Sequence record: NC_027402.1 | DNA length: 64,000 bases | Reading direction: 5' to 3' (one strand) | Position numbers and translations under genes: made by a program | In this document: positions 1 through 64,000 of the stretch, piece after piece | How the letters are laid out: each line of letters begins with the position of its first letter | Position numbering within the stretch: position 1 is the first letter of the stretch | Notes under the pieces: generated by a model | Database searches by the model: none | Told to the model about the DNA's origin: nothing | Seen by the model: the letters and a program-made list of their open reading frames with translations, nothing else

Positions 1-2
1 TT

Positions 3-545
3 CGAACCGTTGGTAAAGATATCCGTATTTACCCACACCCGCCGAAACCTGTGCAGGATATCGAAACGCTGTTCACGGTGCTGTTAAATCAGCAGCCAGA
101 ACTGCTACCGTACGTCGAGAAAGAATGCAGCGCAGTTAACCCGCGCACATTCAGAACGATGCAGACCCGCAACACTATTGCATGGTCACAGTTCAGTTCG
201 ACGCGTTTCTTTACATCACAGATTCGTCAGTTGGCAACGTACGATGGGGAGTGGCCAGAGTTCGAAGCATTCGAACCGGTTATGTTCCCTGAGTATCAGG
301 GCAACGCAGGCGAGGATATGGTGGCTTTTCTGCCGTTGACGTATAAACCCTACCTGTTAAGCGAAACGTTCTATAGCGGCTCGTACAGCTCGGTTCTGGA
401 GCATTGTTTGTACCTGTATCTGAACAAACAACCAGTACCTAGTGAAGTGGCTGCGCGTTTAGCAGAATTGGTGCTGGCTTTACCGAAGGACAGTCAGTTC
501 TATTACGTCCCGATGGTCTACGTGATTTTGAAATACGCGAGGTAG
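3..545 (+). CDS. 5'-truncated conserved jumbo-phage protein, probably virion structural
   Basis: Frame is open from the window edge to TAG at 545; ORF track starts at internal GTG 51; operonic with the next genes. Confidence 0.55.
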   Translation, partial: RTVGKDIRIYPHPPKPVQDIETLFTVLLNQQPELLPYVEKECSAVNPRTFRTMQTRNTIAWSQFSSTRFFTSQIRQLATYDGEWPEFEAFEPVMFPEYQGNAGEDMVAFLPLTYKPYLLSETFYSGSYSSVLEHCLYLYLNKQPVPSEVAARLAELVLALPKDSQFYYVPMVYVILKYAR

Positions 546-547
546 TA

Positions 548-1087
548 ATGTCGGAGAAGAAGCGCAGTGCAGCATTTATGCTGTTTAAAGCGTGGGTGTT
601 CTTCCGGGTACCGGAATACGCAACCATCACAACCTACGCCAGTCAGGAACACGGATTGTTCTTGCCAGAAGACCCGAAGAAACGACAAGCGTTGTTACTG
701 AACATGAAGCCTATCTATCTGCACCCCTCAGAAGCTGCCGAGTATTTAGCGACAGGTGGTGCGTTGGATGTACACGACCCGCATGACGGGATTAAAGTGT
801 ACGGGTGGATTATGGAACACCTTGCGGACTGGCTGAACTATCTGGAGAACCCGACGCTGATTTACCGGGAAGTCCCTATCGAAGGGTTGCGTCAGTTCAA
901 TGTGCTGGCTTCGAAACTGTTTCCTGTGGCTAACCGCTACGGGTATTTCAAGAAACCCACCGCAACGATGGCGGACTGTGTTCAGTCGTTATTTGGGCAG
1001 GTCCGCCTGGAGTCTAAACTCCACCGTTTTAATGATACGATTATGAAACGTATTGAGTACGCTTATAGAGCCCGAGGAGGTCGCTAA
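548..1087 (+). CDS. Hypothetical protein (179 aa)
   Basis: ORF with TAATG coupling to the next gene. Confidence 0.75.
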   Translation: MSEKKRSAAFMLFKAWVFFRVPEYATITTYASQEHGLFLPEDPKKRQALLLNMKPIYLHPSEAAEYLATGGALDVHDPHDGIKVYGWIMEHLADWLNYLENPTLIYREVPIEGLRQFNVLASKLFPVANRYGYFKKPTATMADCVQSLFGQVRLESKLHRFNDTIMKRIEYAYRARGGR

Positions 1088-2400
1088 TGTCGTTTGGTCG
1101 GTTACAACATATGGCGAACGGTCACATCGCTAATGCTCGGGGGTTACCGGCTATCGACTACGGGATATTCCTCACGGTACACGGTGCCCCAGTGACGGTG
1201 TTGAAGATGCTGTCTATCATTCACACCGGTCACTTTACGCGTGATATCTGTTTGTTGACACATCTCACCCTGGCTATACCCTACAGCCACATGCGAATGA
1301 TCACATCGTCCGCAGAAGGGGATTTGAAGGTAAAGCTGTTACTGCGGCGTGGACAGAAAATCGCGGGGGTCTTTAACTACCGCGGCATCGTGATAAATAA
1401 CCGCGACCACAACGCGGAATCACCGACGATGTTCTTGAGTCAGTCTGATGAGAAATCTATCGCATTGGTAACATTGGAGCTGATGGATGAGTCGATGTGG
1501 TTTTTGCGTAACCGTCAAGTGGGCGGCATCTACCACGAAACAGATGGGTTAACAGTGGCTCGCTCGATATTGGCGGATACGTTGCCGGAAGGGGTGGCTG
1601 CAGAGGGGCAGTTGAAAGGGATTGAATACGACGAGGAAGAACAGCAGGCATATCGGGACATTGTCATACCCGACTCCGAAGACTTCTTAAGCGTGTTTGA
1701 TTATCTGCAGAACCATTACGGTGTTTACAGCAAAGGTATTGGAGTCTTCCAATACCTACAACGTTGGTATCTGTATCGACCTTGGGACTCGTTGAAGTTT
1801 AATAACACAACGAAGCCTAAACTGGTCATCTATAATCTGCCTCGTGAACAGGCTGCTCACATTGACCGCACCACCGATATCGCGGGTAATGTTATCTATC
1901 TGATTTGTGGCGGCGACACCAGTAGTTTGGAATACCGTGACCAGACCGCGCTTAACCAGGGTACGGGTTACCGGGTAGGGTCTGTACGTGTGTTGGATGG
2001 GCGTAGTAGTTCATTTACGCCTGGCGACATCAGTATGACCACACCTGATAAGTTTGTGGCGCAGGCCGACCCTGCTGCGTATCCAGGCGGCGTGGTTAAC
2101 GCACCAATCGATCCTGATAAACACTTTAGTGATACCGACAAACCGCAGCGGTCTAAACTGGAGATGGGTCTGGGTACGATTGTGCAAACAACCTGGAACC
2201 GTTCAACGCACGGCATCCTATATCCTGGTATGCCAGTAAAATACGTTTTTGCCAACGAGTATGGGGTCTATACCCGCTACGGCACGTTGGTGGGTGAAGT
2301 GTTCCAGTCCGCTGTCGACGGTCAAACGATGGCATCAGGACGTTATAACACCCAATCGCAACTGAGTCTTTGGCTCAAAGATGAAAAATTTACAGCTTAG
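1087..2400 (+). CDS. Probable tail/baseplate structural protein (phiKZ gp101/SPN3US gp64-like by size and position)
   Basis: 437 aa ORF; identity inferred from recalled synteny only. Confidence 0.5.
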   Translation: MSFGRLQHMANGHIANARGLPAIDYGIFLTVHGAPVTVLKMLSIIHTGHFTRDICLLTHLTLAIPYSHMRMITSSAEGDLKVKLLLRRGQKIAGVFNYRGIVINNRDHNAESPTMFLSQSDEKSIALVTLELMDESMWFLRNRQVGGIYHETDGLTVARSILADTLPEGVAAEGQLKGIEYDEEEQQAYRDIVIPDSEDFLSVFDYLQNHYGVYSKGIGVFQYLQRWYLYRPWDSLKFNNTTKPKLVIYNLPREQAAHIDRTTDIAGNVIYLICGGDTSSLEYRDQTALNQGTGYRVGSVRVLDGRSSSFTPGDISMTTPDKFVAQADPAAYPGGVVNAPIDPDKHFSDTDKPQRSKLEMGLGTIVQTTWNRSTHGILYPGMPVKYVFANEYGVYTRYGTLVGEVFQSAVDGQTMASGRYNTQSQLSLWLKDEKFTA

Positions 2401-2408
2401 TCATCTAG

Positions 2409-2416
2409 TATGACCC
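2409..2416 (+). promoter_or_regulatory. Candidate late promoter (TATGACCC)
   Basis: Intergenic; same 8-mer at 25711 and 37583; TATG is the phiKZ late-promoter core. Confidence 0.4.
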
Positions 2417-2443
2417 GTAAGTAACCTTAAGGAAAATATTGCA

Positions 2444-3241
2444 ATGAAAGCGATTCACACCTTTCGCATGACCGGCCAAACTGTTCTCGACATTGATGCG
2501 TACGAAGCCGCTAACTTCACCAAACCGACCAAGCTCTGGGATCGCCTGGTTAAGGTACTACCGCAGAGCGGTGAGGTGCAGTTGGATTTTGTCATGGCAT
2601 CGACGTTGGATAAGACAGTGGCAGTTATTTATACTGCTGACGGTGTGCAGAGTAAGAAGGACCTGGCAATCGAAGATAAAGGCGGGCTGGGTTATCACTT
2701 GTTCCTGCACTGCGTAACCACTGCACCGATTTCAGCTGCGCTGGCGGGTCAGTACGGTTTCGCGAATGCGTATTTCCTGGCACAGAAACTCGCCGTGAAT
2801 GTTATTCCGGGTGACGTGACCACTTACCCTGAATACGTACAGCGTATCCTGCCAGAACACTTCGCTGCAGACGACTACGATTTCAATGTGTTCCGTTTCG
2901 CACTGATCGGCGAATCGCGCGATCCGGAGTACACCGTTGGCCTGCGTGCCTGTCTGCGTCACTCCGTTATCTCTTCGGATGAAGGGATGTCGAATAACGT
3001 GAACGAAGTGTTCCCGATGATGCAAGTCGGTCCGTATATCACTTTCAACTCGTACATTCCGTTCCCGGCACAGATTCTGCCGCCGCAGAACGATAACAGT
3101 GTACTGCCAATCGCCGACAAGTATTCACTGCGTGCGAGCGAAGCAGTTGAAGTGATTAACGATCGTCGCTTTACATTGTCAGTGACCAGCGGTATCAGTG
3201 AACCGGAAGTTGCGGTCTCACAGAGCCTGGATTTGATGTAA
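2444..3241 (+). CDS. Hypothetical protein (265 aa), probably highly expressed
   Basis: SD TAAGGA; host-optimal codons (CTG, CGT, TTC, AAC). Confidence 0.8.
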   Translation: MKAIHTFRMTGQTVLDIDAYEAANFTKPTKLWDRLVKVLPQSGEVQLDFVMASTLDKTVAVIYTADGVQSKKDLAIEDKGGLGYHLFLHCVTTAPISAALAGQYGFANAYFLAQKLAVNVIPGDVTTYPEYVQRILPEHFAADDYDFNVFRFALIGESRDPEYTVGLRACLRHSVISSDEGMSNNVNEVFPMMQVGPYITFNSYIPFPAQILPPQNDNSVLPIADKYSLRASEAVEVINDRRFTLSVTSGISEPEVAVSQSLDLM

Positions 3242-3249
3242 AAAGTGTG

Positions 3250-3284
3250 CCTGGTCTCCTTGTGAGACCAGGTCTCTTTATTTT
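3250..3284 (+). terminator. Intrinsic terminator
   Basis: CCTGGTCTC-cttgt-GAGACCAGG followed by T-rich tract. Confidence 0.8.
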
Positions 3285-3286
3285 AG

Positions 3287-3388
3287 CCCTCTAAACGCAC
3301 TCACAACCTTCTAAAGCCACTCTAACGGTAGAACGACCCTCTAAAGTGATAAAAGCTCTCAAAACGCGTTTGAGAGCGTTATAGAGGG
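3287..3388. repeat. Cluster of CTCTAAA-like short repeats plus palindrome
   Basis: ccctctaaa 3287, ccttctaaa 3307, actctaac 3319, ccctctaaa 3337, GCTCTCAAA-acgcg-TTTGAGAGC 3355-3377, inverted tagaggg 3382. Confidence 0.6.
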
Positions 3389-3408
3389 TGTACTCTGAAT
3401 AAAAATAA

Positions 3409-3433
3409 TTTCAGATATATATTACCTAGGTGA
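3409..3433 (+). promoter_or_regulatory. Phage early promoter P1
   Basis: TTTCAGATA-TATATTAC-CTAGGTGA; TATATTAC is the phiKZ early (virion RNAP) promoter core. Confidence 0.8.
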
Positions 3434-3484
3434 TAGAAGACAATCTATCAACTCAATCGACTATTAATCTAAAGGAGTATTGCC

Positions 3485-3628
3485 ATGTTAACTCGTAACC
3501 ATAAACGTGCCATCTTTGCCATCGTTGCTGTTGTTGCTTTCGCGGTACTGTCTATCACTGTAACTCAAGATTACAACAAGTGCATCGATAACGGTAACTC
3601 TGTTGCCATGTGTACAGGTCGCGGCTAA
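3485..3628 (+). CDS. Small membrane protein (47 aa), absent from ORF track
   Basis: SD AAGGAG; MLTRNHKRAIFAIVAVVAFAVLSITVTQDYNKCIDNGNSVAMCTGRG: basic N-terminus, one TM helix, Cys pair. Confidence 0.75.
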   Translation: MLTRNHKRAIFAIVAVVAFAVLSITVTQDYNKCIDNGNSVAMCTGRG

Positions 3629-3810
3629 TGGACTTTTCTGATGCGCAGTTTGCCGAGTTCTTATCTCACCCGCGTGTTAAACGTGAGTGGGATAATCTCA
3701 CTAACAGTGTTCGTCGTCAGGACGAAGAAGAAATCGTTCACGTTACCGCACAAGTCTTACTCGTCTCACCGACAGGTAATGTGTTTCCAATGCAGCAGGA
3801 GATTTACTAA
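3628..3810 (+). CDS. Hypothetical early protein (60 aa)
   Basis: TAATG coupling at both ends; start moved from GTG 3610. Confidence 0.7.
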   Translation: MDFSDAQFAEFLSHPRVKREWDNLTNSVRRQDEEEIVHVTAQVLLVSPTGNVFPMQQEIY

Positions 3811-3998
3811 TGGGCGTTTTAGTTAATTACGATGGTAAAAACGGAATCATGCTTCGCGAAGTGGAAGATAACGAAACGGTAGAGGTGAATCCGCAAACCT
3901 CAGAACGTACGTTTATCGTGGGGCCGAAAAGCGCACTACCGAAGCCGGACTGGAAAGAAGAGCTGGCGAAGTTCCGTGGGGAACTCGGGAAGAAGTAG
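3810..3998 (+). CDS. Hypothetical early protein (62 aa)
   Basis: TAATG coupling; followed by terminator. Confidence 0.7.
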   Translation: MGVLVNYDGKNGIMLREVEDNETVEVNPQTSERTFIVGPKSALPKPDWKEELAKFRGELGKK

Positions 3999-4009
3999 TA
4001 TAGATAATT

Positions 4010-4039
4010 TAATACCACCTACGGGTGGTATTATTTTTT
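4010..4039 (+). terminator. Intrinsic terminator
   Basis: TAATACCACC-tacg-GGTGGTATTA then T6. Confidence 0.85.
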
Positions 4040-4057
4040 GCCTAAGGAACGTGAAAA

Positions 4058-4474
4058 ATGATTAATGAGAAGCTCCAAAAGTATTTAAAGAATGACACCG
4101 ACTGGATGGTCCTTGACCAGTACGGACGATTTGTTCCGCTATCCAAGGATTCCCCTATACCCCGTGACAAGGCGATTTATATTCCTGACGGTAAGGGCGG
4201 TTATCGTTTCTGGGAAGGCCAGGAAGTAAAAGAGGAAATGTTCTACATGGAGCCGAAGTTCCGTGCAGCGTTCCCATCGAAGAATATCAACGGCTATGTT
4301 TACAACGCAATTCCGCCGATTACGCATCCTAACTTTGAGGTTGTGAACTACCCCGCAACTGTTCTGGATTGGCAACGTGCCATTAGTGAACACTACACGA
4401 TCCCGCTTGAAGGTGTTTACTTCCCATTCCGTGATATTAGTTTAGACGACTTTATTAACTCTCTTAAGGACTAA
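4058..4474 (+). CDS. Hypothetical protein (138 aa)
   Basis: ORF with SD AAGGA. Confidence 0.75.
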   Translation: MINEKLQKYLKNDTDWMVLDQYGRFVPLSKDSPIPRDKAIYIPDGKGGYRFWEGQEVKEEMFYMEPKFRAAFPSKNINGYVYNAIPPITHPNFEVVNYPATVLDWQRAISEHYTIPLEGVYFPFRDISLDDFINSLKD

Positions 4475-4477
4475 AAA

Positions 4478-5338
4478 ATGTACAGCATTACTGATTTTAT
4501 CAAAAGTTCGGATTTCCCCCTACCTTTCGACCACGAAGTATTGGCTAGCGATCCGTTAACCGATGCGGCCATTGTCCAGCTGGACCGCGACAAACGTCGC
4601 ACCTACGTCGTGTTGGTCGAAGGGCAGAGCTACGGCCTGTCTTCTTACGACCTGGAGCAGCAAGAGCGTTTCCTCGATGAAAACCGCAAAACGTCAATGT
4701 ATAGCGCTATCTCTCGTGCGTTGTGCAAGGTAATGGCAACCATTACAGACAGCAAAAAGCGTATCGCTGTGCTGCAGGGTATCAATGCGCTAACGACCAA
4801 AATCCAGCAACTTGAAGGTTTCCATTGCCCACGATTGGAAGCCGCACAGAAGGATGCTAAGGGCGATGAGGCCATGGCGCTGTTTGAAGGCAATACTGTC
4901 TTTGCAACAGCTGAAGCTTGTTATCTCACCTATCCAACTTTTAACTATACGCCAATCAGCGACACCGTAGACGGGATTAAAGTAGAGAACGTTGTGCAGT
5001 GGGGTCGCGCAAATCTCAAGTTTGTGATGTCCCATGAAGAAGAAAATCAAGACGGACTTGGGCAGAAGATTCAACGTTGGTTCACGACGCGTTTGGACGC
5101 CGACTGGGAAGCGCATGTTAACGCAGAGCTTCGTAAATTTCACGCGGTAGTCGCATTGTTAAAAGAAGACACACCCGCCCAGAAACAATCGAAGGCACCA
5201 GTGGTTGGCTGGACGTGTTCCGGCTGTAACCGCAATCATGTCGCAACGGTACCGAGAACACATCGCTACACTTCGCAGACAATGAACATTGCTTGTCCGG
5301 CTTGCGGTAAGATCAACGAAGTTGATTATAAACCGTAG
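4478..5338 (+). CDS. Hypothetical protein with C-terminal zinc ribbon
   Basis: WTCSGCNR...IACPACGK (two CxxC). Confidence 0.75.
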   Translation: MYSITDFIKSSDFPLPFDHEVLASDPLTDAAIVQLDRDKRRTYVVLVEGQSYGLSSYDLEQQERFLDENRKTSMYSAISRALCKVMATITDSKKRIAVLQGINALTTKIQQLEGFHCPRLEAAQKDAKGDEAMALFEGNTVFATAEACYLTYPTFNYTPISDTVDGIKVENVVQWGRANLKFVMSHEEENQDGLGQKIQRWFTTRLDADWEAHVNAELRKFHAVVALLKEDTPAQKQSKAPVVGWTCSGCNRNHVATVPRTHRYTSQTMNIACPACGKINEVDYKP

Positions 5339-5344
5339 TAGTAT

Positions 5345-5376
5345 CCCTCTTACCTTCGGGTAAGAGGGTTTTATAT
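5345..5376 (+). terminator. Intrinsic terminator (UUCG loop)
   Basis: CCCTCTTACC-ttcg-GGTAAGAGGG then T-rich; identical 24-mer at 32154. Confidence 0.85.
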
Positions 5377-5386
5377 TTATTTTCCG

Positions 5387-5425
5387 AAAAGAAAATAAAA
5401 GGCGCTCTCTCCCGAAGGAGAGAGC
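5387..5425 (-). terminator. Minus-strand intrinsic terminator
   Basis: GCTCTCTCC-cgaa-GGAGAGAGC preceded by A-tract (UUCG loop and U-tract on minus strand). Confidence 0.8.
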
Positions 5426-5451
5426 TTATTCACATCCACTTAGAGGTTAAC

Positions 5452-5598
5452 ATGAATACCTTTATGCAACAACTGCGTCAGCAACAGCTGAAACATGTCG
5501 CTTTTCAACAACGTCTGCAAGAGGTTACCCGCCAACCGCAGACTTCCACCCGTACCATTAAAGGACTAGGAGGTGACATCATCTTCAATAAGAAGTAA
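5452..5598 (+). CDS. 48-aa Gln-rich basic peptide, copy 1 (absent from ORF track)
   Basis: SD GAGG; MNTFMQQLRQQQLKHVAFQQRLQEVTRQPQTSTRTIKGLGGDIIFNKK; paralog of 5711-5857. Confidence 0.75.
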   Translation: MNTFMQQLRQQQLKHVAFQQRLQEVTRQPQTSTRTIKGLGGDIIFNKK

Positions 5599-5606
5599 CA
5601 CTAACC

Positions 5607-5629
5607 AGGGGTGTTCGAGCACCCCTTTT
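5607..5629 (+). terminator. Hairpin with short T run after peptide 1
   Basis: AGGGGTG...CACCCCT-TTT. Confidence 0.6.
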
Positions 5630-5710
5630 AACTCCCGTGACAGTATATCGGTGCATTGTGTACCACCACAGCGCAGCGATATATTAACAACCTGCCTAAG
5701 GAGGCACTAC

Positions 5711-5857
5711 ATGGAACAACTACGTTCGCAAATACTTAACTATTACGTTAAGCAAACCCAATTCAACCAACGTGTACAACAGTTGACTGCGCCCAAGCAG
5801 AACACTGTTCGTCGTATCAAGGGTTTAGGAGGTGAAATACTACTAAACAAAAGTTAA
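5711..5857 (+). CDS. 48-aa Gln-rich basic peptide, copy 2
   Basis: SD TAAGGAGG; MEQLRSQILNYYVKQTQFNQRVQQLTAPKQNTVRRIKGLGGEILLNKS; 19/48 identical to copy 1 without gaps. Confidence 0.8.
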   Translation: MEQLRSQILNYYVKQTQFNQRVQQLTAPKQNTVRRIKGLGGEILLNKS

Positions 5858-5870
5858 CATGAAATAACTC

Positions 5871-5898
5871 TTACCCGAGTGCTGGAACACTCGGGTAA
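5871..5898. other. Perfect 11-bp stem-loop after peptide 2
   Basis: TTACCCGAGTG-ctggaa-CACTCGGGTAA. Confidence 0.7.
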
Positions 5899-5990
5899 TT
5901 CCATGCATATAAATAGTTCGTCGTATTTTTTTTTGATCTTGGCAGGACGCATAAACTGCCCGTAGGGGAGCCTAAGCTCCCCAGTGCTCG

Positions 5991-7553
5991 TTAGAACAAA
6001 TCATCACCCATTCCACCGGTGAAGAAGTTGATAGACGACGCTGTTACGGTTTCTTCTTTATCACAATCCCAAGGCAGGATGCCTACATCCTGGAAAGGTA
6101 TCACTGTGTAGTGATAAGATTCTTTAGTATCGATAATGGTGCGGTGCTTACCGCGTTGAACTTCTAAGAAGCTATGGCCGTTGACCACACGCTTGTTAAA
6201 ATACATTTCACCATCGGCCTCGTTATCAAGGCTCGAACAACTATCGTAAAGACCACGACCAGGTAAGTTCTTACAGAAACCTACCGGGTCTAACGCTTTT
6301 AAGCGCTTACCTTCTGGGGAAATCTGGTGTGGGGCAATTAAGAACCCACGGTTGCGTACCACTTGGATGTTACGAGCAATACGATAAATTTCTTTGATAT
6401 CACTCCCGGCAATGCCGTTGCCGTGTCCTGCTTTGCTGATTGTGCCTAAGTAGTCTGCGCGAATGCCAACAACATGATAACCGCGACGACGTAAGTCGAG
6501 AATAAGGTCGTTGATGTAGTGCACTTTAAAATCGGAGTTGGTGTGCTTTTGGAAAACGTAGTCCCAACCGTTTGCGCGAATCTTACCACAGAGGTAATCA
6601 GACATTGCTGTTGTGTGTGCTAACTTCTCTTCAGCGGTTGCATCCTGTGAAATGGTCATCTGTGGAACTTGTCCTTCAAAATGACCGTACAGAGCTTGAT
6701 AGCCGTAAGCTAAGTTAACGTCGAGTTCGTTTTCTAAACTCAAGTCAAGAATAATTGGTTGCAGTGTGCCCTTCACATCCGCCATTACTTTCTCAGGCGT
6801 GTTGAAGATAGGAATCGATAAGCTCAGCAAGAGACTGAACAAAGACTTACAGTTAAAAGGTAACGCTGGCATTAGCCACAGTTCTTCGGTAATCCCTTTG
6901 TTACAACCGAGCATTTGGTTAATGGCTTTCCAGCCCGTCTGCAAACCATTACCTGCAGCTTTCTTGTTAATCGAGTCGAACACTTTAACAAACGGAGCCC
7001 GATTATCTGTAACCAGCTCACCGACCAATGATGGAATCTTATTATGAGAGCGTTCACCGAACGTAGATAGCGCCTCTTTGAGTTCGAGCACTGCGGTGTT
7101 CAGATCAACACGTGTCTCAGTTCCATTCAATGCTCCGAACGCGCGACCCATTTTTGTTTTGAGTTCGACGCTCTGTAAACATTGACGTAATTGGAAATAA
7201 TATTGAGACAGTTGTCGATTAAGATGCTCGGTACGTTTGTCTTCTTCCTCGGGCAAATCGTCTTCGAGGAATTTGGTAATCGTATCGTATAGAGGACGTA
7301 CTTGAGTGGTGGCCAGCTTCAAGCGCTTCATAACGCTCGCGTGGTCGTATTCCATGCCGCCGTCTATGATAGATGTGATAATGTCCTTGATCTCGATGAG
7401 TGCAAAGCGCTCTTCGCCATCTTCCGCATATTCCGGAAGCTTGATCTGCATCAGAACTTTTCTTATGACATCATGATCCTTGCTAGGGTCCGTCAGCATA
7501 GATTCTGTATACAGTGCGGCTAAGGCGGTTATCAACATCATTTTACTATTCAT
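5991..7553 (-). CDS. dnaB: DnaB-like replicative helicase (phiKZ gp118 type)
   Basis: SF4 helicase layout: Walker A variant ALPFNCKS, Walker B region IRADYL, PHQ motif, QRGKHR arginine finger; position next to the capsid gene. Confidence 0.85.
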   Translation of the reverse strand: MNSKMMLITALAALYTESMLTDPSKDHDVIRKVLMQIKLPEYAEDGEERFALIEIKDIITSIIDGGMEYDHASVMKRLKLATTQVRPLYDTITKFLEDDLPEEEDKRTEHLNRQLSQYYFQLRQCLQSVELKTKMGRAFGALNGTETRVDLNTAVLELKEALSTFGERSHNKIPSLVGELVTDNRAPFVKVFDSINKKAAGNGLQTGWKAINQMLGCNKGITEELWLMPALPFNCKSLFSLLLSLSIPIFNTPEKVMADVKGTLQPIILDLSLENELDVNLAYGYQALYGHFEGQVPQMTISQDATAEEKLAHTTAMSDYLCGKIRANGWDYVFQKHTNSDFKVHYINDLILDLRRRGYHVVGIRADYLGTISKAGHGNGIAGSDIKEIYRIARNIQVVRNRGFLIAPHQISPEGKRLKALDPVGFCKNLPGRGLYDSCSSLDNEADGEMYFNKRVVNGHSFLEVQRGKHRTIIDTKESYHYTVIPFQDVGILPWDCDKEETVTASSINFFTGGMGDDLF

Positions 7554-7567
7554 GGAGCATCCTTAAA

Positions 7568-8092
7568 ATGCAAATTCGTTTTAGTCCACCGTGGGAAGTT
7601 CAATCTAACATAGATAAAGGGGCTGGCGTTAAAAAGTTGGAGGAACTCCAAGCAAGCTTCTTTAACTGGTTATATGACTGCTCGTCGGGCTTTAGTTCCA
7701 TCATACTGCCAGTGAGTGACCCTATTTCGATTTATAAATCGATTATGGCACCACCTGCACTTCCGACTCTTTATTATGACCAGGTCTTAAACCTGGTTGA
7801 GAAAGGTACGAATGAAACCCTTGCTGATTTATATGGGGAATCATTCGACGGTCGTTTACGTTGGGTGTTCTCACAACGTGGCGATGTTGTTGTGGCGTCT
7901 TTTGCAGAAGCTAAATCCGGACCGGGTTTTTCTTTAAGTGAAGACCACGCTGCGAAAAAGATGTTCTGCGCAGAACTTTTTAAATATATGCGTCCCAAGA
8001 CTCGTGTCGTGGATGATACGTTCAGTACGTCGACGCAGTTTGCTGCGCACGAAGTGCTGACGCAGTTGTACGCATGTCATTTATCTAAATAA
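7568..8092 (+). CDS. Conserved protein upstream of capsid, probably head-associated
   Basis: Start moved to ATG 7568 to avoid overlapping the helicase; synteny with phiKZ gp119. Confidence 0.6.
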   Translation: MQIRFSPPWEVQSNIDKGAGVKKLEELQASFFNWLYDCSSGFSSIILPVSDPISIYKSIMAPPALPTLYYDQVLNLVEKGTNETLADLYGESFDGRLRWVFSQRGDVVVASFAEAKSGPGFSLSEDHAAKKMFCAELFKYMRPKTRVVDDTFSTSTQFAAHEVLTQLYACHLSK

Positions 8093-8104
8093 GGTAAACT
8101 TGAA

Positions 8105-10405
8105 ATGAAAGATACCCGTATCGCTAGTCTGGACCAGCTGGTTCAGCAGGGCAATGCTCTGGTCGCTGCTGCCAAGGCAGGCTCTTCCGCTAATGACGTA
8201 TGGCAAACCGTAGCCGTTGGCGAATCTGTACGTAAAAATGCTGCCGGCTTCACCAACCTGCGTGACACTGCTCAGCAGCACTACGAAGCTGTAAACCCTG
8301 GCAAAACCATGAGCCACGCTGCTCAGGTTGCTTCTGCGATGATTCTGGCTGCTGCCGGTCACGAAGATGACTTCATGACCCGTGTTGCTGCTGAGAGCGC
8401 GAAGCCGGAATACGCCAGCTATATGCCGATCGCTATTTCTGGTGCAGCATCTCTGGCTGCTGACTACGGTAAAACTCCGCTGGTCGCAACCGAATACTAC
8501 ACCAACAAAGACCTGGACAAAAACCTGGGTCTGACCTGGACGCTGAACGTGCGTGCTCTGGAAACTCAATCCAAGTTTGCAGAGACCCTGTTCCCGACCA
8601 TCACTGTGGACACCAACGACGTCGGCATCACCGTTCGTACCAAAGTTACTACTGTAACTCGTGGTATCCTGAACGCCCTGCTGACCAAAGACGTGGTTGA
8701 AGACAACCGTCAGCCGCTGCATAACGCGCTGTCTAACCACAAAGTCCTGCAGGACGATGCTATCCGTATCGTACCTTACGTGATGGAAACCGGTGAGAAC
8801 GCGAAGTTCTTCGTATCCGAAGACATCATCGAAAACGAAAACGTTCAGCTGGGTCGTGTGCCGGCGTATCCGACCAACTACCTGAGCTTCTCTGAGCGTC
8901 GTCTGAACCTGTTCCAGCTGTCTGCCCATCCGGGTATCGTGCAGGAAGGTTACGATGAAACCGACGAAATCGCACCGGGTGCAGCGCTGGGTAGCCTGCT
9001 GCTGTCTGTGCGTAAGCCGACCGAAGAAGCGAAAGATGGTGCGCTGATCAAACTGAACGTACGCGACATGCAGTTCGCTACCTTCCAGCGTCCTCCTGAA
9101 GGTGATGGCCGTGAGCTGGTCCTGCAGTTCCGTCGCACTGTGTTCTCCCTGAACGCCAAGTCTCTGGACTGGAAAGGTGCTGAAATCCCGGCACTGGCCG
9201 CTCTGGCACAGAACGATTACACCATTCGTTATTCCATGAACATCAGCATGTCTCTGTTCACCAACGGTCAGTTCTCTGGTCGTGTTGACGTGACTGCACC
9301 GTCTCTGGAAATCGAAGGTCTGTACGACGCAACTGGTACTGCTGTTGATATCGAAAGCGGCACCGGCAAAGTCATCATCGACAACCTGAAACTGGAGCTG
9401 CTGGGCTGGCGCTTCGACGGTACTCGTACCAACGAGAACCGGAGAACCCAGGGCCTTCTGCTCGACCCGATTTGGGAACAAGAGAACTACAAACTGCAGT
9501 ACGGTTCTCCGATCATGACCAAATCTCCGGTTGGCGTTGAATACGACGACACCGAACGTCTGGACGACCTCGTTTCTGCGGTTAACATCCGTAACGAAAT
9601 GCTGGCTATCACTCAGACTCTGTCTTACACCGAAGCGGTTAAGAACGCAGCTGCGTCCATGATCACTCCGTGGGACAAACCTGCTATCCGCGGCCTGGGC
9701 CGTCACTGGGTTGCTCCGTGGTACAGCGAAAGCGACTACGAAGTGGACAAAGTGATCCAGTCTCTGGATACCAAAGATGCGCTCATCAACGCTCGTCAGG
9801 GTCTGGTACAGCGTATCGGTGACCAGGTAACTCGTGCTATCCAGGACTCTCGCTTCATGCCGGCTCTGCGCCTGCTGACTGCGGACCCGAACGCACTGCC
9901 GAAAGTTGTTATCGCAACTGACGAACCGACTGCTGCAATGCTGCTGCTGGTTCAGGGTGACCAGCGTCTGCTGGGCGATCGCTACGAGTACGAAGTTATC
10001 ACCACCAACGATGACCGCTGGCGTGTGAAGAACGAAGCTGACGGCAGCTGGACTCGCCGCCTGCAGTGGGTTCTGAAAGTTCCAACCGCTGACGATGGTT
10101 CTTACTGTGTTCTGAACTGGGGTAACCACTTCTGGTCTCCGATCATGGTAACCAACATCAACATCCAGCGTAACGGCGCTACCAGCAAAGAGCTGGCAGT
10201 ACAGCCTCGTAACGCGCACATCTGCCACTGCCCGATCACTGGTCTGATCTGGATTAAAGGTATCACCAAGTTCGTGGAAGAGAAACTGGCGTTCAACGTC
10301 ACTACTACTTCCAACGGTACTGGCGGTACTAATGGCGGTAATGCGGGTGATGTTGGCGGCGGCGCTACCCAGCCAGGTACTGGCGGTGAAGGCGCTGGCG
10401 GCTAA
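8105..10405 (+). CDS. Major capsid protein (phiKZ gp120/SPN3US gp75 type)
   Basis: 766 aa; extreme codon bias; Ala-rich propeptide ending in ATE-130; ETLFPTITV motif; Gly-rich C-terminus. Confidence 0.92.
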   Translation: MKDTRIASLDQLVQQGNALVAAAKAGSSANDVWQTVAVGESVRKNAAGFTNLRDTAQQHYEAVNPGKTMSHAAQVASAMILAAAGHEDDFMTRVAAESAKPEYASYMPIAISGAASLAADYGKTPLVATEYYTNKDLDKNLGLTWTLNVRALETQSKFAETLFPTITVDTNDVGITVRTKVTTVTRGILNALLTKDVVEDNRQPLHNALSNHKVLQDDAIRIVPYVMETGENAKFFVSEDIIENENVQLGRVPAYPTNYLSFSERRLNLFQLSAHPGIVQEGYDETDEIAPGAALGSLLLSVRKPTEEAKDGALIKLNVRDMQFATFQRPPEGDGRELVLQFRRTVFSLNAKSLDWKGAEIPALAALAQNDYTIRYSMNISMSLFTNGQFSGRVDVTAPSLEIEGLYDATGTAVDIESGTGKVIIDNLKLELLGWRFDGTRTNENRRTQGLLLDPIWEQENYKLQYGSPIMTKSPVGVEYDDTERLDDLVSAVNIRNEMLAITQTLSYTEAVKNAAASMITPWDKPAIRGLGRHWVAPWYSESDYEVDKVIQSLDTKDALINARQGLVQRIGDQVTRAIQDSRFMPALRLLTADPNALPKVVIATDEPTAAMLLLVQGDQRLLGDRYEYEVITTNDDRWRVKNEADGSWTRRLQWVLKVPTADDGSYCVLNWGNHFWSPIMVTNINIQRNGATSKELAVQPRNAHICHCPITGLIWIKGITKFVEEKLAFNVTTTSNGTGGTNGGNAGDVGGGATQPGTGGEGAGG

Positions 10406-10435
10406 TAATCCGTAAGGATTACGTTGCCTAAGATT

Positions 10436-10473
10436 AGCTTACTCCCTTCGGGGAGTAAGCTTTTTCTTTTTTT
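10436..10473 (+). terminator. Intrinsic terminator (UUCG loop)
   Basis: AGCTTACTCCC-ttcg-GGGAGTAAGCT then T run. Confidence 0.9.
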
Positions 10474-10482
10474 CTAAAAATT

Positions 10483-10506
10483 TATAGATAGATATTATCT
10501 TAGGGA
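10483..10506 (+). promoter_or_regulatory. Early-type promoter P2 (variant)
   Basis: AGATA-GATATTAT-CTTAGGGA, immediately after terminator. Confidence 0.65.
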
Positions 10507-10540
10507 GAGAGTCATTCGGTTTTAACTTAAGGAGACAGTA

Positions 10541-10684
10541 ATGGAAGTCAATTTAGAGAGATCAAGACTAGTTGCACCGATGTTTGATGGGCGCGGTTCT
10601 ATGGCGAACGGTCACCACGTTTGATACCCTAAAGTTTTTTACGTTAAGGGCACTGGGTATGAACCCGTGCCCAAAGTAATCTGA
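10541..10684 (+). pseudogene. Small ORF with in-frame TGA (27 aa, or 47 codons if read through)
   Basis: SD TAAGGAG; MEVNLERSRLVAPMFDGRGSMANGHHV*YPKVFYVKGTGYEPVPKVI*. Confidence 0.35.
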
Positions 10685-10704
10685 GATAGATATTATCTAC
10701 GTGA
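10681..10704 (+). promoter_or_regulatory. Early-type promoter P3 (variant)
   Basis: AGATA-GATATTAT-CTACGTGA. Confidence 0.6.
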
Positions 10705-10737
10705 ATAATTCTTTTGGTATTATTACTGGGATGTTCA

Positions 10738-11742
10738 ATGAACCGTTATGATTTAGACGTTCAGCCAACGCTAACCCAGCGGCCCATGCACCGTGGTGCC
10801 GTGTCGAAGACTATCACGTACGAAAATAATACCGGGTTTCCCATATACGTCACTGAACTCAGTGGCGGGCATTTTGTTTTAGCCCCGTCGTCCACCACAG
10901 CGGCGGAGTTTGGGATTGTGATTTACGTGACCTATACGGTGTTTGCGAACGGTGCGAACTTATCTGGTTTGCGCGACGCACATTCGCCGAAGCAGTATGC
11001 GCAGATATGTAAGGAATTAACTACGAACGGCGAAACGACGCTGATGTATGTAGTTGATGATATCGGTGCGTTAATGCGTGGCGACTTGGTGGTATTGAAG
11101 AAGCTAGGAATGGCTTTCTCTACCCAACCAGTAAAACTCGATTCTGAGGTTATTGGTAAGCCGGGAGGGGATCGTAAAGAATTTGCCTTGGGCGTGGTAG
11201 TTGTGCAGAAGTACGAAGACCCAGCACCTTTAAAGTGGCTGAGGTTCTATACAACGATGTTGGAAGTCGAACCGATTCGATCGAAGTATTACGACGAGGG
11301 TATTTACATGGTAATCGGTGGTGCGGAGTGTGTCGAAGGGGGTAAGATGATAATGTACGCTTTCGATGACCCGATGTCCCCGTTCCGGGCGTTTGCATCT
11401 GAAGATGAAGCGAGGCGTTATCGGTGGCTCGATAACATTCCAGAGTTGCGAGATGTTCGTGCGAAGCTGGAAGCCACGTATCAGGCCAAGTTGCAAGATC
11501 TCGATGAGAAAAAGAATCGGCAAGACCTCGATTATCGTACGCAACTTAATAATCTGGCGCTGGAGAAGGAGAGGATTAACACCCTTAACGCAATCCAGAC
11601 GAATGAGCTTAAGTTGCGTTCCGATGTTCGTAAAGACCAATACGAGTCCCGAGCTTATCAGCGAAAAGATAGCTCGGAGTTCTTGAAATCCATTCCCGCG
11701 TATTTGGCTGCAGGGGTAGCACTCGTTGGGATGATTCTCTGA
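10738..11742 (+). CDS. Hypothetical protein with C-terminal coiled coil and hydrophobic tail
   Basis: Heptad-like region then YLAAGVALVGMIL; start moved to ATG 10738. Confidence 0.75.
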   Translation: MNRYDLDVQPTLTQRPMHRGAVSKTITYENNTGFPIYVTELSGGHFVLAPSSTTAAEFGIVIYVTYTVFANGANLSGLRDAHSPKQYAQICKELTTNGETTLMYVVDDIGALMRGDLVVLKKLGMAFSTQPVKLDSEVIGKPGGDRKEFALGVVVVQKYEDPAPLKWLRFYTTMLEVEPIRSKYYDEGIYMVIGGAECVEGGKMIMYAFDDPMSPFRAFASEDEARRYRWLDNIPELRDVRAKLEATYQAKLQDLDEKKNRQDLDYRTQLNNLALEKERINTLNAIQTNELKLRSDVRKDQYESRAYQRKDSSEFLKSIPAYLAAGVALVGMIL

Positions 11743-11753
11743 GGGAGGCCGGT

Positions 11754-13532
11754 GTGTTTAAAGATGCGATTAGGAAGATTAAAGAGGCAGGCGAAATAGT
11801 GCCTTTTAATCGTGCAATTGCAGAAGGAGTTGGGTACACACAAGCTAAAGATGGGATACATGATCGTGTGGCAACCATTCTACGTCGCGAGTTGACGTAT
11901 GATGAAATCGATAACCCGAAATTACCAGAAGGGTTAACGGTATTAGGTTGTCGCCAAATGTCGCCGTTTGAAGCTTTTATCTTTAAGTTATCGAAGTCGG
12001 ATAACAATTCACGAAATAATCGTGGCCGGTCAATTATTAACATCTCATCCACTGACACGTATATGGTAATGGCCTCGTTCCGAGTTCCAGGTGATCCTCG
12101 CCCGGTGCAACGACCAATGAGCCTGCCGTTTATTCGTCGTGGCGGCTTAATGAACTACTATGGTACAACGTACCACGTAGCACCTGTAATCCATCAACCT
12201 GGTATATGTCGTGAGCACGGCGGTATCTTTATTAACTTTGACTTCACTCGCAAGGTGTCTATCAAGTTCTGTAAGAAACCAACGAAGATTCTGGTGAATG
12301 GTCGCCCTGAGCAGCTGTTCTTGCCAGGTACATCGAATCTGTTTGTCTCAACTGGACAGATTGGACACGACACCGATGAGAAGCCACTGATGTATTGGCT
12401 CTTTGGGCGTTATGGCTTTAAACAAGCCGTGAAACGTTATGCGGGCGTTGATGTGGCGATTTGGCCAGCGATTAAAGTACGTGATGTAGACTTAACGAAG
12501 TATGTGGTGATTCAATCCGGTGAGCCACAACTCGCGAAGACCATCCAGTACGTGCTGTTGGTTAAACGTGAAGATATGCCTAACACCGATGCAGGGCGTT
12601 GGGATCAAAACGAACATCTGTTGCTGGTAGCGACTGCCGCATTCTTCAAAGCAGCGCACTACTACGCAGGTAAACAGAACAGTAAGAACGGTCGTGCGCC
12701 AACATTACCGGGGCTGTTTACACAGATTAATGAAATGGCAATGGACGAAGATATTGCAAACCTCAACTCTGCAGCGTCTTGGCGTGAAGTGTTGGGCCGC
12801 AGTATTCGCGGACTGAAGCCTTCGGATATCGAACTGAGTCGCAGTATGGACAGCCACTTCCAGGAATGTGAACGCTATGTCAACAGCACCTTCCGTGGTG
12901 AGCTGATGGCAAACGATCCGTCCATCCCTGATGATTTGGATATGTTTGATTTCCTCTGGTATACCACGCAGCTGATGGTACGCACTCGACTTACCAAGCA
13001 AGATGATATTCCGTCTATGTACGGAAAACGTCTCACGGTAACCGATTACCTACTGTTGGGTCAACGTGGCTTTACCACAACGATCTCGAAAATACGTTGG
13101 AAGCTGGGGCAGTTGGAACATCGGACTCCAGAGACAGCGGCGAAGTCTATTCGAGACGCACTGAACAAACAGATCGTGCTCAATCTGGTGATGCGCACCA
13201 TTACGAGCAACGGCGGTATCAGTTTCTTCAATGCCTCTACAGAATCAATGGTATTGGCAGTGTCTACGCACGCCATCGGTCAAACCGAAACCGATGCTAA
13301 GCGTTCGAAGAAAGGAGGCAAGACCGTTAACTTGAACGACCGTACTAAGCACGCATCCGCGTCGCATCTGGAATGTGGTAACGTCTACTACATTCCTAAG
13401 TCGGCACCGTTTAAGGCGAACATCCTCAACCCGTACATGAAGACCAACCCAAGTTTGGTAATGATGCGGAATCCTAAACTGGACCCGTACATCAGACCGA
13501 CCGAAGAAGACATTGCTAAAATCGGCCGCTAA
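11754..13532 (+). CDS. Split multisubunit RNA polymerase beta-type subunit, non-virion RNAP (phiKZ gp123 type)
   Basis: 592 aa; LPFIRRGGLMNYYGTTYHVAPVI resembles the beta N-terminal region; position two genes after the capsid. Confidence 0.8.
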   Translation: MFKDAIRKIKEAGEIVPFNRAIAEGVGYTQAKDGIHDRVATILRRELTYDEIDNPKLPEGLTVLGCRQMSPFEAFIFKLSKSDNNSRNNRGRSIINISSTDTYMVMASFRVPGDPRPVQRPMSLPFIRRGGLMNYYGTTYHVAPVIHQPGICREHGGIFINFDFTRKVSIKFCKKPTKILVNGRPEQLFLPGTSNLFVSTGQIGHDTDEKPLMYWLFGRYGFKQAVKRYAGVDVAIWPAIKVRDVDLTKYVVIQSGEPQLAKTIQYVLLVKREDMPNTDAGRWDQNEHLLLVATAAFFKAAHYYAGKQNSKNGRAPTLPGLFTQINEMAMDEDIANLNSAASWREVLGRSIRGLKPSDIELSRSMDSHFQECERYVNSTFRGELMANDPSIPDDLDMFDFLWYTTQLMVRTRLTKQDDIPSMYGKRLTVTDYLLLGQRGFTTTISKIRWKLGQLEHRTPETAAKSIRDALNKQIVLNLVMRTITSNGGISFFNASTESMVLAVSTHAIGQTETDAKRSKKGGKTVNLNDRTKHASASHLECGNVYYIPKSAPFKANILNPYMKTNPSLVMMRNPKLDPYIRPTEEDIAKIGR

Positions 13533-13563
13533 TTATTACATCTCTTAAGGAGTATTATTTACA

Positions 13564-15240
13564 ATGAGCATTACTGTTGAACAAATCAAAAACGTCATCG
13601 TTAAACACCTCGATCAGGACGCGGTACTGTCGCAGTTGAATAACGTGATGCGTAGTCGTAGTATTCCGCCAGATCAGGCGTTAAAGATTGCGACGTATGT
13701 TGCGGCATGGGCAGCATCCAAAGGGGGTAGTGAAGCACAGGTTATCGCATATGCGGTCGATGCGTATAAAGCAGCTGCCTATCAGCAGGTGCATAACGCG
13801 GGCGACGCGTATAACGACGATCGTCACACCAAACTGGTTAATGCTTGGGAACAAGTCGGTAAGATTCTTGCCGAAATTCGTTCTCAGCAGTCCGGCGGTT
13901 TGGGTGGCAGCGGTGGTTTAGGTGGTGGTAGCAACGCAGGCGGGTTACTGGGCGGTAACAGTTCTGGCGGTGTCCGTGTTACTGATGGCCTGACCATGTC
14001 TTCTGCGCCATCCGGCGGCGTTAAGATTGGTAACACAGATGCGGCACTAACCGTGATTGCTGGCGGTGCAGGTCTTAACCTGGTTAGTGATCCTATCCTG
14101 AACCCACAACCGGCGCAAGTAGTCCCAGCCACAGCACAACAGCCCCAGCCTGAACCAGCACAGGTGCCTGTACAACCAATGCCGGTGTCTAATGCTACAG
14201 TTAATAACCCAGTGCTTTCCCCACTCGGCGCAACAGAAGAAACCGAGAAGGACACTACCAATGGCCCAATTAACAACATTCTGCAGGAGATTGATTTGAT
14301 GGAAGACTACGCACTTCACGAGCTGAAAACCCCCGAGCTTAAAATGTCGATTCCAGCGAAGGAAGCTAACAGTCGCATTAAGCAATCTGTTTACGCGGAA
14401 ACGCGTGATTGGGCTACACCGTTGCAAGATATCTTTAACGGTAATGAAGAGGTTGTTTTCTACGACGGGGCTGACCTGATTGTGCGTGCACGGGATAGCT
14501 ATCGCGCGTATCTGGTCGGTGTTAACACTGATATGTGCGAGCGTATGAAACAATTTGTTGCTAAGCACGACGCACTGAAATCCGATCTCGACAACCTGGC
14601 ACTGGTTGAAGATGTTGAAACTATCATGGCTAAGGTGAAGCGTACGATCGATGAACTGCGTAAGAACACGAAAGAACTGCACGAATATGCGATTGCGAAC
14701 AGCAGCGAAGCAGAAGTGGTTATCAGTGAAATTTCTCGCTTTGCTAATGCGTACCTGGCGAATATCACTTTCCTGGTACACAACGCGCTGTCGCTGGGCA
14801 CTAAGCGTGGTAAAGATGTGCCGAAGTTCAAAGCTATCGATTTCGAACGGAAAATCAGCGATATTGATTTCTTCGTAAAAGATCTGTTCACAGCAACCGC
14901 TGGCGACAACGGCGTAAGTGAATATGAAGACTGGTTCCGTGACCTGTTCCTGATGGTAGCAAACTCTCTGCGCAAACTGACTATCAAGCTGAGCGATTCT
15001 GGCAAGGTGGTTAATCTGATTCAGAGCCAGTTCACCATCGTGATTCCAGGCATGTACCATTCTGTTGATAAACACGACGTAGTTACGGTAGCGTCTCTGG
15101 GCAATACCGCAGACCCTGTTGTGTCTATCTACGAAGCAGTACAGGAAAACGTGCCACATGCAATTGTATTGATGCAGCTGCCGCAGCACACTTACTTGCT
15201 TCTGAGCAATGGTGAGAAAACTGCACCAGTGTTGTACTAA
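13564..15240 (+). CDS. Hypothetical two-domain protein with Gly-rich and Pro/Gln-rich linker
   Basis: SD TAAGGAG; GGLGGSGGLGGG and PQPAQVVPATAQQPQPEP linker. Confidence 0.8.
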   Translation: MSITVEQIKNVIVKHLDQDAVLSQLNNVMRSRSIPPDQALKIATYVAAWAASKGGSEAQVIAYAVDAYKAAAYQQVHNAGDAYNDDRHTKLVNAWEQVGKILAEIRSQQSGGLGGSGGLGGGSNAGGLLGGNSSGGVRVTDGLTMSSAPSGGVKIGNTDAALTVIAGGAGLNLVSDPILNPQPAQVVPATAQQPQPEPAQVPVQPMPVSNATVNNPVLSPLGATEETEKDTTNGPINNILQEIDLMEDYALHELKTPELKMSIPAKEANSRIKQSVYAETRDWATPLQDIFNGNEEVVFYDGADLIVRARDSYRAYLVGVNTDMCERMKQFVAKHDALKSDLDNLALVEDVETIMAKVKRTIDELRKNTKELHEYAIANSSEAEVVISEISRFANAYLANITFLVHNALSLGTKRGKDVPKFKAIDFERKISDIDFFVKDLFTATAGDNGVSEYEDWFRDLFLMVANSLRKLTIKLSDSGKVVNLIQSQFTIVIPGMYHSVDKHDVVTVASLGNTADPVVSIYEAVQENVPHAIVLMQLPQHTYLLLSNGEKTAPVLY

Positions 15241-15247
15241 GTAATAC

Positions 15248-15279
15248 GGAGACCTTCGGGTCTCCTATTATTATTTTTT
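15248..15279 (+). terminator. Intrinsic terminator (UUCG loop)
   Basis: GGAGACC-ttcg-GGTCTCC then T-rich. Confidence 0.8.
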
Positions 15280-15305
15280 ATTTTATCATGAAAAGGAGTA
15301 TTAAA

Positions 15306-15572
15306 ATGTCTAGTGTTGAAGCAGTAATCTATTTTGAAAACGATGGGGTCGCAGGGTGCGGCTTCCCGAAGACAGCTGGGGTTAAATCTCTGTTGGCAAA
15401 GTATAAAGAAGAGCTTAAGAAAACGGCAGGGCAGAACCCTGGCGTGCCACTGCGTAGTATTTTTCCTGAGATGGAGAAGGCTGCAAAAAATGATCCGGTG
15501 TTGGGTATGTTCTGCGGGATGATCAAAGAGCGATTCCCTGACATTGATAAGTACCACATTACACTGGCGTAA
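15306..15572 (+). CDS. Hypothetical protein (88 aa)
   Basis: SD AAGGAG before ATG 15306. Confidence 0.75.
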   Translation: MSSVEAVIYFENDGVAGCGFPKTAGVKSLLAKYKEELKKTAGQNPGVPLRSIFPEMEKAAKNDPVLGMFCGMIKERFPDIDKYHITLA

Positions 15573-15606
15573 TTATTATAGAGTAGCTCTATAATGAGGT
15601 TCGAGC

Positions 15607-15909
15607 ATGGTAAAGTTCATTGTTGTCAACATGGATTTTGAGCGTAGTGTGCGTTTTCGCTTTGAGTTACCTGAAAACAAAGCGACTGAAGCTTTCTTAG
15701 CCGACTTCCACAAAGCCAAAACCGCGATCAGTCATGGGCGTCGCTGGCAAATCTTCTATAACGCCCGTAAAGGCCTCCTGAAGGCGTTAAAAGCAGCAAA
15801 GGATACAAAGGTATTGGAAAAGCTAGAACCTTTCCAGAACGACCCTCTGGCGATTGGTATCATGCTCGACGAACTGGTTAATAAACCTAAAGCTGCTACA
15901 GAAGATTAA
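15607..15909 (+). CDS. Hypothetical protein (100 aa)
   Basis: SD GAGG. Confidence 0.75.
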   Translation: MVKFIVVNMDFERSVRFRFELPENKATEAFLADFHKAKTAISHGRRWQIFYNARKGLLKALKAAKDTKVLEKLEPFQNDPLAIGIMLDELVNKPKAATED

Positions 15910-15973
15910 AAAAAGAAAAGGCACCTCTCCCCGAAGGGAGAGGTAAACCTTATTTCTTTTTCTTTTTTTTTGT
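15909..15973. terminator. Bidirectional terminator between convergent genes
   Basis: A-tract, ACCTCTCCC-cgaa-GGGAGAGGT, T-tract. Confidence 0.85.
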
Positions 15974-18715
15974 TTAGAGGACGTTGTCTGGGTTGTCGTC
16001 GGTAGTCCCTTCGTCTTCTGCGCCTTCCGTTCCCTCGGTGGTTGTATCCGTGGTTTCGGTCGACTCAGTCGTTTCCCCTGTACTATCCCCGTCGGTTCCG
16101 TCATCCGTATCGAGATCGAGGTCTAAATCATCGTCACCCCCACCACCGAGATCTCCTTCACCGCCACCGGTGGCACCGCCCGCATCAAAACCACCACTGA
16201 ATCCGCCAGCAGATTCGTTAGGGTCAAGGTCAGCATTTTTCGCTAACGTTTCCAGTCGACCTGTAAAACGTTTCGCCAGTTGAATCAGCGTCTTCGAAGC
16301 AGCCATCGCTTCATCAGTCATCATGGTGATGTTGTCTTGACGAGATTTATCGTCGTAAACCAGATCGAAGAAGTCGGTTTCAATGCCTTGTTTACGCAGC
16401 CAGTTGCGCGTATAGAAGGATTTGATCATCGTCTTCAGATCGTTCGGGTCCATCGAGATGCCTTCCTGCTGAAGTTGCGCAGCAATGTCATCCGTTACAA
16501 CCAGATCAGCCAGCTTCTCAAAGAACTCAGTACGTTTATCGAACAACTCCATCTGCGAAGCTGCTGCTGAGGTGTCTGGTGGTGGTAAGGTTACTTTCAT
16601 ACCGTTGATGAAGGCAGCCAGATACTCAGAGACCTTTTTCGTAACCTGGTCAGTAGTCATCCCATTGCCGTTAGCATTGATATACTCTGCAATGATTTTA
16701 ATCATCGCTGATTGTAACGACGGGGAGGCCAACATCCCATTGACTACATAACGCGTCAGTGGCTTAGAGAGAATCTCTTGCTTCTTAACAACTTGTTGCG
16801 TGACCAGCAACGATTTAGAGAAAATCTGTGAAGCGAATTCGATGTTCTCCGGGGTCATTACCAGGTCAGGGTCAACACCAGCGATATGGCAAGTACGGCG
16901 TAACAGACCTTCGTCGAAATCCTTATCCGGATATTTATAATCCGGCGTGGTATCCGACACAGACACTTTGGTACTACCGTAGTAGTCGTTACCGATAACG
17001 TTGAACGCAATACCTGCGTTTGTCGTCATTGCCCAGGTGTCGTTCATGTCCCCCCACATCGGTTGACGACGGTTATAGGAGTTCATGATGTCTGTTTTCA
17101 ACTGGTCAATTGTTTTCTGACCGTTCATGTCATCTGGTGCCAACTCAATGTCGTACTGCATGTGACGCGCAGAGTTTAACACCGCAGAGTTCATGGTAGC
17201 GAACAACAGTGCCATACGGACAGTAGAGATAACGAACGAACGTTCGGTAATAGATACACCGATGCCATCTTCATCAAAGTCCGTGGCGAAGTAGCAAAGG
17301 TTTTCCGCAGGAATATAAATAACCTGCGTATGGCGTTTTGCCAGATGGCGCGCCAGCATGATACGGCTGAACGTTTCGGTTACCGTCATGCTAATCTCAG
17401 CACCACCCAACGCCTCACCCAACGCTTTTGTCAGCTGATCTTCAGCAATCTCACCATAACGCGCTGTTAAGCGGTTAGCAATGTCTGGTGTGATTCGGGT
17501 TGTGTTGCCCATCCCCAGATTTGCACGGTTGATTGTTGAATCCACCATACCGTCGTTGTTCAGGTAGTTCATGAAGTTCGCATCACCGTAAAGTGTGGAG
17601 CGCGAGTTAATGAAGTTACCCATTTCGTCAACGATGGCCAGATAACCTATGGGGTTACGAACATCGTCGCCGATAACGAGCGGGAGTGTGGACTCTGCTG
17701 GCAGTAATCGTTCCGTGTATTCGATTTTGTTAGCATCGGAGAAACTCATCTTCGGTACTTCGCCGTAAAGCTTTTGCTCAGGCGTTTTCTGGTACGCTTC
17801 GTTGAGGTCGCCAATGTTGATTAAACCGAGTTTTGCCTTCTCTTGTTCGCTGTCAGTGAACTGGTCAGCGTTATACGCTGACGCACCTGTCGGTGTAGAA
17901 GGTTGTTCATATGCGTACTGCTCTAACTGCCCGAACAGGCCGGTACGAGCATTCTCCTGTGCCACACGGCGATAAGCCTCTGGTAACAGGGTAATACGCG
18001 GGTTGTCGGTGATAACGATATCCAGGGAAGCTAACATACCGTCTGCTTTAAACGGACTGTTAGGGGCTGATGCAAAGTTAAGTTTAATGGTTTGTGGCTT
18101 GGTGGGCTTGTCAGCGCCACGTGCACGGCCCAGAATACTTTCTACACCAACCTTCGGTTTGTTCTCACCGCCAATCTTGCCTAGAATACCCAACTGACGT
18201 TCAAAGAAGTCAGATTGGCTCCGGCGCAGTGATTCGGTTGCAACAGACGGCTTTAAGCCGAAGAGTTCATCGAATCCGGTATCTGAAATCAGCAACACTG
18301 GGCTCGCACCTTTGGATTTCAGTGCATCGTAAATCCACTGATACAGTTTGTTGGGTAACTGGCGCGTGTGGTCATGGAATTCACGCACAGGTTCCAACAA
18401 CTGTTGACGCAGGTCGATCGGGATATCAGCCACGTTGTCGTAAATCAGCGTGGTGTTAATCAAATCTTTTGTGGACAGGAGTGAGGAGGTCGCGATGGTA
18501 ACAATGACCTCTAACTCAGGGAGCGCATCAAAGATACGTTCGGCATTTTTAACGGTGCGAATGCGGCTACTCGCAATGCCCGTGAGTTCTGTACGGGTTG
18601 GTGTAACGCCGCCATCTTCACGCTTACCGCGTTGCTGCTGAGCCGACGGGCTCGTGGACTTACGCAGTATGGCAGCTACCGCGGGGTCGCCCGTTAATTT
18701 ACTAATATCTTCCAT
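15974..18715 (-). CDS. Portal protein (phiKZ gp129/SPN3US gp81 type)
   Basis: 913 aa; minus strand; ATE-161 and AQE-254 match recalled SPN3US portal processing sites; acidic C-terminal tail. Confidence 0.85.
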   Translation of the reverse strand: MEDISKLTGDPAVAAILRKSTSPSAQQQRGKREDGGVTPTRTELTGIASSRIRTVKNAERIFDALPELEVIVTIATSSLLSTKDLINTTLIYDNVADIPIDLRQQLLEPVREFHDHTRQLPNKLYQWIYDALKSKGASPVLLISDTGFDELFGLKPSVATESLRRSQSDFFERQLGILGKIGGENKPKVGVESILGRARGADKPTKPQTIKLNFASAPNSPFKADGMLASLDIVITDNPRITLLPEAYRRVAQENARTGLFGQLEQYAYEQPSTPTGASAYNADQFTDSEQEKAKLGLINIGDLNEAYQKTPEQKLYGEVPKMSFSDANKIEYTERLLPAESTLPLVIGDDVRNPIGYLAIVDEMGNFINSRSTLYGDANFMNYLNNDGMVDSTINRANLGMGNTTRITPDIANRLTARYGEIAEDQLTKALGEALGGAEISMTVTETFSRIMLARHLAKRHTQVIYIPAENLCYFATDFDEDGIGVSITERSFVISTVRMALLFATMNSAVLNSARHMQYDIELAPDDMNGQKTIDQLKTDIMNSYNRRQPMWGDMNDTWAMTTNAGIAFNVIGNDYYGSTKVSVSDTTPDYKYPDKDFDEGLLRRTCHIAGVDPDLVMTPENIEFASQIFSKSLLVTQQVVKKQEILSKPLTRYVVNGMLASPSLQSAMIKIIAEYINANGNGMTTDQVTKKVSEYLAAFINGMKVTLPPPDTSAAASQMELFDKRTEFFEKLADLVVTDDIAAQLQQEGISMDPNDLKTMIKSFYTRNWLRKQGIETDFFDLVYDDKSRQDNITMMTDEAMAASKTLIQLAKRFTGRLETLAKNADLDPNESAGGFSGGFDAGGATGGGEGDLGGGGDDDLDLDLDTDDGTDGDSTGETTESTETTDTTTEGTEGAEDEGTTDDNPDNVL

Positions 18716-18726
18716 TGGGGTCTCCG

Positions 18727-20910
18727 ATGCAGAGATTTAACATTTTTCGTGACCAGGCTATCCAGTTAGCGAAATCCCTGATTGTCAAATCAGAGAGCAT
18801 CGCACAACAGATGAACCTGGCAATAACCAAAAACGGCGGTTTCGTTTCCGAGAACCGTGAGACGTGGCGGTATTACCTACACTTAGCAGGTAAACGACAT
18901 GCAATCGACAAGCCGATATACATTACGTCACTCGACACGCAAGAGCAGATAGAGTTAACGACGCAGAACCTCTCCCGTCATAAAAAGACCTCAAACGTAT
19001 ATCGTTCTAACCCGGAATATATCGACGACTTAATCGCCGAGTATCCGGACTACGCAGTATACATTCGCGGCACTTTCAATCCGATTGATGTTGCATACGC
19101 GATACGTGTCGATGACTGCTCAATTTTGTATTACGATCCTGCTTTAGTTGAACCGCAGGAGACGTCGTTAATTACACATATTGAGAACTTTATTCGTGCG
19201 GCACATGTACGTTTCATGGCCGATGGCTGGAAAGTTCACAACGACTGTTTCGTACTGGCCTTTTACATGCAGCAGTACCCGGTGTGGCCGGGGCTTATCA
19301 TGTACATCCGCAAACGATTACAGTTTACGACCGAAACGCACTCCTACTACGTGACCGAGTTCTTGGCATCGCACCAAGAACTGCACGAGTTCATGCCGTA
19401 CCTGACCCTCAAGCAGAAATTCACACTGTATCGCAATATCCGTTACTGGGAACGTAACTCTGGTAAGGAAGAAATCTTTACCTGGATGATTGACACCCTG
19501 CTGACAGGTTGGGGTATGCCTGCTGTTGGATATAAGGTCGCCCAGCAGATTCACGACCCGACGACGGGCAGCGACGATGACCTGACACCACTCCCGATCG
19601 GCTACCAGTCGTCGCTTAACTATACTGAACGTGACTCGGGTCGTGACCTGGACATTGTTAGCACAACTGACATTATCCAGAAAGAAATCAATCTGGCGTA
19701 CAATAACCCAGTGCACGAACCCGACTATCAGGAAGACCTCGATCGGCGTTTGAGCTTGACGCAGTATCCGAACCTACCAACGAAGTTAGTTGAGGTAACG
19801 GCGATTGACCCAGAGGCCATCGAACGTTGGGAATTTATGCATGGCTTGTTCAACGAGTGGATGCATATCGTGGCACGTGGACAGTACAACATTTACCACG
19901 AAATTCTTAACCCAACGAACGGGGACACGCTAAAGCTCACTTCAAAAGAGCTGCTGGCACTGTTCTTGTATGCGAGCTTCAAAGGTTATTCTGGCGTAGC
20001 ACTGGATAAAATCCCGGTGTGGAATGTGTTTGGTGTGTTAATCAAACGCTGGGTTGGTTTTGATGAGATGGTGCAGCATCTGCCAAGCTCATGGCCCGGC
20101 CGTTTTAATGCGCTGATTAACTATTACACGGACACGCATCATGAAGTTATCGGTAATTTGATGTCTGCAGATGAGTTGTACGATGAAATCAGCGAAATCA
20201 TGGTGCAGAAGCGTCGTCGTTACCGTTACTCGTATAATCGACACAAGCTAGCCGACCGTGCTGCCGGCACAATGCTGTTTACCTACCACTACCGTGACTA
20301 TAAGTGCGATCTTGACCTACCTTACCGCGATTACGACGAGTTCTTCAAAACGTTTGGTTTTGATTACGAGTTAGTCTCCGCGGAAACCTGGCAGGACATC
20401 GCCACCGACGCTCTAAACGTGGCCACCAATCTGGAAACACGTGCGTCTGTCTCACAAGCTGAAATACAACGCGCGATGGTGCGGTTAATGACGAAACTCT
20501 CGTCGTATACTGTCCATTTTGCCGCACGTATGGGTTCTGACACCTACGATGTCACCGACCCAGTCATCCCGATTCTGGATGATATTCTCACAGAGGCTGC
20601 CGATACAACAAATATCATTTACCCTCTGACAGACGTGCAGCGTGTGAGCCGTAGTTCATTCATGACGACGGATAAGCCCATCCCTGTCGCTCCCGTGATA
20701 AAGGAAATGGCAATCCCGCAACGTATTAAGTTGCGGATGAATGTCTACCCTGGTATCCGTGTGAAGGTCGAGCAGGATGTTGTGGTCGATATGGTACAGC
20801 CGTCTATCGACGTTGTCCGTGTGCGGACGTCATTTGAGGAGTGGACGCTTGCCGAGCGCGTGGCCGACCGTGACATGGATGGCTTCCGGCTAGACCAATT
20901 ACCAAAGTGA
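18727..20910 (+). CDS. Probable baseplate/virion structural protein (phiKZ gp128 type)
   Basis: About 727 aa; divergent from portal; ends in DMDGFRL motif shared with tail paralogs; ATG 18727 preferred over TTG 18715. Confidence 0.6.
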   Translation: MQRFNIFRDQAIQLAKSLIVKSESIAQQMNLAITKNGGFVSENRETWRYYLHLAGKRHAIDKPIYITSLDTQEQIELTTQNLSRHKKTSNVYRSNPEYIDDLIAEYPDYAVYIRGTFNPIDVAYAIRVDDCSILYYDPALVEPQETSLITHIENFIRAAHVRFMADGWKVHNDCFVLAFYMQQYPVWPGLIMYIRKRLQFTTETHSYYVTEFLASHQELHEFMPYLTLKQKFTLYRNIRYWERNSGKEEIFTWMIDTLLTGWGMPAVGYKVAQQIHDPTTGSDDDLTPLPIGYQSSLNYTERDSGRDLDIVSTTDIIQKEINLAYNNPVHEPDYQEDLDRRLSLTQYPNLPTKLVEVTAIDPEAIERWEFMHGLFNEWMHIVARGQYNIYHEILNPTNGDTLKLTSKELLALFLYASFKGYSGVALDKIPVWNVFGVLIKRWVGFDEMVQHLPSSWPGRFNALINYYTDTHHEVIGNLMSADELYDEISEIMVQKRRRYRYSYNRHKLADRAAGTMLFTYHYRDYKCDLDLPYRDYDEFFKTFGFDYELVSAETWQDIATDALNVATNLETRASVSQAEIQRAMVRLMTKLSSYTVHFAARMGSDTYDVTDPVIPILDDILTEAADTTNIIYPLTDVQRVSRSSFMTTDKPIPVAPVIKEMAIPQRIKLRMNVYPGIRVKVEQDVVVDMVQPSIDVVRVRTSFEEWTLAERVADRDMDGFRLDQLPK

Positions 20911-20917
20911 GAGACTT

Positions 20918-21445
20918 ATGGGATACCGTATAGATTTATCAAAAACCCCGAAACAGATTCTGGTTGAGAGAATCAATTACGTTTTTAAGTTATCGTATAG
21001 TGAAAATAACTACGAGTTTAACCCACGTGGGGTGTGGCCGCTGACCCGAGCAGAGCGACGCGCTAAAGGCGTGGAGTCTAAAGTTGCGGCGCGCTTTGTA
21101 AATGGGGTACACGGCACCCAAGAGTTTTACCTGACTCGTGCGGACTTAAACAAGTTACTTAAAGACGTAACGGTTGAAGTCCCGAAAGGTGCGGTGGAAT
21201 GGAGCCATGAATTAGTTCCGTATATTGTCGATGAGCTGGGTCTCCAGCTCGACACCTACGACATCATGGTTGAACCGATTACCCCAGAAATGGAATCGTA
21301 TGAGGCGCGCTTAATCCCGCACCATCTATCTTTCAAAGGCACGATTGCGATTACTTTTGTTGACCCAACTCCCCGTAAGCTGGCGCAGCTGGTAACTAAA
21401 CGGGCACTCGACGGGTTTCGCCCAGGAGAATTTTTAAATGGCTAA
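20918..21445 (+). CDS. Virion structural protein with the tail paralog N-domain
   Basis: GTQEFYLTRADLNKLL...ELGLQLDTYDI and C-terminal ALDGF. Confidence 0.65.
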   Translation: MGYRIDLSKTPKQILVERINYVFKLSYSENNYEFNPRGVWPLTRAERRAKGVESKVAARFVNGVHGTQEFYLTRADLNKLLKDVTVEVPKGAVEWSHELVPYIVDELGLQLDTYDIMVEPITPEMESYEARLIPHHLSFKGTIAITFVDPTPRKLAQLVTKRALDGFRPGEFLNG

Positions 21446-22325
21446 CACCAAAGTTTACGATGGTAAACTGTCAACAGTGACTCTTAACGCGATGCGACTT
21501 ACGACCGCGTTATTGACAGGCGCTGACGTGCAGTACCCACAGAAATCCACGATGAACGAGTTTTATAAACTCATGACCTCGAAAGTGCCCGATGGCGCTA
21601 CACGCCCGCATTTAGGATACATGTGCGTAGGCAATCGCGGACACATTGTTGATCAGTCTGATGTTGTGGCAGACGTTGTTCCTGTCGCGAAATCCCCGAT
21701 TACGTCAGGGATGTTCTCGCGCGTTCCATTGGTACTGCGTACATTGGATAATGACTTATCTGATGAGCAACGTAAACAGTACGCTTTCCGTACTCGTGAA
21801 ACTATCGGCGCGCGGGATTACTGGGCGTATTATCTGAAACGTATCGACATGCGCGCAGTGAAGACCACTGACCTGGACATCACTCGCGAAAACGGCATCG
21901 AAACCGTCAAAGATTTCGTCTATACCGATGCGGAACTGAACCCGGTACCGAAAGAACTCCCAGACTACGATTACGACGATGACGGCACTGTAGAGATCCC
22001 CGACGGTCGTTATGTTGAATCGGGCGCAGACCTGGTGATTCCATGGACTGAGTTTGATGTTCAGGAATACATGAACGTGACGGCGATTCTACGTGGCACG
22101 CCGCGCAGTTCGATTATCTCTGAAATTGCGCTGTGCTCTGGCGTTGATACCCCTGAAACGGGTGAGTCGGCTACCGGTTCACAGTTCAGCTACGACGAAG
22201 CTATCGGTGTGCAAGCGTTGTACTACATCTCTCTGTTCACTAACCTGGCACAGACCAACGATCGTCTGTCACTGACCATCCGTATCGGCCAGCCAGCACC
22301 GTGGTTCTTAGGGACAGCTAACTGA
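21438..22325 (+). CDS. Conserved virion structural protein, probably baseplate-associated
   Basis: Operonic with structural genes; function from context only. Confidence 0.55.
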   Translation: MANTKVYDGKLSTVTLNAMRLTTALLTGADVQYPQKSTMNEFYKLMTSKVPDGATRPHLGYMCVGNRGHIVDQSDVVADVVPVAKSPITSGMFSRVPLVLRTLDNDLSDEQRKQYAFRTRETIGARDYWAYYLKRIDMRAVKTTDLDITRENGIETVKDFVYTDAELNPVPKELPDYDYDDDGTVEIPDGRYVESGADLVIPWTEFDVQEYMNVTAILRGTPRSSIISEIALCSGVDTPETGESATGSQFSYDEAIGVQALYYISLFTNLAQTNDRLSLTIRIGQPAPWFLGTAN

Positions 22326-22975
22326 TGCTGATTCCTGAGCCGAGGTTACCCGACAGTATGGTGAGGATTGCGGCTGTTGACCCCGGTACCGCCCATCTTG
22401 GGATGGCGGTTATCGACTGGGAATTTGGCCAACCTCAAGGTGAAGTTGTCTGGGCGGGAACGGCTCATGTTGCGGACCCTACGCACAATAGCGCCTTTGG
22501 CGAGTGCGTAGGGAAACGTGATGCGCGTTTGGTGGAATTAGAAGAACGCTTTCGCGAGTTTTTAAAACTGGCAAGGCCGACTTTTGTCGCTACCGAAACT
22601 CCATTCATGCGAAGAGCTAAGCTCTCAGCGTACGAGTCTGGGGTGGAGTTGCAACTGATGTTGCGGCGAACGCTTTGGGACGTGTTTCCCGAAAAATATC
22701 TCCATGGGTTTAATCCTATTATTGTGAAGTCGTACGTTGGTGTGGAAGCAAAGGGTACAGATAAATCGCATATGCAGCAAGCGGTTACCAAGCTCTACGC
22801 TAACCATACCCGGTGCGACTTATCGGTATTGGATGAACACAGTATCGATGCCGTGGCGGTGGGCAATATCTTCGTCAGGGTCAACTTATTAAACCTAAAT
22901 AGTCTTCTTCCGCCCAAGGTTAAAGTTCCTAAAGCTAAGGCCGGTAAGCGGAAAGGAAGACGCCGGAGGAAATAG
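22325..22975 (+). CDS. ruvC: RuvC-like Holliday junction resolvase
   Basis: RIAAVDPGTAHLGMAV, ATETPF and EHSIDAVAVG give the D-E-D catalytic set; basic C-tail. Confidence 0.85.
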   Translation: MLIPEPRLPDSMVRIAAVDPGTAHLGMAVIDWEFGQPQGEVVWAGTAHVADPTHNSAFGECVGKRDARLVELEERFREFLKLARPTFVATETPFMRRAKLSAYESGVELQLMLRRTLWDVFPEKYLHGFNPIIVKSYVGVEAKGTDKSHMQQAVTKLYANHTRCDLSVLDEHSIDAVAVGNIFVRVNLLNLNSLLPPKVKVPKAKAGKRKGRRRRK

Positions 22976-22977
22976 CG

Positions 22978-23550
22978 ATGTCGCAGTCTTTGCAAGAAGC
23001 CTCGACGGATGTGTTGGATGTTCTTATCCAGGCGGGCACCAATAAATTAAGCCTGGAGGAGAGTAAACGACTAAAAACAGCCGCCCAGACCGCTTTGGGA
23101 AGTGATGTTGAAATTGATGTCACTAAACCTGCTAACGTGATTCTTACTTCTTTACGCCCCCTCATCCTTGAGCAGGTGGGGAACATGGCGAAAACGTTTG
23201 AATCGCAAGCAAAAGCCGCAGTAGAAAGCATGGATGAAAAGCTCGCCAAAGAAACGTTATTGACTCTGTGGCCAAATTTGAAAGGTCCGCAGAAAGTCCT
23301 TATCGTTTTGTTGGTGCTGACCACTGTGGTGATCACTGGCGCGATGGCCTGGGACACACACCTGCATTATCCACAAGAGTTAACGGATGTGCTGGTTGTG
23401 GCGCTCTTACCTTTGTTTGCTCAGGCCGTGTTCTTTACATGGCCGATTAAGACGCTTGCTTATAACTCGATGGCCATTGGTGCCAAAGTTGTTGAATACA
23501 AGCTGAATAAGAGCAACGCGAAGCAACAGACTACCGCACCTAAAGTGTAA
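22978..23550 (+). CDS. Membrane protein with two C-terminal TM helices
   Basis: VLIVLLVLTTVVITGAMAW and VLVVALLPLFAQAVFFTW. Confidence 0.75.
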   Translation: MSQSLQEASTDVLDVLIQAGTNKLSLEESKRLKTAAQTALGSDVEIDVTKPANVILTSLRPLILEQVGNMAKTFESQAKAAVESMDEKLAKETLLTLWPNLKGPQKVLIVLLVLTTVVITGAMAWDTHLHYPQELTDVLVVALLPLFAQAVFFTWPIKTLAYNSMAIGAKVVEYKLNKSNAKQQTTAPKV

Positions 23551-23556
23551 TTAAGC

Positions 23557-23595
23557 CCTCTTCTCCTCCGGGGGAAGAGGCTTCTTATTTTTTTT
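23557..23595 (+). terminator. Intrinsic terminator
   Basis: CCTCTTCTCC-tccg-GGGGAAGAGG then T run. Confidence 0.75.
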
Positions 23596-23647
23596 ATTAC
23601 GTCTACGTAAATTACTGTGTAAGCACGACCCAAAAGGAATATAAAAA

Positions 23648-24286
23648 ATGCAATTACAATTTCGTCAACGGTCTGTACTACTACCGTTTAGCGCTATATT
23701 AGGTTCGTTTACCAAAATGCTGTCTGTGGATTTTACTACAGCTGAGAAAGAAGCGCTGTTATTGGCGGCAGTCGAAGAAGTATTGTGGGAGGCGTTTTAC
23801 GTAGTGCCGTTTCGTAGCTGCTTAAACGCCCCGTATGTTGAAGGGCAGTTTGTCAGCGCGCTTTCCGCTGCGATTACCAAACGTAAACTAAATGCCATGG
23901 CGCATGTCAAAGAGATCACCGCGCAACGAGGACGGATATTCGCTGCCGTCAGAAATGTGTTAATTAAAGAAGGGTTTCTTGCAGACTCGCTAGGTCCCGA
24001 AGTTCCTTGGGAACCAGGTCATCCACCGCGTCAGTTCGACCACGGGTACAAGTTAAGTATAATTATGCCACGCGGTAAGCGTGACGTCTCATTGGGGAAA
24101 TGGTTACAGATAAGCTGGGTTCGTCCTACTATCGATTGGCAAGAAATGTCGGTCAATCGCTATCTGGAACACCTGGCAAAAACACCGGCACAGTTTCACC
24201 GTTCAACAATCCTGCCGTTACACATGCTGTTAAAACCGTCCCTGTCATTGGCAGAAGCCATATACCTGCTTAGTGGAGAGAAGTGA
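23648..24286 (+). CDS. Hypothetical protein (212 aa)
   Basis: SD AAGGA; GTGA overlap with next gene. Confidence 0.75.
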   Translation: MQLQFRQRSVLLPFSAILGSFTKMLSVDFTTAEKEALLLAAVEEVLWEAFYVVPFRSCLNAPYVEGQFVSALSAAITKRKLNAMAHVKEITAQRGRIFAAVRNVLIKEGFLADSLGPEVPWEPGHPPRQFDHGYKLSIIMPRGKRDVSLGKWLQISWVRPTIDWQEMSVNRYLEHLAKTPAQFHRSTILPLHMLLKPSLSLAEAIYLLSGEK

Positions 24287-24768
24287 TGCTTGTTATTAAT
24301 GTGGTCGAGGATAAGATTCCTGCGAACGTTTATCCTGAACTGGTTGAATGGGTACGCGACTTAAACAGTATTCGTGAGGAGCCTATTAAACTCACGATGT
24401 TTGTTGAGGATGATATCGTGCGGGGAATCATGGCATGGGAACCTGGCCATTTGGTCTATATGGTTGTGCCCGAGGAATCGCGACGCGGCGGCGTCGGTAG
24501 ATTTATGCTTAAGTATCTTCAGCAGAACTCCGATCGTAAACACGTCAGCTGTCGTGTTCACCCGACCAACATTCCCGCGCTGGGATTCTTTCACCAACAA
24601 GGCTTCCAGATTGACCGATGGTATATTGCTGCTGACGGCCAACGGTATTTTCGTATGACGAACTACAATGTTATTTCGTCACACACGCCACCGGAGGAAA
24701 AGCTTTTAACTCATTACGCTGAAAGCGTTCCCATTTTTCTTTCGATGGCAGAAGGTCAATTCGTCTAA
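24283..24768 (+). CDS. GNAT acetyltransferase
   Basis: Motif A VPEESRRGGVGRFML; motif B NIPALGFFHQQGF. Confidence 0.85.
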   Translation: MMLVINVVEDKIPANVYPELVEWVRDLNSIREEPIKLTMFVEDDIVRGIMAWEPGHLVYMVVPEESRRGGVGRFMLKYLQQNSDRKHVSCRVHPTNIPALGFFHQQGFQIDRWYIAADGQRYFRMTNYNVISSHTPPEEKLLTHYAESVPIFLSMAEGQFV

Positions 24769-24785
24769 ACGAGCGAGAGTGTATA

Positions 24786-25262
24786 ATGATACGTGTTGCT
24801 TACGAAACACGAGATACGGATGGAACCCGTATAAACGTCATCCGCCGTGTGGAGCTTGTTCCTCAGCATGAACTGAATATTGCAGACAGTTCGCTTAGGG
24901 GTACTCCTGTTAAGATTCTGAATCTTACGAGACGTTCTTTTCATCACAGTAAGACTTCACCAGCAATACGGTCCAGTAAAAGAAAAAGTTATGCCGATTT
25001 AAAACATCGGTTGTCCCGGCATTTTCGTCGGAGTGCCTGGAAGGCTTTAGTTGTGGTTTTGGTTGACGAACACCTTATCCAGAAGTTGGAATGGGAAGAG
25101 GTTCTCAAGGAAGCGGGCTATCCAACTAAACCTTTCTCTTATCACTGGCATCACTTCAAAAAACAGTTCCACGATGCCTTACAGGTATCGCCAAACACTC
25201 GCAACATGATTCACCGTTTGGAGAAAATGGACTGGCTTCTACCCTATCTGGAAGAGGACTAG
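24786..25262 (+). CDS. Hypothetical protein (158 aa)
   Basis: ORF in operon. Confidence 0.7.
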   Translation: MIRVAYETRDTDGTRINVIRRVELVPQHELNIADSSLRGTPVKILNLTRRSFHHSKTSPAIRSSKRKSYADLKHRLSRHFRRSAWKALVVVLVDEHLIQKLEWEEVLKEAGYPTKPFSYHWHHFKKQFHDALQVSPNTRNMIHRLEKMDWLLPYLEED

Positions 25263-25264
25263 AT

Positions 25265-25654
25265 ATGATGCGTGCTGTATTAGCTGTGTTTATAATTTGC
25301 GTTACTACGTCAGTATACGCGTTTACTGTTCAGGACTTCCCGCAATACAAACCAATGTGGGAAACTGACGCACCTGTGAAATTCAGCGACAAAGATGAAC
25401 CAGTCGTGACGGTGGAAAATGGTGAGTTTGCCGTGGTTAACTACGGACGTTCTGAACTGTGTCCAGGTGGTGGCTTTTATCTCGTTAACACAAAGCGCAA
25501 GACGTACCAGCCAATAGATGCGGGTACGTGTTCGTCGAAAGTTAAAGCGACAATTGCCCCGTCAGTACGAACACACTGCAGAGTTAATAACCTACGGTTA
25601 ACTTTTTGGGTAGGTAAAGAAATTTCCGCGCGGTATCCTTTGTACGATTACTAA
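25265..25654 (+). CDS. Secreted/periplasmic protein
   Basis: Signal peptide MMRAVLAVFIICVTTSVYA (VYA cleavage site); Cys residues in mature part. Confidence 0.75.
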   Translation: MMRAVLAVFIICVTTSVYAFTVQDFPQYKPMWETDAPVKFSDKDEPVVTVENGEFAVVNYGRSELCPGGGFYLVNTKRKTYQPIDAGTCSSKVKATIAPSVRTHCRVNNLRLTFWVGKEISARYPLYDY

Positions 25655-25661
25655 ACACAGC

Positions 25662-25697
25662 GTATAGGGGCTTCGGCCCCTATACTGTTTATTATTT
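25662..25697 (+). terminator. Intrinsic terminator (UUCG loop)
   Basis: GTATAGGGGC-ttcg-GCCCCTATAC then T-rich. Confidence 0.8.
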
Positions 25698-25710
25698 TCC
25701 TGTGAAGTAT

Positions 25711-25724
25711 TATGACCCCCCCCC
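25711..25724 (+). promoter_or_regulatory. Candidate late promoter followed by C9 run
   Basis: TATGA-CCCCCCCCC upstream of a structural-type gene. Confidence 0.4.
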
Positions 25725-25748
25725 TTAATCAAATACCAGGAGCGAGGC

Positions 25749-26366
25749 ATGTCTTTTGTTATTGACTTTAACCACCATCACAGTCAAACCTTGCTCGATT
25801 TAGTCAATGCTTTTAATGCTGAAACCGTTTATACGCCCCTGACCACAGAACGTATCCGTGTGGAGAGTTATGGTCCGCCGGAACCAGACGGTCGTGTAAG
25901 TGCTTTGCTGACTAATAAGAGTAAGCCGGACGACTATGTGGTTGTGCGTTACCGCAAATTGAGCCTCAATGATATAATCACGTTGAAGCCTGAACATCTC
26001 ACATGGTTTGATTTGTCGAAAGGTAAACCGGCCGATTTGCGCGTATGGTCTGAACCTGCAATGGCTAGTTTTGAATCGGCGTGTGCAGAACGCGGCATCG
26101 TTGTAAGTAAGGCGTGGGAAAACCCCGCGCAATGCCACGTGGAGTATGACATCCCGACCGATCGATACGTCCTCGTCTATGAATGCGAATCATTTGTTTA
26201 CGAATCACGCACACGCATTACGCTACCGTACCATATCGGCCAAGACTTAACCAAGACAACGCTGCCTGGTCTGGAATACGACCTGGCTGGTTTCTGGGGG
26301 CGTAAGCTGTTAGAAGAAGTGACTATCTCGAAGCTTAACGGTTTTCGTTATCGTGAGTTTGTTTAA
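25749..26366 (+). CDS. Virion structural protein, divergent tail paralog
   Basis: VVVRYRKLSLNDII; two LxG[LF] motifs (TTLPGLEY, SKLNGFRY). Confidence 0.6.
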   Translation: MSFVIDFNHHHSQTLLDLVNAFNAETVYTPLTTERIRVESYGPPEPDGRVSALLTNKSKPDDYVVVRYRKLSLNDIITLKPEHLTWFDLSKGKPADLRVWSEPAMASFESACAERGIVVSKAWENPAQCHVEYDIPTDRYVLVYECESFVYESRTRITLPYHIGQDLTKTTLPGLEYDLAGFWGRKLLEEVTISKLNGFRYREFV

Positions 26367-26370
26367 GACA

Positions 26371-26411
26371 CTACCCTCGCCCGTTTAGCGAGGGTAGGTA
26401 TTTATTTTTTT
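26371..26411 (+). terminator. Intrinsic terminator
   Basis: CTACCCTCGC-ccgttta-GCGAGGGTAG then T run. Confidence 0.8.
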
Positions 26412-26448
26412 TCTTACGAATCGTCCACTCCGTATAGGAGGTAAGTCC

Positions 26449-27048
26449 ATGAAAAAGATTTATAAAATTGCGGTAATCGGTTCTCGGAAGACTGATGAAG
26501 ATACCATGTCTGAAATGTACATGCGATTGTTACGTGGGTTTAATGCGCTACACGCCAAAGGCTACACGATTCATTTTTCTTCTGGCGGCTGCTGGTGTGG
26601 CCCAGACCAATTGCAATTCCGATTTGCCCGACAGTGGGCGAATACAATAGACCAGAACACTGGCAAGAAAGTGGTGTGGGATGACGAGTTCATCTGCTAT
26701 TTACCCGATGAGAAAAAGCTTTGGCTCAAGAAACAGAACCCCAACGTAGAGTTCCGTGTAATCCCTCAGGACGACCGCTATCGTGAGATAGTAGGTAAGC
26801 TTCATCCCGCGCCAGAAAAGCTCCAGGAGTTCGCCTGGGCGCTTCACGGGCGTAATCTGAATATAATTATGGGCGATGATTTAGCAACGCCTGTAGACGC
26901 AGTCTATTACTCTGCGCCTTTAGATAAACAAGGTAATCCGACCGGCGGTACTGCAATGGGCGTAAAATACGCTAAGCAGTGTGGTATTCCTTGTTACCAC
27001 CATGCGCTTGAAGGACATCTGTGGCTTGAGAGCTTGTGCTTATTATGA
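26449..27048 (+). CDS. SLOG-superfamily (DprA/YspA-like Rossmann) protein
   Basis: IAVIGSR, SSGGCWCGPD, HGRN..IMGDDLATPVD and GGTAMGV..A...GIP motifs. Confidence 0.75.
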   Translation: MKKIYKIAVIGSRKTDEDTMSEMYMRLLRGFNALHAKGYTIHFSSGGCWCGPDQLQFRFARQWANTIDQNTGKKVVWDDEFICYLPDEKKLWLKKQNPNVEFRVIPQDDRYREIVGKLHPAPEKLQEFAWALHGRNLNIIMGDDLATPVDAVYYSAPLDKQGNPTGGTAMGVKYAKQCGIPCYHHALEGHLWLESLCLL

Positions 27049-27078
27049 CCACGTTGCCTTTAATCAGAGGTCGCTGTT

Positions 27079-27351
27079 ATGCAAACAACCGGTTTAGCTC
27101 GTCGTTTGTGGGAAGCCTTCTTCCCCACGCCATCAAAACCCATTAAGAAGGTGACTAGCCTTCGCTTGTTCCCAGGCACCGAGGATGAGTTCTTCGATTA
27201 CCTGGAACGGCATGGTTTTGATTCGAAAGTTGCACCGCAGGAAAATGACCCAATTCAGACGGTCTACACTACACCGGATACGGGTGAAATATTTGCTTTG
27301 TGTGTTCGCTGGCCACATCGTAATTATTACTACACTTTGACGCAGATATAA
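27079..27351 (+). CDS. Hypothetical protein (90 aa)
   Basis: SD GAGG. Confidence 0.7.
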   Translation: MQTTGLARRLWEAFFPTPSKPIKKVTSLRLFPGTEDEFFDYLERHGFDSKVAPQENDPIQTVYTTPDTGEIFALCVRWPHRNYYYTLTQI

Positions 27352-27361
27352 GGAGCAGGGG

Positions 27362-28495
27362 ATGTCGACGCTCGATTTAGATTTAGAAGTCCTGACTGAC
27401 GACTACGATCGCCTGGTCGCACTCGAAGGTCTGGGAGTTAAGCCCGACTTCCCTGCGGTTTGCGCGATTCGTCAGCGTTGGTGCTTAACCGACGACGGTG
27501 AAGATATGTTGGTTGCTCGTGAATCGCGTGAAGCGATGGAGCGTGCTCAGTTTATGACTGATACCGACCCGCGGGCTGGCATCCATCGCGCAGCAGGGCG
27601 CATTACTGCGAAAGCTGTTAAAGGCGCTGGAAAGCTAGTGGGCGCTGGACTAGGTGCAACCGCAAAGGGCGCGGGTAAACTTTCGAAAAAGCTCGCATTA
27701 CGCTTTTACGATTTCGCGGAAGCGCTAGCGAAAGAACAAGCCGACCGTTTGAAAGAAATAACTTCGAAAGCTGCTTTCATGGAACGTAAGCTCAATAAGC
27801 TTAAAACGCGAATGTCGCTGCTAGATGACCACAAAACACTCGCTGCAGTTGACGTTCACACGAGCAGCTGGACGTCTAAAATTTGTTTTGAAGATCGACC
27901 CGATTTTGAAGCGTGTGTTCAGTTTTCTAAACAAACAAATGCGTACGAAGGCGTCGTGCAAAAGTACACGGTTTACACACGCACTGCTCTGAAGAAAAGC
28001 AAAGCATTCGAAGGGCCGGGCTTAAAACAAATCAGCAAGTCCACAAACTGGGCAGTTAAGCGTGCCGCTGGACTGCTTGGCATCATCGATCCCTTTAAAA
28101 AGGTGGAAGCTTTTCCTGTTCCTGGAAATATCGTTGTGGTTGAGCACCATAGTGGTAAGATCAGTTGGGCAATTGCGCGTGACGGCGATTATGGTGAGAC
28201 CATTAAATCGCTGGATATGCATCAGTGTGGGAAAGCAATAGAGGCTGTGGAAGCACTTATCAAATCTATTGCTGCGCGCGGAACAAAGAACCGTGTTGTA
28301 GGCTACACTGGTATCTACGAAGAAGTGGAAGCGATGAAGTCCGAGCTTAAGAACCTGGAAGGGGATGAGCTGAAAGAAGCCACTTTGCGCTACCGCAATG
28401 CAATGGCGATGGAAGACGCTTTTACCACGGCATTGGTACGTGTGGCGGAGGGTCTAATGGAATGGACAAAACAGTCGTTGGCTGAGGTGAAATGA
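27362..28495 (+). CDS. Probable internal head protein with acidic propeptide
   Basis: SD TAAGGAG; acidic N-terminus ending in ALE-22 (AxE protease motif), then basic Ala/Lys-rich body. Confidence 0.55.
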   Translation: MSTLDLDLEVLTDDYDRLVALEGLGVKPDFPAVCAIRQRWCLTDDGEDMLVARESREAMERAQFMTDTDPRAGIHRAAGRITAKAVKGAGKLVGAGLGATAKGAGKLSKKLALRFYDFAEALAKEQADRLKEITSKAAFMERKLNKLKTRMSLLDDHKTLAAVDVHTSSWTSKICFEDRPDFEACVQFSKQTNAYEGVVQKYTVYTRTALKKSKAFEGPGLKQISKSTNWAVKRAAGLLGIIDPFKKVEAFPVPGNIVVVEHHSGKISWAIARDGDYGETIKSLDMHQCGKAIEAVEALIKSIAARGTKNRVVGYTGIYEEVEAMKSELKNLEGDELKEATLRYRNAMAMEDAFTTALVRVAEGLMEWTKQSLAEVK

Positions 28496-28959
28496 TGAAA
28501 ATTGTTTTTGTCACCAAGCCCAACTCTCCGTATGGAAAGAAATACTATGCGGACTTGTTAGGACTACACAACAAGTTATACGACGATCAGAAAATAAAAC
28601 TTGCCGACTTAAACGGTCGTGAAGGGTTTAATCAAATCTCAAAACTAGAGGAGGTTTGGGGTGAAGGTACGCTGTGCGCTTGCGCCGTTGATGACCGTGG
28701 TGTGGCTGTTGGTTTCATCACCTTTGGCTACACCAAAAAGGGACAACGTTTCCTCTGGGTATATAACTTCTTTGTAGATGAATCAGTTCGCTCTCAAGGC
28801 GTCGGTCATGAGTTAATTGAAGCCGTAGAAAATTACGGCAAATCAAAAGGCTGCGCATGGATGCAGCTTAACGTGCTCGGTAATAACGACCGTGCTATTG
28901 CGTTTTATGAACGTTTCGGTTTTCGAACTGAATACCAGGATATGGTAAAGGAGCTTTAA
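28492..28959 (+). CDS. GNAT acetyltransferase
   Basis: FVDESVRSQGVGHELI; NDRAIAFYERFGF. Confidence 0.9.
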   Translation: MMKIVFVTKPNSPYGKKYYADLLGLHNKLYDDQKIKLADLNGREGFNQISKLEEVWGEGTLCACAVDDRGVAVGFITFGYTKKGQRFLWVYNFFVDESVRSQGVGHELIEAVENYGKSKGCAWMQLNVLGNNDRAIAFYERFGFRTEYQDMVKEL

Positions 28960-28960
28960 C

Positions 28961-29569
28961 ATGGTAGCTGTCCGCAGCGTGCCGCATCAGACTGGCTCGC
29001 GATATACTTTTTGTGTAAAGCGTTTTGGGGCAAGAAATCGCCCTGGTTGGAAGGTGGTACGTGCGATGGGACAGTTCTGGCAAATACCACCCGGCACGTT
29101 AAAATATTTTTCAGTAGACAGAATAATCCGGTTCTTAAACGCGGCTGACCCAAGTCAACGCTCCAGTTTTATGGCAGGGATTGTTTGTCGTCCCGATGGG
29201 AAAACACGCGATGCAACCACTCGTGGAATCTACTGGACAGGACAGAACGCGTTTCAGGTTGGCTTACCTTGCCTGAAGTGTGAAGTGACGCCGTTTAATG
29301 GTCCCTACGCCGATGCGCACTTCACCGGTATCTTTGTGTCGTTCCCAGACGACCCGTCTTTAAACTACTTTTTATCAGTGGACAAAGACGTCAGTATTGA
29401 TACCTTTTACAAATACTTGTTGTTTTACAGCCGGTATATCCGCGTGACTCCTGTGCATGAAGATTGGTATTATAAAAATCCCTTGAACTATGGGAGGGAC
29501 AGGAGACTAGAAGGATGTTCTATCGAGAGCTTCAACTCTGTACCGCAGCGCTCCATGGCGCTAATGTGA
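28961..29569 (+). CDS. Hypothetical protein (202 aa)
   Basis: SD TAAGGAG. Confidence 0.7.
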   Translation: MVAVRSVPHQTGSRYTFCVKRFGARNRPGWKVVRAMGQFWQIPPGTLKYFSVDRIIRFLNAADPSQRSSFMAGIVCRPDGKTRDATTRGIYWTGQNAFQVGLPCLKCEVTPFNGPYADAHFTGIFVSFPDDPSLNYFLSVDKDVSIDTFYKYLLFYSRYIRVTPVHEDWYYKNPLNYGRDRRLEGCSIESFNSVPQRSMALM

Positions 29570-29886
29570 GCAAGAACGGGGACCTGGAAGACGTCGCGCA
29601 AGCCTTACGGGCTGTGTCGGAGGTTGACCAGGTCGACATCGACGCTAAGTATTTAGGCGGCGGTGTAAAGCGTATTCAGTTGACCGTGCGAGCCAAACAT
29701 GGCAGCTGCTCGTTACATTTTCGAGTCAGTGCGGATTATTTCCTGGTACTGCGCTCCACATTCAGTCACGATGGTCGGACTCACCGGGTTCGGTGGATGC
29801 ACGACATTACTAAATTTGGCTACCCGCTTGCAGAACAACGTAAAGTCGTACATGACTTTATGGCTGCAGTCGTTGCGGGGTTTTAA
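29515..29886 (+). CDS. Hypothetical protein (start uncertain)
   Basis: ORF fills the operon gap. Confidence 0.6.
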   Translation: MFYRELQLCTAALHGANVSKNGDLEDVAQALRAVSEVDQVDIDAKYLGGGVKRIQLTVRAKHGSCSLHFRVSADYFLVLRSTFSHDGRTHRVRWMHDITKFGYPLAEQRKVVHDFMAAVVAGF

Positions 29887-29895
29887 GGGGAGACT

Positions 29896-30495
29896 GTGAT
29901 GTCTGAGATGATTCTCGATTCGCTGTTTTTGATTACGGTTGCAAACATCAATAAAAACGGCAATCTTCCAGAATACGTAGACATAAGTCGTCATGGCTTT
30001 AAGCGTCGTTATCAAATCGGTAAGGTACTAGAGATTGCCTGTTTAGTAACGAACATGCGTAGACCGGTGGAAGGCTGTAGCGTTAAACATGCACAGATGA
30101 TACTCGGACGTGCTATTTCAGAAGTACGTCGTAAGCGTCGTCGTGCACCGTATCGCTTTTATCCTAACTCCACCAAACAGGTGGTGGGTGAAGGTGAAGG
30201 TGTGGTTGATTTGCGTGAGGCCAGTTGTAATGTAGGTGGTATTGCGCGTGACTGGTTAATGAGCATTATCAGTAAGCATCCACGTACACCTACGCCGCAA
30301 GAAGGACAGGCGGTACTCGCACTTATGCGTAAGACCCATTTGGTGATCACCGACACACCGAATCAGGCAGCACGAATGCAGCACTATTTGGCGTGTCGTG
30401 GCTTTACCACACTCGCAGTGCCATCAGAATACGCAACTGATATTAAACTTCCGCCAGTCCCCGAGTGGTCTGAACCGAAAGTTGATCATCAGTGA
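29896..30495 (+). CDS. Hypothetical basic protein (199 aa)
   Basis: SD GGGGAG; followed by terminator. Confidence 0.75.
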   Translation: MMSEMILDSLFLITVANINKNGNLPEYVDISRHGFKRRYQIGKVLEIACLVTNMRRPVEGCSVKHAQMILGRAISEVRRKRRRAPYRFYPNSTKQVVGEGEGVVDLREASCNVGGIARDWLMSIISKHPRTPTPQEGQAVLALMRKTHLVITDTPNQAARMQHYLACRGFTTLAVPSEYATDIKLPPVPEWSEPKVDHQ

Positions 30496-30500
30496 GTTAT

Positions 30501-30538
30501 ACCCACTCCTTCGGGAGTGGGTCGACTCTATTGTTTTT
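30501..30538 (+). terminator. Intrinsic terminator (UUCG loop)
   Basis: ACCCACTCC-ttcg-GGAGTGGGT. Confidence 0.7.
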
Positions 30539-30560
30539 CGGATAGATATTATTTTAGGGA
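30536..30560 (+). promoter_or_regulatory. Early-type promoter P4
   Basis: TTTCGGATA-GATATTAT-TTTAGGGA. Confidence 0.65.
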
Positions 30561-30652
30561 GACGTACAAAATTTACGTTTCATCCTTAGCATATGCTAGA
30601 AGCCGTTGTGAGTCGGTTAAAACTCACCAACTTAAACTAAGAGAGAAATACC

Positions 30653-31411
30653 ATGACTGTTAATACTACGAAGAAAGAGTTCCTGTCCGTCCCCACTGCC
30701 TGTGGCGAATATCGTTATGTATTTTTGTATAACGAAGAGATGATCGGTAAGGGCGGGATGCCGATTATGATAGAGCATAAGCTCATCAGCGCTAAAACAG
30801 GCGGTACCGTTGTACATGGCACGACTGAGTTCTTCGCAACTAACGCAACGCGGGAAGATGTTATTCGCGGGTTGCTGAAAGCACTGCGTGAAGTCTCAGC
30901 CAGGATGTTCTTTAAACACATCGCCCGTAAGCCTGAACTCATCCCCGCATGGAAAGAGTTCGACTTAGAAGCACTGCGTGAAGCTGCACCACGCTATGTC
31001 TTCATTGAAGAATGCATCAATGCGTATTTTAAAGACGTGATGCAAACCGAGCGATTGGTAAATAAAGCATCCGAAACAGGAAATCGTTTCTTCCGCAGTG
31101 TCAAATTTAAAGAAGACCTCCGGGCTAACTTCAACGATATTGAACTGCGTGTCACCCGCCGCATGACACTGCTGCGTCCTGAATCAGATACACCGCAGGC
31201 CATGTTGTCTTATTCCTTGGCCCCTTCTGCGTTGTTTAACAAACGCGAAGGCTTCAGTGTAATGTCGCTCAATTTCACTAACAAGTACGCGTTAGGGGAA
31301 TGGCCGTCATTAAATGCATTCTTCAAAAGTCCGGGCATCAAGCCGGTCATCGAAGCATGGATTGAGCACACCTGGACACCAGAAATGAAGAACCGCAAGG
31401 CTATCGAGTAA
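30653..31411 (+). CDS. Hypothetical protein (252 aa)
   Basis: Single-gene unit between P4 and terminator. Confidence 0.8.
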   Translation: MTVNTTKKEFLSVPTACGEYRYVFLYNEEMIGKGGMPIMIEHKLISAKTGGTVVHGTTEFFATNATREDVIRGLLKALREVSARMFFKHIARKPELIPAWKEFDLEALREAAPRYVFIEECINAYFKDVMQTERLVNKASETGNRFFRSVKFKEDLRANFNDIELRVTRRMTLLRPESDTPQAMLSYSLAPSALFNKREGFSVMSLNFTNKYALGEWPSLNAFFKSPGIKPVIEAWIEHTWTPEMKNRKAIE

Positions 31412-31424
31412 TAACATCTAATGT

Positions 31425-31462
31425 CAGGCATCCTTCGGGGTGCCTGTTTTATTTTTTTTCTT
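31425..31462 (+). terminator. Intrinsic terminator (UUCG loop)
   Basis: CAGGCATCC-ttcg-GGGTGCCTG then T run. Confidence 0.85.
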
Positions 31463-31523
31463 TACGTTTGGTCGCTATATTGTGACACCACTACAATTAA
31501 TTAAACTTTTGGGGAAGAATAAA

Positions 31524-32147
31524 ATGTTAAACTCAGTGGCGCTGGATGGTCCGGACTTTTCTGGCAAATCAACACTCGCGAAAATGATTCAAGCGATGTT
31601 GCGCTCCGCTGGCGTTAATGTCATCATCGTCAATCACCCGACGAATACCACTGAAGCCGGTATTAGTGCACGTTCTCTGGTTATCCAGCACGCTTCTAAC
31701 GAACGCATTGCTAAAGCGATGTGTCTGGATTTCCAATACACGATGGATTTCGTTGTACCAGAGCACGATGTCGTTATTTTTGACCGTTTTTGTCAATCGA
31801 CTATTGTCTACCAGGGCGTCGATGGTAAAGGGGAAGTTTTCCGTTCACGGGTATTAGACCACATTAACGCACCGAAACTTTACGTGGCAACCGATGTATC
31901 CTACGAAACCGCCACAGAACGCTTTAAGAAGCGCGCAGAGGCCCAGGGCAAGAACTGGGATGATGAGGTACTGACAGCGAAGTATCTGCGCTCACAGACT
32001 GATTGGGACGCGTTACGCGACCACTACCGTTTTGCTTTCCACATCACCACAGATGGCGGCGATAAGTTCCCGCTGATGCGTGTTACGGCTGACGACGATA
32101 TAGCGTTACAAGCCGCGCGTATCGTTGAACGTATTCTGGCAGGTTAG
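31524..32147 (+). CDS. tmk: Thymidylate (dTMP) kinase
   Basis: VALDGPDFSGKST P-loop; VIFDRFCQSTIVYQG; start moved to ATG 31524. Confidence 0.88.
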   Translation: MLNSVALDGPDFSGKSTLAKMIQAMLRSAGVNVIIVNHPTNTTEAGISARSLVIQHASNERIAKAMCLDFQYTMDFVVPEHDVVIFDRFCQSTIVYQGVDGKGEVFRSRVLDHINAPKLYVATDVSYETATERFKKRAEAQGKNWDDEVLTAKYLRSQTDWDALRDHYRFAFHITTDGGDKFPLMRVTADDDIALQAARIVERILAG

Positions 32148-32153
32148 TTGTAC

Positions 32154-32190
32154 CCCTCTTACCTTCGGGTAAGAGGGTATTGTCTTTTTT
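32154..32190 (+). terminator. Intrinsic terminator (UUCG loop)
   Basis: CCCTCTTACC-ttcg-GGTAAGAGGG, identical to 5345-5368. Confidence 0.8.
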
Positions 32191-32234
32191 ACAGATCGGA
32201 ACAGTCTTATGCTTTTTGCTTCCAGTCCACTAAA

Positions 32235-32259
32235 TTTCAGATATATATTACTTAGGTGA
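32235..32259 (+). promoter_or_regulatory. Phage early promoter P5
   Basis: TTTCAGATA-TATATTAC-TTAGGTGA. Confidence 0.8.
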
Positions 32260-32309
32260 GAGTTACTACTAAACTCTCTAATCGACTATTAATCTAAAGG
32301 AGTATTCTA

Positions 32310-32675
32310 ATGCGTTTTAAACATCAAACCGTTGTGTTGGCAAAGAAAGCGTTTTTGGTTCGTCTTTCTTACATTATTACTCGTGTCACTGCGAAGGACG
32401 TTACGCAGAAAGACATTGCGTTATTAGTAGGCTGCTCACCGTCACAAATATCTGCGATTAAAAATGAACGTGAGAAGGCCGTGACTATCGAAACATTGAT
32501 GCGGGTTGCTGATACACTGCGCCTGAATTACGAAATCGTCTACCGTTCTATCAACGGTAAATGTCGTCATAGCTTTAAAATTGAATCATGCATCGATTAC
32601 ATGAACAACTGTCCTATCCGGGTACGAGAAACAGGACTTAAAGTCATGGCACGTAAACCTTCTGCAGTAATGTAG
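32310..32675 (+). CDS. XRE/Cro-C1-type helix-turn-helix protein
   Basis: VTQKDIALLVGCSPSQISAIKNE...VTIETLMRVADTL. Confidence 0.85.
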   Translation: MRFKHQTVVLAKKAFLVRLSYIITRVTAKDVTQKDIALLVGCSPSQISAIKNEREKAVTIETLMRVADTLRLNYEIVYRSINGKCRHSFKIESCIDYMNNCPIRVRETGLKVMARKPSAVM

Positions 32676-32686
32676 GGAGCAAACGT

Positions 32687-33073
32687 ATGAATTGGTTTGT
32701 AAATGGTATCACCCGTCGCGTGATGACGGAAGAGGATGATCGATGTAAACATCTTAAAGTGGGCTCTATAGCCCCGCGCTATACGGCAGAGTGCGACCCA
32801 TGGGGCCGCGAAACGTATTACATGTGCGAAGACTGCTGGGAAAAACTGCAGGCTGCAATTGCGGCGGAGGAAGTGGTCTGCGACGACTGCAAAGGTACCT
32901 TCCCGAAACGAGATACCGTTGAATGGAAATGGTACGACTTTGACCCCAGACAAGGGGATAAAGAACTTTGTATCTGTAATAACTGCGTGTCTTTACCGAC
33001 ACATTTAAACCGTGTAGAGAATGACCGTCGGGCATTTGAACACGACTTTCCAGAAGCAACTTTCTGGGATTAA
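32687..33073 (+). CDS. Cys-rich probable zinc-binding protein
   Basis: CEDC, CDDC and CNNC plus further Cys/His. Confidence 0.75.
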   Translation: MNWFVNGITRRVMTEEDDRCKHLKVGSIAPRYTAECDPWGRETYYMCEDCWEKLQAAIAAEEVVCDDCKGTFPKRDTVEWKWYDFDPRQGDKELCICNNCVSLPTHLNRVENDRRAFEHDFPEATFWD

Positions 33074-33099
33074 CTAGTGTAAACCTTAAGGAGTATATC

Positions 33100-33756
33100 A
33101 TGGCGAAGGCCCCTAAAACTGTAGCAAAAGATTCAACGGCAAGCAGCGCGGTTAAATCCACAAAGTCGCGTACCACTGAATCCACGCGTACATCTAGCAT
33201 TCCGAAGCCGGATGTGATTGTACCGATCAGCGAGCGCCTGAAAACGATTCACATCGAACGTGAATTTCCGATTGACCTTGGTCAGGAAATCGTTGCGGTT
33301 AATCTTGGTAGTGATGTCCGCTTTACTATCTATAAAGGCGCGCATCTGAACAACATGGTGCTAACACGCGGTGATGAAGTTATCGGTCTGTCTCGTTACG
33401 ACACGCAAATCGAAAACATCTATCCGGTGTTTGCAGTAGCGATGTTGCGTTTGTTTATGCAGGATAAAGCCGACCTTTGTGGTCAGCTTGCGGGTATGGC
33501 GGATCGTGTTGGTCATATTCTGCCGACGCTGGTGAAACTGTACCCAGTTACGATTGACGTGGCGTTTACTACGGTAGACAACAACCACGGTTATATCGTG
33601 CTGACCAAAGACGGTAAAGTTATCGCTGGTAATCTGACTGATAACGAAGTGCAGAAGCATATGGACAAATTTGCGTTCATGGTGAATCGCTTGGCGCACG
33701 TCAGTGTCAAACATTCTGAAACTTGGACGGCGCTTGTCTCCAAACCTGAACTGTAA
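33100..33756 (+). CDS. Hypothetical protein with S/T/K-rich N-tail and internal duplication
   Basis: SD TAAGGAG; two copies of V.FT....H....VLT....VI.....FA....RL. Confidence 0.8.
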   Translation: MAKAPKTVAKDSTASSAVKSTKSRTTESTRTSSIPKPDVIVPISERLKTIHIEREFPIDLGQEIVAVNLGSDVRFTIYKGAHLNNMVLTRGDEVIGLSRYDTQIENIYPVFAVAMLRLFMQDKADLCGQLAGMADRVGHILPTLVKLYPVTIDVAFTTVDNNHGYIVLTKDGKVIAGNLTDNEVQKHMDKFAFMVNRLAHVSVKHSETWTALVSKPEL

Positions 33757-33760
33757 TCTT

Positions 33761-33792
33761 TAAGGGGTCTTCGGACCCCTTAATTTTTTGTC
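33761..33792 (+). terminator. Intrinsic terminator (UUCG loop)
   Basis: TAAGGGGTC-ttcg-GACCCCTTA then T6. Confidence 0.85.
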
Positions 33793-33845
33793 TTTTTACG
33801 CTTTATCCTCATGTTGTGACAGCATTACCTTTTGAGGGCATTAGA

Positions 33846-34844
33846 ATGAAAACTGTGGCTAAATTGTTTCGCACCAGCATCCGCACTGCCGAGTTCCGAA
33901 ATAACGTCGGTACCGATACTGTACGAGCACGCCGCCTAAAAGAGTTTCTAAAGGATGAGACTTATTCTGTTTACGTGGTGAAGAATAAAGAAACCTGGGA
34001 GGGTTATTTAGTGGCCACCTATCGACACGGTGACCCTACACTAACCTGTCACTATTTTGAGGAGTTTGTACCTGGGGCGTTCGATAAAGTTGGTTTGGCC
34101 CTTGTGCTCGACCATACCGGATTCGAATATATGTCGTGCCCAGCACCTACTGACGATGTTGAACAAAAACTGGTCGAAAAAGGGTTTGTTCTTTCAGATA
34201 TCGTTTGGGCATGTCATTCTAAACTGTTTGACAAAGTAATCACCGCATCGGAAATCAAGATTATTTCTGGTGATGCATACGCAGAACTTACCAAGGAAGA
34301 TAAAGACGTTATCCTGAATTTGATTAGCGGTGCAATTTGCGAAGAGCTAGAATACGATATGCGTGGCTACTATACACACATTGGTCCGTTAGCAGAAACA
34401 GTAATAGCAAGAATTCAGCACGCTAATGTGGAGACTGCAATTTGGCGAGACGGTCATGATATCGTCGGTATTGCCCAGATGCGCTTGGTTACACCAGGCG
34501 TCGTTGAACTTTCTGGTTTAACCGTTGCACCCACGCACCGTAAACGTGGCATTGGCCGCCGGCTAATGGGCGCGCTGTTCGATTTCGCACAACGTCATTC
34601 CGACCAAGTCTATATTGAAACAGCTGCTGATAATAATCCAGCAAATCACCTGTATGGCAACATCTTACGTTGCAAGCAGGTACTGCGTACACTAACGTTG
34701 AAACGCGATCCTGAACTTATTAGCTGGAAACGGGTGAATGGGAACCGCGCCGATCGTGTGCTGAAAGAAGAACCTAGCATTCCGGTGGAGACTACAACCA
34801 GGCTGACTATTAGTGATATGTTTCAATCTGGCATGAGAGGATGA
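33846..34844 (+). CDS. Tandem GNAT-domain acetyltransferase
   Basis: C-domain LTVAPTHRKRGIGRRLM and NNPANHLY; degenerate N-domain ending EKGF. Confidence 0.8.
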   Translation: MKTVAKLFRTSIRTAEFRNNVGTDTVRARRLKEFLKDETYSVYVVKNKETWEGYLVATYRHGDPTLTCHYFEEFVPGAFDKVGLALVLDHTGFEYMSCPAPTDDVEQKLVEKGFVLSDIVWACHSKLFDKVITASEIKIISGDAYAELTKEDKDVILNLISGAICEELEYDMRGYYTHIGPLAETVIARIQHANVETAIWRDGHDIVGIAQMRLVTPGVVELSGLTVAPTHRKRGIGRRLMGALFDFAQRHSDQVYIETAADNNPANHLYGNILRCKQVLRTLTLKRDPELISWKRVNGNRADRVLKEEPSIPVETTTRLTISDMFQSGMRG

Positions 34845-34850
34845 TAACGG

Positions 34851-35669
34851 GTGATAAGACCAATTTTAAAATGGATGGGTGGTAAGAGTCGCGTACTGCC
34901 CGAGCTGCTACAGGTGCTTCCGGATGCTGAGTATTTCGTTGAACCGTTTGTGGGTGCAGGGTCAGTTTTTTTAAACACTAAATACCCGAACTATATTCTC
35001 GGCGACACGAACCCGGACTTAATCGAGTTACTGACCATGGCGCGCGATCGTCCGGAAGCGCTGATTCTGGAAGCAAAGGCGCTCTTTGCAAATGGGACGG
35101 ACCGCGGTCTCTACATGGAACGACGCGAGGGATTTAACAGCGAAGCAACCACGGGGAAACCTAATCTCCAGCGCGCCGCGATGTTCCTGTATCTTACACG
35201 TCATGGTTACAATGGTTTGTGCAGATACAATCAGTCGGGTGGGTTTAACGTGCCCTATGGTCAACACCCGAACGGTGTCTATTTCCCTGAAGAGGAAATT
35301 CTGGCGTGGGCAAAACGTTGTTCGGAAACCAACGTCGAGCTGCTCTGCGCGGACTTCCGCGACATCCTAAATAAGTGCCCATCTAACGCTGTGATATACG
35401 CCGACCCGCCCTACATCCCACTTTCGGATACGGCTAAACACGCGCAGTATCACAGCAAAGAATTTTCACAAGCTGACCACCGCGAGTTAGCGAAACTTTT
35501 AAAACAACAAGCTGCCGATGGCAATAAGGTCGTTCTGTCAAACGCAGATACGTTACTCACACGCGATATTTATTACGGCTTTACTTGGCGCGAAGTTCAA
35601 GTAGGTCGATATATGTCTGCGGATGCGAATAAGCGTAAAGCGGTGACGGAGCTAATCGGCACCTTATAA
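34851..35669 (+). CDS. dam: Dam-family (D12 class) N6-adenine DNA methyltransferase
   Basis: LKWMGGKSR, FVEPFVGAGSVF, DTNPDLI, YNGLCRYN..GGFNVPYG, IYADPPY. Confidence 0.95.
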   Translation: MIRPILKWMGGKSRVLPELLQVLPDAEYFVEPFVGAGSVFLNTKYPNYILGDTNPDLIELLTMARDRPEALILEAKALFANGTDRGLYMERREGFNSEATTGKPNLQRAAMFLYLTRHGYNGLCRYNQSGGFNVPYGQHPNGVYFPEEEILAWAKRCSETNVELLCADFRDILNKCPSNAVIYADPPYIPLSDTAKHAQYHSKEFSQADHRELAKLLKQQAADGNKVVLSNADTLLTRDIYYGFTWREVQVGRYMSADANKRKAVTELIGTL

Positions 35670-35678
35670 GGTACCAAC

Positions 35679-36482
35679 ATGCAACTATTTAATCTATACG
35701 GTATGGACAAAAACGACCTGACCGTAGAGTTTAGTGGTCGACTGACCACCTTGGGGCAACTCCGTGAACGGATTCAAGATTTGCGACCCGTCGCAGACCA
35801 AGAAGACGATCATTGGTTAGTGTTGAGTAATAGCGGTCGTGCGCAAATGTATTTTCGTGGATGTCGTTCAGGTATTGTTTACTACATCTACGAGCTGCAT
35901 GTACTTTCCGAGCCCCTGTTCCACGAGTGGAAGCGTTTGACGCGACTCCTGGAAGTGCAGATGCTTGATATTACCTGTTTCCCGCACGACACCGAGCACG
36001 CAGCACTATACCAGCGTCTGGGGTTCGAAGCTGTAACGAAACGTGTGGAGATTACTGTTAGTCCGAAATACGGCTTTACGTCAGACCCATCAGTTGTCCC
36101 GTTGGAGACATTGTCATTAGAACAAACCCAAGATGTTTGCTATCTGATGCGACCTACGCTAAAAGACGCAGGAACGCGAGAGATGTTGGGCGAGTTAGCA
36201 AATGGTTTTGTTTCCGCGTTTGTAGGGTTACACGGCCAGAAACCGTTTTCTTTAATGCTCTATAAGGAGTTCCCGAAGAGCATCATTACTGAGCAATTCT
36301 GCTGCCAAACTTTTGACCCGATTGCCTACTCGGTAGAGTTTCTAAAACACTACCACGCCATTTTGCATTTGGCGGGGCAGAAAGGTAAGAAGGTCAACAT
36401 GGGTGTTGCGATAGAGCACGAGTTTCCTTCTATCGAAGGGTTAGAGTATCGTGTAATCACGCATCACTACACCCTTGCGTAA
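35679..36482 (+). CDS. Degenerate GNAT-like protein
   Basis: HAALYQRLGFE resembles GNAT motif B; no clear motif A. Confidence 0.5.
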   Translation: MQLFNLYGMDKNDLTVEFSGRLTTLGQLRERIQDLRPVADQEDDHWLVLSNSGRAQMYFRGCRSGIVYYIYELHVLSEPLFHEWKRLTRLLEVQMLDITCFPHDTEHAALYQRLGFEAVTKRVEITVSPKYGFTSDPSVVPLETLSLEQTQDVCYLMRPTLKDAGTREMLGELANGFVSAFVGLHGQKPFSLMLYKEFPKSIITEQFCCQTFDPIAYSVEFLKHYHAILHLAGQKGKKVNMGVAIEHEFPSIEGLEYRVITHHYTLA

Positions 36483-36491
36483 GGAGAGAAT

Positions 36492-37304
36492 ATGCTGAGA
36501 GTTATCGAACGCACGGAGAGGATTCTGGACCGAACGTGGTTGGAAGACCGTAAAGCGTTATCGTTGTTAAATGATATCGATCCTTCCACGTTACAAGATG
36601 AACGTCGTCTTTACTACCGAATCTTTGAAGTATTCAGTCGGGACACAGTTGCGCCTGACGCGATCGTGCTCTGCCTGGACCACGGATACATGTTAGAAGT
36701 TATCAATATGGTTCGTGCTTTAGACGCCCAGTTAACCTCGCTTGCGGATGCTTTACTCCGCTCAGCGGGGTGTAACTACGCGATGCATTTTACTCGTTCT
36801 GAAGGGGACGAATATGCTCGCATGGGCTTTTGTTGCGAAACGATAAACTACCGCAAAATTAATACATTGGTGCCTAGCCACGATGAGGATTTCTGTGGGG
36901 ATGTCAGTTCGTTGTTCGATAGTAAGAAAGCGTTCTTGGATTGGGTTAGAATGCTTTACGGTAAAAGCTCTATCTACTCAACGCTCGTTACGGGCGGGAG
37001 GATGATGTCGTGGCGGAACAGCGATAGTTACAAACTGACAGTGCTCACACATCGTGGACAACGCTGGGTTATTGGTGGGTGGTTTACCGCAGAAGGGGTG
37101 GTTACTCTAACTCGGGAGGAGTTCGGGCTGTTGATGCACTGTGTCCAGTCCGAATTACCGGTGGGGGATGAACTGATTTACACCTACCACCAATATACTG
37201 GGGGGCCTGCCGCAATGTGGTTATTAGAAAATGGTTGGCTGCCCGAAAGTTATGTGTACGGACGTACTCTGAAAACTAGTAATGGAGAAGATAATGCAAA
37301 TTAA
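36492..37304 (+). CDS. Degenerate GNAT-like protein
   Basis: DEYARMGF and WLLENGW motif-B-like ends of two halves; size similar to neighbour. Confidence 0.4.
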   Translation: MLRVIERTERILDRTWLEDRKALSLLNDIDPSTLQDERRLYYRIFEVFSRDTVAPDAIVLCLDHGYMLEVINMVRALDAQLTSLADALLRSAGCNYAMHFTRSEGDEYARMGFCCETINYRKINTLVPSHDEDFCGDVSSLFDSKKAFLDWVRMLYGKSSIYSTLVTGGRMMSWRNSDSYKLTVLTHRGQRWVIGGWFTAEGVVTLTREEFGLLMHCVQSELPVGDELIYTYHQYTGGPAAMWLLENGWLPESYVYGRTLKTSNGEDNAN

Positions 37305-37572
37305 TCGTACAGTGTCGAAGTCTAAAGAAGTCGTTTACAACGTTGAAGACGGTGATGTAATGCAGTTTCGTGCCGTCATTGACGAACAGCACGTACTCCA
37401 AGTCGTTTATTCGAAAGAAGAAATGACTCGCGCACATAGCCGCGTGTTAGAAAAACTCGTTGCGAAAGCCAAACAGCGCGACGGTATTAAATCCTACAAC
37501 GTCATGTACGGTTATCAGCTACGTGAAGTGGAAGGGGAGTTGCTAATCACCCCTGTTCCGGTAACGGCGTAA
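37294..37572 (+). CDS. Small hypothetical protein (92 aa)
   Basis: SD GGAG before ATG 37294. Confidence 0.75.
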   Translation: MQINRTVSKSKEVVYNVEDGDVMQFRAVIDEQHVLQVVYSKEEMTRAHSRVLEKLVAKAKQRDGIKSYNVMYGYQLREVEGELLITPVPVTA

Positions 37573-37582
37573 TTCGCCATTG

Positions 37583-37590
37583 TATGACCC
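37583..37590 (+). promoter_or_regulatory. Candidate late promoter (TATGACCC)
   Basis: Third intergenic copy of the 8-mer. Confidence 0.4.
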
Positions 37591-37612
37591 TTAAATACCG
37601 TTGAGGTTAACT

Positions 37613-38095
37613 ATGGATATGATCGAATTAGGTCAGCTCCCTCAGCACGATTTTGATTTAGGCGTGCGTCATGAGGAAGGGGCCGACGCGAACACACTTA
37701 TGGCCCGCTACTACGAGCTACTGACCGGTCAACCGTTGGACGATGAGTATATCAACCGTTTTGAAAAACTGTTGGCACAACTCATCACCTCTAACGCAGA
37801 ACGCATTGGCATGTTAAACGAAATGAACTTTGCTGATGTGGAGCCGTCTGACGCTCAGAAGATTCTTATCGATGGTCCTGTGCCAAGCGATGAGGTACAA
37901 GACCTTCTGGCAGGTATCCGTGCAGGCTTCGATGAAGCTGCTGAGAAATACGCGGAAGAGCTGGCAGACGTCGATTTGGCTGCGCCGGTTGACCCGAATC
38001 CGTCTGCAGAGGAGACTGCAGCTGCGAAATTGAAACTCGCACGCTTTATCTGTGCTGCTGTCTTGACAGACGACCGTGAAGAAAACCAACTGTAA
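37613..38095 (+). CDS. Acidic hypothetical protein (160 aa)
   Basis: SD GAGGT; strongly D/E-rich. Confidence 0.8.
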   Translation: MDMIELGQLPQHDFDLGVRHEEGADANTLMARYYELLTGQPLDDEYINRFEKLLAQLITSNAERIGMLNEMNFADVEPSDAQKILIDGPVPSDEVQDLLAGIRAGFDEAAEKYAEELADVDLAAPVDPNPSAEETAAAKLKLARFICAAVLTDDREENQL

Positions 38096-38100
38096 GGCCC

Positions 38101-38139
38101 GCCTCCTTGCCCACGGGTGAGGAGGTCCCTTTTTATTTA
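38101..38139 (+). terminator. Intrinsic terminator
   Basis: GCCTCCT...AGGAGGT then T-rich. Confidence 0.65.
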
Positions 38140-38191
38140 CATCAGTCCACTAACTTATGTGAAACAACCCACGTAATGAGGAATTAAGAGA

Positions 38192-38509
38192 ATGTGGTTA
38201 AGTGCTATTCATCGTGACCTGCCAAAACGTGAAGTGACTCTTTCTGTCGATGCGGAACCGATTACCGTTGGTGTCGCAAACTTCGACCGTATGGAAGAAG
38301 GACAGTATGTCGTGGTGGACAACGATGAAAACGAATTCATGTTATTCCATCCCGAAGTTGATGCGTCTGAAATCCGCGAGGGTTCTATCTTGTTTTCTTG
38401 GCAAGACAAAGAAACTAAACAGTGGATGTGGTGCGTTGCTAACACAACCAATGAAAAAGGTACCGCGTATGCCCCAGGACAGCTTCATGTCGAACCTAAA
38501 CCCCATTGA
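38192..38509 (+). CDS. Hypothetical protein (105 aa)
   Basis: SD GAGGA. Confidence 0.7.
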   Translation: MWLSAIHRDLPKREVTLSVDAEPITVGVANFDRMEEGQYVVVDNDENEFMLFHPEVDASEIREGSILFSWQDKETKQWMWCVANTTNEKGTAYAPGQLHVEPKPH

Positions 38510-38801
38510 GCCCGCACTGACGCACCAGGAACTGCACGTCCGTTTTATTCGGGCGTTCACACCCCCGTTAGGTGGTGAGGTACACGATCGTTCCGTGGTT
38601 GCAGAAGTTAAAGGTATCGGCGAAGAACTAATGACACTGTCTAATATTGTGACGGGTGTTGAGTTCACGTTACCGTTAAACGTATTTCGGTTTATTCCGC
38701 GCGTAAACGAAACGCTGCTCATCGACCGTGTGCATCATCGGATTATGGCGCAGGTACATCCTAGCCGTAAAGAGTATGTGCGCTTAGAGATGATGGTCTA
38801 A
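38487..38801 (+). CDS. Hypothetical protein (104 aa)
   Basis: Start moved from 38250 to ATG 38487. Confidence 0.65.
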   Translation: MSNLNPIEPALTHQELHVRFIRAFTPPLGGEVHDRSVVAEVKGIGEELMTLSNIVTGVEFTLPLNVFRFIPRVNETLLIDRVHHRIMAQVHPSRKEYVRLEMMV

Positions 38802-38810
38802 CGCACGACT

Positions 38811-38835
38811 TTTCAGATAGATGTTATTTTACTGA
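38811..38835 (+). promoter_or_regulatory. Early-type promoter P6
   Basis: TTTCAGATA-GATGTTAT-TTTACTGA. Confidence 0.7.
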
Positions 38836-38863
38836 ACCTAACTGTAAAGAAAGGAAAAAGTAG

Positions 38864-39169
38864 ATGGCTAAACAATACACAATTGTTAAACGCGCAGGTA
38901 CGACTCTGCTGTACGTGGAGAAAGGTTGTGAGAACACTGCAACCGCCAAGAAACTGAACCTGCAAGGGTTTCTGTATCAAGGTCTCCGCGCGGGTTTGAC
39001 CATCACTTTCAAAGGCTTACCACAGGCGAAGAATCTGCGCGTCGTACGTGCAGACGGTGTAGAGCGTGCCTTGGTAGCCGACACCCCGGTTGATACTATC
39101 CCTGCCAGTAAGAAGGCAGCGAAAGCAACCAAGAAAGTCGTCGATAAACGCAAACGCGCTGTCGCTTAA
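38864..39169 (+). CDS. Basic protein with Lys/Ala-rich C-tail
   Basis: ASKKAAKATKKVVDKRKRAVA; single-gene unit. Confidence 0.8.
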   Translation: MAKQYTIVKRAGTTLLYVEKGCENTATAKKLNLQGFLYQGLRAGLTITFKGLPQAKNLRVVRADGVERALVADTPVDTIPASKKAAKATKKVVDKRKRAVA

Positions 39170-39175
39170 GTAGTC

Positions 39176-39214
39176 CCCTACCTAACTTCGGTTAGGTAGG
39201 GTTCTTTTTATTTT
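39176..39214 (+). terminator. Intrinsic terminator (UUCG loop)
   Basis: CCCTACCTAAC-ttcg-GTTAGGTAGGG then T-rich. Confidence 0.85.
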
Positions 39215-39234
39215 TAACCCTTTGGGGGTATACC

Positions 39235-39687
39235 ATGTTTCAATGTTCAGTCGTCAATGATGCGGAATTGGCCGCGTACAAGCAGCGCACAATCCGGGCG
39301 CTGGATGCTGAAAAACCAGTCGATGTTAAAACGCGTGCAATCATTAGGGCATTTAGCGAATGGCCGAATATCGCAACCGTTTGGGCATTCACGGGAGAAG
39401 TTCGCAAAGACGGAGACAAGCTACGTACACGTAGACACCACAGCTTAACATTTGTGGCAACCGAGGCAGGTCTTAAAGACATTAATCATTTATTAGAAGG
39501 ATGGCAGCCGCACGAATACGGGAAACGTTTTCAGTTAAACTTTACTTGGCTGCGTCAAGAAGGCAACGCGAATCTCTGTTATCCAAGCTGGACGTTTAGA
39601 CTCAACTATCGACCTGACCCAGATGTGATGGAAAGAGTGATGGAGCACTGGCTCGCACTCGCAATTTTTACAGAACATAACCATTAA
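39235..39687 (+). CDS. Hypothetical protein, paralog of 39716
   Basis: Shared layout ending ...W.(L/I)..(R/Y) region; degenerate T.W..G motif. Confidence 0.7.
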   Translation: MFQCSVVNDAELAAYKQRTIRALDAEKPVDVKTRAIIRAFSEWPNIATVWAFTGEVRKDGDKLRTRRHHSLTFVATEAGLKDINHLLEGWQPHEYGKRFQLNFTWLRQEGNANLCYPSWTFRLNYRPDPDVMERVMEHWLALAIFTEHNH

Positions 39688-39715
39688 ATGAAGACACCCT
39701 TAAGGAGAATTAAAG

Positions 39716-40186
39716 ATGCCAGTTTTATACGGTGGCGTGGATCTGAAAGTTTTGGATCGGTTTAAACTACGGGCATCCGAAGCGCTCGTAAACGGTTGGG
39801 TCGAGCGTGGGGTACGGGATGCGTGTGAAGTTATTTGCCGTTACCCCGGCGCGACGACAATGTGGTCATGTCATGGACACGGACCATATTCTAAAAAGAA
39901 CTCGCCAGGGGAGTTCCATGTAGTGTTTGTTCTTGGTGTTGGCTTTGAGCACAAAGCGCATGAGCTAGTTGCTGAGTTAATGAAAGCGGATATTCCACCA
40001 TTGTGGGATTTATCCATGGCGAGACTCATGTACCCTGATGATGATTTCGTTTATGACCTCAGCGAAATCACCCTGAAAAACACGTATAACGCGTGGAAGA
40101 TAACGTATCGTTATCTGCACACCGAACAATCCCTTCGTGAAATTCGTAAAGTATTCCACACAGTTTGCAAAAAGGTTTTTAACTAA
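39716..40186 (+). CDS. Hypothetical protein with T-x-x-S-C-x-G-H motif
   Basis: GATTMWSCHGHG; SD TAAGGAG. Confidence 0.7.
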   Translation: MPVLYGGVDLKVLDRFKLRASEALVNGWVERGVRDACEVICRYPGATTMWSCHGHGPYSKKNSPGEFHVVFVLGVGFEHKAHELVAELMKADIPPLWDLSMARLMYPDDDFVYDLSEITLKNTYNAWKITYRYLHTEQSLREIRKVFHTVCKKVFN

Positions 40187-40884
40187 TGGCTAAGCAAAAG
40201 AAACCCCGTAACAAAAAGTATAACCCGAAAGTTGCCACAGAACGTACGGCACACACCGTCGCTGAAAACGCTCTGAATCGTATCACGTTTATCGGCAGTT
40301 CGATTCGTCGCCTCGGGCCGTACGCGGGCCGTGGTTTTCACTTTACGGCAAGTCCTCGTATTCGTGCCATCGCCACAGATATGTTAGTCGGTGGGCTGTT
40401 CGACCAACCGCGACCATGGCATCTTTGGGTGATGCACCTCACTGAACTCGACACCGGTGAAATTGTAACAGAAACCGCAGTTGCCACACTCGACGATTAT
40501 ACTTTGGCGGACTTCTGTGAACACGCTGAGGAGTTAGTTAAATCGTTACGTCCTGAACAGGAAGAGGGGAAGTATTTCGGCTATGCGTTTGTGGCTGCAC
40601 CGAACGAGCGGTACGACTTCAAAGCGGAAGAAGACCAACTCATTGAAAACTTCATGCATTCTGGACTACTTGATACGTCTTTACATCTGTCGGAAGAACA
40701 ACAGTTCGTTAGTCGTGCGGATATGGCAAAGTTACTTGTTGGTTATACTCGGAAGTTTGACGTGACCGTTGAACATGTCAAAGAAGTACCAGAGATTGTG
40801 AGCAAGAAAGACGAGGTGGTGCTTCCGGTTGACGAGGTTGTCAGTAAAGTAGCGACTGCGATAGGGGCAACGGGGGATTACTGA
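40186..40884 (+). CDS. Hypothetical protein with basic N-terminus
   Basis: MAKQKKPRNKKYNPK; TAATG coupling. Confidence 0.8.
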   Translation: MAKQKKPRNKKYNPKVATERTAHTVAENALNRITFIGSSIRRLGPYAGRGFHFTASPRIRAIATDMLVGGLFDQPRPWHLWVMHLTELDTGEIVTETAVATLDDYTLADFCEHAEELVKSLRPEQEEGKYFGYAFVAAPNERYDFKAEEDQLIENFMHSGLLDTSLHLSEEQQFVSRADMAKLLVGYTRKFDVTVEHVKEVPEIVSKKDEVVLPVDEVVSKVATAIGATGDY

Positions 40885-41093
40885 TGAACTTACGTTGGCC
40901 TATCGCCGCGGCGGTGCTGTTTTGTATTTATATCGCAATCAGTACCAGCACTCGTACTGCGGAACGTCGAGAGACCGCAACCAGCACGTTTAGGATGTGC
41001 ATTGACCGTGTGGACCCGAACAGTGACACTTATCCTGATGCGGTGGATGCGTGTCGTAAAGCGGTTGCCATGATACTCAAAGAGGAAAATTAA
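40884..41093 (+). CDS. Small membrane-anchored protein with Cys pair
   Basis: N-terminal hydrophobic helix; FRMC...D.VDACRKA. Confidence 0.7.
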   Translation: MNLRWPIAAAVLFCIYIAISTSTRTAERRETATSTFRMCIDRVDPNSDTYPDAVDACRKAVAMILKEEN

Positions 41094-41179
41094 TGGAGAA
41101 TTTAACGCCGATTGAGATAGTGGCGCTATTGACCCTAGGTTACATGGATTTGATTTTAACCCCATTAATTATCGAGTGA
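41093..41179 (+). CDS. 28-aa hydrophobic peptide (absent from ORF track)
   Basis: SD GAGG; TAATG coupling; MENLTPIEIVALLTLGYMDLILTPLIIE. Confidence 0.5.
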   Translation: MENLTPIEIVALLTLGYMDLILTPLIIE

Positions 41180-41183
41180 ATAA

Positions 41184-41669
41184 ATGAAACTACAAACCGA
41201 GGTTAAGGAAATACCCGCACAAACCGTGGCATCCGCGAGTGGACTGATACTGTCTATACCGTGCGACGAATTTAAAGACTCGGCCCGTCCCGACGAAACG
41301 ATATCGTTAGCATTACGTCGCGGACACGTTTTCTGTGAATTCGACGCGCCTGTGATTAAACCGTGTCAATCGTTCGGGGAAGTAAAGGCCGCCATTGATC
41401 GGATACGTTGTATTGAACTCGTACGCGTTTGCGGTTATGTATCGAACGTCTGCTATGGCGTTGTCGATGGTTACTTTCAACTCCGCGGTGAATTCACACC
41501 ACACGGCCCACTCAAAGCGTTAGCGATTGAAGTGATGCGTGCAGGCACCATCATGATTTCTCCACGTATAGAACTCGATGGATATGGGAAGATTGTTTGC
41601 ATCCCATCTTTCGATGTTGTGGCAGAAGAAACCCCACGTTATCAATTTCTACGTACGGTGAAACAATGA
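41184..41669 (+). CDS. Degenerate T4 gp21-like prohead protease paralog
   Basis: RGHVFCEFDAP, GEFTPHGP and ISPR line up with the GExxHP, (T/K)PxGP and SxR pattern; catalytic His not evident. Confidence 0.5.
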   Translation: MKLQTEVKEIPAQTVASASGLILSIPCDEFKDSARPDETISLALRRGHVFCEFDAPVIKPCQSFGEVKAAIDRIRCIELVRVCGYVSNVCYGVVDGYFQLRGEFTPHGPLKALAIEVMRAGTIMISPRIELDGYGKIVCIPSFDVVAEETPRYQFLRTVKQ

Positions 41670-41998
41670 AGAAAGTTTTAGTTCTGTTAGGCGCACTCGT
41701 TGCGCCTATGGTTGCCCACGCTGCGGACAAACCACTCTTACTCGACCAGGATGTTTACGAACGTGTATTCCTGGAATGCGCTAAAACCTTTAACGGACCA
41801 CAGAAAACAACCTTTAACGATTTGGACGAAGCGTTAGAGGTCTGTCGTGACACTGCAAAAGAAATCGCGGTACGTCAAGGAACCCTCAAAATGGCGGTGG
41901 GTAGCAACTGGGAAGAAGTGCAGGTGATGGAAAAACCGGGTTACATGGTCGACCTGAACGCTAAGTTGATGCGTGAAGAAAAACAGAAACAAAAGTGA
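41666..41998 (+). CDS. Secreted protein with Cys pair
   Basis: Signal peptide MKKVLVLLGALVAPMVAHA; FLEC...D.LEVCRDTA. Confidence 0.75.
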   Translation: MKKVLVLLGALVAPMVAHAADKPLLLDQDVYERVFLECAKTFNGPQKTTFNDLDEALEVCRDTAKEIAVRQGTLKMAVGSNWEEVQVMEKPGYMVDLNAKLMREEKQKQK

Positions 41999-42006
41999 GG
42001 TAAAGG

Positions 42007-43014
42007 ATGACGAAGCTCGTTTCGTTTTCAGCAGGGTTGGATTCCACCTGGATAATGTATCAGCTGTTGTGCAAAGCACCGGCCAATGAAGCACGACATG
42101 TCCGTCCTGCATATTTCTCCATGTGGAATGGAGGTAACGCGAACTTCATGGAAATTCTTTGTAGTGTGGCCATTGTTGAACGGTTAATGGACAGATACCA
42201 CGCACAAACCGATCGTGTTACATGGGCGGTGCTCGGGGAAGAGAACTTTCCGCCTGTCGTTAGCGCCGGCTACGCTAACGGCTGGTCGCCTCTGGTTCAG
42301 CAAGGCAATGTTGTTAACGGCCTCGCTAAACTGATGTGCGACATTACACGCAAACAGCACCACGCCTATGCAGTTGTTGGCTGGAATAAGCTAGATGCGT
42401 TGGAGAATAGTCTAGAGCTGGGAGATTGGACATTAGACGAGTACGCTCGCTTAAAGAACCTTTATAGCGAACTGATGTATTTCCAAGATCATGCCGGCCG
42501 CGTTCCACCGCTTCTAACACCTGCGTGGGATAAAGAGAAACTGGAAATGTGGCAGGAGTTGCCGGAAGACATTCGTAGATTGCTGCAGGTCAGTAACTAC
42601 AACAACTACGAATTCGCGATAGACCGTGAGAATAACATGCTCATCGTTTATGCCCATCCGTCGGCAAAGTCGCAGAATTATCGTAGTCTTGGTATTACAC
42701 CGTCTGTGGGATGGGAGATTAAAATCAACGATGCTTACAGACGGGTATGGTGCTCTGCTCTTGGTGGTGCTATTTCTGCTATGGGTTTGGACGTACCGAC
42801 TTTTGCTAACTTTAAGGACCCGAAAAGAAATCACACAACCTTTACGGTAACTGAAGATACCGAAAGACTGTTTATCACGTCATTTACAGCAGAAGAGTGG
42901 TGCGAATATGCACCGCATTTTAAAGCGCTTCAGGAGAAAGAAAAAGAGAGAGCGAATAATGCCAAAGCAAGTAAAGCTGTGGACGCTCCAACTGGCGAAG
43001 TGGCGGATAGCTGA
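42007..43014 (+). CDS. QueC-like PP-loop (adenine nucleotide alpha-hydrolase) protein
   Basis: N-terminal LVSFSAGLDST; AVVGWNKLD; LLTPAWDKEKLEM; no QueC Zn-Cys cluster. Confidence 0.7.
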   Translation: MTKLVSFSAGLDSTWIMYQLLCKAPANEARHVRPAYFSMWNGGNANFMEILCSVAIVERLMDRYHAQTDRVTWAVLGEENFPPVVSAGYANGWSPLVQQGNVVNGLAKLMCDITRKQHHAYAVVGWNKLDALENSLELGDWTLDEYARLKNLYSELMYFQDHAGRVPPLLTPAWDKEKLEMWQELPEDIRRLLQVSNYNNYEFAIDRENNMLIVYAHPSAKSQNYRSLGITPSVGWEIKINDAYRRVWCSALGGAISAMGLDVPTFANFKDPKRNHTTFTVTEDTERLFITSFTAEEWCEYAPHFKALQEKEKERANNAKASKAVDAPTGEVADS

Positions 43015-43342
43015 AAAACGGAATTTGCCAAAGCTGGATATAACAGTTAAGTCGGGGCTGAAATATTTGGCACCCGACTGGGACTTTCTGATGGACTACA
43101 AGAAGTCTGACAAAGGCCCCGACGCAGAAGCTGCGTATACCAAACGCTACCTGCAGAAACTTAGTCGGTTGTTTGATGAAGACACTGATAAGCTGATAGA
43201 GATTCTCCGCCGGGGCGAGGTCGTACTAATGTGCTATTGCCCACCGGGGAAATTCTGTCATCGCCACTTGCTAGTTTCTTACCTTATTGAAATCGGTGAG
43301 TGGTTCGGTTATGAAGTAATTTACATGGGCGAGTTATCGTAA
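42959..43342 (+). CDS. DUF488-like protein
   Basis: YLAPDWDFL...YTKRY; VVLMCYCPPGKFCHRHLL. Confidence 0.7.
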   Translation: MPKQVKLWTLQLAKWRIAEKRNLPKLDITVKSGLKYLAPDWDFLMDYKKSDKGPDAEAAYTKRYLQKLSRLFDEDTDKLIEILRRGEVVLMCYCPPGKFCHRHLLVSYLIEIGEWFGYEVIYMGELS

Positions 43343-43353
43343 GGAGAGTCCTC

Positions 43354-43749
43354 GTGAAATTGATTATGCCTAAAACCGTTCCTAATCAGGATATGGTTAC
43401 GACTACACTGTTTTCTGAATCATTACGCAACTCTGTACGTCAGACCGCTTCACGTCTAGACGTGGCAGTTGAAGAACTCGACCCTGAAGTCTTCATGAAG
43501 TATGCGTTTATTGCAGAAGGTTACGCGATCGCCCTGACTTATGCGCGGTATGTCGATGACGTGACAGAAGCTAAACGTTATTTAGAAGGCTGTTGTCAAG
43601 TTTTCCGTGAAGAAATCACCGAGATGGAGATGGTTGACCGTGGCTTACCTGAATTTGTAAAGGTGGGTTACGATAAGTTGTTGCAATCCATCGCGGATGA
43701 GATCAAACGTCGCGGGTTAACTGTTGTGCACAGTGCTACACTGCACTAA
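43354..43749 (+). CDS. Hypothetical acidic helical protein (131 aa)
   Basis: SD TAAGGAG, GTG start. Confidence 0.75.
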   Translation: MKLIMPKTVPNQDMVTTTLFSESLRNSVRQTASRLDVAVEELDPEVFMKYAFIAEGYAIALTYARYVDDVTEAKRYLEGCCQVFREEITEMEMVDRGLPEFVKVGYDKLLQSIADEIKRRGLTVVHSATLH

Positions 43750-43763
43750 CAGCGTACGAGTAG

Positions 43764-43802
43764 GCTACCACACGATCATATGTGTGGTAGCTTATTTTTT
43801 TT
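43764..43802 (+). terminator. Intrinsic terminator
   Basis: GCTACCACAC...GTGTGGTAGC then T run. Confidence 0.8.
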
Positions 43803-43818
43803 GTTTCTGGAGGCGTTA

Positions 43819-44352
43819 ATGGCAGACCGCTATCAGCCCGACCTAACACTCTCGTCGAAAGCGCTTGTCGTGGCGTTAATTAATCACGATAACGGCTTGT
43901 CATTATCGCCTGACGAGATTGTGATAAGCGGAGTAGGGCCAATCGACTTAGGTGTTGAAAGTGCCCGTACCTCGCAAGCGTACATTGCGAAAGCACGTAA
44001 ACCTAACGGCAAGAAGGTTACCGTCTATTACGACCGTCTAGTCGCTAATAAGATTATCGACCCGCAAGGACCGATACTGGTTACTGTAGCTCCCGGCGAC
44101 ACCTATGGTGATTTAGCGACAGTTGTAAACCAGTTATGCGGTTTAAACTTGTCACGTGAAGACATCTCGACAGGGGTTATTACACCAACAAACGAGCCGT
44201 TGATTGCAGCGATGAGTGACGATTCACCGGCTTGGACGGCTACCTTTACATTCACGGCGTTTAATGAAAAAGAAGCTGTGGCAAGTCTGGATGAAGAAAC
44301 TGTTTTATGCATCGGTGATGATGCAGTGTTAACCTACGGAGACGATGCATAA
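43819..44352 (+). CDS. Virion structural protein with tail paralog N-domain (anchor)
   Basis: SD GGAGG; KKVTVYYDRL...VNQLCGLNLSREDI. Confidence 0.75.
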   Translation: MADRYQPDLTLSSKALVVALINHDNGLSLSPDEIVISGVGPIDLGVESARTSQAYIAKARKPNGKKVTVYYDRLVANKIIDPQGPILVTVAPGDTYGDLATVVNQLCGLNLSREDISTGVITPTNEPLIAAMSDDSPAWTATFTFTAFNEKEAVASLDEETVLCIGDDAVLTYGDDA

Positions 44353-44822
44353 TGGCAACTGTAGTCAAAAAGAAACGTTTGCATGAACTCGATTCTTACG
44401 ACGGTGATAAGTCGAGCGCAGTAGCGCTTATTAGCGTTGATGAAAAGGAGTACAAACTTCCTCTCAGTGAAATCGGCGGCGGGGCAGATGCAAACCCTAT
44501 CCAAAACTTATCCGGTGCTGACGGTATCGTTGAAATAGATCCCAATATTGCGGACGACTTCATTATCCGTTTAGGTGACCCCACCACTGCGCTTTCTATC
44601 ACACCTATTACCGACCCGGTTCCGGGTACGCGATATGAGTTATTACTGACGCTACGTCAGGGTACCGGTGCAAACAAAATCACCTGGCCGGCTTCGGTTA
44701 AATGGCCTAACGGTGCAGAACCTCCGTTATCGTACACGCTAGACGCCGAGGATGTGTTGTCTTTGTCATCTACGGATGGCGGTACAACCTGGAAAGGGGC
44801 CATTTGCGGAACAGGATACTAA
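44352..44822 (+). CDS. Tail-fibre-type adaptor protein
   Basis: LTLRQGTGANKITWPASVKWPNGAEP.LS....DVLSLSSTDGGTTW, a beta-sandwich common in phage tail-fibre proteins. Confidence 0.65.
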   Translation: MATVVKKKRLHELDSYDGDKSSAVALISVDEKEYKLPLSEIGGGADANPIQNLSGADGIVEIDPNIADDFIIRLGDPTTALSITPITDPVPGTRYELLLTLRQGTGANKITWPASVKWPNGAEPPLSYTLDAEDVLSLSSTDGGTTWKGAICGTGY

Positions 44823-44825
44823 GCC

Positions 44826-47800
44826 ATGCGCAAATTTAAAATCTCTGCTAAACGACATGCGTTGAACTACGCACTGTCGCTGGCTTACGGACATCAGGAC
44901 TTTGTTCGTCGAAACACCGGCTTAACTAACGACGCCCACAATGACCATTATCTGATTAACCCAGAAGGGGTGCTATCTAATAACCGGCATTTCATTGCTG
45001 ACTCCATGGCTGTGTATCAACCCAACGGTGACGCCACCACAGAAGGCCAATCGTTGCTGATTATTGGCTACTGTCACATGTACATTGCTACCAAAAACCA
45101 GATGTGGTTAGATGCGGCGATTCGTGCATGGGAAGCGTACGCTACCTACTATTACGCAGGTCAGGCCATTCCTGAGTCACCGCAACGTTGGATTTGTAAC
45201 TGGCTAGTTAACGGTAAAGAACCGGTGCTGTCAGACTATCCGGTGCATCCGACCGAGCCAACCCACGGTGGTTACAAGTGTGTACCGGTAACGTTTACGA
45301 ACGGGCGTTGTCAGATACCCCAAGGCGCACCGTTCTTTGGTGAATATCTGAACAATTTCTTTTCTGCACATCGTGGCCATCCTACCTGGGGAGCGGTTAA
45401 TGCTGACGTACAGAAAATTAAGGAATCGGAAGACGGGTTAATTGACTGGTCTAAAGTCCCTGATTACTTAATCACCAATCCAGAGAAACCTTACGATGTA
45501 AAAGCGTGGGTGGACTGGAACAGGATGTTAAACGACCCAACCGGATATACCCCAATATGGGGTGGTTCTACCTCGAAAGGTCCGCGGTACGAACCTGACT
45601 GGTTTGTTGTGTGGACGGGTGAGAAGGTTCAAGACGGAGAAGTCATCGAATCCGGTTTACCTGATGCCCAGAAAGGAACCGTACAATTAAAGGACACCAG
45701 TATTAACGGTGTATATTTGATTAACTACGCTTCCCAGGTACCTGTAGAGCACGGCGGATATTTGTTTGACCGCAATGAGCCGTGGCACAACCGTCCAGTT
45801 CATACCCCGTTAAAAGGGTCTGTTAACCAGATGGGTAACGCGGCAGATGCGGAAGTGTGGTTTATTGATGCCTGTTATCTGCTCTGGCGTATCACAGGTG
45901 AACCGCGCTATAAAGCCGCACTAGACTCGGTGTTCTATACAGCACACGAATACACGTATATCGATGCGAAGGACAAGTTTTTCCGTCGCTCTAAGTTAGC
46001 CGAAACACCATTTACAGATGGTATCTCGTACGACTATAAATACCCCAGCACCGTTGAGGTCGCTTACAGTCGTGATGAAAATGGTGACATTGTGCTCCGT
46101 TCTGAGGAAGCTGTGCAGAACTTTATGGAACAGCAAGCCGTGCGTTTCAGGATAAACAGTCAATCGAAGTTGCGTGTGACGTATGGTGGTGTTTGCGACA
46201 ACGGTGATGCGCTTGCGTGTAAAGTGATGGTGGATATTAACCCCGTTAAAGCGGATACTGAAGAAGTAAACTGGTACGGCTGTACGCTTCCAGGATCAAC
46301 ATCGATGGAAGTAAAACAGCATGACATCGGTTTAGGGCATCTGGCCAGAATGACTAATCCGGCCAACGGCGAAGATTACATCATTGCCGATGCGCGAGCA
46401 TGTTCAGATTACGGTGGGTGTACGTGGCAGGAGAAGTTTGAGAGCAACATCTACGATGGTCGTTCAGGCACAATCGTAGAAGCGTTATTCCCGAACGACG
46501 ATGCGGGCTTCATTATCGGTTTCTGGTTAACCGATGCTGGAGTTGCGCCCCCACAGTCAATTGTCTATCGTGCTGATGCCGATTTCAACTTCCGTTTCGA
46601 AGATACCAACAAGTGGCGTTGGTGGTGGATGTTGCCCGCGACTAACGGGGAATGGAAACAGGTTATTATTCGCCCTGAAGACGCAACACTCTCGGGCTAT
46701 CAACCTGACCACGATACCGATGTCGAAACAAAACCGTCTGCGCCAAACTACACAACTATCGATCAGGTAACCATACTGCCCGATTCGGCTGTGGAGAATG
46801 CGCACTTTAGCTGGTATTGCGTAAACGATGTTCCGCCACTGTTTAATGCAGATGATGGCTGGACATTAACGTTTCGCATCGCAATTCGGGGAGGTTCTGC
46901 ATTTACGGGTAAAGTGGGCGATTGTACGATAAAAGATTACCGTCTTGACTCGCTCGCGTATTGTCCAGGAACGATACCGTTCTCGAACATTTATTCGGAA
47001 GGAACGTATCAGCTAGGTGCATGGCACGGGATGCCGTATCCTGGCTATCAGTATCCGTTTATGTACACCATACACACCGATGATCGCTACAAAGTCTGGC
47101 TCTTAAATCAGATTCGGTTTATGCACGATTCACAAACCAACTACCAGGCGCAGTTAGGTGAGTTGGGTCCAGGTTGTGCGGCGTATATTTGGAACCGTTG
47201 GGATAACTACACTTACGGACCGGCAGATACGTGGACAACGTTCCATTGGGGAGATGGACATCCGTGGGCAGGTTATCAGCCGCGCGCGTATAACGCCGCT
47301 GCGCGTTGTTGGTACGAATTAGCTGTGCGTGGTAAAGAGGTTCCACCAGAGCTAGTAGAGTACGTTGAAAATTGGGCTAAGTGGCTCGTAGGGTTCTTAG
47401 ACCGCTTTGACAACCACACGCCGAATGAATTCCCTACGGCACCAAATAAACCGGTATGGGTAGAGAATGATTTCACAGCACATATGTGTGCGCTCTGGAT
47501 AGCAGGCAGCGCTTATGCGGCAATGGCTGGCTGTACAGTGGAAGGGTTGAGCCGTATTATGGATATGGGGATGAAGGAGATGGGTGACAACTTCACCGTC
47601 ACCGACATTCCAGGAAAAGCCATTAACGGTGCCTGGTCTCCGTGGGCAAATCCTACCACGGATAACGGTCAGGCTTTTGGGTTTTATACTGGAGAAGCGA
47701 TGCGTGCAATCGGGTTGTATCTCCTCTATAAAGAACACGGCCCAGGACATGATATTTATCGTGACTTGGCAATCCCCGACCACACAACAGCTTCACTCGA

Positions 47801-47843
47801 TATAACGTTTACTATCCCAGACGATCCGCTCGAAACTAATTAA
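44826..47843 (+). CDS. Large virion-associated glycoside hydrolase, GH8-like (alpha/alpha)6 barrel with inserted beta-domains
   Basis: DATTEGQSLL (E73) and NAADAEVWFIDACYLLW (D341) match GH8 (S/T)EGQ and ATDGD motifs; Trp/Tyr-rich CBM-like insert. Confidence 0.65.
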   Translation: MRKFKISAKRHALNYALSLAYGHQDFVRRNTGLTNDAHNDHYLINPEGVLSNNRHFIADSMAVYQPNGDATTEGQSLLIIGYCHMYIATKNQMWLDAAIRAWEAYATYYYAGQAIPESPQRWICNWLVNGKEPVLSDYPVHPTEPTHGGYKCVPVTFTNGRCQIPQGAPFFGEYLNNFFSAHRGHPTWGAVNADVQKIKESEDGLIDWSKVPDYLITNPEKPYDVKAWVDWNRMLNDPTGYTPIWGGSTSKGPRYEPDWFVVWTGEKVQDGEVIESGLPDAQKGTVQLKDTSINGVYLINYASQVPVEHGGYLFDRNEPWHNRPVHTPLKGSVNQMGNAADAEVWFIDACYLLWRITGEPRYKAALDSVFYTAHEYTYIDAKDKFFRRSKLAETPFTDGISYDYKYPSTVEVAYSRDENGDIVLRSEEAVQNFMEQQAVRFRINSQSKLRVTYGGVCDNGDALACKVMVDINPVKADTEEVNWYGCTLPGSTSMEVKQHDIGLGHLARMTNPANGEDYIIADARACSDYGGCTWQEKFESNIYDGRSGTIVEALFPNDDAGFIIGFWLTDAGVAPPQSIVYRADADFNFRFEDTNKWRWWWMLPATNGEWKQVIIRPEDATLSGYQPDHDTDVETKPSAPNYTTIDQVTILPDSAVENAHFSWYCVNDVPPLFNADDGWTLTFRIAIRGGSAFTGKVGDCTIKDYRLDSLAYCPGTIPFSNIYSEGTYQLGAWHGMPYPGYQYPFMYTIHTDDRYKVWLLNQIRFMHDSQTNYQAQLGELGPGCAAYIWNRWDNYTYGPADTWTTFHWGDGHPWAGYQPRAYNAAARCWYELAVRGKEVPPELVEYVENWAKWLVGFLDRFDNHTPNEFPTAPNKPVWVENDFTAHMCALWIAGSAYAAMAGCTVEGLSRIMDMGMKEMGDNFTVTDIPGKAINGAWSPWANPTTDNGQAFGFYTGEAMRAIGLYLLYKEHGPGHDIYRDLAIPDHTTASLDITFTIPDDPLETN

Positions 47844-47849
47844 GTGTAT

Positions 47850-47891
47850 ACCAGCTATCCTTCGGGGTGGCTGGTACGCTTTATTTTATTT
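47850..47891 (+). terminator. Intrinsic terminator (UUCG loop)
   Basis: ACCAGCTATCC-ttcg-GGGTGGCTGGT then T-rich. Confidence 0.8.
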
Positions 47892-47913
47892 CAGATAGAT
47901 GTTATCTCAGTGA
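47889..47913 (+). promoter_or_regulatory. Early-type promoter P7
   Basis: TTTCAGATA-GATGTTAT-CTCAGTGA. Confidence 0.7.
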
Positions 47914-47970
47914 ACCTCTGAAATTTACGTTTCAATCAGAGCTTATGTCATGTATTAAGGAGCAATTAAA

Positions 47971-48303
47971 ATGTCCAAAGTCTATCACATAGCGGTATTG
48001 CGTCAGGCAACTGACCTTGAAGGTGACGGTGAACTTCGAATGCAGGAAGCCATTCTGAGCACTGTTAAAGAACTTAACCAAGCAAACAATTTCGATGCAC
48101 GCTTCGAGGCGCTGCCTGTAAGCCGTAATGCTTTCTACGGCAGTCAAATCCTGGCAACCCAGTTTGCGATGGCTTTAAGTGACTTGCGTAATAACCCTAG
48201 TCCTGAAACCGCGGCGAAGATGAACAAACTGTCGTTATGGATGAATAACCTGGATGCTCCCGCAACATCCATTGTAAACGGTTTGGGGGTGGTTAATGGG
48301 TAG
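47971..48303 (+). CDS. Hypothetical early protein (110 aa)
   Basis: SD TAAGGAG. Confidence 0.8.
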   Translation: MSKVYHIAVLRQATDLEGDGELRMQEAILSTVKELNQANNFDARFEALPVSRNAFYGSQILATQFAMALSDLRNNPSPETAAKMNKLSLWMNNLDAPATSIVNGLGVVNG

Positions 48304-48631
48304 AGTAATCCGTGTTGCCAGACCAATGCGTCTCAATAGGACGCCAATGTTAAATCGTGATATCAGTGAAGCTGTAAAACAGTTGTCGAATATCGACGGT
48401 TACACCTTTAAAGTGATAACACTGTACGACTACCCAGAAGGCAAAGTTCCGCAAGAGGCGCTGGATAAATTCGTTAATGTGTTAGACGATTGCCTTAAGA
48501 GCCCAACGGACGTAAATCTTATCAAACTTAACACCATGTCCCTTGAACTGTACAGCCTGCGTAAAATGGGCATTCATGCTCGCATCGGTAAAGGTGACCA
48601 AACGTTGGCCGAATACTGGGCTAAACAATAA
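48296..48631 (+). CDS. Hypothetical early protein (111 aa)
   Basis: 8-nt overlap with previous gene. Confidence 0.75.
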   Translation: MGRVIRVARPMRLNRTPMLNRDISEAVKQLSNIDGYTFKVITLYDYPEGKVPQEALDKFVNVLDDCLKSPTDVNLIKLNTMSLELYSLRKMGIHARIGKGDQTLAEYWAKQ

Positions 48632-48658
48632 GCTATTTTAAATCCTAAGGAGCATTAA

Positions 48659-49177
48659 GTGAATATTACCATGAACCTGTACACCAAACGGGAACGTAAC
48701 GTTTTAGAATCTGGCGTTGCACCGGAAGTATTGGCTGCGGGGGATATTAGTATCGACCCATTGAAAGTGAAAGTCGCGGAACTGTTCCCTCGTGATGAAT
48801 GGGACATCTGGTATTTCCGTTGTTCGTCGGTATTGAATGCAATCAAACAACTGTCTGATTATCAACCTGGTCCGTATATCGGTACCTGGCACTGGTACGT
48901 CCCTCGCACCCCGAACTTCCTCTACTTACACGATGACGATAAACGTACTCATATTCGCACTGTAGCGACGCCTGAGCGTTTGGAGCGTTATCTGGGGTTA
49001 ATCCACGACCGTCCTCGTAACGAGCTGCAAAGCATCGTAGAAGTGCTCAGACAGGTACCTTTAGATGGTATCTTGGAACTGGACATGAAAATTGCTGATC
49101 GGCCTCGCCACTACTGGGAATTTTCCTGGGTAGATGCGAAATACGAAAACCATAACGTTATCTATCTGAAGCGTTAA
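48659..49177 (+). CDS. Hypothetical protein (172 aa)
   Basis: SD TAAGGAG, GTG start. Confidence 0.75.
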   Translation: MNITMNLYTKRERNVLESGVAPEVLAAGDISIDPLKVKVAELFPRDEWDIWYFRCSSVLNAIKQLSDYQPGPYIGTWHWYVPRTPNFLYLHDDDKRTHIRTVATPERLERYLGLIHDRPRNELQSIVEVLRQVPLDGILELDMKIADRPRHYWEFSWVDAKYENHNVIYLKR

Positions 49178-49187
49178 GGGGGACAGG

Positions 49188-49508
49188 ATGTTGAACTGGT
49201 TACTTGCGCTGATTAACAAGCGACAAAAACAACTGTACGAAGAAAACCGAGAATTGGCTGCCGCTAACCGTCGTGTACAGGCCGATAACTTGCAGTTAAG
49301 ACACGACCTCGCGAAACTGGGTGTTAACGCGAGTAGGCTTTGCACGCACATTAGCCGGTGCCACGATATCATCGAACGTATTGGACACTACCATCTTACG
49401 TCTCCTGCGCGTCGCGTCTATGACGCGGCCGTCCAGGGATTGAAAGATACCAGGAATGCGTACGACGAGATGTTAGAAGAGTTTAGCAAACGTGAGGATA
49501 AATACTAA
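49188..49508 (+). CDS. Hypothetical coiled-coil protein (106 aa)
   Basis: Heptad-like QLYEENRELAAANRRVQADNLQLRHDL. Confidence 0.75.
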   Translation: MLNWLLALINKRQKQLYEENRELAAANRRVQADNLQLRHDLAKLGVNASRLCTHISRCHDIIERIGHYHLTSPARRVYDAAVQGLKDTRNAYDEMLEEFSKREDKY

Positions 49509-49891
49509 TGGAAATGCCAACGAACACCGACTTAGCACTGGCAATCGAACACATGAAAAACCATCAGCTGACGTTACTGAATGCAAGCACAGAAGGGCAA
49601 CGTCAAGGGTATGCGCTCGTTGCAAAAGCAGCGTTAGAACTTAACAAGATTCTACTCGCTAAACTTTACGGGCTGGAAAACAGCGTGCTCCATGCGTCGC
49701 ACCTGGGCGAAGCCAGCGAGTTAGTTACGAATGTGCGGCTGTATGCAAGTCGTGAAATGGAACGTTTAACCAACGAATGGAATGTCCAGTGTAACGGCGA
49801 GCGTGCTGATAAAGATCCGCGTAAAGTCGCACTGACGCCGGGCGTGTACATCAAAGACGGCACCATTGACGAATACAGCGGATTTAACTGA
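49508..49891 (+). CDS. Hypothetical protein (127 aa)
   Basis: TAATG coupling; SD GAGGA. Confidence 0.75.
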   Translation: MEMPTNTDLALAIEHMKNHQLTLLNASTEGQRQGYALVAKAALELNKILLAKLYGLENSVLHASHLGEASELVTNVRLYASREMERLTNEWNVQCNGERADKDPRKVALTPGVYIKDGTIDEYSGFN

Positions 49892-49914
49892 TCGGCGGAT
49901 AAGGGTGATTGTGA

Positions 49915-50340
49915 ATGGTAACCATAGACGTAGCTATCTCTATCGAGCTTCAACGCATCGGTGTAGGTACACTAAAACTTCGTTATCGTGATTTACCGCA
50001 TTACAACAAGATGTTTGATGTTGGGGTGATAAAGTTTTATAACCGGTACGGGCCAAGAGAACTATGTCTATGGTTTGTCGAGTTAGCGATAACTTATGGC
50101 GAGTTTTATCATCCTAATGTACCGCATGTCGAACATGTGTCAAGAGGGCACCTGGAAACTTCCAGAGAGTTCTATCAGCGATTGTATGGCGCGATGGAGG
50201 AGTCCGCACCCATCGACTACGACGTACCACCTGAACTGTTATTAATCGACCATGAAGGAGAAGCCGGTGTCTATTTCATTACAGGGACTGACTATTCACG
50301 AGATTCAGAAATATTTACTCGAGGGCGGGAAACTGACTGA
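49915..50340 (+). CDS. Hypothetical protein (141 aa)
   Basis: ORF in operon. Confidence 0.7.
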   Translation: MVTIDVAISIELQRIGVGTLKLRYRDLPHYNKMFDVGVIKFYNRYGPRELCLWFVELAITYGEFYHPNVPHVEHVSRGHLETSREFYQRLYGAMEESAPIDYDVPPELLLIDHEGEAGVYFITGTDYSRDSEIFTRGRETD

Positions 50341-50572
50341 CGACTATCAAACCGCAGATATGTTGCTACAGTCATTTGTACCGTTACGTGCTGAGTATTA
50401 CGAAATCGCGTTCCTGGGCGATGAATATTGTGTCCGCACGCAAGGGCGCGAATACGAAGCAGTTCGCGTACCGCGCACACTCGGCGGGGTGATGATACTT
50501 ATCGCTAATATCGAAGCACTCAATGCGAAATGTGCGTTATACATCGCACAGGGAGGTCGCAATGGATTTTAA
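50267..50572 (+). CDS. Hypothetical protein (101 aa)
   Basis: SD AAGGAG 6 nt before GTG 50267. Confidence 0.65.
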   Translation: MSISLQGLTIHEIQKYLLEGGKLTDDYQTADMLLQSFVPLRAEYYEIAFLGDEYCVRTQGREYEAVRVPRTLGGVMILIANIEALNAKCALYIAQGGRNGF

Positions 50573-50720
50573 GTGGGAACCATTATCGTTAGCAGAAGTT
50601 CGTAACAGAATCGATAGAGCTATTGCAAGGAGAAAACATGTTCGGCCTGTTTCAGGAGAAAAAACAATTGCGTCGCCAATTAGAAATACTGGAATTGGAA
50701 CTCAGCCTCTCAAAGACTGA
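50562..50720 (+). CDS. Small basic hypothetical protein (52 aa)
   Basis: SD GGAGGT before ATG 50562. Confidence 0.5.
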   Translation: MDFKWEPLSLAEVRNRIDRAIARRKHVRPVSGEKTIASPIRNTGIGTQPLKD

Positions 50721-51039
50721 GTTGGAAATTTCGAAAGAAGCGTGGAAGAGAAATCTCGATGAATCTTTCGAAGAACGCCGTAAGCTTACACGATTACTTT
50801 CTGAGGAACAGTCTAAGAACCGGAAACTCGAAGACGAGCTACGAGATGCCCGACGAGATGCGGATCTGCGTGATAAGATGTTGGGATGGAACCTGGGTGC
50901 CCTAATCTATTTCATAGAGCAGCGTTGGGAACCAAAGACACTCCTTGAGTTACTCTATGAAAAACTCTCCTGCGTAGGTAGACGTTCTGCGGCCATCGAG
51001 TATTTTCGTAGTCACGGTTTCGAGGTAAAAGATGAGTAA
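50638..51039 (+). CDS. Hypothetical coiled-coil protein (133 aa)
   Basis: SD AAGGAG before ATG 50638. Confidence 0.75.
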   Translation: MFGLFQEKKQLRRQLEILELELSLSKTELEISKEAWKRNLDESFEERRKLTRLLSEEQSKNRKLEDELRDARRDADLRDKMLGWNLGALIYFIEQRWEPKTLLELLYEKLSCVGRRSAAIEYFRSHGFEVKDE

Positions 51040-51082
51040 AAATAACAGTTTGTTTTCCCTTTAACCATGGAAACCACAAGCA

Positions 51083-51415
51083 ATGAAAACGAAACGAACG
51101 TCAGTCGTGTTCCAGCAGGGACGTGCGCGACTCTATAAAGGTAAGAAACTCATTGGTACATTCGAGTATCAAGAGAACCAGCTAATCGTCGATGTTATCA
51201 TTCTCGGTTTAGCAGCGAAGTGGTCACCTTTAAAAAGGACATTAGCCAAACGTGCGATGGAGAAGCTCCGCCGCGACCAGATAAAAGCATTTAACAAACC
51301 TTTTCCACTTGAGGCGTACCGAGTACAGCCTCGTTGCGCACACATCACGACGTCACCCATGATTGCTAAGCTCGATGTGACCGATCTGAGAGAAATGTTA
51401 ACTGTACGGCCGTAG
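51083..51415 (+). CDS. Hypothetical basic protein (110 aa)
   Basis: ORF in operon. Confidence 0.65.
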   Translation: MKTKRTSVVFQQGRARLYKGKKLIGTFEYQENQLIVDVIILGLAAKWSPLKRTLAKRAMEKLRRDQIKAFNKPFPLEAYRVQPRCAHITTSPMIAKLDVTDLREMLTVRP

Positions 51416-51442
51416 TGTCATAGCCCCTTAAGGAGTATTTAA

Positions 51443-51883
51443 ATGTTAAAGCCACGCAAACAGAAAAGATTACAGTTTGTCAAAATAGTACATCCGGAGT
51501 CCCGTCGTGTTACAGGTGGACGTCTCTACGTGGGTAAACACCGTAGTCGTCTTATCAGCTGGTCGGCAATGGCCAACGTAGCCACCCAACTCCAGGCAAT
51601 GGTTGAAGACCGTTGTCAGTTAAAAGGGGACTTCTTTCAAGAGAAGAAACCCTACCGTGATATCTTCCGTACACTGAAAGCGTGCTGGGTACTCAGTTGG
51701 GTGCCTGGCCGCGAACAACTTTATTTTCTGCGTAAGTTCCCACGCCCTATGCCGAAAGAAAACATTAGCGTTTTCTTAGACAAACTAAAACGTTTTAATG
51801 GCATCGGCATTAACGCTAATAAAGAGCAAGTTTCTGCTACAGTAGCAGCCCGGAAACTCTTACGCGATTACGTGGCCGATTGA
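51443..51883 (+). CDS. Hypothetical basic protein (146 aa)
   Basis: SD TAAGGAG. Confidence 0.75.
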   Translation: MLKPRKQKRLQFVKIVHPESRRVTGGRLYVGKHRSRLISWSAMANVATQLQAMVEDRCQLKGDFFQEKKPYRDIFRTLKACWVLSWVPGREQLYFLRKFPRPMPKENISVFLDKLKRFNGIGINANKEQVSATVAARKLLRDYVAD

Positions 51884-51923
51884 CTTGAGAGGCACTTATC
51901 CCAAAAGCGGTCAATAAAGCAGC

Positions 51924-51960
51924 ACCCTACTCCTTCGGGAGTAGGGTTTCTTCTTTTTTT
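51924..51960 (+). terminator. Intrinsic terminator (UUCG loop)
   Basis: ACCCTACTCC-ttcg-GGAGTAGGGT then T run. Confidence 0.85.
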
Positions 51961-51981
51961 GCCTAGTCTGATTACAATTAT

Positions 51982-52006
51982 TTTCAGATATATATTACTT
52001 AGGTGA
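51982..52006 (+). promoter_or_regulatory. Phage early promoter P8
   Basis: TTTCAGATA-TATATTAC-TTAGGTGA. Confidence 0.8.
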
Positions 52007-52058
52007 GAGTTAACCATTAACTCTTATCTAATCGACCATTATCTTAAGGAGTTTTAAC

Positions 52059-52505
52059 ATGTACATTCTGAATAACGAACTTACTAAGTACGCTAGCAAA
52101 AACCCGATTATGATTTCTTTCCTAATCGTGATGGCGGCCAACAAACAAGACCCTAGCGAATTCACTACTGAGGACTTCGAAGAGATTATCGCTAACGCCA
52201 AAGAAGCCACGTTCCAGACCACAGAACCTACTCGCGACGAGTTCCCTCTAGGTGAAGCCGGCGATGTAATGTTCAACGACATGATTGCTTCGTACTACAT
52301 CAATAGACGTGGTATGGAAATCGAATACGTCGAACTTCCTACTAGCAGCTTTGCTGAAATGATTCGTGATTATCGTCGTCAAGTTGTCTCTGACGATGTC
52401 GTAAAGAAATACATGGCACAAATCAGCCCATTCAGTCTTGAATTCGAAAACCGCGCGGTTGCCTTAGCAACACATCGCCTGCGTTTAGAAAGAGAAGTAC
52501 ACTAA
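52059..52505 (+). CDS. Acidic early protein (148 aa)
   Basis: SD TAAGGAG after conserved leader. Confidence 0.8.
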   Translation: MYILNNELTKYASKNPIMISFLIVMAANKQDPSEFTTEDFEEIIANAKEATFQTTEPTRDEFPLGEAGDVMFNDMIASYYINRRGMEIEYVELPTSSFAEMIRDYRRQVVSDDVVKKYMAQISPFSLEFENRAVALATHRLRLEREVH

Positions 52506-52566
52506 TAATAACCCGGCGGGCAAAGTCCCGCCAATTCACCTACAATCTACAAAAAAGGAATATCCC

Positions 52567-52785
52567 ATGCGCAACCTCTTCTCCAAATCTGAAATCAAAC
52601 CTGTTGTTGAAACCACCGCCAAACGTAAGCCTGACATGATTGACTTGCTGCTGAAAATGTCTGCAGCAGAAGCCAAAGCTTTCATGAAAACAATGAAAGA
52701 CGGCGAGAAAACGATTGATAATGTTGAAGTAACCTACGGTGTTAAAGACCGCCCAAAGAATAACGGCCTTGTCTGGGTCTGTTAA
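52567..52785 (+). CDS. Small early protein (72 aa)
   Basis: SD AAGGA. Confidence 0.75.
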   Translation: MRNLFSKSEIKPVVETTAKRKPDMIDLLLKMSAAEAKAFMKTMKDGEKTIDNVEVTYGVKDRPKNNGLVWVC

Positions 52786-52806
52786 TCGACGATTGAGGAT
52801 AGAGTC

Positions 52807-53238
52807 GTGAACGTAATCAAAAAGCTGAACGGCGATACTTTCCATGCTCTGATGCCGAAGGGTGCACGCATTCGGATAAACAACAAAAACAAACCCTATA
52901 AGACGGACTACACGTTCGACACCACCGACCACGCATTCGGTATCTGCGACGAAGGGACGAACGATGTCAAATGGATTATCGTGGTATACGAAACGTCTAG
53001 TGGGTATAAGTTCTGGGATGCCTATGAACTGCAGAAGGGCTATTGGTGGTATGTCAGTTGGGAAGCTTTCAATGACAAGGTATCTTATTCGTGGAACGAC
53101 TTCCCGCACTTTTGCTGGGATAGTTGGTTTCATGATTGCGGGGATAAGATTTCTGATCTTGTCCAGGAACTCTACAAACACTACAAAGAACACAATGGAA
53201 ACTTCGTCTATCCTGAATGGGAGCAGTCGAAGTCGTGA
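52807..53238 (+). CDS. Trp/Tyr-rich hypothetical protein (143 aa)
   Basis: SD GAGGA, GTG start. Confidence 0.7.
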   Translation: MNVIKKLNGDTFHALMPKGARIRINNKNKPYKTDYTFDTTDHAFGICDEGTNDVKWIIVVYETSSGYKFWDAYELQKGYWWYVSWEAFNDKVSYSWNDFPHFCWDSWFHDCGDKISDLVQELYKHYKEHNGNFVYPEWEQSKS

Positions 53239-53244
53239 AGAAAA

Positions 53245-53290
53245 GGGAGCTTCGGCTCCCCTTCTTTTTTTGTTTCCTTTTCTTTTTTTG
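53245..53290 (+). terminator. Intrinsic terminator (UUCG loop)
   Basis: GGGAGC-ttcg-GCTCCC then long T-rich tract. Confidence 0.85.
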
Positions 53291-53392
53291 TTTGCTCTTG
53301 TTCAGATTCTGGTACGCACTACGCTTTTAATATGCTGGCAGGGGGTCTAAAAATCTTACGACCTCAATAATCCCTTAACTCGAGTTAACGCG

Positions 53393-54190
53393 ATGTCTTT
53401 TACTTCAAAACAGAATCTGCTAAAACTCATCAACGAAGAGAATAAGATAAGCCCACCGCTTACCTTTGACGATGTTGATATCGGACTGCCGGAGGTTGTG
53501 TCAGTAGACGGTCGTGATTCGGAGGTGGTACTAACCTCGAAAATGCGCGGTGATGAAGGTACGCAAGTGATTGTGGACTATCATCGTCGTCCATTAGAGG
53601 ACTACCTTACAGGCGATGTTGCCTTTGGCGATGAAGATGTGCATACCACGCACGACTTACTCGCGGCGATTAACGAGCGTTTTAATCTGTCTATCTTACC
53701 TGAGGATATCGAAGATAACCCCATTGATGGACAGACGCACACAGTCGTTGCTGTTGAAACTTCCCACGAGTGGCGAAGTCAAGCGGTCATCGAGCTGAAA
53801 CCTGCTACACCTCTGGCAGAAGTAGTAACCAATACAGAGTTGAGCGGTCTTCTGTACCCGGATCACCAGGACATCCAGTTGGGTCAGGCGTATATCTATT
53901 CGCGTGACATCGATTGTAGCCACATCTCTCGTTTCCTGAGCCTCTTAGCGGTCGGTATCGAGGTAGATGACACGGCGTTGGCAATCGAACTCAACAAATG
54001 TGTTCCTGAGATTTGGGTAGCTGAAGATACCCCATCCCCGTATAACCTGCGTGGTGCCACTGTCGTATTCGACGGCGTACCTGCAGACTTGCCGGGAGCA
54101 AATACGGCGTTCGCGAAAGTCGTGTCAGTGCAACTGACCGATAAATGTACGAACTTCCAGGGCAGCCTCAACCTACACTTTAACAACTAG
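53393..54190 (+). CDS. Tail/fibre-type virion paralog (N-anchor plus C-domain type 1)
   Basis: VDYHRRPL...INERFNLSILPEDI; LSGLLYP; ends LNLHFNN. Confidence 0.75.
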   Translation: MSFTSKQNLLKLINEENKISPPLTFDDVDIGLPEVVSVDGRDSEVVLTSKMRGDEGTQVIVDYHRRPLEDYLTGDVAFGDEDVHTTHDLLAAINERFNLSILPEDIEDNPIDGQTHTVVAVETSHEWRSQAVIELKPATPLAEVVTNTELSGLLYPDHQDIQLGQAYIYSRDIDCSHISRFLSLLAVGIEVDDTALAIELNKCVPEIWVAEDTPSPYNLRGATVVFDGVPADLPGANTAFAKVVSVQLTDKCTNFQGSLNLHFNN

Positions 54191-54200
54191 GAGGGTATAG

Positions 54201-55043
54201 GTGTCTATTTACGATAAGCCCTCGAAAGAGATGTTGTTAGATGCTATTAACCGACAGAACGGATTAACGGCCAATCCACTCACATGGGAGCAGGTTGCAA
54301 CTGGCTTCCCTGAGTCTGTCCAAACGCCTGGCGCTGACCGGAATACGCGTGTGCTCTTATACGGGTTGAACGGCAAGGGCTACAAAGGCAACGTTACGCT
54401 CGAATACGACCGTATCGAAATGGAAATTCTGTTCAGGAACGTAATACCGGTAGTCGTTGCCGACCCGGTAAATAAACTCTCTGAGTTGTTGCCGTTTCTG
54501 AATGCGAAATACGGCTTGTCTTTAGTTGCCGACGACATCGTTGACCAGTCAGTAAAAGATTTGGGAGAAAGCTGGTTAATCGATGTGACTATTAAGCCCG
54601 GTTGCTTGGCCTGGCAAGGTGGTTTCCGTTTACGCTTTGCGAAGTTCTTCCCGAACTTGGCGGATGTGGTGACGGATGTTGACCTCAGCGCAATTATCGC
54701 GCCGTTCGTGGTTGCTAGTAAACCACAGGCTGAGTATGTGGCGTATGGTTACGATTGGACTGAACTGCAAAAACAGTTCACTACCGATTGGGCTTACAAC
54801 CGCGCAATCACCGCGGCGGATGTTGAATTGCTGAACGAAGTGGTGCCATTAAAGTTTGCATATGTGACGGGGGCGGCTGCGCAACCTGAACAAATTGCAC
54901 TCCAAGGTGCGCGATTTATGGGGATAACTTCAGTCACACCGAACGATAGTTACAACCCCGATTATCAGCGTGTGGCGATTATCAAGCTAGCTGCGGACAG
55001 CAACTACGCCGGTAATCTCATCCTTCACTATCTCCCGATATAA
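54201..55043 (+). CDS. Tail/fibre-type virion paralog
   Basis: RNT...LEYDRI...LNAKYGLSLVADDI; ends LILHYLPI. Confidence 0.75.
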   Translation: MSIYDKPSKEMLLDAINRQNGLTANPLTWEQVATGFPESVQTPGADRNTRVLLYGLNGKGYKGNVTLEYDRIEMEILFRNVIPVVVADPVNKLSELLPFLNAKYGLSLVADDIVDQSVKDLGESWLIDVTIKPGCLAWQGGFRLRFAKFFPNLADVVTDVDLSAIIAPFVVASKPQAEYVAYGYDWTELQKQFTTDWAYNRAITAADVELLNEVVPLKFAYVTGAAAQPEQIALQGARFMGITSVTPNDSYNPDYQRVAIIKLAADSNYAGNLILHYLPI

Positions 55044-55053
55044 GGATTTTGAC

Positions 55054-55899
55054 ATGCCACTTTTAGCCACTGCTGAAAAGATTATTATCGCGGAGGTTAA
55101 CGTCGAAAACGATCTCGATTTAAAAGTCGAAGATGTGGTTTTCGGTGTCCCTGCGATTCCGACGTCTGACGAAGACCTGGCAAAAGCCAATGGTCATAAC
55201 GCGATGGTGCGCATTCAGGCTTTGGCCACCGCTAATGCTATCGGTGCCACCACCGTGTATTACGATCGTGTTGACTTCGCAGACATGTTTACCGACCCAG
55301 ACGGGATTCAACCTCTACGTGTTCCTGCACGTCTCGACGCTGTTTACCAGATGCATGACGTGGTCGGGTTAATTAACCAGTATTACGGTCTCAGCCTTAA
55401 ACCCGCAGATGTGGTGAATACCGAAATCGACAGGAAGACATGGCGTGTGGATCTGATTGCCACGCCCACTTCTTTAGGTTGGATAGGGCAACAACAGGTA
55501 CAGCTGTTACCAGGCGATGCGTTGCTTCCTGCAAACTTCGAACCCTTAACAGTGACACCTTACGAGTATCCGTATTTTAACATCAAGGTCGGTCAAGGTG
55601 CAGTTTATTCGTATCCCTGGCGCTTTGATAATTTCGCGGAGGAATTTCAACGACTAGGTGCTGCGATAACCGCAGAACGTCTGGCACAGATTCTCAAAAC
55701 GGTCACCGGTGATAACTGGACAACGTACCGTAACCCAATCGACTTTAACCTTCGTGAAGCCGTCGTCGTCTATAACGGGCGTAACAAAGCGGAATTACCA
55801 ACCAACCCAGCAGTCGACAACGTGCTGATTGTGGAGCTGTCGTTGTACTGTCTGAATTTTGGCGGGCGTTTGTATTTGCACTACAACGACCCTGATTAA
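55054..55899 (+). CDS. Tail/fibre-type virion paralog
   Basis: TVYYDRV...INQYYGLSLKPADV; ends LYLHYNDPD. Confidence 0.75.
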   Translation: MPLLATAEKIIIAEVNVENDLDLKVEDVVFGVPAIPTSDEDLAKANGHNAMVRIQALATANAIGATTVYYDRVDFADMFTDPDGIQPLRVPARLDAVYQMHDVVGLINQYYGLSLKPADVVNTEIDRKTWRVDLIATPTSLGWIGQQQVQLLPGDALLPANFEPLTVTPYEYPYFNIKVGQGAVYSYPWRFDNFAEEFQRLGAAITAERLAQILKTVTGDNWTTYRNPIDFNLREAVVVYNGRNKAELPTNPAVDNVLIVELSLYCLNFGGRLYLHYNDPD

Positions 55900-55920
55900 T
55901 CCTGAGTAAAGGAAGTAAGA

Positions 55921-56832
55921 ATGAAACCTTTAAACAAAACGTCCGATCAGCTGGTTCTGGATTTTATTAATGAGAAAAACCCAGACGCAGAACTGGAACT
56001 TTCTAAAATAACGCTCGGCACACCGACCCCTATTGTCGATGGAGGTGCCGATCGCAATACCAGCATGACCCTGACTGCGAAAAAGAACTCCGGGTACATC
56101 GGTACTCAGGACGTGACTTATAATCGCCTGGAAGGCAGTGCGCTGTTCCGTAACGTAACGGCATACCTCGACGTTAAACTGCCGAAAACCACCACAGACC
56201 TGCTGACGACCCTGAACACCCAATACGGATTGAAGCTGACCGAAGACGATATCGTTCCGGCGGCTATTCCGGAAAATACCAACCCGCCGCTGACTAACCC
56301 GAACGATCCGGACCCAGCACCGGTTGACCATGTCATTACCTTCAAAGAAGACTGCTACGCTTATCTGGGCAGCATCCCGGTTAAAATCGGTGCTAAGCCT
56401 CAGGTTGGTGAACGTCTGAGTCTGGTGGTAACACAAACCAAGCTCGACGGCCTGGTTTACCCAGATGGTCCAAGCGAAGCGAAGGGTCAGGGCTACATCT
56501 ACTCTTACGGTGTAGACTGCACAGCAATCGCAGCATTCCTGAAAGTACAGACGAAAGGTGTTATCGCTGGCGACTCTGCATTCCCGGTTGAGCTGAATAA
56601 AGTTGTGCCGGAACTGTGGGTTGCATCTGATGAGCCTGCGGATTATAACCTGAAAGGTGCTAACGTGTTGTACGTTGGTTCTACTGCTGACGACGGCACC
56701 GCTTCAGGCGACGATCCTAAGAAACCGGTTGAAGGTGCAAACACTGCTTACAACCAGGTTCTGCTGCTGCAGCTGGATGACACTCTGTGCACCAACTTCC
56801 AGGGCGTCATGTACCTGCACTTTAATGCCTAA
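55921..56832 (+). CDS. Tail/fibre-type virion paralog
   Basis: RNT...VTYNRL...LNTQYGLKLTEDDI; LDGLVYP; ends MYLHFNA. Confidence 0.75.
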   Translation: MKPLNKTSDQLVLDFINEKNPDAELELSKITLGTPTPIVDGGADRNTSMTLTAKKNSGYIGTQDVTYNRLEGSALFRNVTAYLDVKLPKTTTDLLTTLNTQYGLKLTEDDIVPAAIPENTNPPLTNPNDPDPAPVDHVITFKEDCYAYLGSIPVKIGAKPQVGERLSLVVTQTKLDGLVYPDGPSEAKGQGYIYSYGVDCTAIAAFLKVQTKGVIAGDSAFPVELNKVVPELWVASDEPADYNLKGANVLYVGSTADDGTASGDDPKKPVEGANTAYNQVLLLQLDDTLCTNFQGVMYLHFNA

Positions 56833-56845
56833 TTAGGCCTCGCTG

Positions 56846-56885
56846 GGAGGAGGAAATCCTCCTCCTGGCTACTCCTTTCTTTTTT
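56846..56885 (+). terminator. Probable terminator/attenuator within tail cluster
   Basis: GGAGGAGG-aaat-CCTCCTCC then T-rich. Confidence 0.55.
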
Positions 56886-56901
56886 GGCCGAGGAGGCTAT
56901 T

Positions 56902-57741
56902 ATGGCTTTATATAGTCTGTCTCAGCGACAATATCTGTACGATGCGATTAATGCCGAAAACCCGGATGCTGTTCTACCGATGGGTTTAGACAATGCTATC
57001 ATCGGTACGCCGAAAGCAATCACACCGACAGCAAGCGGTGCCAATACTGAGATTATCATTCGTGGTCGTCAAGGTCGTGGCTATATCGGTCCTCAGACGT
57101 TCCGTTATAAGCGCTTGTCGCTGAACGACTTATTTAAGAACATGACACCTCAGGTAACTGCACCGAATGCCTACGGTTGGTTGAACGTGGAGTCGAAACG
57201 TACTGCGTTTGCGCAGAACCTGAACGGTCGTTATGGATTAAACCTGGTTGCAGACGATATCCCAGAACAATACGTTTATCTGAACGTAAACAACACGATG
57301 CGTATTAACGCTAGCTGTATCCAATACACTGGCAGCATCACCTTTATGTCTATCCGGGGTAAGAATAGTCTCGAAGACCTCGTGGTAAACGACATCTTGT
57401 CGTCTTTGAACCACCCTGCAGCAGCAAGCACTGGTAAGAAATACATGGGCTTCTTGACGTACGGGGAAGACTTTACCGATGAAGTGCAGGTTATGGCCTC
57501 GTTTAAGAACGGGCGAATGGATGTAGGAAGTAACTTTGATTTGGGTTACACGTCCAATCTGATGGCCACATTGGTCGCACGTGGGGTACCGTCGTTTGAT
57601 CCGACGAACTGCACAATTACCCGCTACAAAACGAGTGAGTTGGCGACCGCCAATAAAGCGTACGATAACGTATTGCTGATTACCGGCATTCAGAACGACC
57701 CGAAAGTAATCGGCGAGTGTATGTTGCACTACAACAACTAG
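56902..57741 (+). CDS. Tail/fibre-type virion paralog
   Basis: SD AGGAGG; FRYKRLSL...LNGRYGLNLVADDI; ends CMLHYNN. Confidence 0.75.
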   Translation: MALYSLSQRQYLYDAINAENPDAVLPMGLDNAIIGTPKAITPTASGANTEIIIRGRQGRGYIGPQTFRYKRLSLNDLFKNMTPQVTAPNAYGWLNVESKRTAFAQNLNGRYGLNLVADDIPEQYVYLNVNNTMRINASCIQYTGSITFMSIRGKNSLEDLVVNDILSSLNHPAAASTGKKYMGFLTYGEDFTDEVQVMASFKNGRMDVGSNFDLGYTSNLMATLVARGVPSFDPTNCTITRYKTSELATANKAYDNVLLITGIQNDPKVIGECMLHYNN

Positions 57742-57751
57742 GAATTAGCGA

Positions 57752-58639
57752 ATGGCTATTTATCAACCTTCTAAAGACGTCCTGTTGGCAGCAGTGAACG
57801 CACAGAACTCGCTTGCTGTTAAGATGACTGACATCATCTGGTCCTCGCCAAAGGACATCCGTGGTACGGAAAAGGAAACGCTGACTAACCGTAACACGCA
57901 AATTAAAATTACGGCAGATGGGGTAACGGGCTCTACCTGGTCGGGTAAGAAAAATGTCTTCTACAACCGCATGAAAGTCGAAGACTTGTTAGTGCTGATT
58001 GGTGACACATTGGCGATCGGCCCATCCAACGAAACCTTGTATGCGGCCATTCCTGGACTGAACCAACGTTACGGTTTTGTTCTGGAAGAAGCTGACCTGC
58101 AGGACGCAGATATCGAGTGGAACGGTGATAAGACCGAAGGAACTGTGCGCGTTGTTGCACATCCAGAGTCTATCGGCTGGGTTGGACAGGCGACATTTAA
58201 AGTCGTGAAAGGCGATGAGTCGTTAGTCTCTGCAGTCACCACTAACGTCTTGACCGGTCTGAAATACCCGAACGGTCAGATGGGTTCCGAAACCGTTACT
58301 GCGGTCATTGCAGAGGTTTATTCCTACCCGTACAACTTCACTAAGTACCGAGATGCTCTGCTGGCATACAAGCCGGGTATTCTGTCTGGACAGCCGTTAA
58401 CGGATATGGTTAACCTGCTGAAAGATATCACGGGTACTGCATGGGTAGCGACCACTTCCGCTTCCTACGGTTTGGCGGGCGCGGAGGTTGTCAGTGTTGG
58501 TCTGAATGACCCTGTTGCAATGCCGACAAACGCGAAGTACAAGTATGCGCTGGTGTTGAAACTGCCTGTTACCTGTACCACCATCGCCGGAACGTTGTAT
58601 CTCCAGTTCAACGATCTGGACGATCCAAGCGAGGTATAA
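57752..58639 (+). CDS. Tail/fibre-type virion paralog
   Basis: RNT...VFYNRM...LNQRYGFVLEEADL; LTGLKYP. Confidence 0.75.
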   Translation: MAIYQPSKDVLLAAVNAQNSLAVKMTDIIWSSPKDIRGTEKETLTNRNTQIKITADGVTGSTWSGKKNVFYNRMKVEDLLVLIGDTLAIGPSNETLYAAIPGLNQRYGFVLEEADLQDADIEWNGDKTEGTVRVVAHPESIGWVGQATFKVVKGDESLVSAVTTNVLTGLKYPNGQMGSETVTAVIAEVYSYPYNFTKYRDALLAYKPGILSGQPLTDMVNLLKDITGTAWVATTSASYGLAGAEVVSVGLNDPVAMPTNAKYKYALVLKLPVTCTTIAGTLYLQFNDLDDPSEV

Positions 58640-58642
58640 TTG

Positions 58643-59470
58643 ATGATCAACTATGCTAAGCCGTCAAACGAGTTGGTCTTTGACCTCATTAACCGGGATA
58701 ACCCAAACCTACCTATTAAAGCGTCGCCGGCAAACTGCTACGTGGAGAAAGTGACACAGGTTCCCGTTAATGCAGCTTCCAACAACCGCAATACGTCGGC
58801 ACGCTTGCGCGGTATTCAGGGTTCCGGATTTCGAGACGCAATCACCGTTTACTACGACCGTGTGAACTTAGCGCGGTTATTGCCGTGGGGTCCTTCTGTC
58901 CAGGCGCAGTTCGTCACTTTTGATGCGCCCAACCTCCACTCAGCCTTTTCGGTGCTCTTGGATACTTACGGAGTAAACTTCTCTGCAATCGATATCTATA
59001 ACCTCCCACTGGCGGGTCCCAATACCCCAAATTACACCAATACACAGAACATCGTAGCGCTATCGACATCTCCGGCTTATATCGGTTCTGCGACGTTGCG
59101 TTATAACCGTGGTTTACCGGTACTAGACACTTCGGTGAAATCGGATGTCTTGAATGCGATTCAAGAGCCTATTTCACCGTCTCTCGGTAAGAAGTGTATT
59201 GATTTGTTGACGTACGGTATTGACTTTACCGCGTATAAAAACCTACTGACAGTAGATGCTTCTGGCCTACCGCAGTGGGCTGGTTTGCGTAAGGTGTTGG
59301 ATGACCTGGGTATTCCGAACTACGCGGGGCCACTGAACAGTAACACCGTTCAGGATGTGCCGACATCCACCGCACAGTTCGCTAACAAATCGTACGACCG
59401 CGTGGTTATCCAAACGGGTATCGATGAGGAAGGCGTGAAAGGCGTGGCGTACTACCACTATAACAGCTAA
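58643..59470 (+). CDS. Tail/fibre-type virion paralog
   Basis: RNT...TVYYDRV...TYGVNFSAIDI; ends AYYHYNS. Confidence 0.75.
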   Translation: MINYAKPSNELVFDLINRDNPNLPIKASPANCYVEKVTQVPVNAASNNRNTSARLRGIQGSGFRDAITVYYDRVNLARLLPWGPSVQAQFVTFDAPNLHSAFSVLLDTYGVNFSAIDIYNLPLAGPNTPNYTNTQNIVALSTSPAYIGSATLRYNRGLPVLDTSVKSDVLNAIQEPISPSLGKKCIDLLTYGIDFTAYKNLLTVDASGLPQWAGLRKVLDDLGIPNYAGPLNSNTVQDVPTSTAQFANKSYDRVVIQTGIDEEGVKGVAYYHYNS

Positions 59471-59475
59471 GTGTA

Positions 59476-59500
59476 GGGGCTCTTCGGAGCCCCCTCTTTT
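59476..59500 (+). terminator. Intrinsic terminator (UUCG loop)
   Basis: GGGGCTC-ttcg-GAGCCCC then CTCTTTT. Confidence 0.75.
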
Positions 59501-59517
59501 GGCGATGCGGAGTCCCT

Positions 59518-60930
59518 ATGCTATTTTACTCGAAGGAGTCGGCACTGCTTGTATACGACCAAGTCAATCGGGATAACCCTGATTTAGTTGTTAAGCTGAC
59601 GCCGGCTATCGCTGCTTTAACCAGTGGCCCAACTTCAGTTACGTTAAACCAACGTAACACCAAAGCTGTTTTCACCGGGTATCCAGGGACAGGTGTACAA
59701 GGTAATGTTACCGTGTACTACGACCGGATTAACCTGGCCACTTTATTTAATTTTGTGCCGACTGTGGCTATCAAAGATACAGTCTTAACGGTACGAGACG
59801 CGCTACCTGCAATAAACGACGCATTGGGGCTTACATTAGTTGCTTCTGATTTGCAGTTACCTGACGCAAGTCTACCTAAACCGAGCGCTTCGCCGCAGAC
59901 GCTGAAATTAAATATTTCAGGTAATTGCCCTGCGTTTACAGGCAGCTTAACGATACGTTATACCGTCCCGAGCGGTGCAATTTACCCCGATTCTGGACCT
60001 GGCCCTAAAACGTTGCTGCAAGGTAACACTATCGCGGGTTATTTCGGAACAACCAGAACTGCAGAGTTGTTTACACACTCTCAACTTCTTAATGCCACTA
60101 TATCGGCCGGTGCGTTACCACCGGTACATTCTGGTGCCGAAGGTTGGTACAAGTTCTTTTACCAGGGTAGGGTTATTTACCTCCCGATCAGTCCTGTCGC
60201 TAGCTCCATCTCCTGGAATACGTTATATACAAACGGACTCGTTTACGGAACAGATGATAATGGTAAATACCCTGCGGCGACGCCCGTTAACCAGGGACGC
60301 ATCATTAGCTTTACAGGCGCAGACAACAAAAGGTTTTACTTCCGTGTTCGTCTACCTAGTGCCGGGAAAGACCCATACGTCAGCGGCACCCCAACTGCCG
60401 CTGAGTTAGCAGGTAGTGAGTTTGAGATGTTCAACTTTCTGTATAATGGAACGTGGGACAAACCGATTAACAGTTACTGGACGCTGTTCTGTTTATTGAA
60501 AGATACACTGAAGACCAACGTCGCCTATCATCGCATGGCGACGTTGTCTGGAGCAAGTTGGACAAACTTAGAAAAATCATCGAGTGCGGGCAACTACTAC
60601 TGGTTCCCGGTGCTGGAGTTGGTGGATAAGTCCACAGTTACCTTGGGTTTAGAAGATATCCACGGTACGGCAGATTACAGTCTCCAACCGTGCAGCGTGT
60701 CCGCAGAAAACACATTTAGTCTCAAGCCGTTAGTGCTCGGTAATCCGGATACTACCGATTTCGAACCGGTAGTTGTTGCTTCAGAAAACAGTTTCGCACT
60801 GCATCCGCCTGCTTTAATGCTGCCGAAGACAGTCGACTTCCAACCTATTGCGGCTACCGCTGAAATGTATACGCCCCCTGACAAGACAACGTTAACGTCT
60901 CTTAACGGTGAACTGGACGGCTTTAAGTAG
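59518..60930 (+). CDS. Tail/fibre-type virion protein (N-anchor plus GPGP domain plus repeat tail)
   Basis: TVYYDRI; SGPGPKTLLQGNTIAGYFG; two SENxFxLxP repeats; ends ELDGFK. Confidence 0.75.
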   Translation: MLFYSKESALLVYDQVNRDNPDLVVKLTPAIAALTSGPTSVTLNQRNTKAVFTGYPGTGVQGNVTVYYDRINLATLFNFVPTVAIKDTVLTVRDALPAINDALGLTLVASDLQLPDASLPKPSASPQTLKLNISGNCPAFTGSLTIRYTVPSGAIYPDSGPGPKTLLQGNTIAGYFGTTRTAELFTHSQLLNATISAGALPPVHSGAEGWYKFFYQGRVIYLPISPVASSISWNTLYTNGLVYGTDDNGKYPAATPVNQGRIISFTGADNKRFYFRVRLPSAGKDPYVSGTPTAAELAGSEFEMFNFLYNGTWDKPINSYWTLFCLLKDTLKTNVAYHRMATLSGASWTNLEKSSSAGNYYWFPVLELVDKSTVTLGLEDIHGTADYSLQPCSVSAENTFSLKPLVLGNPDTTDFEPVVVASENSFALHPPALMLPKTVDFQPIAATAEMYTPPDKTTLTSLNGELDGFK

Positions 60931-60941
60931 AGGTATCATCT

Positions 60942-61940
60942 ATGTCTTTTACTTTGCGTTGGAAAAATCCAAACGTAATCCCTACGGTAGTAAAAATCTA
61001 CCGTGATGTTAAAGATATCACACCAAGCGCTTTGCCTGAACCGATTGCAACGCTCTCAAATGGCGAGACAGAATGGCGTGATACCACCGCCACACCAGGC
61101 GCAACCTATTATTACCTTCTGACGGTAACCGCCAACGGTAAAACAGTGGCATCGTCTAGCCAGAAATATACCGTTGAGGTAAAACGCGGGATAGGCCCAA
61201 TGACTATTCTAAACGGTAACGACCGTTTAGGGTTTATGGGTGAGGTTCCTTACGACGAACAATGGCTTCCGTCGCAAATGCCACCTGCATTTTTGGCGAT
61301 GTTCCCTAATCTATTAACCGATCGCGTGGCGTTGTATAAATTTACCCGAAACGGGAAGATCTATTACATGCTATCTAACACGTCGCAGTTCCCGAATACG
61401 CCTGTGGACTGGGCTTCCCTCTATCAAGCTGGTTTAGTCTATGGTACGGGCGATGCTGGCCCAGAGAACGGCCATGGAACGCTACCGGCCACTCCACAAG
61501 ACGCTAAGATAGTCCACAAAGGGGATACGTACATCATGCGTCTTCCTCGCGGCCTGACGATGTCTAGCGAGCCTCCTGCGTATCCTTTCGTAGCTGACTA
61601 TAATGGGAAAACCCATGATGAAATCGCTTCTCTAACCAACCCGTGTGAGTATAACGATTTACTTTACACGATGGTTAACGAGGTGCCGTGGAAACAGCGT
61701 TGGGCTAACTGGGCAACGAACAGTTATACTTTTCTGGGGCAGGGTACTTTGGGAACCTTGGCAGCGTATTTCGGCGGTGGTGTTCTCTGTATGGAACACG
61801 ACACCGCGGAAGACCGTGTGCTCCATCGTGGTATCTTTAACAATGCCGGTGGAACACCCGTATCAGCGATTCAGCGTATAAACTATTTATCACCCACCAC
61901 GAAAGGGCGTTACTACCCTATCTTTGAACTGGTCGAGTAA
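60942..61940 (+). CDS. Virion protein (FN3-like N-domain plus GPGP-type domain)
   Basis: LRWKNPN...KIYR...YYYLLT; GIGPMTILNG..RLGFMGEV; ends YYPIFELVE. Confidence 0.7.
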   Translation: MSFTLRWKNPNVIPTVVKIYRDVKDITPSALPEPIATLSNGETEWRDTTATPGATYYYLLTVTANGKTVASSSQKYTVEVKRGIGPMTILNGNDRLGFMGEVPYDEQWLPSQMPPAFLAMFPNLLTDRVALYKFTRNGKIYYMLSNTSQFPNTPVDWASLYQAGLVYGTGDAGPENGHGTLPATPQDAKIVHKGDTYIMRLPRGLTMSSEPPAYPFVADYNGKTHDEIASLTNPCEYNDLLYTMVNEVPWKQRWANWATNSYTFLGQGTLGTLAAYFGGGVLCMEHDTAEDRVLHRGIFNNAGGTPVSAIQRINYLSPTTKGRYYPIFELVE

Positions 61941-61949
61941 GGGGCAGTC

Positions 61950-62873
61950 ATGACTATACGGTTAAGCTGGCCGTCCCAAGCCAGCAAAGGTCTTACCGCG
62001 ATTGAAATCTACCGCAAGGAAGGTTGGAACGCAACAATCGACGTTTACAATCCAGGCACACCCCACGCAACTTTATCAGGCAACGCGGTAGAGTTCGTAG
62101 ATAATATCGATACCCTGACGAAGAATACAACCTATCGTTATTGGGTAGCTGCTGTGAAGGACAGTGAACGACTTATCGGCAATCCGATTACGCAAGGATT
62201 CTATCCGGACACCGGGCCGGGTCCGCAAACAATCCTGCGCGGTGACTGGGCTTCAGGTTATTTCGGTACAGTACCGAATACAGAGTTCTTTAATACTGCC
62301 GAGTTAAAACTCATGTTAACTGCGCAGCAGGGAAACATGTTTGTCTACGACCCTCAGGAATGGCACAAGTTTATTTTCCGTGGGAGAATTGTCTTCTTCC
62401 CAGCGACGATGCATTCGAAAACCAACTCGGTACAAATGGCGTATCAGTACGGTATGATGTACGGGACCGATGATGACGGAAGTATTGTTCCGCTGGGAGC
62501 CACGGCGACTAAACAAGATTGTAAGGTCACGAAGGATGGTCGTACGTACCGTATCCGATTACCTTACGCAGTCCCGTACGACGCTGTTCTCTCAGGACAG
62601 GATTACAACAACGGTGAATGGCGAAACACAATGGGCCGTTTGTATCCTGTCGGTGCACAGTTCGCAGCCCTCGGTCTTGGTGCGATTGACTCACTTGCAA
62701 GACAAGGCGCGACTGCGCAGCCGAATGAGTCAGGTGCCGCTGTATTAGCTCCTTTGTGGAGCAACAACATATTCGCTTATGCGTATGGCACCGTGCCTAT
62801 GGGGATTAGTAACACCGCAGGTGTCGGGAACTCGGCCACGATATTCTTTGCTTTTGAATTAGTCTTACCGTAA
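61950..62873 (+). CDS. Virion protein (FN3-like N-domain plus GPGP domain)
   Basis: IRLSWP...EIYRK...YRYWV; TGPGPQTILRGDWASGYFG. Confidence 0.7.
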   Translation: MTIRLSWPSQASKGLTAIEIYRKEGWNATIDVYNPGTPHATLSGNAVEFVDNIDTLTKNTTYRYWVAAVKDSERLIGNPITQGFYPDTGPGPQTILRGDWASGYFGTVPNTEFFNTAELKLMLTAQQGNMFVYDPQEWHKFIFRGRIVFFPATMHSKTNSVQMAYQYGMMYGTDDDGSIVPLGATATKQDCKVTKDGRTYRIRLPYAVPYDAVLSGQDYNNGEWRNTMGRLYPVGAQFAALGLGAIDSLARQGATAQPNESGAAVLAPLWSNNIFAYAYGTVPMGISNTAGVGNSATIFFAFELVLP

Positions 62874-62886
62874 TGGAGTAAATACC

Positions 62887-64000
62887 ATGGGGTTGTATAC
62901 AGAACCTTCAATGGAACTGCTCTGCCAACAAATTGTGCGTGACAATCCCGGTTTAGCAGGAAAAATCACTGCTGACTCCATTGGGGTCAGGGGTGTTCCT
63001 GTTGCGAAAAACGTTAACGGACGAAACACACAGATTACGTTGGTAGGAAAACCCGGTAAAGGATTTGCTGGGGAAATAACGGTATATTACGACCGGTTGA
63101 ATCTGGCCAGTCTGTTCAAGTCTGGCCCGAATACGGTGAGTATTCCACGTAGCGCACAAACCCATGCGGAAACGTTACCGGCGTTCAATGAATTGAACGG
63201 GTTGAACTTAACCGCGAGTGACATCACCAGTCCAAACGTTGCATTAATGAAATACGCTACGCCGGAAACTATAACTCTGACGGCGCACGCTAACTCCTTG
63301 TGTTATACCGGGTCATGCAAGATGACCTATGTTTACGAACCGATTGCGATGTATCCGAAGTCGGGTCCTGGGCCAAAAGGATTAATGGCTGGTAATGAGT
63401 TATACGGATTCTTTGGGCTGGTAAGCGCGGAAGAGTTATTCACATCTGATGAAATGGTGTATGCCCTCTATAACGGCACCAACTGGCCTAACCGCTACGC
63501 TATCAAGTGGCTCAAATTCTTTCTGAATGGGGCGGTAGTGTTTGTTCCGACCCGTGCGATTTGCAACGTTACCTGGGCAGACCTGTACAACAAGGGTGCA
63601 ATATTTGATTCCGGAGACGCAGGACCTCGCCCGAAGTCGACTTACACACCTGTCGATGTTGAACAGTTGAAATACATGGTAAAACGGGATGATGAAGGAA
63701 CGCATTATTTCAGAATGTCTATCCCGTATTACACCGAGAACGCCGCCGCGCCTGATTGGAGTAAACCGCCGTCAATCACCTCTATCCTGTCACTGACCAG
63801 CAAATTGGGGTCGGTGAACGTATATGGGGAATGGGGAACTCTTAGCACGACTGATGCTAACTTCCTGGATTACGTGTGGTTACGACACCAGTTCGGTGCC
63901 GACCAAGCGTATTACCAGTCTATCAGTGGGAGCTATCGTTCATACACCTACATTTACACCTCTTCTGGCTTTTGGCCAATCTTGGAGATGTTTGATGTTG
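62887..64000 (+). CDS. 3'-truncated virion protein (N-anchor plus GPGP domain), absent from ORF track
   Basis: SD GGAG; MGLYTEPSMELL...ITVYYDRLNLASLF...SGPGPKGLMAGNELYGFFG; frame appears open to the window end. Confidence 0.75.
   Translation, partial: MGLYTEPSMELLCQQIVRDNPGLAGKITADSIGVRGVPVAKNVNGRNTQITLVGKPGKGFAGEITVYYDRLNLASLFKSGPNTVSIPRSAQTHAETLPAFNELNGLNLTASDITSPNVALMKYATPETITLTAHANSLCYTGSCKMTYVYEPIAMYPKSGPGPKGLMAGNELYGFFGLVSAEELFTSDEMVYALYNGTNWPNRYAIKWLKFFLNGAVVFVPTRAICNVTWADLYNKGAIFDSGDAGPRPKSTYTPVDVEQLKYMVKRDDEGTHYFRMSIPYYTENAAAPDWSKPPSITSILSLTSKLGSVNVYGEWGTLSTTDANFLDYVWLRHQFGADQAYYQSISGSYRSYTYIYTSSGFWPILEMFDV

Follow-up and report, generated by a model that had tools for sequence, protein, structure and literature searches.

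Accessory "moron"-like cassettes, which hold many anti-defence genes, are a familiar class of small phage genes. The locus described here, which carries the genes gp71 and gp72 of the Salmonella phage SPN3US, shares with them a short open reading frame (ORF) with its own Shine-Dalgarno (SD) sequence, stem-loop borders, a position between conserved genes, and presence or absence among closely related phages. It differs from them in that our scans recognised no promoter for it, in that gp71 and gp72 showed no similarity to a characterised accessory protein, and in that the selection acting on them was purifying rather than diversifying.

Described systems also bear on an SD-like element that we found inside the two ORFs. 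STAB-SD is reportedly an SD-like mRNA stabiliser of Bacillus thuringiensis cryIIIA, and its description is attributed to Agaisse and Lereclus in 1996. Like STAB-SD, the element found here is a strong SD-like sequence that complements the 3' end of 16S rRNA and that is unused for initiation. However, STAB-SD lies in the 5' untranslated region of a Gram-positive mRNA, whereas the element found here lies within an ORF, at codons 39 to 42, in phages of Enterobacterales. The +1 site of prfB and the -1 site of dnaX are SD-stimulated recoding sites. The likeness to such sites is an internal SD-like element located a few codons before a stop codon and followed by a hairpin. The difference is that there was no slippery sequence at the locus and that neither alternative frame can extend past the element.

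The DNA analysed was a stretch of 64,000 nucleotides (the window), which corresponds to positions 62001 to 126000 of SPN3US. Bases 4400 to 7600 of the window were 100% identical to SPN3US (JN641803, NC_027402; 240,413 bp), and the same segment was 97 to 99% identical to many Seoulvirus isolates. The features of the locus are as follows, in window coordinates:

5345-5385, plus strand: terminator of gp70, a GC-rich hairpin (5345-5368) followed by a T-rich tract, from the terminator scan
5388-5425, no strand assigned: A-rich tract and hairpin H2 (5404-5425), a minus-strand intrinsic terminator according to the scan; left edge of the cassette
5442-5447, plus strand: SD sequence of gp71, AGAGGT, 4 nt before the ATG, read directly
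5452-5598, plus strand: gp71 (ORF1), ATG start, 48 codons and a stop codon; the "type 1" allele
5567-5576, plus strand: in-ORF SD-like decamer TAGGAGGTGA of gp71, with the core GGAGGTGA at 5569-5576; codons Leu39-Gly40-Gly41-Asp42
5607-5630, plus strand: hairpin (5607-5626) and TTTT after gp71; terminator-like, present only in two-copy phages, and identical in phage SPLA5c
5697-5704, plus strand: SD sequence of gp72, TAAGGAGG, partly within a small hairpin at 5693-5706
5711-5857, plus strand: gp72 (ORF2), ATG start, 48 codons and a stop codon; the "type 2" allele
5826-5835, plus strand: in-ORF SD-like decamer TAGGAGGTGA of gp72, with its core at 5828-5835
5871-5898, no strand assigned: hairpin H3, which resembles a minus-strand terminator; right edge of the cassette

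An earlier note, made from the sequence alone, had described two ORFs of 48 codons, each with its own SD sequence and downstream hairpin, and a direct reading of the sequence bore this out. The two peptides were indeed identical at 19/48 positions without gaps, and the tail R-x-I-K-G-L-G-G-(D/E)-I-x-x-N-K that the note had pointed to was present in both. In a single BLASTP comparison, gp71 and gp72 matched at 22/47 positions with one gap (E = 1e-12). The remark that the ORF track gave a wrong start was accurate as well: the mechanical ORF list held gp72 only as a 94-amino-acid GTG ORF at 5573 to 5857.

Both genes were already present in the public SPN3US records, as YP_009153365 (gp71; 67452-67598) and YP_009153366 (gp72; 67711-67857), and both were labelled "hypothetical protein." The numbers gp71 and gp72 were assigned by position, by numbering the genes backward from gp75, the major head protein, and from the helicase. 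The upstream neighbor is gp70, which is reported to be essential and to encode a non-virion protein (PMC5105663). The downstream neighbor, on the opposite strand, encodes a DnaB-like helicase, and the major head protein gene is two genes from the locus; the locus thereby has the helicase on one side and the head-gene neighborhood on the other. Our literature search found no paper discussing gp71 or gp72, and neither is mentioned in the virion and head proteomics papers that were consulted. New here are the history of the locus, which is occupied by two alleles, by a single chimera, or not at all, a hint of very high expression, and the synonymous-site SD-like octamer.

The earlier note did not recognise the protein family, which had in fact been catalogued. 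Both peptides matched PHROG 18219, a family of 48 positions that carries no functional annotation, from end to end (E of about 1e-27, namely 1.2e-27 and 6.8e-27; residues 1 to 48 on profile positions 1 to 48), so that membership says nothing about mechanism. Homologues of 47 to 49 amino acids were found in single copy at the same site, after a gp70-like gene and convergent with the helicase gene, in three genera, and the frame, the length, and the motif were kept across them. The carriers were SPAsTU, STsAS, and pEa_SNUABM_29 in Seoulvirus; Machina, Huxley, Parshik, pSal-SNUABM-04, and pEa_SNUABM_6, 10, 42, and 43 in Machinavirus; and pEa_SNUABM_11 in Wellingtonvirus. Metagenomic contigs, the longest of about 240 kb, carried further homologues, and a 44-amino-acid variant (P0011), in which four helix residues were missing, was found on contigs of up to about 243 kb. 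A word-based search with the family alignment yielded 34 protein clusters that agreed in length and motif, and the full-length members with a named source all came from SPN3US-like Salmonella and Erwinia phages.

When 1.84 billion representative proteins were searched exhaustively with the family profile, the hits were three representatives of the family itself and two repeat proteins. The repeat proteins, one with SHOCT-like repeats and the other with SQYxQRVGGLN repeats, were rejected as relatives; they matched only the helical QY-x-QRV stretch and had no KGLGG tail. This search thus produced no credible relatives beyond the family. The SPN3US genome contained exactly two family copies. Profile searches against Pfam, PADLOC, and the PDB gave no usable match for gp71 or gp72, a Foldseek search of viral models (BFVD) returned only the query itself, and scores against the ESM Atlas were 0.86 or less. 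The family was found only in SPN3US-like jumbo phages of Enterobacterales.

Asesino, ChrisDB, Kwan, Phobos, and pVa-21 had no small ORF at the corresponding position. In the case of the first four phages, the helicases were 80 to 91% identical (200 amino acids compared) and the flanking gene order was the same; in the Vibrio phage pVa-21, the helicase was more distant (49% identity) and the flanking order was also kept. Just 68 to 206 nt separated the flanking genes at the five empty sites. The syntenic absence in sister phages showed that the small gene is an accessory cassette. We also considered a link to the Com-like zinc ribbon of gp70 and discarded it because the phyletic pattern of the ribbon did not track the small gene.

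The stem-loops at the borders of the cassette were conserved as structures. Six of the nine predicted pairs in H2 (11 sequences) and 7/10 pairs in H3 (12 sequences) had compensatory changes. On the plus strand, H3 forms the 3' stem-loop of the small-gene transcript and has no U-tract. The stem of the gp70 terminator likewise changed in sequence between genera and retained its pairing, and terminators of this hairpin-plus-TTTTATTTT type recurred after other genes of the genome. At the empty site of Asesino, there was a single bidirectional terminator that consisted of an A-tract, a hairpin, and a T-tract, and the A-tract and hairpin half of the single terminator in gene-less phages corresponded to the H2 left edge in carriers. 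The carriers had two further hairpins, the one with a T-tract that terminates gp70 and H3. Because H2 reads as a minus-strand terminator, antisense transcription across gp71 and gp72 is possible. A search of Rfam returned just sub-threshold, miRNA-like matches, which were due to the long hairpins.

The AT-rich tracts upstream of the genes were rejected as a promoter, since they matched the general terminator tracts of the phage and also occurred at the Asesino empty site. Early promoters of jumbo phages have been described (PMC7598289), and from that description the abundant motif AGATAGATATTATCT, which recurred upstream of many SPN3US genes, is probably the early promoter. This motif was absent near gp71 and gp72.

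The substitution pattern bore directly on whether the two ORFs are translated. In pairs with unsaturated synonymous sites, dN/dS was 0.08 to 0.40 (Nei-Gojobori), which is well under 1, and these values indicated that gp71 and gp72 are in all likelihood translated genes under purifying selection. The start codon was retained in the homologues, as was a purine-rich GAGG or GGAG box at the position of the gp71 SD sequence. Because the checks that the earlier note had proposed on homologues and on dN/dS both came out in favor of the genes, we treat gp71 and gp72 as real.

In an alignment of 17 sequences, the residues M1, Q20, R21, K37, G38, L39, G40, G41, I43, and K47 were invariant. In an alignment of 24 sequences, M1, Q20, R21, G38, G41, and I43 remained invariant, and K37, L39, G40, and K47 were conserved in at least 90% of the sequences. 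Hydrophobic residues recurred at helix positions 4, 8, 18, 22, and 25 in both alignments. The Gln-rich predicted helix of the earlier note was recovered: the N-terminal parts contained 10 and 8 Gln residues, and AlphaFold2, run with the 24-sequence alignment, placed a helix at residues 2 to 25 (pLDDT about 83), which was followed by a low-confidence, Pro-containing linker and a weak, short beta-hairpin (residues 36-38 and 41-43). The model as a whole was of only moderate confidence (mean pLDDT, 68.5; pTM, 0.33). Each peptide had 8 Lys and Arg residues versus 2 Asp and Glu residues, which gives a net charge of about +6. The model and the composition suggested a mini-protein of very basic character whose helix bears a single hydrophobic stripe and whose Gly-turn hairpin is hydrophobic.

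Several known proteins and peptides were compared with this predicted shape. The KH domain has a GXXG loop that resembles I-x-G-x-G-G-x-I, which in gp71 and gp72 is flanked by basic residues in a basic protein; we regard this likeness as a lead only. The beta-alpha-alpha-beta-beta-alpha KH fold needs about 70 amino acids, whereas the peptides have 48 and the model has one helix and a hairpin, and there was no match to the KH family profile at E values of up to 10. A profile search against the PDB gave a weak local resemblance (E = 0.9) to ribosomal protein uL29, in an F-N-x-R-h-Q helix and a V-R-R segment. A uL29 assignment (PF00831) was rejected; the Ribosomal_L29 profile had no match at E values of up to 10 in the six-frame genome and was positive in 14/14 control genomes. 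A double-glycine leader peptide was also rejected. Only seven conserved residues follow the GG, there is no leader-type hydrophobic spacing, and the neighbors are gp70 and the DnaB-like helicase, as opposed to the C39-peptidase ABC exporter expected for such a peptide. An Arbitrium AimP-like peptide, which would have an N-terminal signal sequence, a variable mature part at the C terminus, and an AimR receptor gene beside it, was rejected as well: here the N terminus is hydrophilic and Gln-rich, the tail was conserved across genera, and the neighbors are not receptor-like. The SPN3US prohead protease gp245 cleaves at an AXE motif (PMC10052503). The peptides contain GG(D/E) and have no AXE, and as they also go unmentioned in the virion and head proteomics papers, a gp245 substrate or virion peptide was set aside.

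The earlier note had called the pair duplicated. The two genes are paralogues of one family, but their synonymous sites were saturated (pS, 0.76 to 0.80; pN, 0.39), so a recent duplication does not fit. Compared with the single gene of SPAsTU, gp72 had a pN of 0.17 and a pS of 0.40, and gp71 had a pN of 0.31 and a pS of 0.63. Because gp72 is the closest to the SPAsTU gene, it is the resident orthologue of the single gene in SPAsTU-like phages. The resident 5' region (H2, the spacer, and the SD sequence) has been taken over by copy 1, and copy 2 has a different leader of 113 nt that includes the terminator-like hairpin at 5607 to 5626. Judged by these distances, the pair consists of two old, diverged alleles in tandem.

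Two copies were present in seven records: SPN3US (two records), Proteus phage 7, MET_P1_082_240, SPLA1a, SPLA3, and SPLA5c. Many SPN3US-like isolates had one copy, among them SEGD1, the SPFM series, EC001, Lh1B, JN03, SaP7, and 1252. In phage 1252, nucleotides 1 to 126 of the single gene matched copy 1 at 123/126 positions, and nucleotides 127 to 200 matched copy 2 and its flank at 74/74 positions. The junction fell inside the decamer TAGGAGGTGA, which is common to both copies, and thus the deletion removed precisely one repeat unit of 259 nt. Phage 1252 and the SEGD1-type phages have as their single gene a chimera, with the first 125 nt of the copy-1 type and a tail of the copy-2 type. The SEGD1-type phages shared the head seen in 1252, but their tail was of the copy-2 type found in SPLA5c and their flank differed, which suggests that there was more than one deletion event. 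Since one chimeric copy evidently suffices in relatives, the history argues for two copies that are redundant rather than partners. It also weakens the idea in the earlier note that the pair was retained while the helix diverged, as many close relatives have the pair collapsed to one gene.

The conserved tail carried a further constraint at the nucleotide level. The codons for Gly40, Gly41, and Asp/Glu42 were GGR-GGT-GAN, that is, GGRGGTGA, in all 18 homologues for which the DNA was read, and TA directly preceded this octamer in 17/18 homologues. The 18 sequences span at least nine lineages, with pairwise pS values of 0.53 to 1.0. Codons at other invariant residues varied: all four Gly codons were used at Gly38, three codons each were used at Leu39 and Ile43, and two or three each were used at Lys47, Gln20, and Arg21. 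In the long ORFs of SPN3US, Gly-Gly was encoded as GGR-GGT in 23/328 cases (7%). The chance of such conservation was on the order of 1e-10 if the nine lineages are independent and about 2e-5 if only four are. Because GGRGGTGA was fixed at synonymous sites while other invariant residues varied their codons, we conclude that the tail is constrained twice, as protein and as RNA.

GGAGGTGA is complementary to eight bases at the 3' end of 16S rRNA. The variable position of the octamer was A or G, and pairing with the anti-SD sequence is kept through G.U. There were five octamers on both strands of the 240-kb genome, and two of these were the ones in gp71 and gp72. No ATG, GTG, or TTG followed the octamer within 12 nt in either gene, and the element sits six codons before the stop codon. 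We found neither a conserved internal RNA structure nor an intramolecular partner for the octamer. A role as a frameshift signal was rejected because both shifted frames stop inside the decamer (TAG and TGA). Frameshifting or read-through that joins the two ORFs was rejected on the basis of these stops, the intervening terminator, and the lack of the arrangement in single-copy phages. The +1 frame does stay open from 5573 through 5857, but chance alone would leave a spacer of 46 codons open in about 1 case out of 9.

Lying a few codons ahead of the stop codon, the RNA element could make ribosomes pause or anchor them there, it could stabilise the mRNA as STAB-SD does, or it could act in some other way. 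In a more specific proposal, which we consider doubtful, the Gly-Gly-Asp/Glu codons are held as GGRGGTGA so that a very abundant, hairpin-capped mRNA pairs with the anti-SD sequence from within the ORF. Such dual coding would represent a previously undescribed in-ORF ribosome anchor, pause, stabiliser, or 30S-titrating RNA in nucleus-forming jumbo phages. Transcription and translation are spatially separated in nucleus-forming phages, and thus any role of the octamer would act on exported mRNA.

A hint about expression came from contig depths in one transcriptomic library of a single-copy relative (run X7), which is one strandless study and a poor measure of expression level. In this assembly, depth was about 800 over gp70 and about 3,000 to 23,000 over the helicase gene (a value of about 5,000 was also given). 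Contigs of the small gene had depths of 25,000 or more, and the sum was 216,000 in one bin. A contig with a depth of 797 stopped at 5464, and the summed depth climbed steeply over 5363 to 5576; from this contig end and this rise, we infer an RNA start just to the right of H2. Thus, the strandless contig depths of run X7 suggest a short, very abundant RNA that covers the ORF. No contigs covered 5898 to 6004, the interval from H3 to where the helicase gene ends, and a hole in contigs proves nothing.

We judge it reasonably probable that gp71 and gp72 are real, interchangeable, strongly basic orphan proteins that are encoded in an accessory cassette with a probably very abundant transcript and that have a tail with two layers of constraint. 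The cassette, bounded by its two stem-loops, occupies the gap in which the convergent genes gp70 and the DnaB-like helicase terminate. Its product is predicted to have a Gln-rich amphipathic helix, a loose linker that contains Pro, and a short beta-hairpin, K-G-L-G-G-(D/E)-I-h-(F/L), and the two alleles would be functionally interchangeable because relatives have repeatedly fused both into one chimeric gene. The protein would presumably act stoichiometrically at high copy number. The basic helix and the hairpin may bind a conserved polyanion, whether ribosome, RNA, or DNA, or else an acidic surface on a protein; we infer this target purely from charge and size. Close to the stop codon, the in-ORF SD-like element may make ribosomes halt or pause, or it may stabilise the short mRNA.

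Other accounts of the locus have to be weighed against this reading. The earlier note had proposed a host-takeover or anti-defence effector whose C-terminal KGLGG(D/E)I motif would dock onto another protein; on this reading, the two genes are maintained as two specialised versions. Small proteins, a gene with its own expression cassette, a patchy accessory distribution among sister phages, an apparently abundant transcript (by contig depth), and a tail that is more strongly conserved than the helix all fit such an effector. However, gp71 and gp72 matched no defence-related or anti-defence-related profile in PADLOC, no Pfam family, and no solved structure in the PDB, and the presumed early promoter motif was not upstream. 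The collapse of the pair to a chimera in many isolates means that two specialised versions are not required, and the conservation of the tail is partly at the nucleotide level. We regard this effector as possible, if unlikely. The opposite emphasis, with the peptide as secondary, makes the RNA the main actor: a very abundant, hairpin-capped short transcript would bind the 16S 3' end and so titrate 30S subunits like a sponge, modulate translation, or stabilise itself. The octamer speaks for this, as its synonymous sites did not vary across at least nine lineages except for an A/G alternative that keeps G.U pairing, was rare in the genome (5 in 240 kb, 2 of them here), and had no start codon after it; the covarying stem-loops at both ends and the very high contig depth point the same way. 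Outside the octamer, however, selection acted on the protein, since the invariant Gly38, Leu39, Ile43, and Lys47 used several codons and dN/dS was below 0.4. The ATG, the SD sequence, and the length of 47 to 49 codons were also conserved, a search for conserved internal RNA structure found none, and a sponge would require ribosome-scale copy numbers. An RNA with the leading role is improbable on this balance.

The position of the locus allows for a late, non-virion helper in assembly or DNA handling, in which a basic peptide would condense or chaperone DNA or RNA together with the neighboring replication and head genes. The protein is basic, the locus lies between the helicase and the head genes with the major head protein gene two genes off, and the absence of the presumed early promoter motif would suit late expression. 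Against this, the gene was missing in sister phages with helicases that are 80 to 91% identical and with the same gene order, so it is no core partner of these genes; furthermore, the protein was unreported in the virion and head proteomics papers and has no AXE site for the prohead protease. We give such a helper little credence. The ORFs are very short and lie in a hairpin-rich spacer with a minus-strand terminator upstream, and they might for that reason be chance open frames in a terminator-rich spacer whose real feature is non-coding. This is scarcely conceivable given 34 protein clusters that share length and motif, dN/dS values well under 1 with saturated dS, and a conserved start codon and SD sequence; the substitution pattern has effectively refuted it.

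Among giant Salmonella phages, SPN3US serves as the genetic model, and the majority of its genes are without known function. If none of the proposals made here holds, gp71 and gp72 would be an ordinary pair of small hypothetical phage genes. As it stands, the gp71/gp72 locus belongs to a familiar class, the small accessory genes of phages, in which it is an orphan distinguished by one unusual feature at the RNA level. If the contig depths reflect abundance, its products would be among the most strongly expressed of the phage, and they are still unstudied. The locus also constitutes a natural experiment, as otherwise collinear phages carry two old alleles, one chimera, or none, and thus the contribution of the gene can be measured by comparing or swapping these variants. 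Finally, the synonymous-site SD-like octamer makes this 150-nt gene a clean case in which constraints on protein and RNA overlap and can be put to the test.

The gene upstream of the small gene (gp71/gp72 in SPN3US) was gp70, which was reported to encode an essential, non-virion protein (PMC5105663). At the C-terminal end of gp70, we observed a CxxC...CxxC zinc ribbon, as follows:

4478-5338, + strand, gp70 gene; zinc ribbon in the C-terminus at 5213-5335

The ribbon weakly matched PHROG 6417, which is annotated as "translational regulator" (E 0.002), and it also weakly matched a treble-clef zinc-finger family. The ribbon was present in the genes at the gp70 position in SPAsTU, pEa_SNUABM_29, and Asesino, and the corresponding genes in Machina, pEa_SNUABM_11, ChrisDB, Kwan, Phobos, and pVa-21 lacked it. 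Thus, the gp70 zinc ribbon did not track the small gene.

The gp72 frame remained open back into the gp71 tail, creating a 94-aa ORF with a GTG start:

5573-5857, + strand, 94-aa open frame joining the gp71 tail to gp72

The terminator between gp71 and gp72 was located inside this frame, and the shifted frames had stops within the decamer, the SD-like stretch in the gp71 and gp72 tails. Because an open spacer of such length was expected by chance about 1 time in 9, the 94-aa frame was probably a chance occurrence. The core octamer of the decamer, GGRGGTGA, occurred 5 times in the 240-kb SPN3US genome when both strands were counted, versus about 15 occurrences expected from length alone, which suggested that very strong SD-like sequences were avoided away from real start sites in SPN3US.

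The terminators of SPN3US shared a specific tract consensus in which TTTTATTTT(C)TTT came after a hairpin, and the bidirectional terminators carried the mirror tract AAAATAAAAGG at the left side. Terminators with the consensus were found at these positions:

Window 5345-5425
Genome 11479, 46615, 88399, 93450, 137624, 138845, and 159991

Two terminators facing each other contributed a T-tract and an A-tract at window positions 5369-5403, and these tracts were also able to pair, forming an AT-rich hairpin that was retained in pEa_SNUABM_29 with a compensating change in length.

On the helicase side of the small-gene site, we observed a conserved stretch:

5920-5990, TATTTTTTTTTG-N-GGCAGGACGCATAAACTGCC, then a GC hairpin directly past the helicase stop codon

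Both elements were conserved across genera, including phages that lacked the small gene, and the stretch could function in helicase 3' end processing, termination, or as a promoter.

The Wellingtonvirus phages pEa_SNUABM_11 and Kwan differed at the small-gene site:

1650-2053 of the pEa_SNUABM_11 locus (L010), small gene, with an additional spacer of about 400 nt before the helicase gene
2403-2609 of the Erwinia phage Kwan locus (L015), 206-nt spacer without the small gene

The right-hand part of the extra pEa_SNUABM_11 spacer was common to both phages and was present in the 206-nt Kwan spacer.

We also observed that AGATAGATATTATCT was a repeated motif in SPN3US, usually with an A-rich stretch just before it. 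The copies were mostly on the + strand and upstream of genes, and those in the window were located at the following positions:

10489-10499
10687-10697
30543-30553
47896-47906

About 10 further copies were found elsewhere in the genome. Based on comparison with published work on jumbo-phage early promoters (PMC7598289), AGATAGATATTATCT probably represented the consensus for the early promoters of SPN3US, which are used by the virion RNA polymerase.

Follow-up and report, generated by a model that had tools for sequence, protein, structure and literature searches.

The window analysed here, a stretch of 64,000 nucleotides, corresponds to bases 62,001-126,000 of the genome of the Salmonella jumbo phage SPN3US (JN641803 / NC_027402; 100% identity; 240,413 bp in total). 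It harbors two overlapping genes, SPN3US_0119 and SPN3US_0120, whose products, gp119 and gp120, are labelled in RefSeq as a hypothetical protein and a DUF488 family protein, respectively (Table 1). The N-terminus of gp119 reads MTKLVSFSAGLDSTW. The length of gp120 is counted from an ATG, the start codon that RefSeq also uses. A Shine-Dalgarno-like sequence precedes each start, and that of gp120, together with the gp120 start codon itself, lies within the 3' end of gp119. An earlier note, made from the letters alone, had pointed to an SAGLDS PP-loop in the first open reading frame, a CxC...CHRH motif in the second, and an overlap of 56 nucleotides; all three are present as described, the two genes being read in different frames. 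The other neighbours of gp119 in SPN3US encode small phage proteins. Neither gp119 nor gp120 is mentioned in the main text or supplements of one SPN3US paper. In public sequencing runs, matches occur as contigs only, some of them from SMART-type libraries and wastewater.

Table 1. Features of the gp119-gp120 locus, numbered from the first base of the window
Feature	Position	Strand	Description
Shine-Dalgarno-like GAGG	41997-42000		before the gp119 start
SPN3US_0119 (gp119)	42007-43014	+	335 aa; diverged PP-loop ATP pyrophosphatase, QueC-like branch; core of ~residues 1-240, then a C-terminal extension specific to the lineage
PP-loop S8-A-G-L-D-S13 of gp119	42028-42045	+	pyrophosphate-binding, as read from sequence
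Q98-Q-G-N101 and G125-W-N-K-x-D130 of gp119	42298-42405	+	family motifs; columns invariant or near-invariant
P172-A-W174-D-K-x-K178 of gp119	42520-42540	+	P172 and K178 invariant; aligned by HMMER to PL(x)4K of Cap9/QueC
Shine-Dalgarno-like GAGAGAG	42946-42952		before the gp120 start
gp119/gp120 overlap	42959-43014	+	56 nt, frames differ
SPN3US_0120 (gp120)	42959-43342	+	127 aa; DUF488-N3a; orthologue of phiKZ gp151
C92-Y-C94-P-P-G-K-F-C100-H-R102-H103 of gp120	43232-43267	+	putative active-site loop, from sequence conservation and model

Fold and motifs of gp119

By itself, gp119 has no match in Pfam (E<=1), NCBIfam or PADLOC, and its sole family match is phrog_8825, of unknown function. An AlphaFold2 model built from 11 homologues (mean pLDDT 81.7, pTM 0.86) exhibits the Rossmann-like alpha/beta/alpha core of the solved PP-loop members. 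Foldseek analysis of this model against the PDB returned Cap9 as the best match (E 5e-5), followed by LarE, ThiI, QueC, argininosuccinate synthase, ArtA, YcfA and GMP synthase, and a structure search independent of Foldseek, covering 48,161 chains, gave the same ranking, with Cap9 at 13.7 and QueC at 11.8. The solved structures matched are all PP-loop enzymes, and both Cap9 and QatC are found within the three nearest. At the sequence level, the profile of 46 family members matches Cap9 (E 6.1e-5), QueC (0.0022) and TilS (0.0028) in the PDB, while Pfam detects weak QueC matches in nine of these 46 members and ATP_bind_3 matches in four. The PP-loop comes after the strand formed by residues 2-6 and aligns with the SGGxDS motif of Cap9, QueC and TilS; its residues G10 and S13 are invariant across the 46 sequences. 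The neighbours of gp119 in the ESM Atlas and BFVD are viral proteins, often annotated automatically as QueC. Because the fold, the Cap9 profile match and the QueC matches among relatives concur, the assignment of gp119 to the PP-loop superfamily is solid, and the QueC-like character ascribed to it from the letters alone is borne out. The QueC branch is the best available placing, its lead over other PP-loop branches being only ~2 Z units, and gp119 shares 12-16% identity with QueC, QatC and Cap9 over ~175 residues.

Canonical QueC is defined by the motifs SGGxDS, YxQxHxxE, VPxRN and YPDC, a conserved lysine, and a C(x)8CxxCxxC zinc motif, R99 of VPxRN and Y131 of YPDC being essential (Libby et al., PMC13329287). 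In gp119, five cysteines are present (positions 22, 52, 111, 249 and 299) and none is conserved: no alignment column reaches 50% Cys among 11 close or 46 distant relatives. The QueC zinc site, whose cysteines had already been noted as missing from the SPN3US sequence, is therefore absent, and the lack of any conserved cysteine excludes an Fe-S cluster and a catalytic cysteine as well as the zinc lid. At the positions where motif order predicts VPxRN and YPDC, the family reads L-V-Q-Q-G-N and G-W-N-K-x-D. The lysine motif is kept, as P-x-W-x3-K, and so is a weakened [F/M]-x-[Q/N]-G...E element: HMMER aligns the family's v-s-Q-g...E to the Y-G-Q-x-H-x-x-E of QueC with a two-residue insertion, the element being M39-W-N-G...E49 in SPN3US and F-N-Q-G...E in the homologues of Erwinia phages. 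Pfam PF06508 (QueC) matches neither gp119 nor any part of the SPN3US genome at E<=1. Since the zinc lid is missing and the residues that bind 7-carboxy-7-deazaguanine are replaced, gp119 is not an ordinary QueC and is not predicted to make preQ0. The loss of these motifs also makes a deazaguanine substrate less likely, although such a ligand could still be accommodated, since QatC has remodelled its pocket and yet uses deazaguanine.

Cap9 and QatC, two QueC-family proteins among those closest to gp119, also differ from it. Cap9, the QueC-family ligase of type IV CBASS (PDB 9nto chain B), is ~185 amino acids long and retains both a structural zinc and the residues of YxDC and RN; its gene neighbours those of a CD-NTase and Cap10 (PMC13329287; 10.1101/2025.04.06.647259). 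In the Cap9-CdnD structure, D117 and Y115 of YxDC and R86 of RN hold the deazaguanine (10.1101/2025.04.06.647259). In contrast, gp119 is extended by an additional region at the C-terminus, lacks conserved cysteines and carries QQGN and GWNKxD. Moreover, the Cap9 operon includes the TGT-like Cap10, whereas the SPN3US genome has no TGT-like gene. QatC (PDB 9y01, 9y02) displays a variant zinc motif, the motifs D(x)4R(x)7WxR, HP and P(x)4TK, and the neighbours qatA, qatB and qatD (PMC13329287), none of which is seen for gp119.

Distribution and genomic context of the gp119 family

A word-based search yielded 17 relatives of gp119, and an exhaustive profile search of 1.84 billion proteins yielded 46 representatives at E<=1e-3. 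A scan of IMG/VR found three loci only; the 46-sequence alignment was too diverse to serve as a seed. Identity to gp119 is 93-100% in Seoulvirus, 64-68% in STsAS/SPAsTU and pEa_SNUABM_29, 31-36% in many Erwinia jumbo phages, and 35-37% in Wellingtonvirus, in that case over approximately the first 246 residues. More distant members, reached through the relative P0028, belong to the Klebsiella phage Miami group, the Pseudomonas phage EL group and a few Aeromonas phages. Conservation stops at about residue 240, the last invariant positions being K221 and G229. To the ~100 residues that follow no fold could be assigned, and an ESM Atlas search with residues 200-335 returned nothing above 0.87. A whole-genome profile search found no relative in phiKZ; phiKZ gp152, encoded upstream of the DUF488 gene, was considered as a diverged gp119 and rejected (hhalign probability 0.1), and it matches instead a UvsX-like gene elsewhere in SPN3US. 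The family is small and so far confined to jumbo-phage contexts, where it represents a variant of the PP-loop/QueC scaffold that is invisible to Pfam.

The six genomic contexts examined are all phage-like contigs. The family member of phage EL immediately precedes a thymidylate kinase gene, and in one metagenomic contig (L011), which also encodes a Peptidase_S80 and a phiKZ gp29-like protein, the family gene overlaps the start of the thymidylate kinase gene. Genes for a Dam methylase, an acetyltransferase, an RNase H and an exonuclease are found among the other neighbours. These surroundings point to nucleotide or nucleic-acid metabolism.

The deazaguanine pathway is absent well beyond the window, for which the lack of queD, queE, folE and dpdA had been reported earlier. 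Across all 240,413 bp of the genome, Pfam searches revealed no QueC, TGT/DpdA, PTPS (QueD) or GTP cyclohydrolase I (FolE) at E<=1, while the same families were found, depending on the family, in 10 to 14 of 14 control genomes. The genome contains only two radical SAM genes, both outside the window; their best matches are the CXXX-repeat/PapB and HxsB/HxsC peptide maturases, and their QueE scores are far under the cut-off. gp119 is hence an orphan with respect to the preQ0 pathway. The single tRNA gene of SPN3US encodes tRNA-Trp(CCA), a tRNA without queuosine, and a role of gp119 specific to phage tRNA was set aside as this is the only tRNA the phage carries.

gp120 and its association with gp119

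gp120 matches Pfam PF22751, DUF488-N3a ("active DUF488-N3 subclade"), with an E value of 1.3e-11 and 45.3 bits against a cut-off of 27, in agreement with its initial description as DUF488-like. The DUF488-N3 clades were reportedly defined by Burroughs and Aravind in 2023. In the AlphaFold2 model (pLDDT 95.9), the putative active-site loop sits between a strand (87-92) and a helix (101-115), and all 19 sequences compared share C92, C94, F99, C100, H101 and R102. A second, weak Pfam match is to DUF4326, a family placed in the rhodanese-phosphatase superfamily and predicted to process ribose phosphates in ADP-ribose derivatives (Iyer et al., PMC9503650). Homologues of gp120 occur in 290 phage records, including many jumbo phages of Pseudomonas, Erwinia, Serratia, Klebsiella and Vibrio as well as the 85-kb Aeromonas phage APT65. 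The phiKZ homologue, gp151, belongs to the same Pfam family, is 39% identical to gp120 over its full length, and displays the same C...CHR loop. Antisense knock-down of phiKZ gp151 increased plaque-forming units by about one order of magnitude and, at 30 min, strongly altered the levels of phage transcripts (PMC12571901). This phenotype is observed in a phage without a gp119 relative.

Of the 12 phage records common to both tblastn tables, 11 have the two genes overlapping or abutting; for STsAS, JN03 and Asesino, an overlap resembling that of SPN3US follows from the tblastn coordinates, and in the metagenomic contig L006, which encodes a 25%-identical relative, the overlap is of 1 nt. Conservation of the pair, in most cases with an overlap, extends across Seoulvirus and numerous Erwinia jumbo phages, to ~25-31% identity. 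Whole-genome profile searches with positive controls revealed that each gene also occurs without the other: Miami and EL possess the PP-loop gene and no DUF488, and phiKZ and APT65 possess DUF488 and no PP-loop gene. Kwan carries both, with three genes in between, one for an AAA+ ATPase and two small ones; the gp119 homologue of this phage is overlapped by gp147, which does not belong to DUF488. Noxifer contains DUF488 and only a weak relative of gp119, ~127 kb apart. For the distant members of the gp119 family, no DUF488 was found within 5-6 kb. These searches weaken the two-gene module put forward by the earlier note: DUF488 often lies beside the gp119-family gene but is no obligate companion of it.

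The position of the DUF488 gene also differs between lineages. In phiKZ and Noxifer it follows a UvsX-like recombinase gene, in the order UvsX-x-DUF488-x-gp149, which seems to be the ancestral context, whereas gp120 overlaps gp119 instead. The SPN3US homologues of UvsX and gp149 are located 283 nt apart at 187,987-190,416 of the genome with no DUF488 match between them, which suggests that DUF488 was relocated beside gp119. The acidic tail of gp119, D-x3-G-E-V-A, is conserved and is gone in Kwan and in the contig L006, neither of which has the long DUF488 overlap; the best explanation for the tail is that its bases also encode the structured N-terminal part of gp120. The kept overlap and the relocation could reflect a real functional coupling in the SPN3US lineage. 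Functional coupling of gp119 and gp120 is nevertheless judged rather unlikely, and the pair is concluded to be a lineage-specific arrangement permitting co-translation, not an obligate two-component system.

Proposed activity of gp119 and its significance

The PP-loop of gp119 is intact and its residues are invariant, which suggests a working ATP pyrophosphatase; by its sequence, gp119 is probably an active adenylating enzyme. The analysis establishes the sequence features, the fold class, the lack of the pathway and the phyletic pattern; that gp119 is enzymatically active, what chemistry it performs and which class of substrate it takes are inferred. The sulfur-transferring PP-loop enzymes (ThiI, MnmA, TtuA/NcsA and LarE) use cysteines or Fe-S clusters, and every known PP-loop sulfur transferase requires a conserved cysteine. 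Conversely, QueC, Cap9, QatC, NAD synthetase, GMP synthetase, TilS and argininosuccinate synthetase form C-N bonds without conserved cysteines. gp119 is most likely a C-N ligase or amidotransferase, given that its family lacks a conserved cysteine, that the nearest relatives form amides, that two tryptophans are among the conserved pocket candidates, and that the gene adjoins thymidylate kinase in other phages. A planar base-like ligand would fit the invariant W126 and W174 together with Q98, D130, K178 and K221.

According to the proposed scheme, the gp119 family would descend from, or stand nearest to, the QueC/Cap9/QatC branch; it would have retained the ATP/PPi-binding loop and the lysine motif, lost the zinc lid, and replaced the residues binding 7-carboxy-7-deazaguanine. 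gp119 would adenylate the carboxyl or carbonyl group of a planar, nucleobase- or nucleotide-like substrate, and an amine would then resolve the adenylate. gp120, for its part, would be a distinct DUF488-N3a enzyme, cysteine-based and belonging to the rhodanese-phosphatase superfamily, and widespread in phiKZ-like phages; in the SPN3US/Erwinia lineage it may have moved beside gp119, and the overlap there would allow translational coupling. Both proteins would be co-expressed neighbours and not obligate partners. This reading as a whole, with gp119 an active PP-loop C-N ligase acting on a planar base-like substrate other than that of QueC and gp120 a non-obligate neighbour, is given about an even chance.

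Several other explanations have to be weighed against it. gp119 and gp120 may act jointly on one substrate in the SPN3US/Erwinia lineage, gp119 for example adenylating and ligating it and gp120 removing or transferring a phosphate or supplying a reactive cysteine. The frequent overlap or abutment, extending to the 25%-identical metagenomic relative, the start and ribosome-binding site of gp120 inside gp119, and the departure of DUF488 from its UvsX neighbourhood are in favor of such joint action, but it is rather unlikely in view of the PP-loop proteins of Miami and EL without any DUF488, the converse situation in phiKZ and APT65, the split genes of Kwan, the distant relatives devoid of a nearby DUF488, and a conserved GEVA tail that, being absent where such an overlap is absent, seems to be a side effect of dual coding. 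A thiolation, in which gp119 would adenylate a nucleobase carbonyl and a persulfide on gp120 would deliver the sulfur, has precedents in the rhodanese domain of ThiI and in YcfA; it is improbable, as gp119 offers neither a conserved cysteine nor Fe-S ligands, its family does without DUF488 in Miami and EL, and its closest relatives form amides and are not thiolases. Synthesis of preQ0 by gp119 from host 7-carboxy-7-deazaguanine, for tRNA or DNA modification, is suggested by a JGI record that calls one relative 7-cyano-7-deazaguanine synthase and by several phage neighbours in BFVD that bear this automatic name. It can practically be dismissed: the Pfam QueC match, the zinc motif, the essential arginine of VPxRN and YPDC are all missing, the sole phage tRNA is tRNA-Trp, and SPN3US encodes neither a transglycosylase to install a deazaguanine nor queD, queE or folE.

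The kinship with immunity proteins deserves separate mention, as the earlier note had raised a possible counter-defence. gp119 might mimic or antagonise QueC-family immunity, namely QatC of QatABCD or Cap9 of type IV CBASS, either by consuming 7-carboxy-7-deazaguanine or by mis-modifying or sequestering the N-termini of QatB or of the CD-NTase. Beside the structural proximity of Cap9 and QatC and the rank of Cap9 as best sequence match, the Salmonella host should supply 7-carboxy-7-deazaguanine. QueC-family defence systems need this compound (10.1101/2025.04.06.647259, PMC13279940). Against this, Y115, D117 and R86 of Cap9 and its zinc site find no motif-level counterpart in gp119, PADLOC does not recognise the protein, no QatABD, CD-NTase or Cap10 is seen in its context, and in several phages the family gene sits among genes of nucleotide and DNA metabolism and not in an anti-defence island. 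A counter-defence role is, like thiolation, improbable. It is also quite unlikely, if a little less so, that gp119 is a Cap9/QatC-type ligase joining a nucleobase-like carboxylate to an amine of a protein or nucleic acid during infection, with gp120 processing the product in the SPN3US lineage; if true, this would be a new phage-directed modification of macromolecules or a subversion of deazaguanylation-dependent immunity.

The QueC-family enzymes have been found in 2025-2026 to reach beyond queuosine precursors: two anti-phage systems use them to link a nucleobase to proteins. The gp119 family, which lies closest to these enzymes and is devoid of their zinc lid and of the residues known to bind substrate, is a candidate for further chemistry on the QueC scaffold, here on the viral side of the conflict. 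As gp119 is no ordinary QueC, the two-gene module is not obligatory, and DUF488 has an independent and experimentally visible role in phiKZ, the future focus should be placed on gp119 alone and on its link to nucleotide metabolism. A protein- or nucleic-acid-conjugating activity, if found, would sharply raise the importance of gp119.

Gene neighbourhood of gp119

The product of SPN3US_0117 matches phrog_7478 (E 9.5e-48) and, weakly, the Pfam family Peptidase_S80 (E 0.013). PMC10052503 gives gp245 as the experimentally established prohead protease of SPN3US. SPN3US_0117 is probably either a short paralogue or the bearer of a wrongly transferred protease name. The following gene, SPN3US_0118, encodes a product with a signal peptide-like N-terminus (MKKVLVLLGALVAPMVAHA) and is present in some related phages and absent in others: in related-phage contigs, position 41665 of the window is fused straight to 42007, skipping the gene, and in several phage genomes this region is matched as two pieces.

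The thymidylate kinase gene lies directly downstream of the gp119-family gene in Pseudomonas phage EL, and in a phage-like contig (L011) its start is overlapped by the gp119-family gene. In SPN3US it is found ~10 kb upstream of gp119.

Positions of the features discussed
Feature	Position	Length	Description
SPN3US_0117	window 41184-41669	161 aa	RefSeq name "head maturation protease"
SPN3US_0118	window 41666-41998	111 aa	immediately upstream of gp119
SPN3US thymidylate kinase gene	window about 31542-31946		
EL gp119-family and thymidylate kinase genes	L021 4001-5771		
L011 gp119-family and thymidylate kinase genes	L011 5001-6867		
Kwan gp150	L013 4465-4815		DUF488-N3a
Two adjacent radical SAM genes	genome 139,310-143,693 (L004, L005)		outside window
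tRNA-Trp(CCA)	genome 1771-1846		ARAGORN; outside window
Homologues of phiKZ gp152 and gp149	genome 187,987-190,416		UvsX-like; head protein; outside window

Sequencing runs and distant genes

Contigs from two public runs (X1 and X2) covering window positions 41100-44400 have loose ends of SMART template-switch or primer-like sequence (e.g. ...ATCAACGCAGAGTACATGG). These "RNA?" libraries are probably amplified, random-primed material, and are incapable of showing transcription. Elsewhere, both radical SAM genes score best with peptide maturases of the CXXX-repeat/PapB and HxsB/HxsC types, and the tRNA is the sole tRNA gene that ARAGORN identifies in the whole 240-kb genome.

Position of the DUF488 gene

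Kwan gp150, from Erwinia phage Kwan, is annotated as a "putative GIY-YIG catalytic domain protein" but belongs to DUF488-N3a (Pfam E 1.2e-9). A gene for a 580-aa AAA+ (Cdc48/ClpX-like) ATPase is among those located between it and the gp119 homologue. In phiKZ and Noxifer, DUF488 and one other small gene lie between the gp152 and gp149 counterparts, whereas in SPN3US the corresponding gap is 283 nt. DUF488 has thus shifted by ~84 kb to adjoin gp119 in SPN3US.

Follow-up and report, generated by a model that had tools for sequence, protein, structure and literature searches.

What a compact set of three genes contributes to the particle of the giant Salmonella phage SPN3US is the question raised by this locus. 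The window, i.e. the whole 64,000-nucleotide stretch that was analysed, corresponds to SPN3US bases 62001-126000 with 100% identity, and the three ORFs of the unit are exact matches to SPN3US_0122, SPN3US_0123 and SPN3US_0124 (gp122, gp123 and gp124). They are tightly packed on the + strand, gp122 and gp123 overlapping by 1 base (44352) and gp123 and gp124 being separated by 3 nt:

43758-43797, + strand: upstream terminator-like hairpin, 17-bp stem with a T-run after the stem
43819-44352, + strand: gp122 (SPN3US_0122), 177 amino acids, DUF7941 N-terminal domain only (ORF, Pfam)
44352-44822, + strand: gp123 (SPN3US_0123), 156 amino acids, small tail-fibre-type protein (ORF, virion proteomics)
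44826-47843, + strand: gp124 (SPN3US_0124, "tail-associated protein"), 1005 amino acids, 113.7 kDa (ORF, virion proteomics)
47849-47876, + strand: downstream terminator-like hairpin, 12-bp stem, TTCG loop and T-rich tail

The gp122 start codon lies 21 nt from the end of the upstream hairpin and is preceded by a GGAGG ribosome-binding site (43810-43814). The description of a terminator-bounded three-gene unit in the initial annotation agrees with these packed ORFs and with the strong hairpin and T-run site at either flank; no strong + strand terminator-like site was seen between the two hairpins. To note, the total count of terminator-like matches is not above that of shuffled sequences, and strong sites (at least 9 pairs, 5-6 GC) recur between genes of the coding strand every 1-5 kb. 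The explanation put forward here, for which the balance stands about even, is that the unit encodes a low-copy tail-side appendage of the virion, in which gp124 would be the working part, gp123 the adaptor and gp122 the link.

Published proteomics place gp123 and gp124 in the virion, on its tail side. gp124 is represented by 39 unique peptides (48% coverage) with an SC/M of 0.64, as compared to 0.93 for the 12-copy portal; gp123 is of low abundance, with 5 peptides, and neither protein carries the "Head" flag (Ali 2017 Suppl. Table 1). Three tailed preparations gave gp124 spectral counts of 79, 72 and 64, whereas tailless particles yielded no gp124 spectra (Thomas 2016 Table S4). [quoted passage not shown] This non-detection is weak evidence, because gp123, of similar size, yielded only 5-7 spectra.

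The AlphaFold2 model of gp124 (pLDDT 89.2, pTM 0.86) exhibits 11 long helices distributed over three segments, with two beta-rich inserts between them:

44826-45155, + strand: helical-core segment 1, residues 1-110, with helices 2-29, 72-89 and 92-109
45156-45842, + strand: first beta-rich insert, residues 111-339 (model)
45843-45953, + strand: helical-core segment 2, residues 340-376, with helices 340-357 and 360-375
45954-47060, + strand: beta-sandwich (jelly-roll, CBM-like) region, residues 377-745 (model, fold matches)
47061-47840, + strand: helical-core segment 3, residues 746-1005, with six long helices between 756 and 971 (756-777, 817-834, 841-860, 885-901, 908-921 and 952-971)

Beta-rich stretches at about 110-339 and 376-745 break up the run of helices, and therefore the insert of ~250 residues, the CBM-like region and the closing helices, all three anticipated from the sequence, are real features of the model. 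Foldseek comparison with the PDB returned the glycoside hydrolases GH116 (probability 0.99), GH48 (1.00, 327 columns) and GH78, as well as the carbohydrate-binding modules CBM11 (target-normalised TM-score 0.54) and CBM22. Probabilities against GH116 and GH48 structures range from 0.94 to 1.00, while whole-chain TM-scores against six-hairpin glycoside hydrolases are low (0.1-0.25). gp124 is thus predicted with confidence to combine an (alpha/alpha)6-type helical core, as the initial annotation had expected, with beta-sandwich CBM-like domains. This core would be a helical toroid like those of GH116, GH48, GH78 and the GH8 enzyme BcsZ, but it is split by two large inserts, and gp124 has no significant sequence match to any known glycoside-hydrolase family. 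The sub-threshold Pfam matches among its relatives all fall in six-hairpin families (GH47, GH76, GH127). gp124 is a member of PHROG 2871, and PHROG 23426 matches its residues 518-675.

Two signature-like motifs had been pointed out in gp124 and are both present: TTEGQ in segment 1 (E73, codon 45042-45044) and NAADAE in segment 2 (D341, codon 45846-45848). They are invariant in 50 relatives and are kept down to 28% identity. Among 270 relatives, with denominators that differ by residue (192-241), the most conserved positions are H55 (187/192), E73 (196/200), Q75 (193/200), D341 (221/223), W345 (217/223), Q742 (235/237), Q770 (239/240) and R820 (236/241), E73 and D341 thus being kept in 98-99%. 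These residues may form a site whose function would most likely be glycan binding, cleavage of the bound glycan being probable.

A non-enzymatic gp124, i.e. a conserved baseplate-periphery hub or lectin with a kept glycosidase fold, used as a binding module or a fibre scaffold, is rather unlikely, although several observations point that way. gp124 is 45-60% identical across phages of different genera, which is unusually high for a host-range protein; no catalytic base is identifiable; and in phi92/rV5-type phages the gene lies within the baseplate and fibre module, beside large variable fibre genes, the fibre I and II arms of phi92 being still unassigned. However, the top-conserved residues are polar or charged and belong to the helical core (E73, Q75, D341, Q742, Q770, R820; 96-99%), a pattern seen more often at an active or ligand site than in a scaffold. 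Moreover, the fold matches are all active glycoside hydrolases and CBMs, and earlier authors had likewise interpreted phi92 gp141 and Goslar gp92 as resembling a glycosidase or a hydrolase.

The initial annotation went further and took gp124 for a GH8 inverting beta-1,4-glycanase, possibly a biofilm cellulase, with E73 as catalytic acid and D341 as signature aspartate. This assignment is improbable. GH48 and GH8 belong to one CAZy clan, and the GH48 fold match and the conservation of E73 and D341 speak for it. gp124 and BcsZ also share a conserved acidic residue that opens a core helix within a T-x-E-G-Q sequence. When the profiles of the gp124 family and BcsZ are compared, they match locally only at the BcsZ E55 motif (ATTEGQSL versus TTSEGQSY); segment 1 alone aligns there with P=0.0095, and NAADAE..W of segment 2 falls on SASDGD.W in colinear order (P=0.17). 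The corresponding hhalign probabilities are nevertheless 4.3% for segment 1 and 0.4% for segment 2, and the whole family profile reaches 0.7% over 8 columns. The C-terminal half, expected to house the GH8 catalytic base, is no more similar to BcsZ than control segments (P=0.45). Neither PF01270 nor PF02011 matches any of 50 relatives at E<=10, and GH8 is absent from the top 50 fold matches, among which GH116 ranks higher. The likeness to GH8 therefore comes down to two short motifs, and membership is not upheld. That gp124 targets cellulose or biofilm is speculation, favoured by nothing found here, and the protein cannot be called a demonstrated cellulase, no result bearing on the cellulose link. 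The family is spread over phages of many, very different hosts, and flagella are the reported SPN3US receptor, both of which argue against such a target.

The target of gp124 would instead be a host-envelope glycan common to many Gram-negative hosts. Peptidoglycan, a substrate common to all hosts, would also explain the high conservation. In distant relatives, the module is joined to siphophage tail-tip proteins (PF06605, PF05939), and one of these relatives carries the peptidoglycan-binding domain PF01471. Yet that domain occurs in this single relative, gp124 bears no likeness to known muramidase or transglycosylase families, and the phages examined link the gene to fibre or peripheral baseplate genes and not to the central spike or tape measure. 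A tail-associated cell-wall hydrolase aiding penetration is thus very improbable. Classical depolymerase tailspikes share with gp124 a place on the virion and a predicted action on glycans of the host surface, but they are hypervariable trimeric beta-helices, whereas gp124 is highly conserved across hosts and would fold as a helical toroid with jelly rolls, probably not as a trimeric beta-helix.

gp124 is one of a large family of phage tail proteins that had been noticed before, and its companion gp123 recurs with it. The gp124-like genes of phi92, an rV5-like phage, Vibrio phage D532, Rosemountvirus, Kolesnikvirus and Erskinevirus each have a small gp123-like gene directly 5' of them. Such a pair is formed by gp140 and gp141 in phi92, gp141 being 40% identical to gp124, by gp051 and gp050 in PVP-SE1, and by a 222- and 865-residue pair in rV5-type phages, whose gp124-type protein is 26-28% identical. 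phi92 gp141 appears as "Glycosidase" in a review that cites Schwarzer 2012. rV5 gp42, which we assign as the gp124 homologue on the basis of gene order and size, has been detected in virions. In these phages, the pair is located inside the baseplate and fibre cluster and DUF7941 proteins are lacking, whereas the SPN3US pair is isolated among small genes and follows a DUF7941 gene.

gp123 itself is composed of two parts, residues 1-46 being predicted disordered or lineage-specific and the remainder forming a small domain:

44499-44819, + strand: C-terminal beta-sandwich domain of gp123, residues 50-156

This domain is conserved in the small proteins encoded ahead of gp124-like genes (phi92 gp140, rV5-like phage, D532), which differ in their N-termini when aligned; the rV5-type protein harbors the tailspike anchor domain PF18668. 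The beta-sandwich adaptor proposed at the outset is confirmed as regards the domain, and a conserved C-terminal domain combined with N-termini that vary by lineage is in keeping with an adaptor or a small subunit of a fibre. The C-terminal domain would pair with gp124-type proteins, although gp123-type domains are also found apart from gp124-like genes, which counts against this explanation.

The third product, gp122, relates the unit to a larger family of the window. Residues 8-158 (43840-44292) match Pfam DUF7941 with an E-value of 8e-18 over profile positions 3-162 of 276, and an acidic C-terminal tail follows this N-terminal domain. Two members of a nearby paralog array match the same family with 8e-68 and 2e-79, confirming that gp122 shares their N-terminal domain:

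53393-60930, + strand: DUF7941 paralog array ("paralog family B" of SPN3US), with seven members of full length and a 470-residue member that has the N-terminal domain only, starting 5.5 kb downstream of gp124 (Pfam, profile)

The family profile matches PDB 9xqd, phiKZ gp127 (E 1.7e-24), located at the outer peripheral baseplate, where the model sets its N-terminal domain on the tip of the gp139 band (PMC13250141). A preprint on phage Goslar describes head-to-tail DUF7941 filaments, as well as gp86, gp92 and gp161, in which DUF7941 modules are followed by carbohydrate-binding, hydrolase and/or LRR domains (bioRxiv 10.64898/2026.04.21.720040). In phiKZ and Goslar, the domain present in gp122 is thus known as a module of the baseplate periphery and of oligomerisation. 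In contrast to phiKZ gp127, gp122 consists of no more than the N-terminal domain plus a short tail and is not detected in virions. Moreover, SPN3US proteomics assigned the paralogs to the head because they are still present in tailless particles. This placement conflicts with a baseplate-anchored DUF7941 network and counts against the proposed appendage; it also makes the "tail cluster" label given to the array contested, the phiKZ structure and the Goslar preprint putting DUF7941 on the outer baseplate.

Comparison with a near-identical genome shows a further feature of the unit:

43929-44864, no strand assigned: allelic block of 936 bp (DNA comparison with Seoulvirus Lh1B)

The block runs from about residue 37 of gp122 through the whole of gp123 to codon 13 of gp124. 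Its DNA has no match to Lh1B, while the flanks are 95-96% identical; protein identities are 49% for gp122, 41% for gp123 and 97% for gp124. Among near-identical genomes the 936-bp stretch is exchanged as one block, with a second allele in relatives, a two-allele arrangement that is new here. This joint exchange of gp123 and the variable part of gp122 speaks for the appendage and against a gp122 that stands outside it, as an assembly factor for gp123 and gp124 or a co-transcribed subunit of the DUF7941 system. Such a role is a minority possibility: gp122 is missing from the proteins detected in wild-type virions, and only in the SPN3US/Erskinevirus lineage is the pair accompanied by a gp122-type gene, Goslar having one as a neighbour. 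In phi92, the rV5-like phage, the Vibrio phage and Rosemountvirus, an unrelated gene lies upstream. Against it, besides the block, stand the retention of a gp122-like gene beside the gp124-like gene in Goslar and the little that non-detection means at this abundance. In the appendage explanation, gp122 would tie gp123 and gp124 into the DUF7941 network at the outer baseplate of chimalliviruses.

Goslar, a chimallivirus like SPN3US, offers the closest parallel. Residues 277-1188 of its gp92 (YP_009820777.1) are 37% identical to gp124 residues 19-966 over 970 columns, with both motifs kept, and the adjoining gp91 (175 residues) consists of a DUF7941 N-terminal domain only, as gp122 does in the SPN3US unit. 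In Goslar, the hydrolase-like body is preceded by an N-terminal extension of ~275 residues within the same protein, which gp124 lacks; conversely, the small gp123 gene intervenes in SPN3US between the gp122-type gene and the gp124 body, and no gp123-like domain was found at the Goslar locus. DUF7941 was not detected in the gp92 N-terminus with our own profiles (E 0.17), and this assignment rests on the preprint, whose "fiber cloud" DUF7941 model proposes a role of gp92 in host recognition (bioRxiv 10.64898/2026.04.21.720040). The N-terminus of a metagenomic relative, P0232, gives a sub-threshold DUF7941 match, in favour of the DUF7941 link. Such proteins are already known in outline, phi92 gp141 being listed as a glycosidase and Goslar gp92 as DUF7941 plus carbohydrate-binding plus hydrolase domains. 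What is new here is the split version of the Goslar-type arrangement, the three SPN3US genes being the probable counterpart of one Goslar fusion protein (gp92) and its gp122-like neighbour (gp91).

Bases 43700-47900 of the window correspond to bases 105700-109900 of SPN3US (JN641803 / NC_027402), a 240-kb chimallivirus (Seoulvirus), with 100% identity, the window coordinate being the SPN3US record coordinate minus 62000. This region carries a cassette of three genes:

43819-44352, + strand: gp122 (SPN3US_0122), 177 aa, hypothetical in GenBank and "virion structural protein" in RefSeq
44352-44822, + strand: gp123 (SPN3US_0123), 156 aa, hypothetical in GenBank and "tail fiber protein" in RefSeq
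44826-47843, + strand: gp124 (SPN3US_0124), 1005 aa, "tail-associated protein" in GenBank and "tail protein" in RefSeq

The genes are tightly packed: a GGAGG motif stands 5 nt ahead of the gp122 ATG, gp122 and gp123 overlap by one base (44352), and 3 nt separate gp123 from gp124. Strong hairpin-plus-T sites flank the cassette on both sides (43758-43797 and 47849-47876), with no further strong site of this type between them on the coding strand, and the hairpin-bounded three-ORF unit described in the initial annotation is thereby confirmed. Comparable strong intergenic hairpins are found elsewhere on the + strand (31425, 32154, 33760, 38101, 39176, 51924, 53245 and 59476); across 31425-59493 they are spaced by 1-5 kb, many of them with a TTCG tetraloop followed by a T-rich tail, which suggests a series of short transcription units. 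As such hairpins recur along the coding strand, the cassette is one in a series of hairpin-bounded blocks and does not stand out in this respect. On its GC content (0.47-0.49, vs 0.44-0.48 outside), a recently acquired island was rejected. To note, a 161-aa ORF at 41184-41669 is annotated as "head maturation protease" in RefSeq, whereas the SPN3US prohead protease of the literature is gp245, encoded elsewhere in the genome.

Virion proteomics place two of the three products in the particle. In Suppl. Table 1 of Ali et al. 2017, gp124 (113.7 kDa) is represented by 39 unique peptides and 73 spectra (SC/M 0.64, coverage 48%) and gp123 (16.5 kDa) by 5 peptides (SC/M 0.42); purified virions contain both, neither of them with a "Head" flag. 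In Table S4 of Thomas et al. 2016, gp124 has 79, 72 and 64 spectra in the three preparations of tailed particles but none in tailless ones; gp123 was seen only in a tailed preparation. Since the SC/M of gp124 is 0.64 compared to 0.93 for the 12-copy portal, gp124 should be a low-copy protein, with perhaps about six copies per virion. The virion mounting proposed for the whole cassette is therefore borne out for gp124, which disappears from tailless particles, and for gp123; the part that does not follow is gp122, whose non-detection is weak evidence of absence as gp123 itself gave 5-7 spectra. The receptor reported for SPN3US is flagella.

By its sequence, gp124 belongs over its full length to the PHROG 2871 family of "tail proteins" (E=0, 1512 bits), typified by phi92 gp141. 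Its relatives form 260 clusters in a set of 5.8 billion proteins and 375 representative clusters in an exhaustive profile search of 1.84 billion representatives; they occur in 541 annotated phage records, including Kolesnikvirus, Rosemountvirus and Asteriusvirus, and also turn up in bacterial genome assemblies. Identity to gp124 is 40% for phi92 gp141, 26% for rV5-type phages and 30% for Vibrio phages. No match was returned for gp124 in Pfam (PF01270 included, E<=1), NCBIfam or PDB sequences; neither gp122 nor gp123 has an NCBIfam family either, and PDB sequence searches with gp124, its family profile, gp122 or gp123 singly gave nothing significant. In the deep HMM search that gave the 375 clusters, the 150 listed are strong family members and none of them bridges to a named cellular GH family. 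Several distant relatives (P0210, P0214, P0223, P0267 and P0170) have the C-terminal two thirds of the module fused to other modules: the siphophage tail-tip domains PF06605 and PF05939, the peptidoglycan-binding domain PF01471 and a non-contractile tail sheath TIM barrel. In P0199, a metagenomic protein of 293 aa, residues 9-195 resemble the gp124 N-terminus and residues 203-275 the gp123 C-terminal domain; the protein could be a true fusion, a hybrid or a fragment.

The AlphaFold2 model of gp124, built with 50 relatives, reaches a pLDDT of 89.2 and a pTM of 0.86. It exhibits eleven long helices in segments at residues 1-110, 340-376 and 746-975, between which beta-rich regions intervene. Foldseek searches of the PDB returned GH48 cellulases (probability 1.00, 327 columns), GH116 beta-glucosidases (0.94-0.99, TxGH116 chains) and a GH78 rhamnosidase (0.94), as well as the carbohydrate-binding modules CBM11 (1.00, TM-score normalised to the target 0.52-0.54) and CBM22 (0.44-0.47); over the whole chain TM-scores are low, which a split multi-domain chain would lead one to expect. 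Against BFVD, only other phage tail proteins were found. Pfam scans of distant relatives yielded only tail-tip modules and sub-threshold GH76, and the sub-threshold Pfam matches among gp124 relatives are confined to six-hairpin families (GH47, GH76 and GH127). The predicted core of gp124 is thus a helical toroid of the six-hairpin glycosidase-like fold class, and the (alpha/alpha)6 barrel, inserts and CBM-like region anticipated from the sequence find support at the fold level.

The assignment of gp124 to GH8 was not supported by profile comparison. Both motifs on which it had been based, TTEGQ (E73) and NAADAE (D341), are present in gp124. However, PF01270 has no match in 50 gp124 relatives at E<=10, and profile-profile comparison (hhalign) of the gp124 family with E. 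coli K-12 BcsZ (NC_000913.3) and its relatives, 16 aligned sequences in total, returned a single match with a probability of 0.7%: gp124 residues 70-77 on BcsZ 52-59, the E55 motif, which at 8 columns is no proof of homology. The three pieces of the helical core and, as controls, the two beta-rich inserts between them were also compared separately.

Comparison of gp124 parts with BcsZ
Segment 1: aligns at the E55 motif; P=0.0095, probability 4.3%
Segment 2: NAADAE..W on SASDGD.W, colinear, gp124 333-379 to BcsZ 108-156; P=0.17, probability 0.4%
Segment 3 (735-1005): no similarity, no colinear alignment; P=0.45
Two inserts (controls): no similarity; P 0.42-0.45

Neither the GH8 catalytic base nor the conserved C-terminal half of the barrel was found in segment 3, whose P value is on par with those of the insert controls, and the (alpha/alpha)6 barrel of the model is common to many families rather than specific to GH8. 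Judged on sequence, the E73 and D341 motifs are genuine local resemblances to BcsZ that stop short of GH8 membership. A degenerate second T-T-x-x-G-Q copy, TTDNGQ, is encoded at 47640-47690 (gp124 ~940-956), near the last core helix, and fell on the E55 motif of BcsZ when the segments were compared; it may reflect internal repetition of helical hairpins.

Residue conservation within the family suggests a functional site. In a family-profile alignment of 270 relatives, with denominators that vary by position, the best conserved polar residues are H55 (187/192), E73 (196/200), Q75 (193/200), D341 (221/223), W345 (217/223), D593 (230/233), Q742 (235/237), Q770 (239/240) and R820 (236/241). The conservation of these polar residues would fit a ligand-binding or active site better than a scaffold, and they presumably gather in one cleft.

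PHROG "tail fiber protein" families match the C-terminal 90-130 residues of gp123, PHROG 9017 at 1.4e-61. In its model, residues 1-46 are disordered and residues 50-156 fold as a beta-sandwich (pLDDT 75-89). Structural searches gave no fold match at E<=0.001; the best has an E of 0.012, and the weak matches comprise an Acinetobacter phage tailspike, a Klebsiella phage baseplate and PDB 6o38, labelled "chaperone-substrate complex", which we take to be a Mu tail-fibre complex. A small gene lies directly 5' of the gp124-type gene in phi92, an rV5-type phage, Vibrio D532, Rosemountvirus, Kolesnikvirus and Erskinevirus. Alignment of phi92 gp140, the rV5-type protein and the Vibrio D532 small protein revealed that the three have the gp123 C-domain in common, while the N-termini of gp123-type proteins differ, that of the rV5 type bearing the tailspike anchor domain PF18668. 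Pfam PF26209 (Phage_phiTE_241_C), found on gp123 relatives, has no match on gp123 itself. gp123 is a member of a tail-fibre C-terminal domain family (PHROG 9017) with a conserved beta-sandwich, and may reasonably be read as an adaptor or small fibre subunit. An obligate association of this domain with a gp124-type gene is ruled out by metagenomic contigs in which it occurs away from such genes. A kinship of the gp123 C-domain with the DUF7941 linker, an idea that originated from a weak match to phiKZ gp127 (E 0.77), was dropped, as no consistent matches to the DUF7941 paralogs of the window were obtained.

gp122 matches Pfam DUF7941 with 65.3 bits (cut-off 27; E 8e-18), its residues 8-158 aligning on profile positions 3-162 of 276. 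The full DUF7941 module comprises an N-domain, a linker and a C-domain; gp122 stops at profile position 162-184, lacks the C-domain and is an N-domain-only form like Goslar gp23 and gp91. Full-length DUF7941 proteins are encoded by an array at 53393-60930, with weaker matches to 63231. One paralog of 470 aa (59518-60930) has a DUF7941 N-domain (1-149) followed by ~320 aa that are not DUF7941, an architecture that resembles those of Goslar proteins combining DUF7941 with other domains. The proposal that gp122 bears the same domain as the "tail paralogs" of this array is correct as to DUF7941, but the tail location of the latter is contested: the SPN3US paralogs ("paralog family B") have been counted as head proteins on the ground that tailless particles retain them. 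Conversely, the profile of gp122 and its paralogs matches phiKZ gp127 (PDB 9xqd, E 1.7e-24), which is located in the outer peripheral baseplate according to the phiKZ structural atlas (PMC13250141). The only DUF7941 proteins with known head-to-tail oligomerisation or attachment to the outer baseplate are phiKZ gp127, from its structure, and Goslar gp22, from negative stain. The Goslar preprint (bioRxiv 10.64898/2026.04.21.720040) proposes a baseplate-anchored "fiber cloud" and describes three members with carbohydrate-binding, hydrolase and/or LRR domains C-terminal to the DUF7941 module. The conflict between head and baseplate could possibly be explained by free DUF7941 filaments co-purifying with the particles.

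One of these three members, with carbohydrate-binding/hydrolase-type domains, is Goslar gp92. It displays 37% identity to gp124 over 970 columns (gp124 residues 19-966) and possesses an extra N-terminus of ~275 aa. Next to it, gp91 (175 aa) consists of the DUF7941 N-domain only, as does gp122. Together, Goslar gp092 and gp091 (2501-6830 of L013, the Goslar NC_048170.1 DNA) are a fused counterpart of the SPN3US cassette. Our own profiles gave an E of 0.17 for DUF7941 in the gp92 N-terminus, which is no confirmation; a metagenomic relative, P0232, has a sub-threshold DUF7941 N-terminus.

Comparison with related phage genomes suggests a link between the three genes. In phage Lh1B (E. coli host), gp124 is 97% identical to that of SPN3US, vs 49% for gp122 and 41% for gp123. 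At the DNA level the divergence is a single block at 43929-44864 (936 bp) with no match, the flanks being 95-96% identical. For phages EC001, with E. coli as host, and JN03, with Salmonella, the match falls into two pieces as it does for Lh1B (77% coverage), so that both seem to lack the SPN3US block and likely carry the other allele. The Lh1B gp122 is closer to a protein of Erwinia phage Asesino than to SPN3US gp122. That most of gp122, the whole of gp123 and the tip of gp124 are exchanged jointly is an argument for their functioning together.

The cassette may accordingly be pictured as encoding a low-copy, tail-side appendage of three parts. gp124 would bind, and probably cleave, a conserved envelope glycan; gp123 would couple to gp124; and gp122 would connect both of them with the outer-baseplate network of DUF7941 proteins. 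We consider this scheme as a whole evenly balanced, with greater confidence in gp124 as a tail-side, six-hairpin, glycan-directed protein and less in the link through gp122. A more specific proposal is offered only tentatively: the gp124 family might represent uncatalogued six-hairpin glycoside hydrolases, perhaps very distant kin of GH8/GH48, with E73 as catalytic acid and an envelope glycan common to many Gram-negative hosts as substrate. In chimalliviruses they might be hung on DUF7941 filaments in either of two ways: as a fusion, the case of Goslar gp92, or, as in SPN3US, by means of a split and exchangeable adaptor pair, gp122-gp123, with alleles that would tune docking or host contact.

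The cassette does not represent a new type of system. The family, its presence in virions and its glycosidase-like reading were already in the literature (phi92 gp141, SPN3US proteomics, Goslar gp92), as was the DUF7941 link; the "glycosidase" label of phi92 gp141 comes second-hand, from a review that cites Schwarzer et al. 2012. New here are the split organisation in SPN3US, the existence of an allelic block, the negative test of GH8 membership and the list of conserved site residues. The gp124 type ranks with the most widespread of the conserved tail proteins known from large myoviruses, being found in phi92-, rV5-, PVP-SE1- and FelixO1-related phages, Rosemountvirus, Asteriusvirus and chimalliviruses. 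Its target would explain a conserved, host-independent adsorption step and could help with the interpretation of fibre density not yet accounted for in the maps of phi92 and phiTE. The SPN3US cassette, as a natural split form of the Goslar DUF7941-hydrolase fusion, bears on the conflict between DUF7941 proteins as head components and as baseplate-anchored filaments.
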